A DNA stretch of 64,000 nt. Source: Convolutriloba macropyga (lineage: Eukaryota). The position numbers were made by a program, and so were the translations under genes. The notes under the pieces are model-generated. The model was not told the origin of the DNA, searched no databases, and saw only the letters and a list, made by a program, of their open reading frames with translations. The stretch lies in assembly GCF_964194025.1 (NCBI RefSeq), contig NC_134468.1, positions 36,084,001 to 36,148,000 of the forward strand, in the 5' to 3' direction. Numbering within the stretch: the first letter of the stretch is position 1; each line of letters starts with the position of its first letter. Positions 1 to 64,000 of this stretch are shown here, in pieces.

Positions 1-874
1 GTTAAGGATATAGATAATGTTAATGATAATGTTAATGATAATGATAATGATAATGATAATGTTAATGATAATGATAATTATAAAGATAATGATAATGATG
101 ATAAAGATAATTTTATATATCAGGGAACCTGCTTGGCAGATCTATTTGATGAAAAACATGATGAAACATGGCAAGCCAAGCCTTATCAGAAGGGTAAACC
201 TATTAACAATAGTCCTACTAACAATATTTCTGTAAATATAAATGAAGATCTACAATCATGGCTAAATGATGATGATATAATTACTGAAGCCACATTCCCA
301 GATAATTTTAGATGTATAATATCTGGTCCTAGTGAATGTGGTAAAACATTCTTATTATAAAGCTAATTCTAGCTAGTATATATTTTGATAGCTATACATC
401 ATTGGACCTTTTAGTGATCAATACAATGGATTAGAAAGAATAAACCCAAAAGCAATTATAGAACTTTTTAAAGATATAAAAGATTCATCATCTCCTGATA
501 AACTACCCAAAGACTTAAAGAAACTAAAGATATTCGATGATAATAGAGCCAAAGGACCAGTTATTAATGAATACTTTTGTAGAGGTAGACATAATAATTG
601 TAATATGATATATCTTATTCAAAATCTATTCACAATAGATAGGCAGAGTGTTAGAGAGAATTCTAATCTATTTATTTTATTTGAACAAAGAGGTAAAGTC
701 CTCATATCTATATATCAAGATTTCTTTAATAACGTTGAACATAGTTATAAGGATTTTGCTAATAAATGTAATAAGGTATGGAAAGAGCCATATAATTATA
801 TTGTCATTGATAAAACTAAAAATAAAAATATTAATGGTAAACGAAGAATTAATTGGCATCGGAGAGTTTTGTAG
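1..874 (+). pseudogene. A32/FtsK-like genome packaging ATPase, disrupted
   Basis: Frame 1 is open from base 1 (DN-rich tract), with Walker A IISGPSECGKT, then TAA at 358-360 and frameshifts. Downstream are Walker B-like KIFDD, RGRHNNCNMIYLIQNLF and VREN (ORF 605-874). Confidence 0.88.
14..110 (+). repeat. (GATAAT)n-like microsatellite encoding an Asp/Asn tract
   Basis: gataatgttaatgataatgataat... in frame with the ATPase N-terminus. Confidence 0.85.
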
Positions 875-883
875 TTATTTATG

Positions 884-1216
884 TTTAATTATAATTAATA
901 ACTATACTAATCTGTGAATATTGTGTTAGGGATTGTACATGTTTTCTAAATATTTCTTTAGTATATTTATGGAGATTTGTACATAACTTACAATAGAATT
1001 GATTAAATCTATACTGAGAGATATGTTTATATACTTTACACTTTCTACATGTTAGATATTGATCGGGATTATTAAAATGTTCTAGTAAATGATCATGTTT
1101 ATCTCCATATGTTAAAATTCTATTACATACAAAACATTGATATGGTTTACCCTGACACCAATTAAAACTCTGACCCCAGGACTTATTTTACAATCATCAC
1201 ATTTAATACTAAACAT
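884..1216 (-). pseudogene. Small Cys/His-rich zinc-finger protein, one frameshift (not in ORF track)
   Basis: Manual translation: MFSIKCDDCK/(fs)KSWGQSFNWCQGKPYQCFVCNRILTYGDKHDHLLEHFNNPDQYLTCRKCKVYKHISQYRFNQFYCKLCTNLHKY... One C2H2 finger plus several CxxC pairs. Confidence 0.7.
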
Positions 1217-1382
1217 TTTTTAAGGAAAAAATATTAATTCAAACTTGTTATGATTATAATAAAACAAGGCTTTGCATAGCTGGTTAGACCAGATCAACGA
1301 AGTTGTTAACACAAATGGGTCTTCGACCTGCTAACTATGTTAGATCAACGAAGTTGTTAATACAAATGCAAAGTAAAACTTA

Positions 1383-2120
1383 TTACATCGCCATTAAATT
1401 TATAGGTCTTCCATGCTCATCTTTAATATGAAATTCTATAGATTCTATTCTATCTTTAGTTACATTTTGATACAAGATATTAGTTCGTATAATATTTATC
1501 AAGTAACCTGGTGGTTCTGTTAGAGTAAAAGTATATAGTATGTCAGTGTTATTCCCATTATCTTTAACACCAGATATCACATTACAATGAATGTTAATAG
1601 TACTCAAACCCATAATATCAACAATTTTCTGAGATGTATTTTTACCTTTTTTATAAACTATTTTTCTAAATCCTAGTAATGGGGCTATTGAGTTTTCTAT
1701 GTCAAAGTTAATTGCACCTTGTTTTACTTCCATTAAACTTTTCATTGTACTCTTATCAGATTCTATTATAACATTACCATTAGTTTCTTCTTTTATTAGT
1801 TCTGCTATTTCGAATAATTCATATGCTCCTGGTATAATAGCTGAAATACGGGTATCTGGCCATGTTGGGGAACCAGGGCCGTAGGCCCCTTCACCTTGGG
1901 TATCATATAAGAATTGATTGTTCCTTCTATTCACATTAAACACCGTATTATAAACAGATTAAACTAATTAAACCTAATTTTGACGAGTTAAGTATAGGTT
2001 TACTAAAATAAACTTTTCTGTTGGCTTTATCATTCGAAAGTTAAGTGTATGCTCTTCTTTAGTTTAAGTTAAAGCTTCATGTATATTTTGTATTTCCCTT
2101 AAGATTAAATTGTCTGTCAT
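1383..2120 (-). pseudogene. Minor capsid (penton-like) protein, disrupted at the 5' end
   Basis: ATG at 2120 (MTDNLILREIQ...), then a stop and frameshifts, then YNTVFNVNRRNNQF..IIPGAYEL..APLLGF..INIHCNVISG..NG..DILYTF..EPPGYLI..IKDEHGRPI. This pattern is typical of Polinton minor capsid proteins. Confidence 0.8.
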
Positions 2121-2136
2121 TTTTTATCTAATAAAA

Positions 2137-3297
2137 ATGGACTTTAATTTGGATACAACTTATGGTTATAATAATGATATACACAAAAGTAAGATTATAA
2201 AAAATAAAACAAATAATCTGGCAACAATGAATACAATCAATACTAACATTAATATCATTCTCAATAGAGAAGAGAATCATTTAAATTTGCTTGATTCATA
2301 TCTAGAGATAGAGTTTGTTTTATCAGATGATGCTGGTGGTGTATTTGCTAATGATGCTAATATCAGATTAGTTAATTATGGTATGATGGCATTGTTTAGT
2401 TCAGTTAAGCTTGAAACTAGTGGTGGTAGGACTATTGAAGATATAGATCATTGTCATCCTAATCTATTGATGTATAAGTTATTAACGAGTACTATTGATG
2501 AATATGAGAGTGGTTTTTTAGAAATCAAGGCAATAGAGATCGTCAACTTAAAGGTGATCATATTGCTGCACAACGAGGTCATATGTGTACGATGATTAAG
2601 ATGAGTGATCTATTTGGTTTCGTAAATGATTTAGAAAAGATTATATATGGTTTAGGATTTAAACTAATATTAAAAAGAAATAATAATGATAGAGCTCTAT
2701 ATAGAGTTAATGCTAATCCTGGTGCAGTTGCTAATGATTGTAATATAGATATTCAAGATATATCATTGTGTGTACCTAGTATTGATCCTAATAATGACAA
2801 TAGAATTATTGTGCAAAATCGTTTAAGTAAAAAGAATAATGTAGACTTTAGTTATTATGAAGGAAAGACATTTTATAAGAAAGCACCCAATGCTACTAAC
2901 TTCTTGTTTGATCTAGGTATGGAAAGTGGGATGGAAAGACCACAATATATAATAGTTGGTTTTAAAAATAATAATGTTAATGAACAAACTCATGATGCAA
3001 GTACATTTGATATAATGAATGTTACTGAATGTTATTGTAAGATTGGTAGCGAGTTTTATCCTGAGGAGAGAATGAGTATTAATTATGGTACCAATAATTA
3101 AAATGTGGCCTTTAAAGAGATTTCTAGCTTTGATGAAGATTATAATGGGCTACCACATAATATAAAACCATATAAAAATCATTAAACATTCAAAAGTAAT
3201 TGCAGTTGCCAATGTTATATGTCATGCATTAGTATTAATTAGAAAGGTTATTAGCGTGAATAGTGATAGTAATAAGATGGTTGATGTTATATCATAA
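2137..3297 (+). pseudogene. Major capsid protein (double jelly-roll, hexon-like), frameshifted
   Basis: ORFs 2110-2595 and 2583-3101 join by a frameshift: LLDSYLEIEF, NYGMMALFSSVKL, LFGF..DLEKIIYG..FKLILKR, ERPQYIIVGF, STFD, IGSEFYP. C-terminus VICHALVL...KMVDVIS* ends at 3297; probable internal deletion near 3200. Confidence 0.85.
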
Positions 3298-3333
3298 TTA
3301 TAATTATCTGCAAAGCAGTTCCTGATAACTATT

Positions 3334-3522
3334 TCATACTTGTCTTAACAAAACCCTAGCATAAATAATGTCTAGTTTCTTTTTATTCTCTAGAGATAAG
3401 CCTCCAGCTTCAAGCTTAATCTTAGCCTTGGGCCTAACCTTCGAGCTTCGCTCGCGGGCGGAACCCGTAGGCTTAGGTTTAGGCTTAATAACAAAAAAAG
3501 GATTATACTTTTTGACTTCCAT
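3334..3522 (-). CDS. Small basic viral protein (62 aa, KPKPKP), function unknown
   Basis: Intact ORF with an A-rich start context, divergent from the 3541 gene; Lys/Arg rich. Confidence 0.5.
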   Translation of the reverse strand: MEVKKYNPFFVIKPKPKPTGSARERSSKVRPKAKIKLEAGGLSLENKKKLDIIYARVLLRQV

Positions 3523-3540
3523 TATTTTTTATATGTAGAA

Positions 3541-3947
3541 ATGAGTCTTTTACAGAAATTTAAAACGAATTTATATTGTGTTGGAGGTAGACATTATAGT
3601 GATACTAATAACATAATAGGTTTTATTACTTCAAAAGTTTCTAAAATGTTAAAGGATAAATGTGTTAACTGTAAGAGAAAAAAGTCAATGACTGTTAGTG
3701 ATGCAACAATAGAAGCAGAGGGATTGAAAGTGTTGGTAGGGCTACAGTTAACTTTGGAGTGAAGGTTGCCAATAATCCAGTAAGAGCATTAGAAATAGCA
3801 AGTAAAATAGGAAGTGCAGCTGCATCTAGAATCCCTAGAGCTGCTTTATCAACCACACCTGATTTAATTAAATTTGCAACTACTGGTGAAGGCATAAAGG
3901 TAGTACAAAAAGGAAGAGGGTTATACTTAGGTACTAAGCAGAGCTAA
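3541..3947 (+). pseudogene. Putative virion core/precursor protein, one frameshift
   Basis: ORFs 3541-3762 and 3759-3947 join near EAEGLK. N-terminal YC..GRH / CVNCKRKKS Cys cluster, an Ala-rich amphipathic segment and C-terminal QKGRGLYL resemble the GxGL motifs of Polinton core proteins. Confidence 0.6.
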
Positions 3948-4062
3948 TTATTTGATTATGATTATGATTATTTTATGTTTATATTTATGTTTATGATTAT
4001 GATTAAGTTATATTTATGATTATGATTATGATTATGATTATTTTTATATTTTGTTTATGATT
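3945..4062. repeat. (ATTATG)n-like microsatellite between convergent genes
   Basis: gattatgattatgattat... tracts. Confidence 0.85.
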
Positions 4063-4719
4063 ATCGATCTGCGAAGCAGGTTCCCTGATCGGTGTAACCG
4101 TTTCGCTGATAAATATTAATACTAATATTATTATTACTAAACATACTATTATTACTAAACACCAATAACTTTGGCTTAAAAAAATACTCAGTTTGTTTTT
4201 CTTGTTCTTCTTATATTCTTCATATACATTGACTAATTCATTATACTCATCATTATCTATTTTATTATCATTCATTGATTTACTATATAGTCTATTAAAA
4301 TTATCGCTAAACTGTTTACTTAAAATATACATTTGTGAATATTGTATATTTTTATTTCTAACTTTAATATTAATTGTTTTTGATAATGAACCACAAACAG
4401 TTGCTGGAGCAAAAACTGTTGGTATAGAATAGGGTAATCCTATACCTGTTAATGCAACTGATGTTGATGTTGCAGTTGTTGCTATAGATGATAGTACTAT
4501 TTCTGTTATCTCTGCTACGTTAATATAATTCTTATATCTAATTAACTTCTTATTATAGTTATTAGTTTCAGTTTCATAATAATTTCTAATATCTTTTATA
4601 ATGTTAATATTGTTGTTAAAATTATTATTAGCTTGGATTTTTCCATTTATGTATTGTTCACTAACGGTTGACAAGTTGGGATATAGTAATCTCTCACTCG
4701 GTGCTGTTGGGTTAGTCAT
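4003..4719 (-). CDS. Polinton/adintovirus membrane-associated coiled-coil protein (resembles the family annotated as gasderminX)
   Basis: N-terminal PTAP and LYPNL, a central hydrophobic hairpin (IVLSSIATTATSTSVALTGIGLPYSIPTVFAPATVCGSLS) and SKSMNDNKIDNDEYNELV. The last ~55 aa run into low-complexity DNA and may be read-through. Confidence 0.65.
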   Translation of the reverse strand: MTNPTAPSERLLYPNLSTVSEQYINGKIQANNNFNNNINIIKDIRNYYETETNNYNKKLIRYKNYINVAEITEIVLSSIATTATSTSVALTGIGLPYSIPTVFAPATVCGSLSKTINIKVRNKNIQYSQMYILSKQFSDNFNRLYSKSMNDNKIDNDEYNELVNVYEEYKKNKKNKLSIFLSQSYWCLVIIVCLVIIILVLIFISETVTPIREPASQIDNHKQNIKIIIIIIIIINIT

Positions 4720-4732
4720 AGTTTCAGTTATT

Positions 4733-5458
4733 TTATTTCGTAAAAATTCTTTCTATTTCTTTCGTCATATCTTCTTGTTTAAAACCATAATGCATCTCAA
4801 GCCTTGCTTGCTCTTTATTATCAACTGACGTACTTCGTAAAATTTTAACAATTATATATTGTACTATTGTCCTTTTATTCTTTAAAAGGGCTTCGTCTAG
4901 AAAAAAATTTGTGTTTTTATTAACTTCTTTAAATTCTTTTAGCCCAGTAGTAAACATTTCATCTCGTTGTATTTTAGTGATATTCTGATTAATTTTATTA
5001 TTATCAATCTCTAGTTTCAGTTGATTATATTTAGAGATAGTATCAGCAGCAAATTTATTACAAAACTTAACAGTGTTTGTGACTTCATTTGCTGATTTAA
5101 TAAATTCTGTAATTAGTTCTTCATTAACTTGTGTTTCATTTAGTTGTAATGTTTTAGTTGTAACTTTATCAAAGTCACCCTTTCTTAGTTCAGTTATGTT
5201 TCTACTTAAAATGTCTATTTTATTAGAAGAGGATAATAAGTTACTGTCACAATACTCTTTATTAACAACATCTTTTTCATCTATCGGAGGATGTACATTT
5301 GTAATTTTATAGGTATCCTTCATATCAATATTATCATTATCTTCTAGGAATAACCCAACAGCCTTACTTGGTGTTAAGTTGTTTGTTGATGTTGATATTG
5401 ATCCGAGAAGCGGGTTCCCCGATTGATGTTTAGCTTGATTGAATCTATTTCTTGTCAT
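4733..5458 (-). CDS. Fibre/adhesin-like protein with neck motif and coiled coil
   Basis: IDMKDTYKITNVHPPIDEKDVVNKEYCD matches the DM..kItNl..P....DavnK.YvD motif of phage tail fibres and trimeric adhesin necks; a heptad-rich region follows. Confidence 0.6.
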   Translation of the reverse strand: MTRNRFNQAKHQSGNPLLGSISTSTNNLTPSKAVGLFLEDNDNIDMKDTYKITNVHPPIDEKDVVNKEYCDSNLLSSSNKIDILSRNITELRKGDFDKVTTKTLQLNETQVNEELITEFIKSANEVTNTVKFCNKFAADTISKYNQLKLEIDNNKINQNITKIQRDEMFTTGLKEFKEVNKNTNFFLDEALLKNKRTIVQYIIVKILRSTSVDNKEQARLEMHYGFKQEDMTKEIERIFTK

Positions 5459-5479
5459 CTTTGTATTTGTTTACAGAAA

Positions 5480-6464
5480 TTACAGAATTATACCTAATGA
5501 TTCCAAAACCTTATTATTAGATTCAAAGTCAAACTCGGAATTTAATAGTTCATGTTCATAAAATTTACCTTCTAATATCTCTCCATTAATATCTTCTATT
5601 TTATATGTTGGTGGTTGTGTTTTGAGAACTTAAACAGTTATTAACTTTAAACAGTTCTCTATTCCGATTAGAAATGTAACCTTTAGAGAAGATATTACGT
5701 TTATCTGCATTTCTAACTTAATCACCAACTTTAATATTGGGTTTAGTATTCCTATAAATGAATGAGTATTTAACGTTATCAGGATTATTAGAAGCATCAG
5801 CAGGTGTCATATTAATTGTTGAATGAATGTTATTGTTATATGTTACAACAGCATCATTTAATACATTTACCCAATTACCATCACCATTGATGAACATAGG
5901 TTTATTTATTATATGTAACAATTTTCTTTTGAATATCTCTATAAACACAGCCTTTAAATCACTATAAGTAGAATATAGTTTTGTTTCATATTCTTTAAGT
6001 AAAGATTTAAATGTTTTATTGTAAAACTCACTACCTCTGTCTACCCATAACTTTTCTGGTTTTCTACTTTCACTTAATACTATTTTAAAACCATTAGTTA
6101 TAGATAATTCAGATTTATTCTCCAATGGAATAGCCCATGCATATTTTGTGAATCGATCTATAACAGTTAATATAAACTTATAATTTTTATTGTATTTACT
6201 TAGAGATGACTTATCAACTAAATCAGCTCACCATGTTTCATCTTTATATAATGGTATTATTCTTTCTCTTCTAAACTATGTTATTTGAGGACTGAATATT
6301 TCTATAGCTAGTAATTTTTGTTTAGTTTTAATCGTGTCTTGTTTACTTGTGGATATAGTCATCTGCGAAGGGGCTCCGCCCTTGGTTCCCCAAGCGGGTT
6401 CCCTGATGGACGTAGTCATAGCTTTGCTCATCTGTGAAACAGCTTCCTTGATAACTTTGTCCAT
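5480..6464 (-). pseudogene. Retroviral-type (rve) DDE integrase, disrupted
   Basis: ETW*ADLVDKS..YKFILTVIDRFTKYAWAIPL..KPEKLWVDRGSEFYNK..KAVFIEIF..YNNNIHSTINMTP..KVGD*VR..FSKGY..PPTYKIED..GKFYEHEL. In-frame stops present; no chromodomain seen. Confidence 0.92.
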
Positions 6465-6469
6465 TTTTG

Positions 6470-6846
6470 TTTATATAACATAGTTTAAAAAAAATTATCT
6501 AGTTGCTCTTGATTAATAATATACATAGATAATAGTTGCTTAGATATATCTAGCATTTCATCATATAATCCATCATGACCAGCTTTTGTTTCTAGTATTA
6601 ATAATTCTAGTCTTTCTATTAAATTATTTGGGTCCAAATAGTGGCGCAACTTGGGGAACCAAGGGCAGAACCCCTTCGTTGGTTGGCTTTGCTAAGACCA
6701 CTAGCTTCTATTTGTTTATCAGTCTCATAATCGGTGTAACCGCTTCGCAGATCAATCTCATAATCAGTTTCTTCTTCTTTTTCTACTATCCCTTGTTCAT
6801 TGGAAGTGAGAAAGCTCAATCTAGTTCCACTAGCATGGCGGTCCAA
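6470..6846 (-). pseudogene. C-terminal part of a conserved uncharacterised Polinton protein
   Basis: After a frameshift it reads YLDPNNLIERLELLILETKAGHDGLYDEMLDISKQLL, matching the DPNxLxxRLxLL...AG(N/H)...E...I motif recurrent in Polinton ORFs. Confidence 0.65.
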
Positions 6847-9800
6847 ATGTTACAAAATAAAAAACAAACCAAGGGAAGAAATCAAACCAGTAGATAAGGA
6901 AAGACAAATTAGAAAAATCTTTAGAATCAATCAGAAAGTTTAATTGTGTAAATGAAGAAATAAAGGAGTCGTATGATAAACAGGATGCAAAATTAAAACA
7001 AAGAGAAGATATGCGTGAGTCATTGCGAAAGGCTGAAGCAAAATATTTTCCAGATTTAGATCAATCTAAAGACTTAGATCAATCTAATGACTTAGATCAA
7101 TCTAAAGATTCAGATTTAGACTCATATTCATCCGATGATTTTGTCTAGGTCCAAAAGCCTAAAACAAATAAGATTAGATGTGAAGAATGTGATGAAGAGA
7201 TAACTCGAAAGAATTATAACAGACACATTCAATCGCTTAAACCTAAAAAAAGAATGAGCGATTATATAATAGAAATAAAATCATTGAGAGTGCTAATGAG
7301 GATGGAATAAAAGTTACTAATGACGATGTAGAACAAAAGTTGGATGAGCAGTATCCTGAACTAGATGGAATAAAGTTTTGTGATAGTTGTGATATGTATC
7401 TTGATAGTAATACTGCTTATGATAATCATGTGACAACATTAAAACATAGGAATAATGTAAGATTGGTTAATGGGGAAATAGTAAAGAACGGGAGTAAGTT
7501 TGATTTTGCGATATGCAAGACAAGTCTGAGTCAATATAGCGTGTATCAACAATTAAAAACAAAGATGCATATGGATAATGCTAATCTACGAAGCGGTTTC
7601 ACCGATGGTAAAGATCTGTGAAGCAGTTTAACTGATAAGGATATAGATAAGGATATAACTAAGGATAATATGGCCGATGGATATTGCAATAAATGTAATA
7701 ATAGATATAACAATAAAAATGAACACAATGAATCAGATGCACATAAGGAAAATGTTAATCAGAAAAAACTTGTTGATGGGAAGTGGCGAGATAAAGTTAA
7801 TGAGTTAGGATTAGATCATAACATGAAGCATAATCAAATAATAATAACTAGTAGTAATTATGAAGATCCTCAATTCTTAAATATACTGGAGTCATTGCAT
7901 AGCATACATCCCCATATTAAGTTTAACACCTTCGATGTAGTTAAGTATACAAAACCTACAGATGATAAGTTAGAAGAAAACGAATTCACTTTTAGGTTAA
8001 TGACAAGGCAATATAATGGTGCACATAACTTGGGTTTATTGAATGGGGAACTTGAGTCGAGAATGCAGGAGCAAGAGATGAATCAATTTGGATGGAGCAT
8101 GCAACGATTTGTTAAAAGGACAATGTATATTCACAGGTTTTATCCAAGTGGTGGATGTGATACTGAGTTACCATTCACGTCTATATATGAATACTTAATA
8201 TACATAATACTGATAATAAGTGTCTGCTATGGTGTCTAATTCCTTATCTACATCCTGCATCACGTGATCCAAATAGAGTTAATAGAGTAAATAAAATAAA
8301 CCTGAATATATTAATGAGTTAAAATTACCAAATTTGGGTTATACCCCCATATGATTATTATTACTTAAAGAAAATACAAGAACTAAATAAAGATAAAATA
8401 TTATTTAATGTGTTTAATCTAAATAAAAATAAAACTTTTAATCCTGTATTAATTAATCATAATGATCCTAAAAGATTAAATATATTATACTGGGATAATC
8501 ATTACTTCCTATGTAGAGATGTATCATTCTTATTAAGAAAATCATCTAAACATATATGTTATCCATGTCTGGAATATTGTGTATCATTTAGAACAGAAGA
8601 TGGATCAAATAAACATTTGGATTTATGTAATAGACAAAAACATATAGGTAGAAGAATTTTCCAAAGATGATTACCTAAATTTTGATAAGTTCCATTATAA
8701 GAATAGAGTACCATTTGCTATGTATTATGATTTTGAATGTAGAATAAAAGATGGTAAACACTTACCTATTGCTTGTGGTTTATATATAAAAAATGACTAT
8801 CCTGATATATTAAAAGATAATTATGAAAGTTATTCCGGTGAAGATATAGTTGATTGGTTTGTGGAAAGAGTAGATTATTATAATAAATTATTTAAAAATA
8901 ATTTTAGTATAAATATTCCACTTAATGAAGATACTATTACTCCACTCACTAATATGTGTTACTATTTTAATGGGAACTTCGGTGAACACGTCGTTAGAGA
9001 TCATGATCATCTAAATGGTAAATTCAGAGGTTATGCTCACAACAAATGTGACCTCCAAGCTAAGAATACAATCGTACCAATATATGCATTTAATTCTTCT
9101 AATTAGGTTAATCATCTATTTATAACTAAACTAGCAAAGAAGATTAGACTTAAAGTATTAACTAAAACTGATGAGAATTATATTAGTATTGATATGGGTT
9201 ATGCTAAAGCATTAGATATGTTTAGGTTCTTCCATCAACTTAGCTTAGATGCTATAAGTAAAACATTGAGTAATGAAGAATGTATAACATTAAAAAAAAT
9301 GTGGCTTAGAAAGACGTAAAGGTATATTCCCATATGAATGGTTTGATAGTATAGATAAACTAAATGAAACAACATTACCACCTAAGGAAGCATTCTGTTC
9401 TAAGTTGAAACAAATTGGTTTTACAGATAAAGAATATAAGCAAGCAATTGATTGTTGGAAAGATACTAAATGTGAGACAATAAAAGATTATATGAGGTTA
9501 TATCTTAAAACAGATGTATTGTTATCACTTGATGTATTTCAGAAATTTAGAGCAATTTGTTTAGAATATTATGAAATAGATCCATGTTACACATATTCTA
9601 CTCCTGGGTTAAACTGGTTGTGTGGAATGAAATATACTAATGTTAGACTTAAGTATTATAAAGAGAATACAGTTAATATTTATGATACAATACAACACGG
9701 TATAAGAAGTGGGCTAGCTTCAGTATTAGGTGATTGTCATGTAAAATATAAAAATAAAGAAATAGAACCTGAGTATACAGGGAAAGAGAATTATCTAAAA

Positions 9801-10990
9801 TATTTAGACTTCAACTCATTATATGCTTCTGCTATGGTTCAAGCTTTACCTAATGGTGAGATCGATGTATGTGAAGAATTGGGCTACACTAGATCTAGCG
9901 CTAACACAGGTTATGTCTACACCATCGATATTAGGTATTGTGATGAGTTGAAACAGAAAACAAATAAGTATCCATTCTTCCCTGAGAAAACAAAAGCATG
10001 TGTAGATCAGTTTACAGATTATCAAAACGTAAATAAAAAGAAAGGATATAAACCTAATGAGAAGTTAATGCTAAAATTAACAGATAAGGTAGATTATGTA
10101 ATAGATGGAGAGATGTTAGATTGGTATTTAGATCATGGTTTGAAATTAGAAGATATTACAATTAAGCAAAAGTTAGAATATAGTAAGAGTGAATGGTTAA
10201 AACCTTATATTGAGTTTAATAATAAGAAAAGAAAAGAAGCTAAAGCTAATGGTGATAAATTTGGGGATGTATTCATTAAACTAATGAGTAATGCCTTCTA
10301 TGGAAAAACAATAGAGAATGTATATAATAGACAAGATGTAGAGTTGGTTAATGATGTAGATAGGTATATAAAATTAGTAGAAAATATAAGTTTTATATAT
10401 GCTGTGGAATTCGATAATGAATTAGTAGCTGTACATAAAGCTCGAGGTAACGTAAAATTAGATATGTTTATTTATATAGGTTTTGTTATATTAGAAAAAG
10501 CTAAGCTATATACGTACAAAGCCATATATGATTACTTTGAAAAAAAATTAGATTGTAGTTATCATTGCACAGATACAGATAGTATATTCATAAACATAAA
10601 TGTTCCTTTAGATAGTAATATAGAAACTGAAATGAATAAGATAAAAGATTTTTTACATAATGATGAGTTAGGTAAGATGAAGGATGAATTACCTAATGAT
10701 ACTATTATAGAAGCATGTTTCCTTAAAACTAAAGCATATTGTTACAATACTGTTAAAAGAGAAGAAGAGAAAAAGTTAAAAGGTTTAACTAAAGCCACTA
10801 TTAACAAACAGATTACATTGAAAATTAAACTAATGCTATATATGAAGGTAAAACTAAGTATGTAACTAATTATACTATTGATAGTAATAAACATCATTTA
10901 GAAACTAAAGAACAATATAAAATAGCTATTGATCCATTTGATGATAAAGGTATTAGAGCTAGTAATGGTGAATTTAGGTTTTACAACTAA
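6847..10990 (+). pseudogene. Protein-primed family B DNA polymerase with N-terminal zinc fingers and endonuclease VII-like insert, disrupted
   Basis: ExoI YYDFEC, VRDHDHLNGKFRGYAHNKC, KGIFPYEWFDS, ExoIII LYLKTDV, motif A YLDFNSLYASAM, motif B KLMSNAFYGKT, motif C TDTDS, LGKMKDE, KLKG. Spread over ORFs 7340-10865 with several stops and frameshifts. Confidence 0.93.
7053..7112 (+). repeat. 18-bp coding tandem repeat (DLDQSK/N x3)
   Basis: gatttagatcaatctaaa / gacttagatcaatctaat / gacttagatcaatctaaa. Confidence 0.85.
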
Positions 10991-11307
10991 TTTTTATAAA
11001 ATAATAGCAAAAGTTAAAATTTATAAAAGAGTTAAGCTGGTTTTTTATTCAAGTTATCCACGAAGTGGTTACAACAATTTTCGAAAGTTGGTTTTACGTG
11101 CTTTTTACACGGTCTCACTAGTTTTATACTAGTATCTGGGATACGTTCACTGGAGTCAGTGAGGATAGAACCCGAACTATCCGTCTGATAGTGGACAATT
11201 ACCAGCTTAACTCTGTACTAGTGGATTGCACTAAGTGAGACAAGAAATGATAGATTTAAAATATAAAAGAAGTGAATATAGAGTAGTGGATATATAAAGG
11301 GAATTAG

Positions 11308-11373
11308 AGTAATGTGTATATGGGTACCGTCTCGCTGGCTCTATGCTGCGGAGGTACCCATATACACATTACT
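11308..11373. repeat. Perfect 21-bp inverted repeat with 24-nt loop at the candidate Polinton end
   Basis: agtaatgtgtatatgggtacc (11308-11328) and ggtacccatatacacattact (11353-11373). Confidence 0.95.
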
Positions 11374-14054
11374 TGCATGGCCGATTACGCTAATTTCCGG
11401 CTAACAATACGCCATTGGGCAAAAATTGCACGTCAATCCTAAATTAATCCCGAATCAAGACTGATTTATTCATGAACAATAGACATGAAAAGTAGACAGA
11501 CAAATGATTTTTATCCTAAATCAGAACCTGAGCTACGAATAATAATATAGCAAAAATTTCTCAGAATTTCGATATTAAGTATTTTTTCTGCGATTGTTTT
11601 AATCGCCAAGAATAAACAAAAAACAATTAGACTATACAAAAAAAACAACTGACGATGTGCTCGCCAATTTGCTAATAAATATTGAGAAAGTTGAATATCT
11701 GCAAACATTTACTGAACAAGATTAATCAGTATTTAAAAAATAAGTTGGAAACTAAATGTTTAGTAGAAATTTAAATTAAGGAGACGCTGGCTCATTATAA
11801 TGCAAAAACTCTGGTTTTTTACTGATTGTGCTATAAAAATTCCTATTATAACTCTATCAAGTGAGAATGGCAGACTCGGGGGTTGAATAAATAGAGAATA
11901 ATATAAAAAAAGGCTAGTATAAGTAATTTTCCAGCCCAACAACTGAAACTTGTTATTCTGGATAGCTAAACCTCGAGAGACATTAAAATATACAGTTGAG
12001 AGTTTGCGAGGAACTAAAACTTCTTGACAAAAGGAAAAATACAATTTTTTGACAATTACTTCCATTATGTTCTTTAGAACCAGTTTTTTCTGATAGAAAT
12101 TTTATCCCTATAAATCTTATCCCTATTATTCCAAATGAGCAGTTTCCTGAACCATTTAACTAAATATTGGACCTACAAAAGTACCTTTTGCAATCACAAT
12201 CAATCCTGTCACTGAAGTTGAAAAATACCATACAAATAGGAAAAACACAAACGCAGAGTCAAAAAACTTCCCACATTATATGTGGTTTTTGTTGTCAAAT
12301 CCCGTTTTTCTCCAGAAAACTAATTCAAATAACTCTAAATTGAGGTAATTTCGTGTCCAGATTGCAAGGCTTTGGTCCTAAAAATAAGTAAAAAAATCGT
12401 TTTGCATGAGAGGAACTGATCAAAAGAGCAAAAAACCAGTTACACATTTATTTTCATTCCCGAAATAAATTGGCCGGAACGAAAGCGTTGATCGAGCAAT
12501 GGTAACGAGCTATAGTGGTGAGCTGCAAAATATAATCAATCTGGGGTTTTAATCAAAGAACTTTCACAATAAGGAGCACCGACTTCAAACATTCAAAAAG
12601 TACGAAATTGCTACGACTACAACCTTGTCATAAATGATTTCTATTATAGCAAAACTTTCATTGATGTAACTTTCAACGTTGCTACTTCTCCATGAGAGCA
12701 AACAAAAAATTGAAAACACACAAAAAAGTAAAAAAAAATTGATTGGAGCAGGTCCTTGTAGAGTCCGTTCTTAAGCAAAATTAAACATAAGGAGCTGAAA
12801 ATAAGGAGTTGAAATCCCAAAAAGGCCGTTTTTGAAAACACACAAAGAGGAAAGAAATACATTTAAGAAGGTCCCTGTAAGGTCCCTATTTAAATCTACA
12901 ATAAAAATAGAAGTATGATGGTAGCTTTTTCTTGCAGGCTATGCATAAATAGAGGAACTTTTTTCAAGAGATATAAAAAAGCTATAGTCGAAATTGAAAT
13001 CCCGAATAGGCCGTTTTTGTAAACAAACAAAAAGCAAAGAAATCCTTTGAAGAAGGTCCCTGTAGGTCCCTTTTTTAAGCAGAATTAAACAAAGGAGCTA
13101 ATCAAAATTTCATTGGCTTTTAAAATCCTTCAGTATATGACATACTACGAAAATAATGTGGGCATCATACTCACTACGAAAAGCACTTTGACCCAGGGAA
13201 AAGCACTTTGACCCACATATTTTTAAAGGACGGTGGACTGTTTGAGAAACATTCCATAAAATTGCAAAGCTTGAAGTTATGAATTACTTATGGTAAATTT
13301 CTGCATATCATTGCCAACGTTAGCCTATCACACGCTTTTGTATGACTTTCACTAATCTAGATGACTTTCAATAATAGTAGCAAAAATAAGACATTATTAT
13401 TGTCATGCCAATATTAGCAAAATATTTTTGTTTAAAATTAATCAAGATTTTTTCTTTTCTGATCAACATTATGTGCTATTTGTTTGGATTCAGAAAAACG
13501 AGCTCCGCCAAAAAGCTTAGGTAACAAAAATGAGTTACTTGGTAACATTAAAATTTTATTATACTTACGCTGTAAATAACTGAGAGAATTTATTCATTGA
13601 TGCGCTTCGTTCATATAAAGCAAATCTCAGAAATTATCAATATTATAAAAGAGATTTAAACCACCATTCAGTTTTCAGTATGTTGCTACCTTTTCATCAA
13701 AATGATATTTTATAGTTTCTGCTGAGTAGCTAAAAATCGACTCTTGCATTAAGTTCATGAAAATTTGATACACTGTCCTGATCAGAAGTAAAATTTTTGG
13801 CTGTTTTATCCAAAAACCAAGCATTCAAAAAAAACAACCAAAAGCAAAACCGTTCAAACTACTTTGATTGAGTCAGCAGGCTTTTTGCCTCAAACCGTGT
13901 TAATTTAGATGTTTGAAGTCAATTCCTCTCTTGACCGAAGTATATTGCTAAGAAAATTTTTTCTACATCACTAGAAAGGTCTCTCACAGATGACGTTTGC
14001 CGACTGAATTTTAAGGCGAGAATATGTCAGTTAGTATAGTTTTTAAATTTCCAG

Positions 14055-14492
14055 ATATCAACCAAGAGTATCTATACCCAGTGATCAACCAGTCGGTGCC
14101 TCTAAAGCTACTTTATTACACTGAACACGAGCAGTGGGCAATATCAGACAAAGTGTACATGCGAGAGATAAATGACTGGCAACATCCATCTAGCGCCAAC
14201 ATGAACATGATCAGAGTTGATGTTCCATTAAGACGCCGTTCCCTATTCTTCGGAGTTTTCCTAATCTACCCAAACCTCCTCCTCTACCTTTTGTCAGTAT
14301 TTACGTATTTGCTTCCCCCTGAGTCTGGAGAGAAAGTAAGCTTTGCAGTTACTCTGTTTCTGGCACAAGTGGTCAACTTTGGAACAATGTTGACAATATT
14401 TCCGGCAACTTCTCGTCACCTTCCGATTGTCGTATATTTCGCCTGTGCTGTCTCTGGTCAAATGATGGTCATGTGTTTTTTCGCCATATGTG
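14055..14492 (+). CDS. Cys-loop ligand-gated ion channel (nAChR/5-HT3-like) copy 1, exon with loop C and M1-M3
   Basis: tttccag acceptor and G|gtgagt donor; EHEQW..LRRRSLFF..LIYP..YLLPPESGEKVSFAVTLFLA..IFPATS..LPIV. Confidence 0.9.
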
Positions 14493-15112
14493 GTGAGTGT
14501 GGACCGAAAAACAGGAGTTCAAATTTGATTATTTGGAACTCAACTTAACGGTGGGAGAGAAAAAACCTTTGCTTACCTACTTTATTTCGTTGGTCATTAT
14601 TCACCAACAGATTTATACTTAAAAAAACTGTTCGGTAAAATTTTAGGATCAATTTTAGGATCAATTTTTGTTCTTCATTTTTCTTGCTTTCGTTTTGACA
14701 AACTAACTATAGCAAAACAATATACTTAGAATTTAATTGCAGGCGACAGCCAACTGAAGGAAAGACATTATATGCTCAATCAATTAGGAAATACTACCTA
14801 ATAGTTGTTAACTTTCGATCAAATTGTTGTTGTGGAAAACTTTCACAAGATACTTCAACATGTTTTTGAAAATATCTAAATTCAACACTTAGAACTAGAT
14901 TGAAAGCTTATGTCGTAAAAACCCTAAGTAATCGCAGTGCAACAAAATTCTTCCTTGCTGTTTTTTCTCCTTTTGTCTATTATCTTCCGTCAAAAAAAAC
15001 ATCACAAAGAACCTTCTTTTAATTTAAGGCACATGATTTTATACAGCCCATTACCTGTATTCGTAGCCAAATACATTGATTCACGTTTGCGATATTCGCA
15101 TTGACATAAAAT

Positions 15113-15657
15113 CCTTTTAGTCGACAGTGATCATTTTTAAAGTGAAAAAATCAATTTACCTTTCCATTTTTTTGCCTACTTTTCTGCTTCTGTAAAAATT
15201 GTTTAGAATAAAAAACAATCAAGAAGCTGCAATTTGGTGGAACAAGAATACATTTTAATTAATTTCAGTGTTAGATAAAAGCTCAATCACAAATTCCGAT
15301 GGGAATTTGTAGTCTAGAAAACATTAAGAAACCGAATAAAGCCGCGTTTTTGTTTTTTTTGAGCTACATCTGTTGATACAATTGCAAATCAGACGCTAAA
15401 TTTTGTCAACAGTTGTAGCTCAAAAAAAAAAACGCTGGCATTGTTCGGTTTCTTAAGGTTTTCTAGACTTCAAATTTTATCGGAACTAACGTAATTAACG
15501 CCGAATTTAATTAAATTAACTTCTTGTTCCACCAAATTCCAATTTCTTGCTGGTTTTATACTCTAAACATTTTCGACAGAAGCAGAAAAATAGATATAAA
15601 AAGCGGAAATGTGAATAAGTTTTTTCACTTTGAAAATAATCAATGTCGACTAAAAGG
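15113..15657. mobile_element. Fold-back/MITE-like ~545-bp imperfect palindrome
   Basis: ccttttagtcgaca...aagtgaaaaa mirrored by tttttcactt...tgtcgactaaaagg; inner arms (gtctagaaaac/gttttctagac, gagctaca/tgtagctc) continue towards the centre near 15390. Confidence 0.8.
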
Positions 15658-16539
15658 CTTCCCTATGTTTTAAAAGGCATTATGTGAGATACTGTTCCAG
15701 TTTGTGTCATTTTGTTTTTATTTTCTAGCCTCTCATCACCGGATTCGTTTGCTTTATTCGCATTGTTCAAAAGTGGCATCGGTTCAGAGAAGTTTAAATA
15801 AATACAGAAAAAACGCAATTGTGACAATTTTCTTTGTTTTTATTCTCCTGGTTGGGGTTCAATTTTTTTTCATAGTTCTAGGTTTTTTCATGGCATATTT
15901 TTGGGCTTGAAATTAAATCAGAACAGAGAACGAATTCTTGAGATGCCGTAAACTTGTGAAATGATTTTTTAAGAGAGCAGATAGCAACTCGTTGGTTGCT
16001 CGTTTTTTTGCTATATTTTTTTTGCTACGAAATTTGCCATTTGCTGTCCAAGACGGTCAGACCGAGAGTCAAGTACCGGGCATACGGAAAAGATTTTGAC
16101 TACGCTATGAGCAGAATCAATCCAGATTATAACCAGACTAGACCGCTCTAAACCTGGAGCCATAGACTGACCGATTCAACACATTCCATACCCTAAACGA
16201 GACCAAAGAATCATAGGTCACACTTGTCTAGGCCGAATAGAATTTTGCGAAAGTGAGCCCAGCTAAACAGACCCATAATCTATGCCCTGAGTGAGATCAA
16301 AAAGATTTTTCATAAACCTGGGCCACAACGAATAGAAATAGGCCAGGCTTTAGCCCGGTCTGAAAAGACAAGATAGCAGACACTGGGCCAGACCTAACAC
16401 ACTGGACTTTGATCACCCTGAGCCATAGAAAATTCTCATTTTTAAGAACCATGCCGTTTCTGAAATCAAATTTGGCTCTTTTTTGCTTATGCCCCCTCCC
16501 CAATACGTTATGCACTCTCCAGTTACAGATAACGTTCCA

Positions 16540-19500
16540 TTACATAGTATATCACTATGTAAAAATATGGCACGTGTGTCTGTGGGGTGCAAATAATATC
16601 AATCGCTGAGTGGAACATAATACGAAAATGATTATTAAAGCGCACGATCTCTGTTTGAAAACTGCTGATGAGAACACGGTATTCTTGATAATAAACTTTG
16701 AAATGATCATATTTGTAACGGCTGCTCCCCTATCAAAGACGAGAAAAGCTTTACACCGCACAGTTCTTTCCAGCGTTTTCAAATCTGTCTGAATTTTATG
16801 CTTTTGCATTTAACTTTTCTGAATTGCATTTTCCGCTATACTGTAGATTGCCATTGCATTAATTTACTCAAATAGTCCCAAAAACTAACCGTTCAGCTTT
16901 GCTGCTTAATAAGTTGCTTCGCTCAGAATACAAAAAATCCAAGATGAAACAACCAAATATTTGTTTCAATAACTCACTTCAAAATTCGAAATTTGAAACC
17001 ATCTGGGAAGTCAGTCCTCAACAAAAAGACATCCCACTTTAACAGGCTTGTTAGCGTTAAGCACTGGATAAAACCATTTCACATCTTCTGCGAAGGCAAA
17101 CTGACCAAACTTTTTCTTCTTTTGCCCGTCAAGTGTCCACTGAATAACCAACCCAGTTCAGTTAGAACTGCATTTACATTTATTATAGTCTAGGGGGCGT
17201 TGTAACTCATAAGCATCCTGAACAATGATGAGGCCAAGTTCCATCAAGATAGGAAGTTTATTGGTTAGAAGAGTCATGTGATTCGAAATTCACTTCAGCT
17301 TACTTCAGTCCATATTCGTGTTTCCAAATGAAATTGACAATTGTGCAAACGCCTCGACCGAATACACCTTCGAATGCACTCTTTTTTATGAGGAAATTTT
17401 TCTTTCTTCAGATTTTTCTTACCGTTTATGCCAGCTATGATGAACGTAACAACGGTGTATTGGGCTCATAACTTTTCTTGCATACTTCAATGAAACCATT
17501 GATGGGCTTTCAAGGAAAGCATATGTGTTCGGCGATTTACCACCGCTGTATAACTACAAAAAGTACCCAAGGAAAGCTTCTAATACAGATACTCGGATAG
17601 ATTGTTGCCTCACTTACGATTACTTCCTGTTTGCCCTAGTCCATTTCATTTGGCTTCCCAGAGTAACAATCAGTTGTGCTTCTTGGTACACCCATTTTTG
17701 GTACACCGCACGCATTGACTTCAAATCCATCGATTGCATGTCTTTTGCTCAGATTTCCGTAACCTAAGCGTTTCTTCCTCGCTGCTGTATGCCGATCACT
17801 CACAATCCTGATCTCAAATAATTGACATTATTAAACTTTGTGAATGCCGACAGCTAGCAGACAGTGATCGTTTTTCCTCTGCTTTGTTTTTTTCACATTT
17901 GAACTGGCATTGAAATTTGATGTCCTTCAGAACGATTTGCCTCTATTTGCACTTCGGTCTTTTTTTGCTCTTCTTTGCAAGCTGAGACCCATTCAAGCAC
18001 AAATGACATTTCAGATATCATTTTTTCAAACATAGTAAGATAAAGAAACCACCACCTATTTCGTAGAACTCGAGGCAGTTTGTCCAACGTCATGTACAGT
18101 GTCGAGTTTCAATGCATATCACTAAATTGTCTGAATTCCATGAACACGTTCACGAAGTTATAAACAATAACTGAGAATTTGATCAGATCAATGGTTCATG
18201 AAGTTTCTCTTGACTGTCCTTGTGTATGCTCAGCTATGATGAACGTAACAACGGTGTATTGGGATCATAACTTTTCTTGCATACTGCAATGAAAACATTG
18301 ATGGGCTTTCAAGGAAAGCATATGTGTTTGGCGATATACCACCGCTGTATAATTACAAAAAGTACCCGAGGAAAGCTTCTAATACAGATACTCGGATAGA
18401 TTGTTGCCTCACTTACGATTACTTTCTGTTTGCCCTAGTCCATTTCATTTGGCTTCCCGAGAGTAACAATCAGTTGTGCTTCTTGGTGCACCCATTTTTG
18501 GTACACCGCACGCATTGACTTCAAATCCATCGATTGCATGTCTTTTGCTCAGATTTCCGTAACCTAAGCGTTTCTTCCTCGCTGCTGTATGCCGATCACT
18601 CATAATCCTGATCTCAAATAATTGACATTATTAAACTTTGTGAATGCCAACAGCTAGCAGACAGTGATCGTTTTTCCTCTGCTTTGTATTTTTCACATTT
18701 GAACAGGCATTGAAATTTGATGTCCTTCAGGACGATTTGCCTCTATTTGCTTTTCGGTCTTTTTTTTGCTCTTCTTTGCAAGCTGAGAACCATTCAAGCA
18801 CAAATGACATTTCAGATATCATTTTTTCAAACATAGTAAGATAAAGAAACCACCACCTATTTCGTAGAACTCGAGGTAGTTTGTCCAACGTCATGTACAG
18901 TGTCGAGTTCCAATGCATATCACTAAATTGTCTGAATTCCATGAACACGTTCACGAAGTTATAAACAATAACTGAGATTTTGATCAGATCCAATGGTTCA
19001 TGAAGTTTCTCTTGATTGTCCTTGTGTATGCTCACTCACTGTGTAATAAAGATCACATGAGGGCCCTCCATATTTTTTCTGAATCCGGAATTGGTCTCTG
19101 ATCTACTCTATCTACGGACATACTAGAGAGTTCAGGTTATTCGAGAGAAATTCAATCGAATGTTTTTAACTTCAGCCTTTGAAGTTAACTGCTACCTCAA
19201 AAACGACTGCCGTATCTTAAACCACCTCAAGGTGGGAACCGTTCTGGTCTTCGTTTCCTGATGAGCAATCGCATAACTTCCATATCAAGAGTTGTGAAAG
19301 TGCCAGCTCAGTTCAAGCTCGGTTCCTTGAAAGCTTGCTGTTGGCCGATCTCAAGTTTGAGGGTTGTCGCTTCCACTAGCCTTATCCAAATTGCTTTTCC
19401 TCTCTGGCGTGCAGTTGAAAAACTACTTGTCGGGCGTTTTGTAGCATCCGTGCAACTGAGTTGCCATATGTAAAGCTGTTGTTACTCTCAGTTTCCTTCA

Positions 19501-19850
19501 CTGCTTCAATTGCTCCGCTTTGCTCTGCATTCAATTCTGGTTGCGGACCTGTGCTTATATATGCAAGGCAAGGAATGTTCAAATATGCTTCGTTCTTGAA
19601 CAAAGTTCACTGGGCAAGGCTTAAACTTTTATCGACGCACAGGTTATTTTTGTTAGTTGTTGCTATTGACACTGTCTTCGTCAAATTGGAGATTGGTTTG
19701 CATTTCACCGTCCAGATCCTCGAACCAAAAGCACCGGGTTCTCTCTTTTCGAAATCAATGTTTACATTGCTCAGTTGTTTTCAGTGGTTTCAAATCTGTA
19801 CTGATATTACATTTTGCAGATAATTTTTGTGAACTGTTTTATTCACTATA
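16540..19850 (-). mobile_element. Degenerate BEL/Pao-like LTR retrotransposon internal region, antisense in the channel intron
   Basis: Gag-like GPHVI...LIKISVIVYNFVNVF..SDM..STLYMTLDKLPRVLRNRW, a CVRC knuckle remnant and RT-like traces (FLVFDRGAA, RHTCHIF). Heavily decayed; LTRs not identified. Confidence 0.55.
17432..19032. repeat. Tandem duplication, 2 x ~800 bp
   Basis: cagctatgatgaacgtaacaacgg starts at 17432 and 18231; paired ORFs 17525/18324 and 17893/18727. Confidence 0.95.
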
Positions 19851-21903
19851 ATTTAGGATAACGTTGTCTTATACAACCCAACTATTTTTTAGCTTTGCTG
19901 CTTAACAATACAAAGTAATTCCATGAAACAATCAGTTTGGAAAGTCCTCGTAATCAACTCAATTTATTAATCAGTTTTTCAATTGATCTCGACTTTCAAT
20001 CTTCAGTAACAGAACTTTCTATCCCATTCAAAACTAAATTGCTAGATTAGGTTAGTTACAAAATTGCTCGATTTCAAAGAAATTTATTCAAAAAGTTTCT
20101 ATAGATTCAAAACAAAAACTCATCTCTAGCATTCAATTGGGCTCAAAAACTCAAAATGAATCTAGAATAGGTTTAATTAAAGCCTGTAAAAGCAACTAAC
20201 TCAATGTCTCTTTTACTTAGGAAGTTTGTTCCTCAGAGGAAAACATATATAAAATCATATTAAATGGTCTTTTCTCCAAGTCAAAGTTAAGTTATACTGT
20301 ATAACCACTAAGATGATCTGCTGAAAAAGTAATTTACTGCTCAAGATTTTGTGTTTCACTCTGTACGGTACTTTAATCAGACAAAATTAACGAGTTCCAA
20401 CTTATTTTTGGTAGTATTTCATGCTTTTTTTACGCTGCCGGTCACCTGGCTTTGATGCCGAAATCGCATTGCTGATTGTTTGTGCATAGAGATGTCAAAG
20501 AAATTCAAACAGCTTTCCAAAACGTAATTTTTAGTGTAAACTTGAAGTCATAAAAAGTTTGTTAACCATATAAAATTTTTGTGTATATTCTGTGTCAACA
20601 ACGGGTCGATTGGCGAGCCTATCGTAAAGAATCGGATGCAATTTTGGAATGAATTGTTCAAGTCGTTCTTACAACGCATTACTAATATGCTCATAATGAA
20701 GGTAGTTTGAGTTTACTTTTCAGTTTAAATGCCTGTACAATAATCACTTATTAATAGTAGTTAGTAAAAATGCGCGTTGAGAAGAAGGACAAAATTATTT
20801 TTGCTGCAATAGAAAGTAATATTTAACATCGCCTGTCGTTGTATTCTAACTTTAGTGCTTGATTTAGCCTTGGGAGATTTGTTCAGTTGAGAAGTTTTGC
20901 CTTAAAAATTTTTAATCAATTTTTTGGGGCTTTTAGCAGAGAGATAATCTTCTAATTGTGAAAGTCTGGATAAGGGGTTTATTGTAAAATTAATTTTATG
21001 GATAGATCAACCGTTTTTGATTTATGCTGGAGTTAAAAATGACTCAAGGCTCATGGACATACTGCTCATGAGGCTTTATAGGAATATTTTTCATTGTTCT
21101 CTGTTTTTTTGCTGGTTCAAGACATCTCTTTTGTTATGCACCGAGAAATTTGGGAGTTAATTGAAAACAAAAACTGTCTTCGATATGATTTGCCAGGATT
21201 TTTCAAACGACAAAAACTCTGTTCACTGTTCTCTGTTTGTTCTCTGTTCACTATCTATTGACATTACCAGATAAAAATTGTTTAACTAGCTTTGAAAATA
21301 AGAAAAACCAGAATAAAATGGAGGGAAAGAACTCAATCACGTCTCCGTTAGGGGCTTTAATCATCTTCATTTCAAAGAGCTTAAAAATTTAATCAACGAA
21401 GGAGTAACACTTAAAAACTCAAAATGCTCTCTATGGTCTTAAAATGGTTTACAAGAGACCATAGAGTTTTTTCTCCTTGAAAGCCAATGGCAACTACGAT
21501 GTAATTGCTGTACTACTTCATCCAAAAGACATCATATGAGATCACCTTTATGTTTCTGTAAGATCTTATGTGTGGTATCAAAGAAGCCATACAACCATAC
21601 ATTCCTTGCGTATCGTTTCCAAGAAACTTTTATGGTGGTCAAATTGTTAGTCATTGAGTCTTGAAAGATAGATAAAGTCACTGCTTTTAGAAATTTGAGA
21701 GGGAACGACTTTGAGCAACATCTTTTAGCCTTTTTCAATTAGTTTCACTGAAAAACAATTTAAAGTCTCATTTAATAAGAATGGTGTCCGAGGCTCTTGC
21801 AAGATAGAAGACGGCTAAATTGAAATATCAACTGTGATCCAGATTGCATTCTGTGATACCCTGGTCGAGGATTAAATGTTTAAAAAAAATGTAAGATAAA
21901 TGG

Positions 21904-22125
21904 CGACAACAGCTTATTCATTATTTTTTTCAACGCAAATTTGGTACACAATTTTGCGGTCATGCGGTGAAGTTAAATGCTTTAGTGATAAAGTGTGGTG
22001 GTTTTTTGCAAGTTCACTGCTTACTCTAGCAGTGAAAATAAATAATTTCACCGCATTCAACACATTTCATCGCAAAATTTTGTACAAAATTTGCGGTGAA
22101 AAAAATAAGGAATAAGCTGTTGTCG
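21904..22125. mobile_element. Palindromic MITE-like element
   Basis: cgacaacagcttattc... and ...gaataagctgttgtcg termini, with further internal complementary arms. Confidence 0.75.
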
Positions 22126-22282
22126 TCACAGCTCCGGAAATAGTCGTGGTAAAATTTTGATCAGCTTTTGTTGACACCACTCCTGGCACAAGTCGTAAGT
22201 TAAACACCAGATTAAACATATAAATAGACTCAAAAGGAAAGCGACAGAGTAAGAGAACGCCAGAGACGCGCGAGAGACGAAC

Positions 22283-22640
22283 GATGTAATTTCACAGCAT
22301 TCATTGCTTATCTCACATATTTTTAACACTTTTTCTAAGCGGTGAATTTATGTAATTTCAACAGTAATTAAGCGGTTCGTTCATGTAATTTCACCGCATT
22401 CACTGCTTATGTCACCTAACTTTGACACTTTTTTCTAAGCGGTGAATTTATGTAATTTCACTGCATTGACCGCTTATCACACATATTGTGGACACTTTTT
22501 TTAAGAGGCTAAATTGCGTAATTTCACCGCTAAATTCAATGGTGAATTTATGTAGTTTCAACGCAACCGGGCGATAATTTTTTTCACCGCATTCACCGTC
22601 TGATTTATGTAATTTCACCGCATTCACCGCTAATCTTACA
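22283..22640. repeat. Cluster of atgtaatttcaccgcattca / gcggtgaattt repeats
   Basis: About six degenerate copies; the motif is shared with the adjacent MITE. Confidence 0.7.
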
Positions 22641-22734
22641 TAAATTTGAGTTGAACGGAGTTGACTCTTCGACCGGGGTACTTAAAACTTCCACAACAAG
22701 CCTGAGCAACTAAATAAAATAACATTGTTTTTAG

Positions 22735-23168
22735 TCGTCAAAATGTACTTCAACAATGACGCGAGAATTCCCTGTGTTGTGCAGAAACTTATGTCACTAA
22801 AGTTTTTGAGTAATAATTTGGTGGTGACTACAGCCCCCAATACTGAGTCAAATCATGTAACACAGCAGAAGACAGTTGGTTGTTCAATATTCTCTGGAAA
22901 TGTTGACAAATACAGAAACGATGACTCGCGCAATCTTCATGGTTGTAGGGAAAAGGCGGCAGAAACCATTCAAAACAGGGGAGGCGTCGACATAATGAGC
23001 GAAGCCACGGGATTCTCTACCGAGGATAAAACTGGAATGCAAAGCATCGTGGACGAGTCAGAAATGAGGAGAAGTTATGCTGCTGTGATGGATCGGATCT
23101 TTCTTTGTCTACACGTGGCGACGATGCTGGGCATTTTAGTCTTTTTCGCCCAAAAATTCACTTCTTGA
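22735..23168 (+). CDS. Cys-loop channel copy 1, terminal exon (intracellular loop and M4)
   Basis: gtttttag acceptor in phase with the 14492 donor (G|TC GTC AAA); ends AAVMDRIFLCLHVATMLGILVFF. Confidence 0.85.
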
Positions 23169-25140
23169 AACGAACAAACTTCACATCTACAATAATGATT
23201 GAACTGTGATCTACAATTATGATTAAAGTAAAAACACAGGTTAAAAATGAGTGACCACGCTTGTTGAATGATGTTTATAGCCCAATGTAAAACATTTCAC
23301 GCACAAGTCATTGACTTGAATAATTAACTTCAGTAATGTTAGCGTGTTTTGTGTGGTATATATAGCTGTGCAGGTGCTAGGACAATATATCGAAAGACAA
23401 CAGATCGAAAACTAAATTTGAGACAATAGATCGGAAACTAAATTAATCAAGTTGCGTATTGGCCAATCAAAGTGAGGCACGGTCATAATTTGTTAATTGT
23501 ATTGCAGCTCGCAAAAAAAGCTTAAATTCAACCTATAATGCTTAATTTTCACCTAATAAGATTAATTTTCCATCTGTTGTCCCAATTTTTCTGTTTTCGA
23601 ACTGTTTTCTTTTGGATCTATTGTCCGGCCACCAGCTGTGCTTTATTTGACTTATATAGTTTTTATCTCGCTGCGAGTTTAAAAATAAATTGTTTTCGCA
23701 AATTAGCAACTCCTAATGCACTCTAAAAAAACTTCAGGTAAATTTACCTGAAAAACACATGAAAATACCTGAATCGTTCAGGCAAAGTGTTCTCACCTGA
23801 AAAACACCTGAAATCGCTTCATTTTACCGAAATGTTACCTGAAAAATTCAGGCATCACTGGCTGAACTTTTACTTGAACATGCCTGAAAAAAAAAGCTTG
23901 AACAGTTCATGCAAAACTTTCTTTTTCAGATGAGTGTTTTTACCCGTATCTTACTTAAGTTTTTCAGGTAAAACTACCTAAAAAGATCGGTAAAATTCAG
24001 CTAGATACACCCGGACCCTAGTACCATAGTAAATCAGTACTCAAACATTGCATTCCAATTGTACATCGTCGGCCCAGTACCGTATCAGTGCATCCTAAGA
24101 GTACTTGGCTACCACATTATGTGTAGTCCATTCGCATAGATACCTTTTTTCCTGAAAATAGACAGCGCATTATTGGTTTTGATTCTCATGATGTTCATAG
24201 CAAAATCATGATAAATTCTGAACGTTTCAAAAAAATAATGGGCGATGCACTTTTTTGAGCATCATGATGACTTACAATCTTAAAACGTTGCAAAAAACCT
24301 ATTAAGAGTAGCAAAAAACCGCTAGAACCAGAAAATACATGCCGGGAAACTGACAAATTTGGACCGAAATTAAATATTTTTATGGTTTTTATTTCAGATT
24401 GTGATGGAATTTTGTGTCTTATTTGTGAAGCTATTGAGAGAAACTGCTGAAACTATGACAAACTGACATTTAATAATATTAAACTGAAAATACAGTCTTC
24501 ATTAATAAAAATAGAGATACAATTGATTGTTGTGTGTCTCCAGGTTTCTAATCTATTAGCAACCGAAGCTTTTCTCCTTTTTTTCAAATTTTTCGCATTC
24601 TGGAATTCAGCTAACCAGAACATTCACAGAATTGCAAGTGCATGATAAATGAAGAATTGGATTTTGGACTATTCAGAGTATTTTCTGAGAACCGTTTTTT
24701 ATTATGATTTTTTGTCTGAACAGTGTAAAAAATGACATGATCTTAATCTGTTCATAGTAAAATACAGACTGAGAAATACTATGATTCAGCGCTGATCTAC
24801 AATTTTACTATGGTCCGAGCACTCCCCCGGAAAAAAATTGCTTGAACTGTTCAGGCATTTTTTACCTGAAAATCACCTAATTATCTCAGGTAATTTATAG
24901 GTGCCTCGAATTGCAATGCTCCGTATCCTGACACGTTTTAAAAAAATCATATGGTCTTTTGTAATTGCAAAGCAAACTATGACATCTCGAGAAAAAGAAT
25001 AACTTCAAAAACTGTAGATTTAGAGTACCAATGAGAAACTGGAAGTTTCCCAAAATTTTTTGTTCTGTATACTCGTAATATATATTCTGTATATTCATCC
25101 TACTCCCTTATTAAAAATTTTTTTCTTGCACTAGAATTGT

Positions 25141-26079
25141 TGAGTAGCCACTCTTGTCCGTCTCGTTAACGAATGGTTAACTTGTAAGAACTTGCAAGTT
25201 TCTCGCAAAAAATGGTTAAATTGTAGGAATATGCAAATGTCTTACAACAGGTGGTTAACTTGTGAGAACTTGCAATTTGGAAAGTAAACTTGTAAGAACT
25301 GGCAAGTCGAATGGCTAATTTGTAAGTTTCCTGAAAAAACGTTAAGGGTTGAGCTCGACTGTTTTTGGTTATTTCAGTTTAACTCTCAGTCATTTACCGT
25401 AGAAAGCGCGTGTGAGTTAGTTGCTCAATTTGGATTACATATTACAATGCAACCTAAGTTTGTAAACTGTTTACTTCTCAATTTTTTCGACTCAAGAGGT
25501 TCTTTTGCAATTCAATTGATGAACAGTGGATCTCAATTAGCTTCACGATTGCTTTTTAAAGGTGTTCCTAAAATTTTATACCCTTTTTAACTTTGATTGA
25601 AGTTTCAAATTCATATGTCAGCCTTTTCCAAAAAAAAAAAATTATGACCCTTCATTTTCTTTTACCATTTCTTTTTTAATATCAATTTACATTTCTCCAG
25701 ATAGTATGAAGCATATGTTTACAATGATATCTTGCAATGTTTCATTGTTTTTGCTACAATATAGGCAGAAAAGTTGTCTGGTAACAACTTATATTGAAAG
25801 AACTTATGTAAGAAATTATGTAAGTCAAATGTTTAACTTGTTAGAACCATGCGAGTTGAATGATTAAACTTTCAAGAGCCTATTAAGTCGAGTGGTGAAC
25901 TTTAAGAGCCTTGTAAGTCGAATGACTATTTTGCAGTAACTTGTAAGTTGAATTGTTAACTTGCAAGAACTTTTTTTGGAAGAAAAACTTGCAAGGCGAT
26001 GCATCGCCTTGTAAGTTTCTGCCAGAAACTTGAAAGTTCTTACAAGTTAACCTCGGACTCGACCCGGCCGGGTGGACTC
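25141..26079. mobile_element. Non-autonomous TIR element with subterminal aacttgtaagaacttgcaag repeats
   Basis: gttaacttgtaagaacttgcaagtttct (~25176) is mirrored by agaaacttgaaagttcttacaagttaac (ends ~26051); repeat clusters lie at both ends. Confidence 0.6.
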
Positions 26080-28414
26080 ATGACGATGAAATTTGTTGAG
26101 GAAACAGTCATCATAGATCTACAGCGGTGTTTTTTTTTGCTGCTATATATTTAGTAGCTGTTGAAAACAGTCGAATTACGGAAAAGAAACAAAGAGCATA
26201 AAACCTTTTCGATGGAACAAAGATTATTTAACCTTGGTATTTTCGGCTTAAATGAAATTATAAATCATCAGAGAAATTTGATTCAATTTTGACTTTGTCT
26301 TTATATGTCTAACCAGATGTAAGAAAATTTCAAGCACAATTTCTAAAACATTTCAAAACACTCTAAAACTTGCTGGAATTCATACATTGAAGAAGGTATT
26401 ACCATGGTCGCATTATAGTATGAATTACGTAGACAGCGGGGAAAAAGGTCAGGAAAGCAGTTTACTACCAAACATGTCAAAATCTTTTGCCGAAAAGTTT
26501 TATGGTTCAATCAAGCTGTGAAATTATTGTGCATTGGGAGAAAAATTGAATTCAAACAGTAATACACATAAAAATGAGGAATTTTTAAAAAGATAAAGAA
26601 CAGAAACTTTCGGGAGAAAACGCAAGACAAAATACCTTCGACAAAAAAATTGGGCAAAATATAGTTAAGCATTGAAAAGCTGCTTCAAAAATCAGGAGAT
26701 GTTGTGATACCTGATCATCCTTTTGATCGATCCACCCCACCTATTCTGGAATCTGGGAATGCTATCCCTCCCAAAATGCATATTGGGTGAGGGAAATCAT
26801 TCCCCATCTCCCATGGGTGAGACGGATCGATTTGCGCACTCAAAGCGTTTGATCCCCCGTGTTGAATTTTCCCGGCCAAAATGACGTAAGAGNNNNNNNN
26901 NNNNNNNNNNNNNNNNNNNNNNNNNNNNNNNNNNNNNNNNNNNNNNNNNNNNNNNNNNNNNNNNNNNNNNNNNNNNNNNNNNNNNNNNNNNNNNNNNNNN
27001 NNNNNNNNNNNNNNNNNNNNNNNNNNNNNNNNNNNNNNNNNNNNNNNNNNNNNNNNNNNNNNNNNNNNNNNNNNNNNNNNNNNNNNNNNNNNGGTTTGGA
27101 TTTATAATGGCTCAGAGAAACGGAGAATCGTTAAAATTAACAAAATGAGACCCCGCGGTTCTGCGAAAGAAACAAAGCGACATTTGTCCGCAAATATGAA
27201 AGAAAGTATGCGTCAAGATGAGAAACATATAAAAACTATAGCTTAGCAAACAGCAACTAATTGCTAAAAACAGTTAAATGCCAAAGAAAGAACAGAGATT
27301 CAAACTTGATAATTTTAATAGATTTAAGGTTTTTTTCAATAAAATCTCTAGCTAATAATATTGAGCAACCTACATGAATAATGCATTTTTTATGCCTAGT
27401 TTTTTTAAGAGTTTTTTTGAGAAAAAGTTAATTCATTACTTCAAGTAAAATTTATTGAGTCTCTGCTTGCACAAGACTCAATAAATTCAGGGTTGCACAA
27501 CTGCACAAAATTGAGGAACAAAGGGGCCTCCCGTCCAGTTTTAGGAAGCAAAATGAATGAGGATTAATGAAGGGTTTTTGTGCTCTTGAAAGGAGGGGTA
27601 AACCAATTACTTGTTGCATATAATAAGGCAAGACAAGTTTCTAGTCAAGTAAATTCAGGTTACAATTTTTCAGTTTATGTTTTCTCGGTTAACCGTTTTG
27701 CTGGAAAAGTTTGGACGGAGTCAACTTTTTCTCATGCGTTGACTTCCTCTTGAAGTTGCGACTTTCATCCGCAACATGCCTAAACGCGCTGTTCTTTTCA
27801 TGAACTTTTTGAAATCACCAAAAACTTTTTTTTTTCAAGAAAACGGTGAATCGAACGTTTTAAAAAGAAGTTTGTTGCATAAATGACGCATCTTGAGCAA
27901 TTTCTGCGGTTTCGAGAAAAGAATTCGGAGGTACTGAGATGGCCTTCGAGCAGTTCAGAGATGAACCCAATTAGTTAGTTACGAGAAATGTTGAAGCGTT
28001 TTTCAGCTAGAAATGTTGTAATTGACTCAGGCATAGTCCATGAACCTGTAGGAAAACTATGGAAGCCTTCTGGATGTTAAAAAACTAAAAGCGTCAGTAT
28101 GTGTTACTAGTTAAATATAGAAATACTGTTTTTATGATTTGACGTCACTATTTGATGATTTGACTTTTTTGATGATTTGACGTCCTTGACTTGTACGATT
28201 TTATTATCATCGCGTTTACCCACTATGGTTAAACTATTAAAACCTTAAACAATAAATTTTTAACCCTGATAAGTTCGAAAAAAGCGATATCTTACAAATA
28301 CCTCATCAAAATTTCGCGCATCAAAGTCTTCCTAATGCAGCCACGCAGTTTTTACTACTTAATACTATTTAGTTACTTGTATAGTATGTAAATACGTTTG
28401 TTTCAATTTTCCAG

Positions 28415-28852
28415 ATGTGAACAAAAACTACCTTCAGCCAGATGAAAACAATTCAGCCCCACTCAGACTTCAATATTACACAGAACACGAGCAGTGGCTG
28501 CTTCCGACGACTGCCTACATCCACAAAGTATTAGACTGGCACCACCCTTTAACTGCCAGTATGAACATGATAGCAATTGAGATCACATTACAACGTCGTT
28601 CATTATTCTTCGGATTGTTTCTCATCTACCCAAACGTTCTTCTTTATTTCCTCTCAGCCTTCGCATACCTTATCCCGCCAGAACCTGGCGAGAAAGTAAG
28701 CTTTGCAATGACTCTGCTACTGGCAGAGGTAGTCAATTTTGGGGCGATGCTGACCATTTTCCCATCCAGCTCTCTGAATGTTCCTGTTATTGTCTACTTC
28801 GCGTGCGCGGTGTCAGGTCAGATGATGCTCATGTGCATTTTGGCCATATTCG
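28415..28852 (+). CDS. Cys-loop channel copy 2, exon with loop C and M1-M3
   Basis: tttccag acceptor and G|gtaagt donor; same 438-nt length and phase as copy 1; YLIPPEPGEKVSFAMTLLLA. Confidence 0.9.
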
Positions 28853-29086
28853 GTAAGTCTTTTTGACTTAAGCCGATGAAAACAGAATGTCCATACGATA
28901 AACGCAATATGTTAGGAGGCCGCATGCTTTTAATAGAAAACTTCATTGAATAAGAAAATCCATTCAAATACTGGTCATTCATTCTGTATATTTACCTTGG
29001 TTCTCTTAATAAGTTAGAACTTAAATTCAACCCTCAATAACTTCATCAGAGTCCCACAACCTATACATCACAGTAGTTCTTTTCAG

Positions 29087-29487
29087 TGGTAAAACTGAAC
29101 TCGATGACAGATGAAACAGTTTCGAGGATCTTTAAGAAAAAAGTTGAACCCCTGAGTGGATCACATGAATTGAACAAGAAATATCAACGCAGAGAATCCA
29201 CAAAATCATCTGCCGACGGAAGCCACGGATCAACTATTACTGTTGAGGACATCGACCAGCTTTCAGTTAGTGAAGGCTGCGAAACTGTTATTTCAGAAAC
29301 AGAGCGAGTAGAACAAATTAATGCTGTCCAGCATATTTCGGATGTTTTGGACAGACTGGACACGAAGACTATCGACAGCTCGGTCTATTGCATTAAACTA
29401 GCAGCCATTTGTGATAGATGGTTCTTATGCTTTCATACTGTACTTACGATTGTCATTACGGCCATATTCATTTATCAGTTCTGTTAA
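29087..29487 (+). CDS. Cys-loop channel copy 2, terminal exon (M4)
   Basis: ttttcag acceptor in phase; INAVQHISD..LAAICDRWFLCFHTVLTIVITAIF. Confidence 0.87.
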
Positions 29488-29913
29488 ATCATTGATCAAA
29501 TCTTAATTTTGCGGTTTTTTCATAACCCGATTGTTTAAGCCAAGAGGCGTTTTTGGCTATCAGAATAATCTGTATTTAGAATCAAAATTTGATATATTTA
29601 TGATATTACCCTTTGTGCTGTAATCGTGTATATTCTATCAACATTAATTTAGTGAATTAGCTTACTTGTAGATAAATCTACCTTCATTTTTATAATAAAT
29701 TTATCCGAAATTTTGTAGTGTGCAGTTTCTGGTGAGTTTGGAGTGATTTCAAAATTGATTGTCCAGCAAAGTATTAATTCCCAAAATAGACCGATTTTAA
29801 TGCAAAATAACCTGTCTGTATCTAAATTCAGAGCAAGCAGTATCTAATATTAACCAGAAAGTTCTCATTAATTCAGCTTATCTATATTTATATTTTTAAA
29901 CATACTAATTGAG

Positions 29914-30408
29914 TCATCTAATCATGTAAACTCCGCAAAAATCATTTTGTTGAAATTCAAGTTTTAGATTCTGGAACCCGTTATCTTGCGGATTCTTCTG
30001 AAAGTAAAAGCCTTCAATTGTTCCAGAACTTTTCTCCAAGCAGATATAATAGAACCCTGAAAAGGAGCACAACTCTGATTCCTTAGAATTTGGATTACTT
30101 TTCGGGATTATGAACAGCTCCTTCCAGCGCATAAAAATTGCATCAGCATTTATGAGTTTATTGTAATCAAAGTCATCATCGTTGAAGGTCGTTTCAAATT
30201 GTTTGAAATGCTTTGTGAATTTCGACCAATGGATTTGATCAATGTCATAGTCTGCCTCCCATTTGCGGGTGAGAAATGGGTGCTTTTCACAGATAATTTC
30301 GCCTTGGAAGAAGGTCGTGGTTTCTGAGTTGGGTTCTGGGTGAAGATTGCAAATGGTTAGTCGCCCGCAGAGTGTGAAAGAGTCGTAATCGATGCTCTCA
30401 AAAACAAC
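29914..30408 (-). CDS. GID4: GID4/Vid24 (CTLH/GID complex Pro/N-recognin), last exon
   Basis: tttcag acceptor; VVFESID..LCGRLTI..TTFFQGEII..HPFLTRKWEAD..D..HWSKF..DDFDY..IFMRWKE..SFSGFYYIC..IEGFYF..FQNLKL. Confidence 0.95.
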   Translation of the reverse strand, partial: VVFESIDYDSFTLCGRLTICNLHPEPNSETTTFFQGEIICEKHPFLTRKWEADYDIDQIHWSKFTKHFKQFETTFNDDDFDYNKLINADAIFMRWKELFIIPKSNPNSKESELCSFSGFYYICLEKSSGTIEGFYFQKNPQDNGFQNLKLEFQQNDFCGVYMIR

Positions 30409-31420
30409 CTGAAACAGTGGCTAAAAGGTGCATATATAACAATTAGCTTATCATACAACCAAAATTTGCCGTTCAAAAAAACGATTGCAAAATTTACTTG
30501 TCAATAGAACAACCATATTAGACATTCACATTTACAAAACGCGAGCAACATTCTGATGATTAAACACTAAACAGCCAGCAAGAAGGCTCGTTAATATACG
30601 TCACTCGTCTCATTCACATTTTTAACTGAATTGTCTCCCAAGAGAAAGAAAACAATTATTCGAAAGCAATTGTTAAATGAGTAAATGGTTTTAACCGAAA
30701 TACATTAAATGAAATAATGGCAGGTATGATACCTGTCATTAATACGACTACGAGAAAAGACAAACAATAAAAGAGAACAACGACAACAACATTAATTACG
30801 GTCTAACTCATTTTCTATTGGTTCTTCTTTTAAAAGAAACACTGACTAACGAAGTCAAAATTGCATCAACTAAAACCTAAACAAATCAACTTATACTTCA
30901 CTTCAAGCAGACGGGAGCTGTCCGTAATGAGATTCGGCAAAAAATCGACAAAAACGAGCACAAAAGGCTTTAAGGCATCATAACCATCTGCTTTCAACTA
31001 AAAATACTAGATAGATTTTTATGCAAATTCTTATAAGTCAACGAGATCGGTCATCAAAGCGATAATGAACTAAATAATGCCATCTTGGAGAGCCGTTGAG
31101 ACCTGCTATAAATGAGACCAGGAGGCAAGAAAAACGACATAAGCAGTTAACAAAAAAAGTTAATGATGACCAAAATTTTTTACAAGCACAAATCAAACCA
31201 GACAAAAGTCTAAATAGCATCAAAAAGCATCAGATAGAAATCTAAATAGCATCAGAACAAATTATAGTTCTCTAGAAAGAATATGAGACCGGTCCTGAAT
31301 GCGACTAGGAAATAAGTCGATAATAGAGCAAACTTAAGGTCAAGCTAAAGTCGACAAAACAAAAGCAAAAAGTTTGCAAAAGCGTTCATAATTTTGATAA
31401 TAATTAATTTCAAAATCAAA

Positions 31421-31928
31421 TATAGCTGGCAGATTGCCAGAAAAAAGCCGCAAGTAGGTAGATCTGCAGTCTCAGCAAAAAGTAAAAAAGACAGACCAAA
31501 AAATTTTGTCTTTTCATTGAAGGCTGATATGTTATGTTTTGATTAAAAATCTGTTTAAGTTTGTGCTGCCTCTATTAGCTGCTCTCAAATAACTTTCATT
31601 TAGAGTGACACACACCTATTTGACCTTATCTCTTTGAATTGAAGTTAAAAAAAGTCAATTTCAAAGTGAGGAAGAAATTTTTGAGAGTGAGGTAAGTCAA
31701 GTGTGACCAAAAAATTAATCACACGAACGAACAGAAAAATTCACTCAAATAAGAGCGAAAAATGACGTGACGCACGCACTTCAGTTGAAATTCCATGAAC
31801 GAAAGAACAAAAAGCACAAGTGAAGTGGTTGTGACGTCATATGGTCGTAACAAAAATCTTGACGACGAAATAAAGAAAAACCAAGAGAAGCGCAATAATA
31901 GCCCCAGCTATCGCTGTGCGGCTATTAA
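31421..31928 (-). mobile_element. Helentron/DINE-like non-autonomous element (~500 bp), copy 1
   Basis: Subterminal inverted repeat (a)agccgca / tgcggctatt and terminal hairpin ctggca-gat-tgccag next to an A run. Confidence 0.6.
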
Positions 31929-34174
31929 TAATTTATTATGCAGGTTCTGAATTTATTAAGCAGGTTGAATTTATTAAGCAGGTTCTGTTATACTTTAATG
32001 GGAACTCATTGGGACCTGTCATTATCCACAACATATTCGACTGCAAAAAAAGCGCCCAACAAATACCCAAAAAGCAAAAATTTTGGGAGAAAACGGTGGC
32101 AAAGCAACTAAAACCACGAGGAATCACAAAACAGATTATAAAAGTTCAATTGATTTATTTGTCAAAGCCAACGGGAACCATTATTAATGTTGTAATGTGA
32201 CACGAAAACAAAAAAGAAACTCAGTAAAGGGTAAATATCCGGAAACCACAAAATAATTATGAAAACTCGAAGTATAAGAGCCAAAATACAATTAAATTAA
32301 AAACAAAACCATTATAAAGTTTCAGTTTTTTCTCTAAACAGAAGATGTAGCCAGTTTTTCCTGAGACTATGCTACAAGTTGACAGCAATAAGATAAAAAT
32401 TGTGTAAAATTTCACTGATTCTTAAAACCAAATATTTTCAAAAGTCATAACAACCATAAACTTTCAACTCATGGAAAACATACCCTGAAGATTGCCGTAA
32501 AATAGCCTCCGTTGATTCCCATAACTCTATTGGGATTGAAAGAAGAGAAAATATCAATAAAAATTGATTTTTGTATAAAAACATTTTTAAGTGCGATTTA
32601 TTTTGATGTCATTTCGTAATTGAACATACTCCTCTCTCTGAGTGAGAGGCTACAGGGCCTAGTATCAATACCAATAAGCATTATAGATAGTAACTAAAAC
32701 AATGTTCAAGTACCGGGCATCTAAAAATGGGCTTTATGGGTTTATCCCGTTTCTATTTCTGACTTTGATTTTTTTTATACTGAATCTCTTCATTTTGAAT
32801 TGCTTTGCTGAGCAGCTGCTGTTTAAAAAGACTTTAAGCAAAATGACAGAAGAGTGAAAATAGCCTAGAGAAGTCAAAAAGATTTTACGCAAACTGTCGA
32901 AAAAGCGGCAAAATAGGTAAAGCGAAAAAAAGTTAGACGATGTAAAAAAAAAAGCAGGACAAGTCCTGACGTACAATTCAAAGAATTTTCATTGACTAAA
33001 CAAAAACTAGGCCTAGAACGGACTATGAGTGAATTGGGAGAACCATTCAGAAAAAAAACCAGATAAAAAAATTGGAAAAACAGTAAAAATCCAAGTGAAA
33101 TTGCCGCATGTGAACAAAATCATGAAAATGTGTGAACAGATCTTAAAACATAGCCGGAAGAATCCGGAAGCCACTCGAAGCGCAAAAACTTCACAAAAAA
33201 CAGTAATTACAGCTGAAGCCATTACTTTTGAATTAAACCATAAACTCGTTAGTCCCCCGGTCTAATCTAAAAATTGCTGAAATTTAAACCACTCACCAAG
33301 AGAAACAAAAGGCATCAAAAATATATTATTGAAAACGTTTGGTAACGTTAAAAAAGTGCAAATAATTAGAATGGTCAAATACTGAACGGCTGAAAAAGGT
33401 GACAGGGCTATCGATTGCCCTCAATATTTCATGATTCTAATTTCAAAAAGATCGCGAAAGCAAACAGCAGATAAAAATAATAACTTCAAAACTAAGTTAA
33501 ATTTTTCAAAAATAATGCTCAAATTTAAGAATAAGAAAACTACTATACTTAGATTTCCAATCACTGCAATTAAGACAAACACAACATATAATTCTGATTT
33601 GTTGTATATATGCTAGACAACATGATTTCAAACTAATTCAAATATTAAAATAATCAGAAAAGCAACAATAATATTCAAGGGAAAAAATCGTTTAAGAAAA
33701 ATACCAAGGTCGGAAAAATATTACAATGAAAATTAATAAGTGAAAATATTGAAAAAGACTACCTAGCCAACTCTCAGTACTGCCTTATGTTGAATGAAAT
33801 CAATTGCAAACCAAAGAAATGACGAAAATCTAAGAAAAAGCTGAAAGCATTCACTTTTATAAAAACTGAAAAAATCAATATAAACAATATAAATGTAGGT
33901 GCCAGGACAGAGCTACAATGATACAAACAGGAATGTGAAGAATATGAACAAAATGTAAGGAACACTGTAACAAAGACTATTTTTTGATTATCGAAAGTTA
34001 AAAATTAAATAAAAAACAAGAAAAACGAATACCTTTCATTTTTCAGCATTCGAGACATAGAAAAGTCAACGAGTCATCCGAGAAAAAGTTTCATCCTCCT
34101 AAACAGAAGAAAAAAGAGAAAAAGCAGAAATAAAACATAGGAAACATTGAAACATTTTGCAAAAAATGGTCAAA

Positions 34175-37100
34175 AAATTTTTACATTAATAAAAAAAATT
34201 AACTGTTTTTCAAAAATTTAACGCTAGAAAATGATTGATATTTTTATTGAAACGAAGAAATTAAATCCCCTCATGCTGCACAAAAAGACTATTTCTAGTA
34301 TTTAAAACCAAAATATAGACAAGAAACTGAGAAAAATTGGAAAAAACTACCAAAATCGGATTAGCATTTGTACAATTTTATAAAATTAAATTACATCGAG
34401 GTAGAGAGGCGTTGAGTATATGCATTATCAACGGGAAAATGCCATAATAACTGATTTTTGACAAAAAACGGCTAAAAGATCCAAAATTGAAAAAATTTTA
34501 CATTAATAAAAAAAATTAACTGTTTTTCAAAAATTTAACGCTAAAAAATGATTGATATTTTTATTGAAACGAAATTAAATCCCCTCATGCTGCACAAAAA
34601 GACTATTTCTAGTATTTAAAACCAAAAAATAGACAAGAAACTGAGAAAAATTGGAAAAAACTACCAAAATCGGATTAGCATTTGTACAATTTTATAAAAT
34701 TAAATTACATCGAGGTAGAGAGGCGTTGAGTATATGCATTATCAACGGGAAAATGCCATAATAACTGATTTTTGACAAAAAACGGCTAAAAGATCCAAAA
34801 TTGAAAAATTTTTACATTAATAAAAAAAAATTAACTGTTTTTCAAAAATTTAACGCTAAAAAATGATTGATATTTTTATTGAAACGAAATTAAATCCCCT
34901 CATGCTGCACAAAAAGACTATTTCTAGTATTTAAAACCAAAATATAGACAAGAAACTGAAAAAAATTGGAAAAAACTACCAAAATCGGATTAGCATTTGT
35001 ACAACTTTATAAAATTAAATTACATCGAGGTAGAGAGGCGTTGAGTATATGCATTATCAACGGGAAAATGCCATAATAACTGATTTTTGACAAAAAACGG
35101 CTAAAAGATCCAAAATTGAAAAATTTTTACATTAATAAAAAAAATTAACTGTTTTTCAAAAATTCAACGCTAAAAAATGATTGATATTTTTATTGAAACG
35201 AAATTAAATCCCCTCATGCTGCACAAAAAGACTATTTCTAGTATTTAAAACCAAAATATAGACAAGAAACTGAGAAAAATGGAAAAAACTACCAAATCGG
35301 ATTAGCATTTGTACAATTTTATAAAATTAAATTACATCGAGGTAGAGAGGCGTTGAGTATATGCATTATCAACGGGAAAATGCCATAATAACTGATTTTT
35401 GACAAAAAACGGCTAAAAGATCCAAAATTGAAAAAATTTTACATTAATAAAAAAAATTAACTGTTTTTCAAAAATTTAACGCTAAAAAATGATTGATATT
35501 TTTATTGAAACGAAATTAAATCCCCTCATGCTGCACAAAAAGACTATTTCTAGTATTTAAAACCAAAATATAGACAAGAAACTGAGAAAAATTGGAAAAA
35601 ACTACCAAAATCGGATTAGCATTTGTACAATTTTATAAAATTAAATTACATCGAGGTAGAGAGGCGTTGAGTATATGCATTATCAACGGGAAAATGCCAT
35701 AATAACTGATTTTTGACAAAAAACGGCTAAAAGATCCAAAATTGAAAAATTTTTACATTAATAAAAAAAATTAACTGTTTTTCAAAAATTTAACGCTAAA
35801 AAATGATTGATATTTTTATTGAAACGAAATTAAATCCCCTCATGCTGCACAAAAAGACTATTTCTAGTATTTAAAACCAAAATATAGACAAGAAACTGAG
35901 AAAAATTGGAAAAAACTACCAAAATCGGATTAGCATTTGTACAACTTTATAAAATTAAATTACATCGAGGTAGAGAGGCGTTGAGTATATGCATTATCAA
36001 CGGGAAAATGCCATAATAACTGATTTTTGACAACAAACGGCTAAAAGATCCAAAATTGAAAAATTTTTACATTAATAAAAAAAATTAACTGTTTTTCAAA
36101 AATTCAACGCTAAAAAATGATTGATATTTTTATTGAAACGAAATTAAATCCCCTCATGCTGCACAAAAAGACTATTTCTAGTATTTAAAACCAAAATATA
36201 GACAAGAAACTGAGAAAAATTGGAAAAAACTACCAAAATCGGATTAGCATTTGTGCAACTTTATAAAATTAAATTACATCGAGGTAGAGAGGCGTTGAGT
36301 ATATGCATTATCAACGGGAAAATGCCATAATAACTGATTTTTGACAAAAAACGGCTAAAAGATCCAAAATTGAAAAATTTTTACATTAATAAAAAAAATT
36401 AACTGTTTTTCAAAAATTTAACGCTAAGAAATGATTGATATTTTTATTGAAACGAAATTAAATCCCCTCATGCTGCACAAAAAGACTATTTCTAGTATTT
36501 AAAACCAAAATATAGACAAGAAACTGAGAAAAATTGGAAAAAACTACCAAAATCGGATTAGCATTTGTACAACTTTATAAAATTAAATTACATCGAGGTA
36601 GAGAGGCGTTGAGTATATGCATTATCAACGGGAAAATGCCATAATAACTGATTTTTGACAAAAAACGGCTAAAAGATCCAAAATTGAAAAATTTTTACAT
36701 TAATAAAAAAGATTAACTGTTTTTCAAAAATTTAACGCTAAAAAATGATTGATATTTTTATTGAAACGAAATTAAATCCCCTCATGCTGCACAAAAAGAC
36801 TATTTCTAGTATTTAAAACCAAAATATAGACAAGAAATTGAGAAAAATGGAAAAAAACTACCAAATCGGATTAGCATTTGTACAACTTTATAAAATTAAA
36901 TTACATCGAGGTAGAGAGGCGTTGAGTATATGCATTATCAACGGGAAAATGCCATAATAACTGATTTTTGACAAAAAACGGCTAAAAGATCCAAAATTGA
37001 AAAATTTTTACATTAATAAAAAAATTAACTGTTTTTCAAAAATTCAACGCTTAAAAATGATTGATATTTTTATTGAAACGAAATTAAATCCCCTCATGCT

Positions 37101-37632
37101 GCACAAAAAGACTATTTCTAGTATTTAAAACCAAAATATAGACAAGAAACTGAGAAAAATTGGAAAAAACTACCAAAATCGGATTAGCATTTGTACAATT
37201 TTATAAATTTAAATTACATCGAGGTAGAGAGGCGTTGAGTATATGCATTATCAACGGGAAAATGCCATAATAACTGATTTTTGACAAAAAACGGCTAAAA
37301 GAACCAAAATTGAAAAATTTTTACATTAATAAAAAAAATTAACTGTTTTTCAAAAATTCAACGCTAAAAAATGATTGATATTTTTATTGAAACGAAATTA
37401 AATCCCGTCATGCTGCACAAAAAGACTATTTCTAGTATTTAAAACCAAAATATAGACAAGAAACTGAGAAAAATTGGAAAAAACTACCAAAATCGGATTA
37501 GCATTTGTACAACTTTATAAAATTAAATTACATCGAGGTAGAGAGGCGTTGAGTATATGCATTATCAACGGGAAAATGCCATAATAACTGATTTTTGACA
37601 AAAAACGGCTAAAAGATCCAAAATTGAAAAAA
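34175..37632. repeat. Satellite array, 11 copies of a ~314-bp unit, in the GID4 intron
   Basis: ttacattaat recurs at about 34181, 34498, 34812, 35127, 35439, 35753, 36067, 36381, 36695, 37008 and 37321; units are nearly identical. Confidence 0.97.
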
Positions 37633-37662
37633 AATAAAAAAGAGAAAAATTAATTAAAAAAA

Positions 37663-38162
37663 CATAGCTGGCAGATTGCCAGAAAATAGCCGCAATAGAT
37701 TCGTAGATCGGCAGTCTAAAAAAACAGTAAAAAAGACAGACCAAAAAAATTCGTCTTTTCATTGAAGGCTGATCTGTTATATTTTGATTAAAAATCTGTA
37801 TAAGTTATTGCTGACTCTATTAGCTGATCTCAAATAACCTTCATTTAGAGTGATACACACCCATTTGACCTTATCTCTTTGAATTAAAGTAAATAAAAGT
37901 CAATTTCAAAGTGAGGAAGTCATTTTTGAGAGTGAGGTAAGTCAAGTGTGACCAAAAATTTAATCACGCGCATGAACAAAAAAACTCGCTCCACTAAGAG
38001 CGAAAAATGACGTCACACATGCAATTCAGTTGAAATTGCATGAACGAATGAACAAAAAATGGCTGTGACGTCATATGGTCGTAACAAAAATCATGACGAC
38101 GAAATAAAAAAAAACCAAGAGAAGGCCAATAATAGCCTCAGCTATCGCTGTGCGGCTATTAA
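37663..38162 (-). mobile_element. Helentron/DINE-like non-autonomous element, copy 2
   Basis: Colinear with 31421-31928; catag-ctggcagattgccag-aaaatagccgca ... tgcggctatt. A more diverged relative starts at 62090. Confidence 0.6.
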
Positions 38163-40928
38163 TCAAGAAATATGTGCCAATTTTGAACTTGAAACGCGTT
38201 TTCAGGCCCTGCAGAACACTGTGGTATTCATTTCCAAGATTTAAACTTCAATATAGCACCGAATAAAAATCTTGAAACCATTTCTACAAAAAAAAAACAA
38301 ATTACAAGCAAAAAATTGGGCCACTTAGACGAAAAAACGGCTAAAAACGGTTATCTCTGTGCCATTCAGTCCAAAACTACCTTTCAAAGTCAAAAAGTCA
38401 TTCACTAGACGCAGCGCATGATCAAAAACTTCTCTCGCTCAGAAAAAATAAGTTCACACGGCAATTTTACTCGCTTTCGCTTTTAGGTCAAAACAGCGTC
38501 TGAACGAATAGTACTTACGGTAAAAAAAAAACCTTAAGAACATAGCCGGAAGAATTCCGGAAACGACTCGAAGAGTTGTCTTCATGAAAGAATTACCTTT
38601 CAAATAAACTGTTTTATAATAAAATGTCTACAAACAACAACAAAAATTCTGTCAAAAAATGAAGACAAAACCAACTAAACTAAAAATTACATTCCTCCTG
38701 CATATAAAACAATCCAATTCTTTTTACGCAATTGAAAACATCAAAGTATGCCAGCATCAGAAATCAAGCCATATTAGGCTCCCAAAATTTTAATTTACAA
38801 GAAAAAGGTGAATACTGAAAGATAATTCCAAAAATTGTTACAAAATTTTTCAATTTTCGAAAACTCTTAATCGAAATACTATATTACAATCAAAACAGAA
38901 ATCAATTAGTAACTAAATAAACTTTGTCGCTTAAAGGTTAACAATAGTTGTCGCTTCATATCAGAAGGAACGCGATAAAACTAAACAATGACCCAAAAAC
39001 TTAAATCGAAATTAATCATGAAAAAACTAAAGAGACAGAACAATATTCAGACGCAAAAATTCGTATTTTACCAAAACCAAGCCCTAAGAATATTCACAGA
39101 AAAGAGTTGTTCAAAATTTTTAAAAGTGAAGGTAGCGAAACCTCAGAACTATATTACATTGAGTAAAATCAACTGCAAAAAAAAACTTCAAAGGAAAATG
39201 ACAAAAAACATTAGTTCAAATCAAATAAAATTCAAAGGAAAACGACAAAAAGAATTAGTTCAAATCAATTATTTTCAGTTTTATAAAAACAGGCAGGGCG
39301 AATAAATTTATAATTCATAGGAAAATGGTAGAAGGAAACATGCTAGAATAGGGAGAACACATACATTGTTATTACAATCCTCGTACATTTAAAAAAAAAT
39401 AATTCGCAATTTCTGAAAAATCAAAACTAAATAAAACCTAATTAAAATTTAAAATGAAAAAAATTGAAAATATGATTTTGTTTGTTAATAAGCAATCGAG
39501 GTTTAAGAAGATAACATACCCATCCTCCTGTCTCAATAAGAAGTTAAAAGAGCGCAATTGCGAAACAGTAGAACAATTTGCAAAAAAACTGTTCAAAATA
39601 TGGCAGAAATTTTCACTGAATTTTAAAGAGTTGCGGCCAAAAACAACTCAATGAGCAACCAAACGAAACCAAAACTAACGATGGAGCACCAAGAGACTTT
39701 TAATGGTTAACAAACTCAAAATACAAACAAAAAAATTGAAAACTTTGAAAAAAAACCGCCAAAATTGGATTATTATGTGTACATTTTTATAAAACAAAAA
39801 CACCTCACGTCCAAAAGAGGGATCAAATTCAGGAATTATCAAAAAGAGGTTGACAGATGTACCACTTTGGTAAAATAAAGTCCGCTTAAAAAGCCAAAAA
39901 TGAAGCAAAAATGAAAAAAAAAAACAAAAATTGACAAAAAAAATTGAGAAAAATGGGCCAATTTTGCACTTTAAACGCATTATCAAGATCTCAAAAACAT
40001 TGTGGCTTCGATTTCAGATGTTTGCATTTTTATGCGGTATCGATCAAAATTTACTTCAACAAGAAACCAAGTTACAATTAAAAAAAATTGGGCCAAATGG
40101 ACGAAAAACGGCTAAAAACTCATCTATATGCGCCAATCTCTCAAAAACTCTTTTCAAAGTCAAAAAGTCATTCACTGAACGTAGCGCATGAACAATAAAC
40201 TTCTTTCGATCAGAAAAATCAGTTCACACGGCACTTTTACTCGCTTTCACTATTAGGTCAAAACGCCACCTGAACAAACAGTACTTCCTGTAAAAAAAAA
40301 AAGACCAAGAGAAAACCAATACTCCTCTTCGAGTCGTAAAAACCAATACTCTTCTTCGAGTCTTAAAAAAAGACAGCGCCCCAATACAATTCAAATTCTT
40401 TGAATTGTAAAAAATAGGAGCGCTATAATAGCCGGCTGAGAAGATGAGGGCGGCTATTAACAAGAAAGAATAAAATGTAACTGCTTGGGAACCCAGTTGT
40501 ACCTCTCATTAAGCACGAAAAGTCAAAGCAAAAAATGTCAATCACAAAAGTTGATCGCGAGGTCACAAGTCAAGCGGATATTTTGCATAAAAACAAAATG
40601 AGACACGACTACAATAATTGCTTTGAACTTCGTTAGAGATCAATTTACCGACTAATACCTGACGAAATGCTCTCGCTATAGATTGTCGCCTGTTTTAGCG
40701 GCACTGCGCTAAAATAAATTCACAAATGGGCATCAGGTTATTAGGACTTATTGTAGACCTCTACTATGATGTTCAACAGAAAAAGATATGACCAAATCTG
40801 CTTCAGCTATAACTGTAGAAAAGAAACACTTGTCCTATAGTCACAAAAAACCGAAAGAATGCCAATTACTGCTTCTTCAGTTATCTCTTTCTCAGCTATT
40901 AATACAAATAAATTAATATGTTATTAAC

Positions 40929-41174
40929 CTCAACTGGACACCTCTGTGTGCTACCACTCTGTTCACCCTTGAACTTCGCTCCATCTCTGAGCGCCCGAAC
41001 ACAGTTGTAGTGCCGGGGCTGCCTAGTAACACTCCTCACAGGCGGCAGAGGTTGCAGCGCAAAGCCATTGTCAGATGATGCTGAACCACTTTCTGTCATC
41101 CTCTTGATTCCAGATTCTTCTGAGGTCCCAGAGAATGAAGTATTGATTGTGGGATTGGACTGGCTACACTCCAT
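40929..41174 (-). CDS. GID4: GID4, first coding exon
   Basis: LRDGAKFKGEQSGSTQRCPVE|gttaat donor, phase 0, joins VVF at 30408. The start could be ATG 41174 or 41099. Confidence 0.85.
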
Positions 41175-41886
41175 GTCAGCGATCCAACATTGCCAGCAAT
41201 TCTCAGGCTGACAACTCAACACTCCCAACTTAGAAACAATTACAATGGTTGACAATCACATTCAGTCACAACACAAGTCAATAACATCTGAAATACGTAC
41301 TCATCAAGTTCAATTTTATGCACAAATTGCTAACTGTGATACACGTCGTTTCAAAATTGCAAATGAAACCAAATCTAGCATCCTGAAGCTAAACCTTTTT
41401 CAAAAAATCTCAATTCGTCCAAATTTCAAATCAACTGTGCGCAGTTCTTAATTCGCCTGATACGAGGACGCCGGTAGAGAAGAACGGGCGTACAGCAGAA
41501 TGAGATCCAGAGCCGAATATTTACCGAGCTCTTATTGGTAGATCGTCAACTCGTTACTAAATAGGGCAGCGAACGTCTATGCGCGGTGGCAACAACCCCG
41601 TTCGTATTTTTTTTACATTTGTTGTACTTCAGTGTTGCAGCAATCAAATTGAAGCAATCCGCTCTGATTCTCATTCGCCTCTGCGCCAGTTTTGCTCTAA
41701 TACTTAGCTCCGCATGAGACATTATGAACTAAATTCAGAAGAGACAATTCACTCCACTGTCCTCATCCAATAATTGCTTCAGAAGAAACCCGTACCGAAC
41801 ATCAATTCAAATTTATATCAAATCAAATAAGGACGAACTTTATAAACAATTTAAAAGTTTATATTACGACCAATATCAACAATAAT

Positions 41887-42915
41887 CTAATCGAGATCCG
41901 ATGCCTCAATTTTCGGCTCGCTGATTTTGATTCGTTTGGAGTCTCGGTTCAAATCTGTGGAATCATCTGCGTTTTCATCAGCAGACAGGAACTCATCTTC
42001 ATCGCCTGCTTTGTCAGCATCTCCATCGCCCATAGTTTCAAAGAGGGAATCCAAAAGACCCATTAAACCACCCCCACCGGACGGCTTTGGAACCGATAAA
42101 CCGAAATACTTCACGCCAATTTTCTCCAAACACGGCGCAAAACTTTGGTCTCTCTTCAAAGATTTCTCATAAGCGCTTGTCAGGCGCAAATAATTGTCTA
42201 ACTTTCCATTCGGAATGTGAACTAGTAGGAAATAGCAGCAATTAAGCAAAGGGAAATCGAAGGGGATATTTTTTGTTTGTATTTTGGGATGACACTGAAC
42301 GTAGAAGTCCAAAAAGGTTTTCGCATATTCAACTTCTTCAATGACTAGGTACTGCAGAATAGCTTGAGCTGCGAATAATGAGACCTCAGTTTGAAGGCCA
42401 GCATGTGATAATTTGATACAGAACAAGGCACATTTCTTAGGATCTGATGAAAAAATGTAGTGATATCTGGCCTTTTGAAGCTGGAATTCCTCTTCGTACA
42501 TCTTAGCTAAATACAAATGCAGCACAGGATTTCCACGGGGCAATTTTTGGGTTTTTGATTTTTTAACTGCTAAGTTTATAACTGAAATTCTATCGTCAGC
42601 TTGTTCTGAAAGCCGCCCTAATATCGACTTGAATTCAATCATTCTCTCGTGATTTCCAAATTCTGATGCTTTTGAAGCCAAATTGACATACTGATTCAGA
42701 AGATCGAACGTACTGTGAAAAACAGCATGATCAATGAATATGTTAGCACTGTAAGTAATGAGTTCGAAAGCGTCGGGGTAATTCTCTGAATTAGAATAAC
42801 GGAACAGAAGCGTGTTACACAACTGATGCGCCTCGTAGAAATTGCCAGCTTCAACGTGTGTCTTAAACTTCGACCTCAATCGTCGCCCAGAAGAATCTTT
42901 AGCGGTGGGAGGCAT
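41887..42915 (-). CDS. GET4: GET4/TRC35 (Golgi to ER traffic protein 4), single coding exon
   Basis: GNFYEAHQLCNTLLFRY, GNPVLH, ARYHY, LFAAQAILQYL, PLLNCCYFLL, YEKSLKRD..LEKIGVKYFG..GGLMGLL, acidic tail ending DLD. First true ATG is at 42915. Confidence 0.95.
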   Translation of the reverse strand: MPPTAKDSSGRRLRSKFKTHVEAGNFYEAHQLCNTLLFRYSNSENYPDAFELITYSANIFIDHAVFHSTFDLLNQYVNLASKASEFGNHERMIEFKSILGRLSEQADDRISVINLAVKKSKTQKLPRGNPVLHLYLAKMYEEEFQLQKARYHYIFSSDPKKCALFCIKLSHAGLQTEVSLFAAQAILQYLVIEEVEYAKTFLDFYVQCHPKIQTKNIPFDFPLLNCCYFLLVHIPNGKLDNYLRLTSAYEKSLKRDQSFAPCLEKIGVKYFGLSVPKPSGGGGLMGLLDSLFETMGDGDADKAGDEDEFLSADENADDSTDLNRDSKRIKISEPKIEASDLD

Positions 42916-43000
42916 CGGTAATAAGCGTTCCTTCAATGAAAATCTGAAAAAGTTATGTTGATATCAACAATAACAAAGCAGCAGAGCAATTTGCAAAATA

Positions 43001-43366
43001 GGGTGTCAGGACAATTTACCCTATGCCATTATACCCAATACCAATATACCCAATGCCATTATGCCCAATGTACTTTGATATTTTCGTTCAATAATCCGAC
43101 TACAAATTAGCAGTTGCCATTACTCGTATGTTTTAACATACTTAATGAGCATGACCATGCCTCAGCGGCACGTGGGACTTGGTATGAAACTATCACAATC
43201 AAACAAGGGATTAAATTATCCGCTTGTTAAATTATACGTGTACGAGCTATTTTCTGCTAATTAGTACTCGGATTATGGAACGAAAATGTATATGTGAATT
43301 GGGTATAATGGCATTAGGTATTTTGGCATTGGGTATTTTGGCACTGGGTAAATTGTCATGTAACCG
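43001..43366. mobile_element. MITE with TIRs and 15-bp subterminal repeats just upstream of GET4
   Basis: gacaatttaccc + (atgccattatacccaa)n mirrored by (ttgggtataatggcat)n + gggtaaattgtc. Flanks gcaaaata / gcaaatta resemble a target-site duplication. Confidence 0.75.
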
Positions 43367-43620
43367 CAAATTAGAAAAGGCATTCCGTTTAAAAAATAAC
43401 TCACGTACATTTTACGATTTCACCGATACATAATACAGGTGAAAGATTAGATGCGATCGATTTGAAGACGTGCAAAACTAAGATTGAGATCAAAAAGAAA
43501 TATAAACACTAATTGTTCTACGTACTAATGAGATCGAAAAGAAAACATTTCAATTCCTGGCTTTAAGCTTTGTGATTTCCGAGAATGACTCAGGTATAAA
43601 TGATTTTAATATCTTGTGAT

Positions 43621-44532
43621 CCATTTTCCCCTATTTAGAGTGCAATGACTTATATTGATAAGATATCCCATTTAATGGGTCTAAAAACTTTTTGAGTGTG
43701 ATGAAATCAGTAAAGTGTAGTTAAAATACTGACATTCATCAAATACTGACACTCATTTTTGACACAGTCCAGAGGCCTGTTGCCCTCTATCATTTATTCA
43801 TGCTTCAACTAAGTAGGATTTCATCCGCGAAAAGACGTTTCGGGATTGCGATTTTTTCTCGCAGAACATCTTCGGAGCTAGGATAGATTTCAGTTAACGT
43901 TCTGTTTCTGATTGCTTTTCGTCTTTCAAGCACCATCTAGTTTGTGTGCAGTGTGCAGTCCGACCGCCATGATATTTCAGGCTGTTCTTGGAAATTGAGT
44001 ATAGAATATAGAATCTGTCATTTGTCGACTGGAGAGGATCGGTTCAAATTTTCAAATGGGCTACTTCGTTTTTCGTATTTTAAAATGATAACATGCAGCA
44101 GCGGAATTAATGATAAGAAAAGCACTTTTCGCGGCTTGCATCGTGTTGTCTGCATTTCAAATGCATTTTTTCCGCTTCAAATGCTAAAATAGGACACATT
44201 CGTGTACTAGACGTTCAGTTTGTCCATTTAAGCATTTGTATTTTGTAGTGCAAGTGCTTTACTTGTTGTCCTTTACTGATTTCGCGTTCGTTCCTCGGCT
44301 GTCAAATGATATGCATTTTGATTGATTTTCCTGTTGGATTTGGATAGGGTATTCTGAGCCTCACAAAAGAATTATTAGACCATCTGATGCAGGCAGCACT
44401 TTAAATATGCAATGGATCCGGTAATTGGAAGTCAAGGAAAATGGTTGGTAATCTGTCAAGTCTGAATTCAACTCGATGTTTGCGCTCTTTGTGGTTTCCA
44501 TGTCGTAGTATTATAATGCACAATCTACACCC
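43621..44532. mobile_element. Harbinger-like non-autonomous element, copy lacking the left TIR
   Basis: Near-identical to 44632-45511; ends ...caatctacaccc followed by TAA. Confidence 0.7.
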
Positions 44533-44535
44533 TAA

Positions 44536-45511
44536 GGGTGTAGATTGTGCATTATAATACTACGACATGGCAACCACGAAGAGCGCAAACGTCGAGTTAA
44601 ATTCAGACCTGACAGATTACCAACCATTTTCCATTGATAAGATATCCCATTTAATGGGTCTAAAAACTTTTTGAGTGTGATGAAATCATTAAAGTGTAGT
44701 TAAAATACTGACATTCATCAAATACTGACACTCATTTTTGAAACAGTCCAGAGGCCTGTTGCCCTCTATCATTTATTCATGCTTCAACTAAGTAGGATTT
44801 CATCCGCGAAAAGACGTTTCGGGCTTGCGATTTTTTCTCGCAAAACATCTTCGGAGCTAGGATAGATTTCAGTTAACGTTCTGTTTCTGATTCCTTTTCG
44901 TGTCTTTCAAGCACCATCTAGTTTGTGTGCAGTCCGACCGCCATGATATTTCAGGCTGTTCTTGGAAATTGAGTATAGAATATAGAATCTGTCATTTGTC
45001 GACTGGAGAGGATCGGTTCAAGTTTTCAAATGGGCTACTTCGTTTTTCGTATTTTAAAATGATAACATGCAGCAGCCGAATTAATGATAGGAAAAGCACT
45101 TTTCGCGGCTTACATCGTATTGTCTGCATTTCAAATGCATTTTTTGCGCTTTAAATGCTAAAATAGGGCACATTCGTGTACTAGACTAGACGTTCAGTTT
45201 GTCCATTTAAGCATTTGTATTTTGTAGTGCCAGTGCTTTACTTGTTGTCCTTTACTGATTTCGCGTTCGTTCCTCGGCTGTCAAATGATATGCATTTTGA
45301 TTGATTTTCTTGTTGGATTTGGATTGGGTATTCTGAGCCTCACAAAAGAATGGTTCGACCATCTGATGCAGGCAGCACCTTAAATATGCAATGGATCCGG
45401 TAATTGGAAGTCAAGGAAAATGGTTGGTAATCTGTCAAGTCTGAATTTAACTCGACGTTTGCGCTCTTCGTGGCTTCCATGTCGTAGTATTATAATGCAC
45501 AATCTACACCC
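44536..45511. mobile_element. Harbinger-like non-autonomous element, 976 bp, ~97-bp TIRs
   Basis: gggtgtagattgtgcattataatactacgac... and ...gtcgtagtattataatgcacaatctacaccc, flanked by TAA and TTA (TWA target typical of PIF/Harbinger). Confidence 0.75.
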
Positions 45512-46011
45512 TTAGTGGAATTCTCTTTTGATGACCCAAAAATCGTGATTTGCCGTGCTTATTAATGGGGACTCTAATTATATCTAATTGCTCATCAGCT
45601 TGAGGTAATATTTATTGAGGACTATGACTTCAAACCTCCTTTTACAACTTCTTTGTTTCTCAAATGCATCTTCGAAAGCGAAAATTAGTTAATCAGAGAT
45701 GACTTGTCTCCTAAGTGTAAAATAAAAACAACACAAAGAACACCAATAAATCTAAGATCCAAGATGACTTGGAATAATTGAACTGTATATTCGCAATTGA
45801 CTGAACTGTGCGAATTATTAGTACAATAATAACTTTCCTGTCTTAAACTTTCCTATCTCTTAATTATTTGCTCTCCAACGAAGTTTGTAGCAATTATATT
45901 AGTCCTGTCGGTCTTTTTTAATGCGATTTTTCGTTTGACGCTTTTGACTTTTCGTCCTCAAACAGGGGATAAACAGGTAGCGCCCAGCGGGCATTAAGTG
46001 CTCTTAGAGCC

Positions 46012-49000
46012 TTTCAGCTCTGTTTCGACTCAAACTGCTTTGGAGACTCATACTTATGGTGTGAAGGGCGGTTCGTAGGACGCCANNNNNNNNNNNNNNN
46101 NNNNNNNNNNNNNNNNNNNNNNNNNNNNNNNNNNNNNNNNNNNNNNNNNNNNNNNNNNNNNNNNNNNNNNNNNNNNNNNNNNNNNNNNNNNNNNNNNNNN
46201 NNNNNNNNNNNNNNNNNNNNNNNNNNNNNNNNNNNNNNNNNNNNNNNNNNNNNNNNNNNNNNNNNNNNNNNNNNNNNNNNNNNNNNNNNNNNNNNNNNNN
46301 NNNNNNNNNNNNNNNNNNNNNNNNNNNNNNNNNNNNNNNNNNNNNNNNNNNNNNNNNNNNNNNNNNNNNNNNNNNNNNNNNNNNNNNNNNNNNNNNNCAG
46401 CGCTGTTGCCCCCACCCCACTATTGCCCACCCCCGTCCCTCCCCATCAGCCCCCGGTGCACCCCCTAACCCCCGTGGTTATTACGTTCGAACAAAAGATT
46501 GCTAAAAATACGCAATTTTTTACTACTAATTTTCACATTTTTTAAGCTTTTTGAAAATTTTTGTCACTTTTTGAGTTCTTTCAGCCCTATTTTCCGGATA
46601 AAACTTGCATTTTTTCGAGTTTTTTGAATTTTTTTTTAGGTTTCTCCAGCCTCAAGAGCCACATAACCTCCTCTAGGTTTTGATTATACGCTACTACATA
46701 GCGTCTAGATGCAATGGAGTGTTTTTCAAGAATTAAATATAAGCAATTTTTAAAAATATTTGCAATTTTTTCAAGTTTTTTAACCTTTTTGAATTTTTTC
46801 TCAATTTTCGGCACCAGGTTCCTAGAGAACTCCTCCGAGGTTTGATGACAAGCTGTCGCATAGTTTCTAGAGTTAATGGAATGGTTATCAATTTTCAACT
46901 CCAGCTTTAGCAATTTTTTGATAAAATCTAATTTTTTTACAAATTTTCGGACAATTATCATCATGTTCTAAGTTTATGGATCTTTTATGGAAGAGCCAGT
47001 GAAATTATTTAAAGCTTGAAATAGGGATACTAATTAGTCTCTTGAGACAATGAAATGGTTTTGAAGATTTTAATATCTCAATTTTTAGCAAGATTTTGTT
47101 AAAATTTGCGATTGTTTTCAAAATTTTTGAATATTTTTGTCCTTTTCTGAGTTTAACAATCTTTTCTGACCAACGAAGCTTTTCAAGTCTTGCAGATGGG
47201 TTACTTGACATAACTCCGGAGACAAAAAACAGTTTTAAACATCTTCACTGCGAAACTGGAAGCTTTTCTTTTAAATTTTGCGAATTTTCAAAATATCAGT
47301 TTTTTATTTGATTTATTTACTAACAAGGCTGGAAAACTAAAATTTGCACAGTAGAATCAAGCTAAAGCTAGCCTCACTAAGTGGCTAGCTAATGACGAAG
47401 CCAACCACTCGGCGGTCGTTTGAGAGCAATTCGCCCGACGTTAGTCGGTTATGTTTTAATTTTTCAATCTAATACATTCTATACATATAGACCGCAAATA
47501 TTGGCGCCGTCAAAATTTACCTTATGTTCTGTTACAAATAGCCTTCCGGTTTTAATCACTGGTTTGATTTAGTCAGCAGTTTGTTACCTAATCTTTTATT
47601 GTTTAGCGAGTTCTGAATACTAGTGAGTAATGATCGCACGCAACAAACCAGTCAACACAAAAACACGACCTACGGGGCTACGGTGGCAAATAGCACAGGG
47701 CGTTGTGCCGGGGTTTGTTTCAAATTTGTGGATAGGCAGTCACATACTACTACTAATATACCTATTATTATGATACAAATGCAATCTAGGGTACCAGTTA
47801 AAAAAAGGCAATAAGCGCATGTATCCCGCCAAAATTACCTGCGAATTCCAGCTCTGTGCGACCGCTACAACACGGCTTACCGCTACAGCAGGGCAACCAA
47901 CAGAGCTTACAGAGTGGCTATAATCACCCCAGTGGAACGCAACTTGATACACCTTGCCATGTCATGCAAGATCTTTATGACTCTTGCAGAACTTGAAACA
48001 CCTTGCTAAGATCTTGATAGGCAAAAAATTTTTGGAACATCTTGGTTAAGATATTGGCACACAAAAATTAAAACTGGACACATGTTCCCTTTGGGCAAAG
48101 AGAAAAACTAGAGAAAAACATAGGTAACGATTGAAAATAATTCAGTAATAGGTTTAAAAACTGCTCCCGACGCTAGACAAAAGTTTTGTGAAAAAGTTCA
48201 TGACGAAGTTTTAGAGGACGAGCATTTTGAAAATTAACAACCGCATCTCGCAATTTATAAATTTGATAAAAAGTTAAAACACTGCCTAAATAGACCAAGA
48301 TTATCTGTAAGTTCTGATTTGAAGCTTTGAGGTCTATGTTCTGTAGCATGCATGTCAAACAGTAAAACCCGAACACAATTGCTTTCATTGATTGTATGAA
48401 GTATGACATCTACTAACAAACTTATTTCTTCATGCCCCATTTCACTTCAGCCATACAACACTACCATAAAGTCCGAAAATCAGATAAGTTTTCTGAAATA
48501 CAGCTCCTGAAATCCCACTAGAACCATCATCAAGGACGGCAATGTTTACAAAACTCGTATAATTATTATCAGTGAAGCTCAAAAATTTTAATGCAGTGAA
48601 TCTTAAGAGCTTAAAAATGCGGTACAAGTTTATCTTTCAAAAGCAATAGCCTTCCTATTGGACTCCGCGTAGTGCAACTTATCAATTAAAACATACTCTA
48701 TACATATCATCTATCACTATAGTGTAGTGACTAAACATGCGCAGAAACTGCATCTTTCCTCTGAATGAATGGAGACAAAAGCTTCATGCTGCCTCCAACA
48801 ATTACAAAAAACAATGAAACAGCATGGAAGTATCAAACTTAACTCAACTCGCTTTGAAATTATTTTGCTGGAGCTACAACATCATGAATGGTCTATGTCG
48901 ATTCTTAGCCAAAAGATGTGGTTTCCTCACCAAATTGGCGTTAATTGTCTTCCTTGTTGTCAACTTCAGGTATATCTTAAATTTGTTTACATTTGTTAAG

Positions 49001-52000
49001 TTAGCGCGACTTAATAGAACAAAGCTTGGTTATTTTAAATAGACGCAACTTGGCACGCAAAAACTCTTCGCTTTCACTGGACAGTCCTGTATAAATCGAA
49101 AATCAAAAATTAGTCAAATATTGAAAAGTTAAATGAATTTTTGAAACAACATACCGATGAAAAGCCATCAAATTTGTACTCGTCACGACGCGTGCTCAAT
49201 TTCCTATGAGCTCTTTAAGATATGCAAAATGCGGATTTTTGTATTTCAAGGAACTGTCGATTTTGACTGATTTCTATATATTTAGCTTTCTTTTCATAAA
49301 ACAACACGTGAAACAGGCCATTTTATATCAGATTTTATCCATGACTTCTCAAACGCACTGCCCTAAAAACAATTGAAACAATTTTGTTCAACTAAGTTGT
49401 GGCATACTATGTCTGCCACTGTCCAGCATAGCAGAGGTAACTGGAATTCAAAATCTGTCTGTCATTTTTTAAATTATTTAAATCAATTTTCGTCGCGATT
49501 GCAAATAATTTTTTTATCGCTGCCGACCGTTCACCAAATAAAGATAACGCCATTTACACTGAAAAATAAATTAATGTTCCAACATTTCTTTCAAAATGAG
49601 GGAATATATATGCGAGGCTGGCTTTTCTTCAGTCAAATTTTCACTTTTCGTTTACGCATCGTAAAGAAAGAAAAAACAATTTTGTAGTCCTCTGGATCTA
49701 GTTTGGATTTTTATAAAAATATCAGAAATTTGGAAAAGGGGAAGACTATAAAAATTTGAAGGAAAAATTAAAAAGGAAAGAAACATCCTTCGGGGGAGGG
49801 GGAGGGGCAGATTGCGTTCAAATTTAAGATTAAAATAAGAGAAATATGTATTAAAATTTCAGCTCTGTTTCGACTCAAACTGCTTTGGAGACTCATACTT
49901 ATGGTGTGAAGGGCGGTTCGTANNNNNNNNNNNNNNNNNNNNNNNNNNNNNNNNNNNNNNNNNNNNNNNNNNNNNNNNNNNNNNNNNNNNNNNNNNNNNN
50001 NNNNNNNNNNNNNNNNNNNNNNNNNNNNNNNNNNNNNNNNNNNNNNNNNNNNNNNNNNNNNNNNNNNNNNNNNNNNNNNNNNNNNNNNNNNNNNNNNNNN
50101 NNNNNNNNNNNNNNNNNNNNNNNNNNNNNNNNNNNNNNNNNNNNNNNNNNNNNNNNNNNNNNNNNNNNNNNNNNNNNNNNNNNNNNNNNNNNNNNNNNNN
50201 NNNNNNNNNNNNNNNNNNNNNNNNNNNNNNNNNNNNNNNNNNNNNNNNNNNNNNNNNNNNNNNNNNNNNNNNNNNNNNNNNNNNNNNNNNNNNNNNNNNN
50301 NNNNNCATCCCCCACCGCGCTGTTGCCCCCACTAATTTTCACATTTTTTTAAGCTTTTTGAAAATTTTTGTCACTTTTTGAGTTCTTTCAGCCCTATTTT
50401 CCGGATAAAACTTGCATTTTTTCGAGTTTTTTGAATTTTTTTTTAGGTTTCTCCAGCCTCAAGAGCCACATAACCTCCTCTAGGTTTTGATTATACGCTA
50501 CTACATAGCGTCTAGATGCAATGGAGTGTTTTTCAAGAATTAAATATAAGCAATTTTTAAAAATATTTGCAATTTTTTCAAGTTTTTTAACCTTTTTGAA
50601 TTTTTTCTCAATTTTCGGCACCAGGTTCCTAGAGAACTCCTCCGAGGTTTGATGACAAGCTGTCGCATAGTTTCTAGAGTTAATGGAATGGTTATCAATT
50701 TTCAACTCCAGCTTTAGCAATTTTTTGATAAAATCTAATTTTTTTACAAATTTTCGGACAATTATCATCATGTTCTAAGTTTATGGATCTTTTATGGAAG
50801 AGCCAGTGAAATTATTTAAAGCTTGAAATAGGGATACTAATTAGTCTCTTGAGACAATGAAATGGTTTTGAAGATTTTAATATCTCAATTTTTAGCAAGA
50901 TTTTGTTAAAATTTGCTATTGTTTTCAAAATTTTTGAATATTTTTGTCCTTTTCTGAGTTTAACAATCTTTTCTGACCAACGAATATTTTCAAGTCTTGC
51001 AGATGGGTTACTTGACATAACTCCGGCGACAAAAAATAGTTTTAAACATCTTCACTGCGAAATCTGGAAGCTTTTCTTTTAAATTTTGCGAATTTTCAAA
51101 ATATCAGTTTTTTATTTGATTTATTTACTAACAAGGCTGGAAAACTAAAATTTGCACAGTAGAATCAAGCTAAAGCTAGCCTCACTAAGTGGCTAGCTAA
51201 TGACGAAGCCAACCACTCGGCGGTCGTTTGAGAGCAATTCGCCCGACGTTAGTCGGTTATGTTTTAATTTTTCAATCTAATACATTCTATACATATAGAC
51301 CGCAAATATTGGCGCCGTCAAAATTTACCTTATGTTCTGTTACAAATAGCCTTCCGGTTTTAATCACTGGTTTGATTTAGTCAGCAGTTTGTTACCTAAT
51401 CTTTTATTGTTTAGCGAGTTCTGAATACTAGTGAGTAATGATCGCACGCAACAAACCAGTCAACACAAAAACACGACCTACGGGGCTACGGTGGCAAATA
51501 GCACAGGGCGTTGTGCCGGGGTTTGTTTCAAATTTGTGGATAGGCAGTCACATACTACTACTAATATACCTATTATTATGATACAAATGCAATCTAGGGT
51601 ACCAGTTAAAAAAAGGCAATAAGCGCATGTATCCCGCCAAAATTACCTGCGAATTCCAGCTCTGTGCGACCGCTACAACACGGCTTACCGCTACAGCAGG
51701 GCAACCAACAGAGCTTACAGAGTGGCTATAATCACCCCAGTGGAACGCAACTTGATACACCTTGCCATGTCATGCAAGATCTTTATGACTCTTGCAGAAC
51801 TTGAAACACCTTGCTAAGATCTTGATAGGCAAAAAATTTTTGGAACATCTTGGTTAAGATATTGGCACACAAAAATTAAAACTGGACACATGTTCCCTTT
51901 GGGCAAAGAGAAAAACTAGAGAAAAACATAGGTAACGATTGAAAATAATTCAGTAATAGGTTTAAAAACTGCTCTCGACGCTAGACAAAAGTTTTGTGAA

Positions 52001-53615
52001 AAAGTTCATGACGAAGTTTTAGAGGACGAGCATTTTGAAAATTAACAACCGCATCTCGCAATATATAAATTTGATAAAAAGTTAAAACACTGCCTAAATA
52101 GACCAAGATTATCTGTAAGTTCTGATTTGAAGCTTTGAGGTCTATGTTCTGTAGCATGCATGTCAAACAGTAAAACCCGAACACAATTGCTTTCATTGAT
52201 TGTATGAAGTATGACATCTACTAACAACCTTATTTCTTCATGCCCCATTTCACTTCAGCCATACAACACTACCATAAAGTCCGAAAATCAGATAAGTTTT
52301 CTGAAATACAGCTCCTGAAATCCCACTAGAACCATCATCAAGGACCGCAATGTTTACAAAACTCGTATAATTATTATCAGTGAAGCTCAAAAATTTTAAT
52401 GCAGGAATCTTAAGAGCTTAAAAATGCGGGACAAGTTTATCTTTCAAAAGCAATAGCCTTCTTATTGGACTGCGCGTAGTGCAACTTATCAATTAAAAAA
52501 TACTCTATACATATCATCTATCACTATAGTGTGGTGACTAAACATGCGCAGAAACTGCATCTTTCCTCCGAATGAATGAAGACAAAAGCTTCATGCTGCC
52601 TCCAACAATTACAAAAAACAATGAAACAGCATGTTAGTTTCAAGCTTAACTCAACTCACTTTAAAATTATTTTGCTGGAGCTACCACGTCATGAATGGTC
52701 TATGTCGATTCTTAGCCAAAAGATGTGGCTTCCTCACCAAATTGGCGTTAATTGTCTTCCTTGTTGTTAACTTCAGGTATATCTTACACTTGTTTACATT
52801 GTCGGGTAGTGCAACTTAATAGCACAAAGCTTGGTTATTTTAAATAGACGCAACTTGGCATGCAAAAACTCTGCGCTTTCACGGAACAGTTCCGTATCAA
52901 ATCGACACAAACAACTTTCAAAAATTGAGTCAAGTATTGAAAAATTGAATGAATTTTTGAAACAATAAGCCGATTAAAAACCATCAAATTTGTACTCGCC
53001 ACGACGCGTGCGCAATTTCCTGTGACCTCGTTCAGATATGCAAAATGCGGATTTTCGTCTTTCGAGGAACTGTCGATTTTGACTGATTTTATATATTTAG
53101 CTTCCTTTTCATAAAATAACACGTGAAACAGACCATTTTAGCAAATTTTATCCATGATTTCTCAAGCGCACTGCCCTAAAAACAATTGAACCAATTTTGT
53201 TGAACTAAGGTGTGGCATACTATGTCTGCCACTGTCCAGCATAGCAGAGGTAACTGGAATTCAAAATCTGTCTCATTTTTCGCTTATTTCAATCAATTTT
53301 CGTCGCGATTGCAAATATTTTTTTTATCGCTGCTGATTTTTTGAAATTTGCCGACCGTTCACTAAACATAGACAAATTTTCACCGTTCTCCAGTCAAATT
53401 TTCACTTTTTGTTTACGCATCGCAGAGGAAGAAAAAAACCATTTTGTAGTCCTCTGGATCTAGTTTGGATTTTTATTTAAAAAAATCAGAAATTTGAAAA
53501 AGGGGAACACTTTAAAATTTTGAAGGAGAAATTGAAAAGGAAAGAAACATCCCTCGGGGGGGGGGGGGCAGATTGCGTTGAAATTTAAGATTAAAATAAT
53601 AAAAGGAGAAATATG
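46012..53615. repeat. Tandem duplication of a ~3.8-kb unit (46012-49856 and 49857-~53615)
   Basis: Identical ORF translations offset by ~3807 nt. Both units start tttcagctctgtttcgactc followed by an N gap and end with a G run plus cagattgcgtt. Confidence 0.93.
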
Positions 53616-54699
53616 CAAAAAAATTAGTTAGGTTAACGAGACTTTTCATTGCCACCAATAATTCTTTAAAGTCTAAAACTTATCGATTTTAATTATTTGA
53701 CAAAAAAAAAATGCGAATAAGCATTTACGTTGTTTTTTCTGTTCAAAACTTCAAAAAATTTTCCCCCGTAACTCCATTTTCTGCTGATTAAAAACTATTG
53801 TAACATCCATTGCTTCTCCTAAACATTTTTTGGAAAATGGAAAATTTCAGGCAATTTAGAGCTCTCAAAATAGCCAAAAACTCACTTTGAAAACTTTAAA
53901 ACAACAAGGCGGCTCGATAATGTGCGATCGCACATAAGGTTCCGAACCCGCTCATCCACAATTTTCACATAATTGTCTACCAATTGAGGAACAGATGGAA
54001 AAACACAAAAAAAATCAAGTATTTTTCAAAAAAAATTTGGTGTATGAACGAAAAGATAGCCTCGAAAGCAAATAACTCAGTGGAGTAAAAAATGATGCAT
54101 TAGATTGATGAGATATGCCGATATTAAGAAAGCGAGCAAAGACGAACGACAAAATCAAACAACAACAACAAACATTAATTACATCAAAAATTTTATGTCC
54201 GTTTTAAAAAACAAAACTGAAAAACAACGTCAAAATAGCGTCAGATAATACTGAAAATAAACAAAATAACTTGTAATTCACCAGAACAAAATGGTTATTC
54301 ACCAGTTCATAATAAAGCTTGGTAACAATTAGACAAAAAAGAACAAACATTAAAATTAGAAAATTCGCTGAAATTTTTTTTATAAAAACAATTAATTTCA
54401 AAGTAATGAAAACCATAAGGAATCAACTAAAATATCCCATAGATTTCCAATTACCAATGCTTCTATAGAAGGGAATTAAGAACTCCTGGTATTCAATTTT
54501 TTATGCAGTATCGAAAAGAATAACAAATAGACAACAACCTAAAAATCAATTAGAACTTGCCAGAAGATGCTTTGGAAGCCGTTAAGCCATAATTTGGCCC
54601 CCAAAATATGTTCGATTGCACCTTCGTCGAACACCCATAATAAATTATGTGGCCACTCATTAATGAAAATAAGCAACAATTGGACAAAAAAAGAAAAAA

Positions 54700-57600
54700 T
54701 GCAAAATTATGTAATACTTGTTTCTTTTCGAAAAAAATTTATTTCCAAAGATTTAAAAGCCATTAATTACAAAGTGAAAAGATCGAAGAGGTCCGTCCAA
54801 TCTTCCAAAGGAAGCCCTTGAGACCTGCAATTATCCAGAATATGTCTTACGTCCACAAAAAGAACGTCAAAAATGACAAAAATCAAATATTCATTTTTCA
54901 TTTTTTTTGTGAAAAACCCGTGTGGAAGCCAGTAAAGTCATAACGAATTCTCTTAAAACATTAGATTTTGTGACACCAATCCCTTTTGACACCTTCCCTT
55001 GAAATGTATTATGTGAAATATTTAGCCGGAATATGTGACAAAAAAAAATTCAATGAAAATAGCTGACAATATATTTTGTCTTCCTCCATCAAGAGTTCGG
55101 AACAAAAAGCGGAAAAAGGTATTCCTTCCTCCCTCAAGAGGGGTCGGAACAAAAAGCGGAAAAAGGTATTTTTTTGTCAGAAATCTAGAACTTTCTAATT
55201 TCATCAAAACTAACCATTTTTGTTTTTGAAATTGCTCATCTTATTCAGCAACTCGGGACTCGGCGAATTTCTGTAAAATGAAAACCTAAAGTTTTCATTT
55301 TAATGATTGTGAAGTCTTCATAAAAAACGGAGTGCTTTTGAAAGACAAAAAATTTTTACTTCAGTTCACGATATTAAAACTTCCATTAAAAATACTCCCG
55401 AGAAAAAAGGCTGAAACTGAGAACTGCTTAGTCATAAAAATTAAACTTTATTTAATATTTGCTAAATTATCCAGAATATGTCTTACGTCTACAAAAAGAA
55501 CGTCAAAAATGACAAAAATCAAAAATTTATTTTTCATTTTGTGAAAAACCCGTGTGGAAGCCAGTAAAGTCATAACGAATTCTCTTAAAACATTAGATTT
55601 TGTGACAACAATCCCTTTTGGCACCTTCCCTTGAAATGTATTATGTGACCTCTGTAAAACTAGGTATCAATTAGACCAAAAAGAAAAAAAGCAAGATTAT
55701 GTATTACTTGTTTTATCGAAAAAAATTTATTTACAAAGACATGAAAGCCATTAATTACAAAAAAGAAAAAATTGAATAGGTTCGTTTATTCTTCCAAAGG
55801 CCGCCCTCGAGACCTGCAATTATCCAGAACGTCTTACGTGTACAAAAAGAACGTCAAATATGACAAAAATCAAAAATTAATTTACTTTTTTTTTGTGAAA
55901 AACCCGTGTCGAAGCCAGTAAAGTCATAACGAATTATTGAACAATATTAGATTTTGTGACACCAAACCCTTTTGACACCTTCCCTGACAAAAATACTGTC
56001 ATCTTTAAACTTTAATTAACGAGACCAGGTAACAAACAGACAAAAAAAGAACAAAATTGCGAGGTTGAAATGTTTTTTTTTTCATTTTGGAAAACAATTG
56101 TTTTCAAAGTCGTGAAAGCCATTATCTATCTTCTAATATCAGAAAATCGGCTCATCTACTCCCTCCTCCAGGAAAAGCCAATCGAACCGGGTCATTGTAC
56201 AGGAAATTATATACGACTAAAAAGACAAAGTAAAAACGACAGTTAAAGACAAAAATAAAAAATTCAATTTATATTCTTCGAGAAAGTACTGTCGAAGCGG
56301 TAAAGAACCACAATCTATATCTTTAACGAATTAAATATTATCAATTGTGCGTTATTGTGAACGCGAAAAATGTGATATATGAACTGACAATAACGTGATA
56401 ATTTGACAAAACTAGAAAACATGAAATGGGCAAATACCTAAAAATTAAAAATTGTGAAATCTAGTAGTATCAAAGCCAGACACGATAACTTAAGGCGTAA
56501 AACCGCAATAAAGACTAGATTTGAATTCAGCAGAAAACAGGAGCACTCTTTGATTGCTGACACTAAGCTACATTTAAAAAAATCAAATATATTTAAAAAT
56601 CAAATATTTTAAAACTCAAAACGACCATAAGCTTTCAAGCAACCAACTAGATAAATTAATTTCGAGCGAATTAGTTAGCCAGTAGGACCTATCACTAGTG
56701 AGCTTTAATCTGAAATGTTCTGTTACTTAATTAAAATAAAAAAGATCGAATTTTTTTTATAAAAAACCGACTGACGACAATCCAATTTTTTTTGGATTGT
56801 AACGGTCCAAGATTGGTCCAGAACTAGTCCTGCTAATGCTCATTACCCATTAGGAATATTTAATTTTTGGAACATCATTGATATAGATATTTTGTTAGTT
56901 AAAAAATCAAAATGCTGCGTTTTTGAAAATCAACAAATTAGGTTAGCAAAAAACGGCAAAGTTTTATTTACAGAGCACTCTCGACGGAAGTTGAAATGGA
57001 ATTAGCCCCTTTTTCAGTCTACAAAGATTGTGTTAGTGGTGTTTGGGTGCGCACTTCCTGCAAATTTAATCAGAGTGGACTAAAGAATCTTATTTCGTGC
57101 TGTTTTTGATGAAAGTCTGAATTTTGTGAAATATTTAGCCGGAATATGTGACAAAAAAAATTCAATGAAAATAGCTGACAATATATTTTGTCTTTAAACG
57201 TAAAGTCAACAACATTTTCTTGAAAAATTTTATTAAATTTCATCAAAATTGGCAAAATTTTAGTCAAAAATTCCGAAAAAAAGGTGAATGAAATCAACGG
57301 AATTCACTCTATTTTCTCGAAAGTTTAAACCTCGATATCTCCCTGTCAAAAACGAAAAGCAAAAAAATCTTTTTAATTCCATATTCCACGCTGGACAAGC
57401 TCTTCAATGATACCAGTCTCAACTATCTACGATGAATATATCGGCCAAAATTGACTGAACAAAAAAACCCCCATTCGAGTATATAGTTCCTTCCTCCCTC
57501 AAGAGGGGTCGGAACAAAAAGCGGAAAAAGGTATTTGTCAGAAATCTAGAACTTTCAAATTTCATCAAAACTAACCATTTTTGTTTTTGAAATTGTTCAT

Positions 57601-57830
57601 CTTATTCAGCAACTCGGGACTCGGCGAATTTCTGTAAAATGAAAACCTAATGTTTTTTTATTTTAATGATTCTGAAGTCTTCATAAAAAAACGGAGTGCT
57701 TTTGAAAGACAAAAAATCTTTACTTCAGTTCACGATATTAAAACTTTCATTAAAAATACTCCCGAGAAAACAGGCTGAAACTAAAAACTGCTTAGTCATG
57801 AAAATTAAACTTTATTTAATATTTGCTACA
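54700..57830. repeat. Patchwork of local direct repeats
   Basis: ttatccagaa...accttccc at ~54831, ~55467 and ~55820; 55120-55460 recurs at 57490-57826; 55010-55080 recurs at 57125-57192. Confidence 0.8.
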
Positions 57831-58677
57831 AAAGCGGTTTTAAATATGTTTAGAAGCGATATTGTCTCTATTTCTTCGAGCCTGCAACAGATCTGCGCGA
57901 TGATGACAAAAAATGACCCATTATGCTCAGAAAAGATCAAAATTAACAATAATTTTGGAGAAAAAATGAAAAAAGTTTATTACAAAATTTATAGTATTTT
58001 TTTACAATTAGCCTCAAGAAGTTTACACCAAGTATTCCAGATTAATCAGAAAAAACAAATGAACGAAACCAACTAAAAGTTGAAGATCAGAAGCAAAAAC
58101 AAAATTGAAAAAATATTTCTCGTCGAGTTTTTATGCGTTTGAGTTTTTGTGGATTCATTTATGTGAGTGCATGAATGTGCAAAAACTGGGTCATGGGTGT
58201 GCATAAAAGAAAAAGAGAATTAGTCTGAGAGACTAAGTTCCTTTAACTGTTAGACACAAGTAGAGGCAGAGTGGAAGAACTGTGAGAAGAACTTAAAAAA
58301 ATACATTTTTGCTACGAACTGCGTTTTTAAAAATGTTAAAACCTAAAAATGTGGTTATTGATTCTACAGTTCAAAAAATCTGAGATACTTTGAAAAAAAA
58401 ACGAATTGGCCCATTATTTTCATGAAAAAAAATATTTGGAAAGTTCATTTCAAGTTTTAACCTCAACTTTACAATTGACAATGCAATTGCCACAAAAGAA
58501 GTCCGCATATATTTTTTCCAGATACAACAAATAAGACACAAATGACCGAACCAAAGTATTGTTAAAGATCAGTTGCCGTAAACAAAAAGATTTTGTCGGT
58601 TTTTTTTTGTATGTTTTTGTTTGTGTGTGCGGGCATGAAAGTGAGTGTTTGCGTGTAATGTGTCTGGTATTTGTGTC

Positions 58678-58695
58678 GAGGAGAGAGAGAGAGAG

Positions 58696-58764
<69 letters not shown>
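58678..58764. repeat. (GA)n microsatellite
   Basis: Direct reading. Confidence 0.98.
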
Positions 58765-58768
<4 letters not shown>

Positions 58769-59689
58769 AGGCTAGCCTGAGCGAGTAAGCGTTAAAATGT
58801 TAAACAAAAAATAGAGGCAAAGTTCAAAAACTGTCAAAAACCATAAGAAATAGACAGATTATATAATTGTTACAAATTAAGGCTTTAGTTTTGTCCAAAA
58901 CCAAAATTTTTTTTGAAATGTCAATGTTAACTGATCTTGGAGATTATTAACAAAAATTAACATTTTCATTATGCTCAGACATCAAAAAAAAAACAAAATT
59001 TTCCGAAAAACTTTCACTTCAGAGTTTAGTGCCAAAATTTCGACCAACAATTAAATTGCCTCAACCAGTCCAAGCCTATTCCTTCAGGAAAAAAATCAAA
59101 GAAGAACTAATTAAACGTTACGAACACAGTAAAAATCAGTTGCCAAAGAATTTTTTTGTTATTGGGGTTTGTATTTGTTTGATTTTCTTTGTGTGTGGGT
59201 GTAATTTGTGTTGTGTGTCTGTTTTTATGGCTTGTCTCTATCTATGTTTTGCAAATCGTACTACACTTATCTTTCTACAATGCACTAAGGAGTTTTCTTT
59301 TTGTCTCCCGAAAAGAACAGCATATTTTTTGGTTCAAACAGTACAGGTAATTTTGTCCAATGCATATAAGTTGCTTTCCGATACTCCCAACAGTATCTCC
59401 GAACAAAATTATTGGTTCCTTTGCAAGATTGATCTATGTTGGAAAATACTGTGCTACGCACAGAATCGCACGAGCCATTTGGTTTTAATTTCATTTATAG
59501 TTGGCATAAAATACTCATCGCAAAAAATAAGACAAGATTTTTCTCCCAATTTCGTATGATTTACTTTAATTATTCAGTAAAAGCTCAAAAGAGTCAACTT
59601 GATAAACACTGTACAAACAACACTTCCTAGATAAAATTTTTGATTTTTACTTTCTATCAAATCCGATATCAGAAAAACCCGCCCGCAAA

Positions 59690-62090
59690 ATTTAAAAATG
59701 AACTAAGCGGAAGACTTTTAACGAGCCAACGCAGAAAAGCTTCATCAACTCAAATGCAACCTAATAATTTAAATAAAAAAATTAATCTAATATTCAATTG
59801 GGTTAAAGCTGAGAAAAAAGAAAAGGCAAGAAAAAACTAAAACTTTAAGGTACTTTTCAGAAATTTTTCGCATATAACGACACCAGACAATAACCCTTAG
59901 AATACTTTGTGATGTGGCAACTTATTGGTCAACGCACTTTTTACAATAAAACGGACAAAAGCTAAACAACAAATTAGTATATACATTTCTTCACATGTAA
60001 CAGTCTAATATATTAGCCCTTGAGACATAGTTAGACCTGCCAATTTATCCGTGATAAACGAAAAAAACCAAAACTTATATCGAGACAACCGAGAAAAATA
60101 AGAAGACGAGAAAAATACTATAATAAAAATAACCCCGCCACAGTTCAAATTGCGACTTCTTGAGAGGCCTTATCAGATTTATCAGTTACTATCCACAGCT
60201 TTGCTTAAACAAGCCTGCCATTGAGACGAAGAATCTCGAAATTCAGGATTAAAATTCTGGTCTCATTTTAGGATTACTGCCATAGCTCTAGAGGAGCCAT
60301 TACACAACAATAAATTCTGAAAAACACAAGGTCTTCAACATAAGAAAAAGTTCCAAGAAACAAAACAGTTCGAAACCATCTAATTTTATTTCTCAGACAA
60401 AAACAACTTAAAATAGATATAAACGAAGTCAGATTGTAATCAAAACAAAATCTACAACAAACAAAAAGTCTCCGCAGACCATATAAACTGACGAAAAATA
60501 GTGAAAATCGCAAGGAAACGTCGAAGGCAAAGTAACAGAATAGGTTAAAGTTGCTTCTTGAACTCTAAATGATGTAAAAAATGTTTTTAACGTTTTAAGT
60601 TTATAAAGGTGCGAGAAACTACTTTCACTTTAGATGTTTGAGATAAAATTTGAAATTATTTGTAAATCTGCAACGTGCTCAAAACTTTTTGCCTCATGAG
60701 CAAATCTCTCAAAACTCGTTTTCTCTCATTCTCTCAGAGTTCATGAAAAAAAAAAATTCAAAGGATTAAAATGATCCCATAGCTCTAGAGGAACAATAAC
60801 AAAACAAAAATTTCTGAAAACACGAAGTCTGCAACATAAGTAAAACTTCCAAAAACAGAACAGCTTAAAATCATCTAGTTTAAACCATCTGAAGAAAAAA
60901 CTGATGCGGGCCATCTAAAAAATTTAAAAAAAACCGTTTTGGTGAAAAATTGTAATTTGTAACCTGTAACCTATCTTATTTTCAACTTTGGCGCGTTTTT
61001 GAATTCAATTGTAGCTTGTTGATAATTGTTTAAAAAAACTGGTTATCCTAATCAATCACTAACGCCGTCAAACATTGAAGATATAGATACAAATTTCGTT
61101 TCATAAGATGGATTGTTCTGAGTAAGGTTTTTTTCGTGAGCCTGCCACATTAAAAACTTTTTCCCCAACGAAAGTCGAATCTAAGCATCCAATGTACACT
61201 TTAGACAAAGCTGACTTCTCACATATAACTTTTTCTTCCCGTAATTGTCCGACAAACAACTTCATTTCCTAGATAAATTTTTTGAATTTTTATTTGCTAT
61301 AAAATCTGATGTCAGAAAAAACCGCACCGCCTGTGGTTTTAGTAACGTTCGCAGCTGGAGATGGTTACAAATTTATTATTCTCTTGAAGAACGTTATATT
61401 CTTGAGAGCAATGTTTTCGACCCTCAATTAGAAATTCTCCAATCGATTTCGAATTCTAATCGGAGACCTTTTTAAATTATAATCAATTTTTTTCAATCTT
61501 GTTTGTTTTTCTAACTTGTTCAACGTTGATATACTCTTATTTCACTATTTAAAGAATATTTTAAGTCGCCACGTAAACAAATGCAAAGAGCTCCATAAAC
61601 CTAAATGCCACTTGACATCTTGAGGCGTGAAGATTAAAAAACAAACAAAATTTGAAAAGGAATTAAGCGGAAGACTTTTCACGAGCCAACGCAAAAAAAG
61701 CTTCATTCACTCAAACGCAACCCACTAATTTAAAAAATATATTTAGTCTATTATTCAGTTGGATTAAAGTGGAGGAAAAACGAGAAAAAAGGAAAGGCAA
61801 AAAAACTCCAACTTTAAAATATTTTTCGGATAATTTTCGCATATAGCGGCACTAGACAATAAACCTTAGAACTCTTTGTGATGTGGCCACTTATTGGTCA
61901 ATTCATTTTCTACAATAAAAAGGACAAAAACTAAACATAAAACTAGTTTTTACATTTCTTTACAAGTTTGAACCTAATATATTGTCTCATGAGACGTAGT
62001 TGCCTAGACCTTCTGTTTTATCCGTGATAAACGAGAAAAAATGAAAACTTATATCGAGACAACCGAGAAAAATAGAAAAAGACGAGAAAC
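59690..62090. repeat. Dispersed ~420-bp repeat pair (59690-60115 and 61655-62089)
   Basis: taagcggaagactttt..acgagccaacgca ... acttatatcgagacaaccgagaaaaata present in both copies. Confidence 0.8.
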
Positions 62091-64000
62091 ATAGCCGGCA
62101 GATTGCCGGAATAGCTGCGAAAGAATAGACCTGCGTGCCATATAATAGAGATAGAAACAGATACAGATCTAATTGAAAAAAAAAATTGACGCCGCTCAAC
62201 AAACTAGGTAAAAAAACATTCAGCGATAAATCACTAAAGCTTGTTAAAATTCATTCCGCAGAAGCTCTTATTAGAGACCTTTACTGCACATATGAGTTCC
62301 TTTGACCTTAAACAAATTCAAATTAAACTTATGTTTTAAAGTGCAAAAGTCATTTTATTGAGTAAGGTAAGTCACGTATGATCAAAATCTAATCACGCAA
62401 ATAACCTAAAAACTTTTGCTAAAGCGAGTGAGAAATGACGTCACGCGCGCAAATTCCGTTAGTGAGAGGAAGAAGTCATTCAGAAAATTTGACTTTTTTC
62501 AGCTTTGCTGTGCGAACAAATGTAAAACGAAAAAAGAGCGTCAGATGACGAAACAAAAAAACATAGCAGGACAAGTCCTGACGTACAATTCAAAGAATTT
62601 TCTTTGACTAAACAGAAAAACTAGACCTAGAATGGACTAACAGTGAATTGAGAAAACCATTTTTAAAAAATTCTGATAAAAAAATAAGAAAAAAAACAAA
62701 ATCAATGTCAAAATGCCGCATGTGAACAAAAAAACCACTAACGAGAAATGAAATATTAATTCACAAAAAAACTAGGCCTAGAATGAGCTGTGAATGGATT
62801 GGGAAAACCATTTAGAAAAAAATCCGATCCAAAAAATTGAAAAACAGTAAAAATCAGAGTTAAATTGCCGCATGTGAACAAAAAACCACTACCGAGTAAC
62901 CGAATTTTTGTTCAAACACCATTTTCTCACTCTACTTTAAAATTAGAGCGAAAAAAATTCACGCCGCAAAACCACTCGCTTTTTCGCTCCATTTCCTGTT
63001 TCGGCGTGACCAAAATCACTACTCCAATTTGACTTCAAAAATCATGAAAATGTGTGAACAGATCTTAAAAAAAAACATAGCCGGAAGAATTCCGGAAACG
63101 ACTCGAAGTAGAAATCTGACTATTCTCACTAATCAGATGCATCACCAGAATATTACCAATCGACAGACATTGTAACCAATTCACAAAGAAAAGACTGGAG
63201 AAGTGGAAACTTGACAAAGAACAAAAGCAAAAAATAATATTCTCTAAAAATCAAAACAAAATTCTCTACAAAAAGATAACATGCAGCTTCCCATCCATAA
63301 CTCATAGAAATCAATTAGTTATATATTTTGCTAGATCAATCACCCACCTAGTACTTGCAGAGAAACGTTAAACAACAAACTAAAAAAAGACTAAGAAAAT
63401 CTCTTTAACGAATTAGAGTTTTGTATAATTTGTTTAAATGAAAACTGCCCTGCTAAGCCTTCAAGTGCAAATTCATAGAATCAACACCTACAAAAAAGCT
63501 CCTTATTGAGAAAAAGTTACCAACAAAAAAACATTAAATTGGAAGAAATAGGCAAAAAAACTTAGAAAAAAGACAAAAAGTGGCAAAAATTTGCTCTGAT
63601 CTACTCGATTTTCTTTAACAAAAACAACTCAAAACTAATATCAATCAAAATGAGAGACATCCAAAAGAGCTACAACAACTGAATTCCACTAGAAAACTCC
63701 CCAAATGCTATCAAAGGTTGAGGAAGAATAGAAACGACATTTAAAACCAAATTGAACAAAAAAAAACGAGAAAACGTAAGGTGTTTTTTAAATTTTACAA
63801 GAAAAAATAAAACCAAATAAAGTTACTTTGAGCAAATAGAGCAATGAAATGCTCGCGAAATAATGGGCAAGTCATAACAAGCTGAAAAAATTGTCTACGA
63901 TTGAATAAAAAAACGAGAAAAAAACAAAAAATTAAAAAAGTGGTTAAAAAATTCTCTATTTTTCTGTCATTTTTCTTCAGAAAAAAATGTTTTATACCAA

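What the first reader, a model, noticed from the sequence alone, without database searches (positions are those of the whole stretch)
119..11078. Family of 21-nt double-minihairpin micro-insertions scattered through the Polinton, in frame in viral genes
Seen: GC-rich 23-nt units AT-[19 nt]-AT in otherwise very AT-rich DNA, in both orientations. Copies: 119-141 atcaggGAAcctgcTTGgcagat; 4067-4089 atctgcGAAgcaggTTCcctgat; 4088-4110 atcggtGTAaccgtTTCgctgat (shares its AT with the previous copy); 5401-5423 atccgaGAAgcgggTTCcccgat; 6430-6452 atctgtGAAacagcTTCcttgat; 6730-6752 atcggtGTAaccgcTTCgcagat; 7584-7606 atctacGAAgcggtTTCaccgat; 7614-7636 atctgtGAAgcagtTTAactgat; 11056-11078 atccacGAAgtggtTACaacaat; a shortened copy at 3306-3326. 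Each unit is two overlapping 4-bp hairpins sharing the middle arm, with one GNA triloop on each strand. Stems covary (ctgc/gcag, ctgt/acag, ccac/gtgg; cagg/cctg, cggg/cccg, cggt/accg) while loops and length are kept. Counting one AT as a duplication, the net insert is 21 nt = 7 codons, giving peptides QGTCLAD, IREPASQ, SGNPLLG, IKEAVSQ, LRSGYTD and LRSGFTD in different frames. They lie in N-terminal or linker regions and intergenic gaps; I saw none in the capsid body, integrase core or PolB catalytic core, nor in flanking host DNA. Established: d(GCGAAGC)-type GNA minihairpins are exceptionally stable in ssDNA, protein-primed replication displaces ssDNA, and in-frame palindromic inserts are known from Rickettsia palindromic elements and organellar GC clusters. 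Inference: a structure-defined selfish micro-element or ssDNA cis-signal that spread while the virus was still under selection. I know of no description of this in Polintons.
Basis: partly seen in the sequence, partly recalled or inferred. Interest (0 to 1): 0.92.

Follow-up and report, generated by a model that had tools for sequence, protein, structure and literature searches.

The report
Tiny hairpin inserts riddling a Polinton
A 15-kb virus-like transposon (Polinton) in an acoel worm genome carries many 21-base GC-rich double-hairpin inserts that are present or precisely absent between copies and add exactly seven codons to viral genes, which marks them as a very small mobile DNA parasite of a kind not reported in such elements.

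Summary
All ten quoted copies are at the stated coordinates. The descriptor AT-N4-GNA-N5-TNC-N4-AT with at least 6 of 8 stem pairs hits 7 times in window 1-11100, never in the other 52.9 kb, and never in shuffles.

The carrier is a true Polinton: 6-bp target duplication, about 380-bp terminal inverted repeats, protein-primed PolB, double-jelly-roll capsid. It is a decayed copy and ends at 11373, not 11078. The host is almost certainly the acoel Convolutriloba macropyga.

Six related copies from the same genome carry about 10 units each, 61 in total, at about 39 or more distinct sites. At least 11 sites have natural empty alleles that differ by exactly 21 nt; 8 of those 11 keep a single AT. One protein has hundreds of copies, and 54 of 102 carry the 7-residue insert.

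Both hairpins covary, using all four Watson-Crick pairs. One identical 23-mer sits at 9 or more non-homologous sites. Units lie in both orientations, in all reading phases and in intergenic DNA.

Best reading: a structure-defined selfish micro-insertion that targets AT, often GAT, in Polinton DNA. The enzyme and the single-stranded DNA step are inferred. The closest analogues are mitochondrial GC clusters and double-hairpin elements.

The parts
1..11373 (.). Part of a Polinton/Maverick lying in the window. The whole element is 14,966 bp and starts about 3.6 kb left of the window. Termini are 5'-AG...CT-3'. The copy is decayed.
   Evidence: TIR arms of 384 nt at 98% identity. Ends and TSD read directly. 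PolB, DJR capsid and ATPase found by Pfam here or in relatives.
11374..11379 (.). 6-bp target-site duplication of the Polinton. Its twin flanks the left end, outside the window.
10998..11373 (.). Right terminal inverted repeat. It contains unit 11056-11078. The last 21 nt (11353-11373) have a perfect inverted copy at 11308-11328.
119..141 (-). 23-nt unit (21-nt insert plus AT), 8/8 pairs. It lies in the Asp/Asn-rich N-terminal extension of the packaging ATPase and is read in frame.
   Evidence: It forms an inverted 27-nt match with 4063-4089.
3306..3326 (.). Shortened (21-nt) degenerate unit, intergenic, downstream of the capsid gene.
4067..4089 (+). Unit with 8/8 pairs, private to this copy. 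It shares its right AT with the next unit.
   Evidence: Absent from six aligned relatives (L001 twice, L002, L003, L005, L006). The empty site has a single AT preceded by G.
4088..4110 (.). Unit with 6/8 pairs, in tandem with the previous one. It is the older of the two.
   Evidence: Shared with L005 (8/8 pairs there); absent from L001 (two copies), L002, L003 and L006.
5401..5423 (.). Unit with 7/8 pairs near the N-terminus of the intact 241-residue ORF (4733-5458, minus strand). It encodes a 7-residue insert.
   Evidence: Exact 21-nt absence in L001. Insert present in 54 of 102 full-length protein copies.
6361..6407 (+). Composite: a 23-nt unit split by a nested 24-nt insert of the second family. 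Lies in the N-terminal part of the integrase gene.
   Evidence: inverted 29-nt match to 6650-6678.
6430..6452 (.). Unit with 6/8 pairs in the N-terminal part of the integrase gene, where relatives have a simple trinucleotide repeat.
6730..6752 (-). Unit with 7/8 pairs in the N-terminal part of the integrase gene.
7584..7606 (+). Unit with 6/8 pairs at the end of the zinc-finger ORF upstream of PolB, read in frame.
7614..7636 (.). Unit with 7/8 pairs and one loop position off the descriptor, 8 nt after the previous unit.
11056..11078 (+). Unit with 7/8 pairs inside the right TIR. An identical mirror copy lies in the left TIR (L004 18734).
1..874 (+). Packaging ATPase (A32-like) with a long low-complexity N-terminal extension. 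Broken: 1 frameshift.
1383..2120 (-). Putative minor capsid gene. Broken: 4 in-frame stops relative to the L003 copy. Carries a 24-nt second-family insert.
2110..3300 (+). Major capsid protein (double jelly roll). Broken: 1 frameshift and 1 stop.
4003..4719 (-). 238-residue ORF of unknown function. Its C-terminal tail reads through units 4067 and 4088.
4733..5458 (-). 241-residue ORF of unknown function, intact; 729 homologues in the protein collection.
5483..6798 (-). Integrase (rve-type by weak Pfam hits in relatives). Broken: about 3 frameshifts and about 3 stops.
6850..7640 (+). C2H2/U1-type zinc-finger protein gene upstream of PolB.
7670..10990 (+). Protein-primed family-B DNA polymerase with an Endonuclease VII-like HNH motif. 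Broken: at least 3 frameshifts and 1-2 stops.
1867..1890 (+). 24-nt GC-rich insert of a second hairpin family, absent from L002 and L003.
6650..6678 (+). Second-family insert; inverted copy of the one nested in 6361-6407.

Best explanation
The units are copies of a selfish, structure-defined micro-insertion. Each has a 19-nt GC-rich core flanked by AT on both sides, for a net gain of 21 nt.

Shown:
- They are insertions. They enter at AT dinucleotides, with a G before the AT three times more often than expected, so the target is often GAT. The end of a resident unit offers such a site, which explains tandem pairs that share an AT.
- They are copied from templates. The same 23-mer recurs at unrelated sites.
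- They add exactly seven codons and are read through in ORFs that stay open.
- What is conserved between subfamilies is not the sequence but three mutually complementary arms (arm 1 = arm 3 = complement of arm 2) around fixed GNA/TNC loops. Either strand can therefore form one of two alternative 4-bp minihairpins.
- After insertion the stems decay.

Inferred:
- The folded form (single-stranded DNA or an extruded cruciform) is what an enzyme recognises for copying or insertion.
- Insertion happens in replicating Polinton DNA, whose protein-primed strand displacement exposes single strands. This would explain why the host flanks are free of units.
- The multiple-of-three length is an adaptation that lets the parasite survive in a genome that is nearly all coding.

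Not identified: the enzyme. The Endonuclease VII-like HNH domain fused to the Polinton PolB is a candidate by position only.
For: Empty alleles:
- The 42 nt of units 4067 and 4088 are absent from L001 (two copies) and L002, and one AT is left. Unit 5401 is absent as exactly 21 nt in L001.
- In a 7-copy alignment, 21 nt is the only recurrent gap length of 15 nt or more (5 events).
- Flank-by-flank search found empty sites for 8 further units. In total at least 11 sites have empty alleles, 8 of them with AT.
- At the protein level, copy lengths differ by 7 residues, and the insert is present in 54 of 102 copies.

Copying: the 23-mer at window 4067-4089 recurs unchanged at 9 or more non-homologous sites in L002, L003, L004 and L006.

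Structure:
- Both helices have 4/4 pairs with changes on both sides. Cells paired are 95% and 92%, against 77% and 69% in shuffles and 15-54% when the partner is slid.
- Columns 4, 12 and 20 use all four Watson-Crick pairs.
- Pairing holds without selecting on it.

Distribution: 0 units in about 64 kb outside the elements, against 29 descriptor matches in 46 kb inside.

Tolerance in genes: 49 of 61 units lie in open stretches of 80 or more codons. All six orientation/phase classes are used, and none has an in-frame stop.

Target: the base before AT is G in 19 of 43 oriented units, against 14% background.

Nesting and tandems.
Against: - No transposase-like or HUH protein was found in the Polinton, and nothing ties the HNH domain to the units. 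Polintons with that domain in other assemblies have none (L009).
- Generic DNA folding energies are ordinary.
- All evidence comes from one genome and about 110 kb of it. Only about 64 kb of non-Polinton DNA was seen.
- Duplication of AT cannot be told apart from insertion between A and T.
- Three of 11 empty sites are AA or GT. This fits 80% copy identity but is not proof.
- Presence or absence at the ORF241 site needs 15 steps on a neighbour-joining tree. That is fewer than the 34 of random labels, but not 1. Recombination, precise loss or repeated gain must be added.
Confidence: 0.72

Rival explanations
1. A mechanistic variant. The units are minimal rolling-circle (Helitron-like, HUH-type) passengers. 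A 21-nt segment that starts TC and ends GA is pasted as a single strand between the A and the T of an AT, with no target duplication, and its hairpin serves as the end signal.
For: The target is AT. The insert begins TC in 56 of 61 units and ends C-N-G-A. Head-to-tail tandems use the AT recreated at a unit's end, as described for Helitrons (PMC2267711). There is a GC-rich hairpin just before the 3' end. Helitron hallmarks are taken from PMC2267711 and PMC4778049.
Against: The 3' tetranucleotide fits CTRR in only about half of the units, because its second base covaries with the stems. The unit is symmetric under reverse complement, so TC...GA follows from ATC...GAT. No Rep/helicase was seen in the loci. 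Known non-autonomous Helitrons are far longer.
Confidence: 0.15
2. The units are cis-acting signals of the Polinton itself, such as pause, priming, packaging or transcription signals on displaced single strands. They would be kept by selection for the virus and moved between genomes by recombination.
For: They are restricted to Polinton DNA. Structure is conserved across subfamilies. One unit sits in each TIR. Orientation is weakly biased: 27 of 39 sites on one strand, p = 0.02.
Against: Positions are not conserved between copies that are about 80% identical; most sites are private or shared by few copies. Units fall in both orientations and inside coding sequence at arbitrary places. Shared (older) units have lost pairs without compensation, and private ones are perfect. 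Four other Polinton-like elements lack them altogether.
Confidence: 0.08
3. The units are by-products of break repair or template switching, for example snap-back synthesis or short patches copied from another genome during replication. They would not be a self-propagating element.
For: The hairpin-prone sequence and 2-3 nt of microhomology between unit ends (ATC/GAT) and preferred targets (GAT) are what a microhomology-guided switch would give. Several GC-rich insert families coexist and nest in each other.
Against: Length is fixed at 21 nt with exact boundaries at 11 or more sites. Identical 23-mers occur at unrelated sites. The GC-rich content is unlike the AT-rich flanks. Covariation keeps both stems across subfamilies.
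Confidence: 0.04
4. The units are a conserved peptide module or an assembly artefact.
For: The same peptides recur.
Against: The same DNA is read in six phase/orientation classes, giving unrelated peptides, and also lies in intergenic DNA and in the TIRs. Units are found on many contigs, with divergence and with presence/absence alleles.
Confidence: 0.01

Closest known systems
GC clusters of yeast mitochondrial DNA (e.g. GC42; PMC4478555)
   Same: Short GC-rich hairpin-forming inserts scattered in a very AT-rich genome. They are flanked by a 2-3 nt direct repeat (AG or ACT there, AT here), vary in presence between genomes, have constrained stems, merge and nest, and their enzyme is unknown.
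   Different: They are organellar, 30-60 nt long and mostly intergenic. The units here are 21 nt, sit in a nuclear-integrated virus-like element of an animal, lie mostly inside ORFs, and have two overlapping alternative hairpins with fixed triloops.
Double-hairpin elements of Allomyces/chytrid mitochondrial DNA (Paquin, Laforest and Lang 2000, cited in PMC4478555; details from my own knowledge) and repetitive hairpin elements of sponge mitochondria (PMC2800124)
   Same: Mobile GC-rich elements defined by a two-hairpin fold rather than by sequence; also found inside genes.
   Different: They are longer (tens of nt), their hairpins lie side by side and do not share an arm, and they are organellar.
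Rickettsia palindromic elements
   Same: Palindromic selfish repeats inserted in frame into protein-coding genes and translated.
   Different: They are 100-150 nt, bacterial and defined by sequence family; no 2-nt target duplication of this kind is described for them.
Bacterial REP sequences mobilised by RAYT transposases, and IS200/IS605 (my own knowledge)
   Same: Very short palindromes recognised as folded single-stranded DNA and tied to replication. They are the nearest precedent for how a 20-nt hairpin could be moved.
   Different: They are extragenic and bacterial, and a dedicated HUH enzyme gene is known. None was found here.
Helitrons (PMC2267711, PMC4778049)
   Same: AT target, TC start, a hairpin before the 3' end, and insertion next to a resident copy at the recreated AT.
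   Different: Size differs by orders of magnitude. The 3' CTRR motif is met in only about half of the units. No Rep/helicase was seen.
d(GCGAAGC)-type DNA minihairpins (PMC13037366)
   Same: Most units contain this heptamer or a close variant as hairpin 1. The loops are GNA on one strand or the other.
   Different: That is a biophysical motif, not a genetic element.

Membership tests
Polinton/Maverick (the carrier element) | Terminal inverted repeats and a 6-bp target-site duplication | tested here: met
   384-nt arms at 98% identity. The same 6-bp sequence flanks both ends, and the termini are AG...CT.
Polinton/Maverick (the carrier element) | Protein-primed family-B DNA polymerase | tested here: met
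   PF03175, E = 1.4e-12. 8,572 relatives, with full-length ones of 1,100-1,300 residues.
Polinton/Maverick (the carrier element) | Double-jelly-roll major capsid protein and A32-like packaging ATPase | tested here: met
   PF21738, E = 9.7e-14. The Pox_A32 hits on the homologous genes of relatives are weak or faint only.
Polinton/Maverick (the carrier element) | Retroviral-type (rve) integrase | tested here: inconclusive
   Only weak precomputed rve hits on the homologous gene in L001. The window's largest piece gives no Pfam hit. The gene is broken in all loci seen.
Polinton/Maverick (the carrier element) | Adenoviral-type cysteine protease | not tested
   No Pfam hit among the ORFs scanned. 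Not searched for specifically.
MITE (miniature inverted-repeat transposable element) | Terminal inverted repeats shared with an autonomous DNA transposon | tested here: not met
   Only 3 nt (ATC/GAT) are inverted at the ends. No parent element was seen in the loci.
MITE (miniature inverted-repeat transposable element) | Target-site duplication of fixed length | tested here: met
   A single AT at 8 of 11 empty sites, and AT on both sides of filled sites. This cannot be told apart from insertion between A and T.
MITE (miniature inverted-repeat transposable element) | Size of roughly 50-800 bp | tested here: not met
   21 nt net.
Helitron | Insertion at AT without duplication; 5' TC | tested here: inconclusive
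   Compatible: AT target, and T then C at columns 2-3 in 56 of 61 units. Equally explained by an AT duplication.
Helitron | 3' CTRR terminus preceded by a hairpin | tested here: not met
   Columns 19-22 read C-T-G-A in at most 32 of 61 units. Column 20 varies with its stem partners.
Helitron | Rep/helicase-encoding autonomous partner in the genome | not testable with these tools
   The host assembly cannot be scanned as a whole. None was found in the loci fetched.
REP/RAYT system | Extragenic palindromes with a cognate HUH (RAYT) gene | tested here: not met
   49 of 61 units lie inside long open reading stretches. No HUH protein was found.
Mitochondrial GC clusters / double-hairpin elements | GC-rich hairpin inserts in an AT-rich genome, with presence/absence variation and short flanking direct repeats | tested here: met
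   features of the family from PMC4478555.
Mitochondrial GC clusters / double-hairpin elements | Residence in an organellar genome | tested here: not met
   The carrier is a Polinton integrated with a TSD next to animal nuclear genes.

The most novel reading that the evidence does not exclude
These would be the smallest transposable elements known, with a 19-nt core. They would be hyperparasites of a eukaryotic virus-like element whose whole 'genome' is a bistable double minihairpin. They would be recognised as folded single-stranded DNA during protein-primed replication and pasted at (G)AT, possibly by a Polinton-encoded structure-specific nuclease such as the Endonuclease VII-like domain of PolB. 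Their length would have been tuned to seven codons so that they can live inside genes.
Probability: 0.3. Interest if true: 0.92.

Novelty: new variant of a known kind. Interest (0 to 1): 0.8.

Why it matters
Short GC-rich hairpin parasites are known from mitochondria and a few bacteria, and how they move has been unresolved for decades. This finding offers a very clean case for that question.

- The element is only 21 nt long.
- It has sharp boundaries and natural empty sites.
- Several subfamilies covary in structure.
- There are hundreds of host copies (Polintons) in one genome that can be compared.

It shows that virus-like elements of animals can carry their own molecular parasites. It also shows that such parasites can reshape viral proteins in seven-residue steps. 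The inserts are dense, dated, presence/absence markers for reconstructing how a Polinton family diversified. The restriction to Polinton DNA points to a step of Polinton replication as the place where insertion happens. No search I ran turned up a description of this in Polintons.

Tried and rejected
**Searches that found nothing or only chance matches**
- tRNA and Rfam scans of the window: nothing.
- Exact-pattern scans of IMG/VR and JGI metagenomes for the commonest unit types: no hits, or single hits in 49% and 58% GC phage contigs (L007, L012), which I take as chance.
- Polinton-like loci from other assemblies, with PolB 37-48% identical (L008, L009, L010, L013), and a 75%-identical PolB fragment from the same genome (L011): no units, or one degenerate look-alike in L011.
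- Literature searches for Polinton plus hairpin or in-frame inserts, and for acoel Polintons: nothing relevant.

**Analyses that were uninformative**
- Nearest-neighbour DNA folding: energies are unremarkable, so I do not use it as evidence.
- AlphaFold2 model of the 241-residue ORF: mean pLDDT 46. This is too poor to place the insert beyond 'low-confidence N-terminal stretch'.
- Pfam scans of 30 ORFs for a transposase or HUH enzyme: none found.
- A first attempt at the parsimony test failed on a wrong filter and was redone.

**Readings rejected**
- Peptide module, assembly artefact, introns (no splice signals, and the units are read through in ORFs), and footprints of a larger transposon (identical full-length copies at many sites).

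- The scripts printed every long alignment gap between this copy and its relatives with window coordinates. Some of those are not micro-inserts and may be gene-breaking length differences. I do not repeat or use them here.
- Alignment tools printed consensus lines of their own. I used none.

Full report
**1. The observation**

Each starts and ends with AT. Nearly all start ATC and end GAT. Each holds two overlapping 4-bp stems that share the middle arm, with loops GNA and TNC, and 6 to 8 of the 8 pairs are Watson-Crick.

- The strict descriptor hits 7 times in window 1-11100 and never in 11101-64000. One hundred dinucleotide-preserving shuffles of either part give essentially none.
- Selecting on pairing could be circular, so I repeated the scan with the eight fixed bases only. 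In 46 kb of three TIR-delimited elements there were 29 matches; 26 had at least 6/8 pairs and 13 had 8/8. In 63.8 kb outside there were 2 matches, with 0 and 3 pairs.

**2. The carrier and the host**

- The AT-rich region (27-32% GC) encodes a protein-primed PolB and a double-jelly-roll capsid protein.
- By homology with related copies it also encodes an A32-like ATPase and an rve-type integrase.
- The window's contig was recovered. It shows 384-nt terminal inverted repeats at 98% identity, termini AG...CT, and a 6-bp target duplication.
- The element is 14,966 bp. It begins about 3.6 kb left of the window and ends at 11373, not at 11078. Unit 11056-11078 therefore lies in the right TIR, and an identical mirror copy lies in the left TIR.
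- This copy is decayed. Counting breaks only: ATPase 1 frameshift; minor capsid gene 4 stops; capsid 1 frameshift and 1 stop; integrase about 3 of each; PolB at least 3 frameshifts and 1-2 stops.
- The rest of the window is animal DNA, with ligand-gated channel and GET4 genes.
- GET4 is 100% identical to a protein on an 89,262,563-bp record and 71% identical to the Symsagittifera roscoffensis protein. Chromosome 1 of Convolutriloba macropyga is 89.26 Mb (PMC13650328). The host is therefore almost certainly that acoel.

**3. The units are insertions with natural empty alleles**

The intact 241-residue ORF that holds unit 5401 has 729 homologues. Their lengths step by 7 residues. The 7-residue peptide is present in 54 and absent in 48 of 102 full-length copies.

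I fetched six further loci from the same assembly. They are 80-84% identical to window 1-6650.

- Units 4067 and 4088 (42 nt) are missing from L001 (two copies) and L002, leaving one AT.
- Unit 5401 is missing from L001 as exactly 21 nt.
- In a seven-copy alignment, 21 nt is the only gap length of 15 nt or more that recurs (five events). It includes one private insertion in the window (4067), one in L003, and sites filled in relatives but empty in the window.
- Comparing left and right flanks separately found empty sites for eight more units.

In total at least 11 independent sites have empty alleles: 8 carry AT, 2 AA and 1 GT. About two thirds intact is what is expected for a dinucleotide at 80% copy identity.

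**4. They are copied, and structure defines them**

- Across the window and six loci there are 61 units, 36 of them distinct in sequence. The 43 units of unambiguous orientation occupy about 39 distinct sites.
- The 23-mer of window 4067-4089 recurs unchanged at 9 or more non-homologous sites.
- Between subfamilies the loops and the ends stay fixed while the arms change together.
  - Column 4 (T 35, C 14, G 6, A 6) pairs with column 12 (A 33, G 15, C 7, T 6).
  - Column 12 pairs in turn with column 20 (T 32, C 18, A 6, G 5).
  - Column 14 pairs with column 18.
- Counted by the pair tool, both helices have 4/4 pairs with changes on both sides. Paired cells are 95% and 92%, against 77% and 69% in shuffles and 15-54% with slid partners.
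- Arm 1 and arm 3 are thus direct copies of each other, and both are complementary to arm 2. The family is closed under reverse complementation.
- Generic DNA folding finds the C-GAA-G hairpin but with ordinary energy. The exceptional stability of such minihairpins is a literature fact (PMC13037366), not something I computed.

**5. Where they land**

- 49 of 61 units lie in open stretches of 80 or more codons, roughly the coding share of the element.
- All six orientation/phase classes occur and give unrelated peptides. None brings an in-frame stop.
- Hot spots are low-complexity N-terminal extensions: the ATPase (six units in one ORF of L002) and the integrase N-terminal region in the window.
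- In L003, units also lie within the spans matched by the PolB and Endonuclease VII models.
- The base before the AT is G in 19 of 43 oriented units, against 14% background; C after the AT is mildly enriched.
- Several units are in tandem and share an AT. Second-family inserts nest inside units. The end of a resident unit therefore offers a favoured target.
- Host flanks have none.

**6. Interpretation**

These facts fit a selfish micro-insertion that multiplies within this Polinton lineage.

- A cis-signal is unlikely. Positions are not conserved, copy number per element ranges from 1 to 13, and shared (older) units have lost pairs while private ones are perfect.
- Repair by-products are unlikely, given the fixed length and the identical copies at unrelated sites.
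- How the units move is not shown. The dependence on a fold and the confinement to Polinton DNA suggest recognition of folded single strands or cruciforms during strand-displacement replication.
- A Helitron-like paste between A and T fits the AT target, the TC start and the head-to-tail tandems (PMC2267711). It fails on the 3' motif and on the lack of a Rep/helicase.
- The Polinton's own candidates are the Endonuclease VII-like HNH motif in PolB and the integrase. The integrase makes 6-bp duplications, not 2-bp ones. Polintons with that HNH domain elsewhere have no units.
- On a neighbour-joining tree, presence at the ORF241 site needs 15 steps, against 34 for random labels. Recombination between copies, precise loss between the AT repeats, or repeated gain must also occur. 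This is unresolved.

**7. Comparison and novelty**

- The closest known things are mitochondrial GC clusters (42-nt GC42 flanked by AG; constrained stems; unknown enzyme; PMC4478555), double-hairpin and repetitive hairpin elements of fungal and sponge mitochondria (PMC2800124), and the in-frame palindromic elements of Rickettsia.
- The units here work like these. They are not members of any of them: they are 21 nt long, their two hairpins overlap, they sit mostly in coding sequence, and they live in a nuclear-integrated virus-like element of an animal.
- I found no description of this.
- I rate it a new variant of a known kind, of high interest.

**8. Limits**

- All data come from one genome and about 110 kb of it.
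- No enzyme is identified.
- Other Polinton-like elements sampled (L008, L009, L010, L013) lack the units, so the phenomenon may be confined to one lineage.

Noticed in passing
window 1867-1890, 6650-6678, nested in 6361-6407; L002 about 5928, L003 6289, L005 4679, L006 17883: A second family of GC-rich micro-inserts of 24 nt (8 codons). Each has a constant first hairpin followed by a 4-5 bp stem with a GNA or AAA triloop, and the stem covaries between copies. The copy at 1867-1890 is precisely absent from L002 and L003.
   Followed up: partly
window 3446-3471 and L002 10061, 15174 (nested in units): Further GC-rich inserts of 24-26 nt that are present in some copies and absent in others. Two of them are nested inside or abut 21-nt units. 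Their families were not defined.
   Followed up: no
window 11308-11328 and 11353-11373: The last 21 nt of the Polinton have a perfect inverted copy 24 nt further in, so each end of the element can fold back on itself.
   Followed up: no
window 1291-1317 and 1342-1368: A 27-nt direct repeat (96% identical, 51 nt apart) in an intergenic stretch. Each copy holds a CAAC-GAA-GTTG minihairpin preceded by GAT. It may be an AT-richer relative of the units.
   Followed up: no
window 8720-9106 and L003 5362-7056: The Polinton PolB carries an Endonuclease VII-like HNH domain (PF02945, E = 1.8e-09 in L003). The same domain is on the PolB of a distant Polinton without units (L009).
   Followed up: partly
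all loci, 39 distinct oriented sites: The C-GAA-G hairpin lies on the strand that encodes the 241-residue ORF at 27 of 39 sites (p = 0.02). There is no bias relative to the local coding strand (23 same, 26 opposite).
   Followed up: partly
ORF 4733-5458 and its 102 full-length homologues: Presence of the 7-residue insert is clustered on a tree but needs 15 changes. This hints at recombination between Polinton copies, or at precise loss between the flanking AT repeats.
   Followed up: partly
window 34170-37767: Host satellite: about 11 tandem copies of a 314-bp unit, mostly 95-99% identical.
   Followed up: no
window 46538-52704, with N runs at 46086-46397 and 49923-50305: A tandem duplication with a 3.8-kb period at 95-100% identity. 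Each copy is preceded by an assembly gap, which was left as it is.
   Followed up: no
window 14024-14548 and 28417-28866: Two paralogous exons of ligand-gated ion-channel genes, 71% identical at the DNA level and 14.4 kb apart. GET4 lies at 41887-42936 as a single exon.
   Followed up: no
L001 (ctg37881), 9100-20705: Three partial Polinton copies in tandem in one locus, carrying only one clear unit in 20 kb. This lineage is nearly free of the inserts.
   Followed up: no

Follow-up and report, generated by a model that had tools for sequence, protein, structure and literature searches.

Candidate ALIX- and TSG101-binding motifs are retained in the N-terminal tail of a SLATT-like protein of polintoviruses

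The short N-terminal tails of a SLATT-like protein encoded by polintoviruses carry candidate late-domain motifs, YPx[LIV] and P(T/S)AP, which at the level of sequence are a family trait, retained at about 14-48% core identity and flexible in their order. We read the protein as a putative ESCRT-recruiting membrane adaptor, most likely for the non-lytic release of capsids, and give this reading a probability of about 0.5. A class of SLATT genes in polintoviruses and the use of late domains by non-enveloped viruses are each already known; what would be new is the recognition of candidate ESCRT motifs as a family trait of the polintovirus SLATT-like protein. Our search, which left subscription papers and some supplements outside its reach, found no paper joining polintovirus or SLATT genes with ESCRT late domains, and the accessible parts of PMC8097293 and PMC11131425 contain nothing on a SLATT-like gene. 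Until now the SLATT genes of Polintons have been interpreted as pores. With candidate ALIX/TSG101 motifs that are conserved yet free in their order, a non-lytic, ESCRT-dependent exit of Polintons from animal cells becomes concretely and cheaply testable.

A decayed Polinton copy of the gene

The motifs were noticed in the window, by which we mean the whole stretch of 64,000 nucleotides of the Convolutriloba macropyga genome that was analysed. An open reading frame on the minus strand (4003-4719) begins, as the first-pass annotation had claimed, with M-T-N-PTAP-SERL-LYPNL: PTAP, a candidate TSG101-UEV-binding late domain, occupies residues 4-7 (4699-4710, minus), and LYPNL, a candidate ALIX-V-binding late domain of the YPx1L type, occupies residues 12-16 (4672-4686, minus). 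The models, the profile match and the lengths of the copies give the SLATT-like gene a family-typical extent of 182 codons (4174-4719, minus). The window product has 238 a.a., and its last 56 residues (4003-4173, minus), a copy-specific read-through tail outside the family protein, come from non-coding, partly repetitive DNA.

The gene sits in a decayed Polinton of ~15 kb. This setting, also claimed at first pass, was confirmed by neighbours that match the Pfam double-jelly-roll (DJR) capsid, rve integrase and protein-primed DNA polymerase B (pPolB) families and by terminal inverted repeats of 384 bp at 98.2% identity, the right one at 10998-11379 and its partner at L117:6400-6783, ~3.6 kb upstream of the window. 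Within the window, the element comprises a broken packaging-ATPase-like gene (1-874, plus; tblastn to the ATPase of the polintovirus contig L031, E 4e-16), a piece of a minor capsid (penton)-like gene (1386-1958, minus; tblastn to the penton-position ORF of L031, E 1e-9), a DJR major capsid gene in pieces (2068-3152, plus; PF21738, E 1.7e-14), a 241-a.a. ORF that lies upstream of the SLATT-like gene and has no Pfam match (4733-5458, minus), a broken rve integrase (5483-6227, minus; PF00665, E 4.7e-8) and a pPolB region in several pieces (7622-10987, plus; PF03175, E 7e-15). Together with a protease-like ORF upstream of the window (L117:9293-9778), recognised by translation only, the element holds the Polinton core genes for pPolB, rve integrase, DJR capsid, packaging ATPase and protease, most of them broken. 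A 6-bp target-site duplication and AG/AGT end motifs were not seen at the BLAST-defined ends, and the true ends may differ.

Several other features of this region were observed. The 241-a.a. ORF is fused in frame to the SLATT-like gene in 5/168 close database copies (P0006, P0058, P0061, which represents 10 members, P0064 and P0090) and in 2/30 genomic copies (L013 and L021), which may stem from decay within a T/A run or mark a lineage in which the fusion is genuine, and by eye it contains a short motif resembling the repeats of the fibre-position ORF of L031. Two P-loop ATPase-like genes, both broken, apparently lie in the element on opposite strands (L117:8133-9217, minus, and window 1-874, plus), with the protease-like ORF between them. 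A GC-richer sequence of ~25 nt recurs inside the element in both orientations (window 119-145, 4063-4096, 6392-6414 and 6730-6756; L117 near 9470) and is possibly a regulatory repeat, and degenerate ATG/ATT-type triplet repeats separate viral genes (window 1-120 and 3940-4060; L117:9782-10000). Elsewhere the window contains host genes, namely two ligand-gated ion-channel exons, an exon of the GID4/Vid24 family and a GET4 gene with a single open frame of 358 a.a. (14015-14548, 28363-28866, 29914-30420 and 41887-42963 together).

In the host genome (1.18 Gb), the SLATT-like gene has at least 150 matches that were scored, out of 7392 candidates, and we compared the 30 best-scoring copies, 28 of which align at the start. 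The protein is 182 a.a. long in 13/28 of the start-aligned copies, and the frame is open for at least 177 codons in 17/28. The earlier suggestion that the ORF is meaningfully still open while its neighbours are broken did not survive this comparison: with 17/28 copies open, a gene of such small size often keeps its frame, and openness is not evidence of selection on the window copy. A stop falls within codons 179-192 in 29/30 copies, the window copy alone reading through, so we judged its 56-residue tail spurious; in addition, 153/168 close database copies are no longer than 205 a.a. Variants shared between copies in the read-through tail are 9 synonymous and 36 nonsynonymous, as in non-coding DNA. 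The strongest hydrophobic segment of the window copy (peak 3.71, residue 187) also comes from the read-through, and we dropped this C-terminal segment as a third membrane helix since it lies in that tail.

Across the gene in the 30 copies, private variants (61 synonymous, 193 nonsynonymous) resemble neutral decay; the ratio among variants common to at least two copies (44 synonymous, 53 nonsynonymous) suggests that purifying selection acted on the gene during the active life of the element. Shared variants in the motif codons number only four, three of them synonymous and one nonsynonymous that falls at the free x position. The SLATT-like gene was thus useful to the virus and the window copy is not special, being a decaying read-through allele that probably has no function.

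Predicted fold and motif retention in the family

The fold was modelled with two AlphaFold2 predictions of P0009, a natural 182-a.a. relative that is 86% identical to the window protein. The models (mean pLDDT 79 and 84) place residues 1-15 in a coil (pLDDT 56-62), followed by helices at 16-90, 95-150 and 156-181, with a hairpin whose turn has a pLDDT of 58-62. In the window copy, the predicted membrane-inserted helical hairpin covers residues 74-113 (4381-4500, minus), flanked by a basic segment on each side. The central hydrophobic hairpin noted at first pass therefore stands as a 40-residue stretch free of K, R, D and E, though its hydrophobicity is modest in this lineage: the Kyte-Doolittle peak (19-residue window size) is 1.27 in the window copy and 1.2-1.3 in its lineage, and reaches at least 1.6 in 35/42 family representatives (defined below). 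Both hairpin flanks are net positive in 42/42 of these distant representatives, with a median of 0 charged residues in the turn, and the protein has no N-terminal hydrophobic segment. With both flanks basic, the positive-inside rule suggests that the N- and C-termini likely face the cytosol. A D-x-x-I-x-x-x-E-[YFH] loop precedes the last helix (4243-4269, minus); it is conserved in 39/42 representatives, with D151 and E158 nearly invariant, and we take it to resemble half an EF-hand loop.

P0009 matches the NCBIfam profile SLATT_1 (NF033634) over residues 44-168 (profile positions 2-119 of 132) with 23.9 bits (E 3.2e-5) against a cut-off of 41. The same profile matches 19/93 aligned members at E<=0.05, and Pfam SLATT_1 matches 2/93 at E<=0.01. 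SLATT domains combine a two-helix membrane hairpin with cytoplasmic helices behind it. Because the profile score falls under the curated cut-off, we call the protein SLATT-like and not a SLATT member; as modelled, the family protein is a SLATT-like two-helix hairpin. The first-pass annotation had recognised a membrane protein and overlooked this SLATT-like nature, and SLATT has already been read as a pore in papers on Polinton-like viruses (PLVs). Weak matches to pore or translocator hairpins were also obtained (AopB, E 0.0014; the RTX N-terminal domain in 18/93 members), which amount to a generic helical-hairpin likeness under the cut-off. Sequence and fold searches of the PDB returned generic helical bundles and nothing specific. 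An identity as GasderminX or cupiennin was dropped, since no gasdermin is among the listed profile matches and the SLATT label suits better.

Motif retention was assessed in a distant set of 129 proteins, consisting of P0009, 35 proteins hand-picked from the best 150 of 255 matches (at most 47% identity, at least 156 a.a.), 36 additional proteins and 57 complete ORFs from 81 loci. Ten with a missing N-tail or a short core were left out, and the 119 kept were clustered at <50% core identity into 42 representatives and at 70% into 66 rows. The N-tail contains YPx[LIV] in 30/42 representatives (shuffled-tail mean 0.99, maximum 6) and P(T/S)AP in 10/42 (mean 0.11, maximum 2; 2000 shuffles each), counts that do not equal independent events because the shuffles ignore shared ancestry. 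The form [LIM]YPx[LIV] occurs in 27/42 and strict LYPxL in 11/42. All 10 tails with P(T/S)AP also hold YPx[LIV], i.e., both motifs are present in 10/42 representatives and neither in 12/42. The rest of the protein (~178 residues) has neither motif in the 42 representatives, and PPxY is absent from all of them. As a control, the first 35 residues of 289 other ORFs of at least 100 a.a. from the same loci were screened, and 0/289 showed either motif. At the 70% level, YPx[LIV] is found in 50 of the 66 rows, P(T/S)AP in 22 and both in 21. The conservation check proposed at first pass therefore came out well for YPx[LIV] and in part for P(T/S)AP, among homologues of 20-45% identity and with the order reversed in some, whereas the strict pair of PTAP and LYPxL is not general.

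The motifs behave, at the sequence level, as short linear motifs and not as part of the structural core. The tyrosine lies anywhere from position 4 to 26, with no fixed spacing to the helix, and the N-tails are short and otherwise unalignable outside the motifs. Many relatives have ASAP, or I, M or V replacing the leading L, and P0245 and P0206 have F at the final motif position or in place of Y. At the 90% level, with ASAP included, 24 tails open with the SAP-type motif and 18 have YP ahead of it. In a quick IQ-TREE of the 66 rows, in which 33 of 63 inner branches are below 80, the YP-first order appears at three positions (P0263, the P0351 clade (99) and the P0367/L050/L031 group), and YPx[LIV] is present in both main branches; the 16-row branch with the window lineage has PTAP only in P0009 and P0122. 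Of the two, YPx[LIV] appears to be the core signal and the older one, with P(T/S)AP as an accessory repeatedly gained or lost. Closer to the window copy, P(T/S)AP occurs in 112 and LYPxL in 107 among the 120 matches listed of 560, and each in 151/168 of a larger close set, with D at x in 112 copies and N in 34; close copies share 76-89% identity with the window protein and so do not count as independent evidence.

Relatives of the gene are placed within virion-gene modules of polintoviruses. Polintovirus core genes accompany the SLATT-like gene in 12/17 metagenome loci of at least 4 kb, on which this count rests (63 shorter loci lie outside it), and the other 5 show the SLATT-like match only. 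L031, an IMG/VR contig of 17.6 kb, was found by scanning viral contigs with one alignment as the query, while scans with single proteins gave no matches. It is a near-complete polintovirus with genes for DUF2738, DUF5679+PLA2, the ATPase, the penton-position protein, the SLATT-like protein, the major capsid protein, pPolB, the protease and a long fibre-position ORF; the SLATT-like gene lies between penton and major capsid, and no integrase-sized ORF was recognised within the 16.8 kb examined. A PLA2-domain gene is carried by L031 and several other loci. A clade of polintoviruses (L068, L069, L084, L086, L090, L093, L104 and kin) lacks both motifs, with no hidden in-frame motif upstream. Because L084 and L090 of this group sit in polintovirus gene modules, polintoviruses can do without both motifs. 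The clade offers a natural negative control. In the host genome, exon-level matches identify one locus with a UEV domain and two with an ALIX-type V domain, a likeness at the level of the domain.

Possible roles of the motifs

In the accessible part of PMC8402826, P(T/S)AP binds the UEV domain of TSG101 and YPXnL binds the V domain of ALIX, and the late-domain consensus is given there and in PMC4880917. The first-pass annotation had proposed ESCRT recruitment; retention of the motifs in distant homologues with reversal of their order makes this well motivated, although 12/42 representatives have neither motif and the strict pair is not general. We consider functional binding of ALIX and TSG101 by the motifs quite probable and, given such binding, favour egress somewhat as its purpose. 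In the proposed mechanism, the SLATT-like hairpin would anchor the protein in a host membrane, leaving both termini in the cytosol, YPxL in the N-tail would recruit ALIX, and PTAP, in some lineages, would recruit TSG101/ESCRT-I. ESCRT-III would then sever the membrane neck around capsids at the endosome, plasma membrane or nuclear envelope, and the capsids would be released without lysis, as with bluetongue virus NS3. Several observations speak against this egress model: no capsid-binding element was identified in the protein, P(T/S)AP is patchy (10/42), the motif-less clade is still viral, and the hairpin is marginally hydrophobic in the window lineage.

The alternative that survives best, unlikely as we judge it, is that ESCRT would be recruited for a purpose other than virion exit. 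The motifs could sort the SLATT protein to multivesicular bodies or extracellular vesicles, or control a pore; in the latter variant, a pore-forming SLATT protein would act on ESCRT membrane repair, by controlling, delaying or titrating it, ahead of lytic release. SLATT is described as a predicted pore in the accessible texts of PMC12220804 and bioRxiv 10.64898/2026.04.29.721553, abortive infection or lytic egress is proposed in that of bioRxiv 10.64898/2026.10.13.758929, and the AopB and RTX matches, weak as they are, point in the same direction. The motif-less clade stays viral, as expected if the pore were the core job. However, two ESCRT motifs that are retained and repeatedly paired form the pattern of a budding protein, as laid out in the available part of PMC8402826, and the matches to pore families are generic and under the cut-off. 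Moreover, PPxY, the usual degradative sorting signal, is found in 0/42 representatives. If the motifs did serve pore control or sorting, they would still constitute a new host interaction for the SLATT-like gene family.

ESCRT may also not be involved at all, which we find more doubtful. YxxPhi is a class of tyrosine-based adaptor-protein sorting signals, and YPx[LIV] fits its pattern, or YPx[LIV] could instead form a structural cap for the first helix; in either case PTAP would be a sporadic proline-rich feature of the tail. A few relatives with F at the last position or replacing Y (P0245, P0206) and the 32/42 representatives without P(T/S)AP agree with this idea. However, 27/30 YPx[LIV] tails retain both a hydrophobic residue ahead of Y and the P that follows Y, neither of which YxxPhi needs; every P(T/S)AP tail also holds YPx[LIV]; and Y has no fixed spacing to the helix.

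It is improbable that the protein is a virion component acting at entry, whose hairpin would open the late endosome and whose motifs would engage ALIX/ESCRT for back-fusion or transport. The SLATT-like gene is located among virion genes, and adenovirus protein VI, which reportedly uses a PPxY motif at entry, would provide a precedent. Endosomal escape is indeed proposed for PLV SLATT genes in the accessible part of PMC12220804. Against this, L031 and several other loci already have a PLA2-domain gene suited to entry, and a two-helix hairpin with basic flanks looks integral and would be hard to fit in a non-enveloped capsid. Finally, that the motifs arose by chance within a single young family of transposons, as the non-independent agreement of the close copies might suggest, is very improbable and largely refuted by their retention at 14-48% core identity, the reversal of order and the shuffle and neighbour-ORF controls.

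ESCRT recruitment for non-lytic release thus remains our preferred reading. We propose, tentatively and at somewhat less than even odds, that animal polintoviruses have a dedicated egress protein, a SLATT-type hairpin with kinship to bacterial defence effectors that bears ALIX and TSG101 late domains, and that their naked capsids exit quasi-enveloped in ESCRT-made vesicles. If true, this would be the first exit mechanism for an ancestral dsDNA virus lineage and would open a way to germ-line spread that needs no lysis; a nuclear-type dsDNA lineage would join the viruses that blur the line between enveloped and non-enveloped, and a SLATT-type domain would be wired to ESCRT.

Relation to known systems

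Genes labelled SLATT have been reported in adintoviruses and polintoviruses by Starrett et al. 2021 (PMC8502044, Suppl. Fig. S2) and elsewhere in the polintovirus/PLV literature (bioRxiv 10.64898/2026.06.19.733378), and, as far as these sources are accessible, they are likewise predicted two-helix hairpin genes in Polinton-type genomes. In the Starrett figure, the rows for Hydra and Stylophora have a split 'SLA TT' label next to them, together with labels for SSDBP and dUTPase, and this resembles the layout of L031; the likeness is one of label and layout. Where accessible, these sources take SLATT for a pore that serves entry, lysis or defence: a predicted pore for endosomal escape in PLVs (PMC12220804), a predicted pore (bioRxiv 10.64898/2026.04.29.721553), or (bioRxiv 10.64898/2026.10.13.758929) a pore acting either in abortive infection or in egress by lysis. 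In the main texts of three of these sources, a term search found no ESCRT.

The closest functional parallel is bluetongue virus, a non-enveloped virus that, according to the accessible part of PMC4147694, exits non-lytically via its membrane protein NS3, whose PSAP binds Tsg101. Like the SLATT-like protein in our preferred reading, NS3 is a membrane-spanning protein of a non-enveloped virus with late domains and a role in non-lytic egress, and it has viroporin activity; it differs in using PSAP together with PPRY and not ALIX, in being a glycoprotein of an RNA virus and in binding capsid proteins (PMC4147694, same part). Homology between the two is unsupported, the Foldseek match to NS3 being weak (E 0.07-0.09, TM 0.24, rmsd 17) and Pfam NS3 being absent among the listed profile matches of the family, so we treat NS3 as an analogue.

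By fold, the closest BFVD entries in Foldseek, and the only three significant ones, are uncharacterised proteins of invertebrate iridoviruses (A0A5B8RH66, A0A068QKD3 and S6DF61; E 2e-5 to 2e-4, TMq 0.60-0.72, 19-23% identity, with a high rmsd in several), followed by SLATT-named proteins of giant viruses (NCLDV; E 0.03-0.7). The likeness to the three iridovirus proteins is one of fold. Polintoviruses and iridoviruses may have exchanged genes, and the proposed role, if true, would possibly supply a function for the related iridovirus proteins. One iridovirus buds by way of ALIX, Tsg101 and Nedd4 (PMC4880917).

The two motif classes themselves are those of retroviral Gag, in which the short unstructured tails of HIV-1 p6 (PTAP and YPXnL) and EIAV p9 (YPDL) carry them (PMC8402826, in the part available); the EIAV YPDL core is contained in the LYPDL of 112/168 close copies. 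Gag bears its motifs on the capsid polyprotein, whereas here the candidate motifs lie in the N-tail of a predicted hairpin membrane protein of a dsDNA virus.
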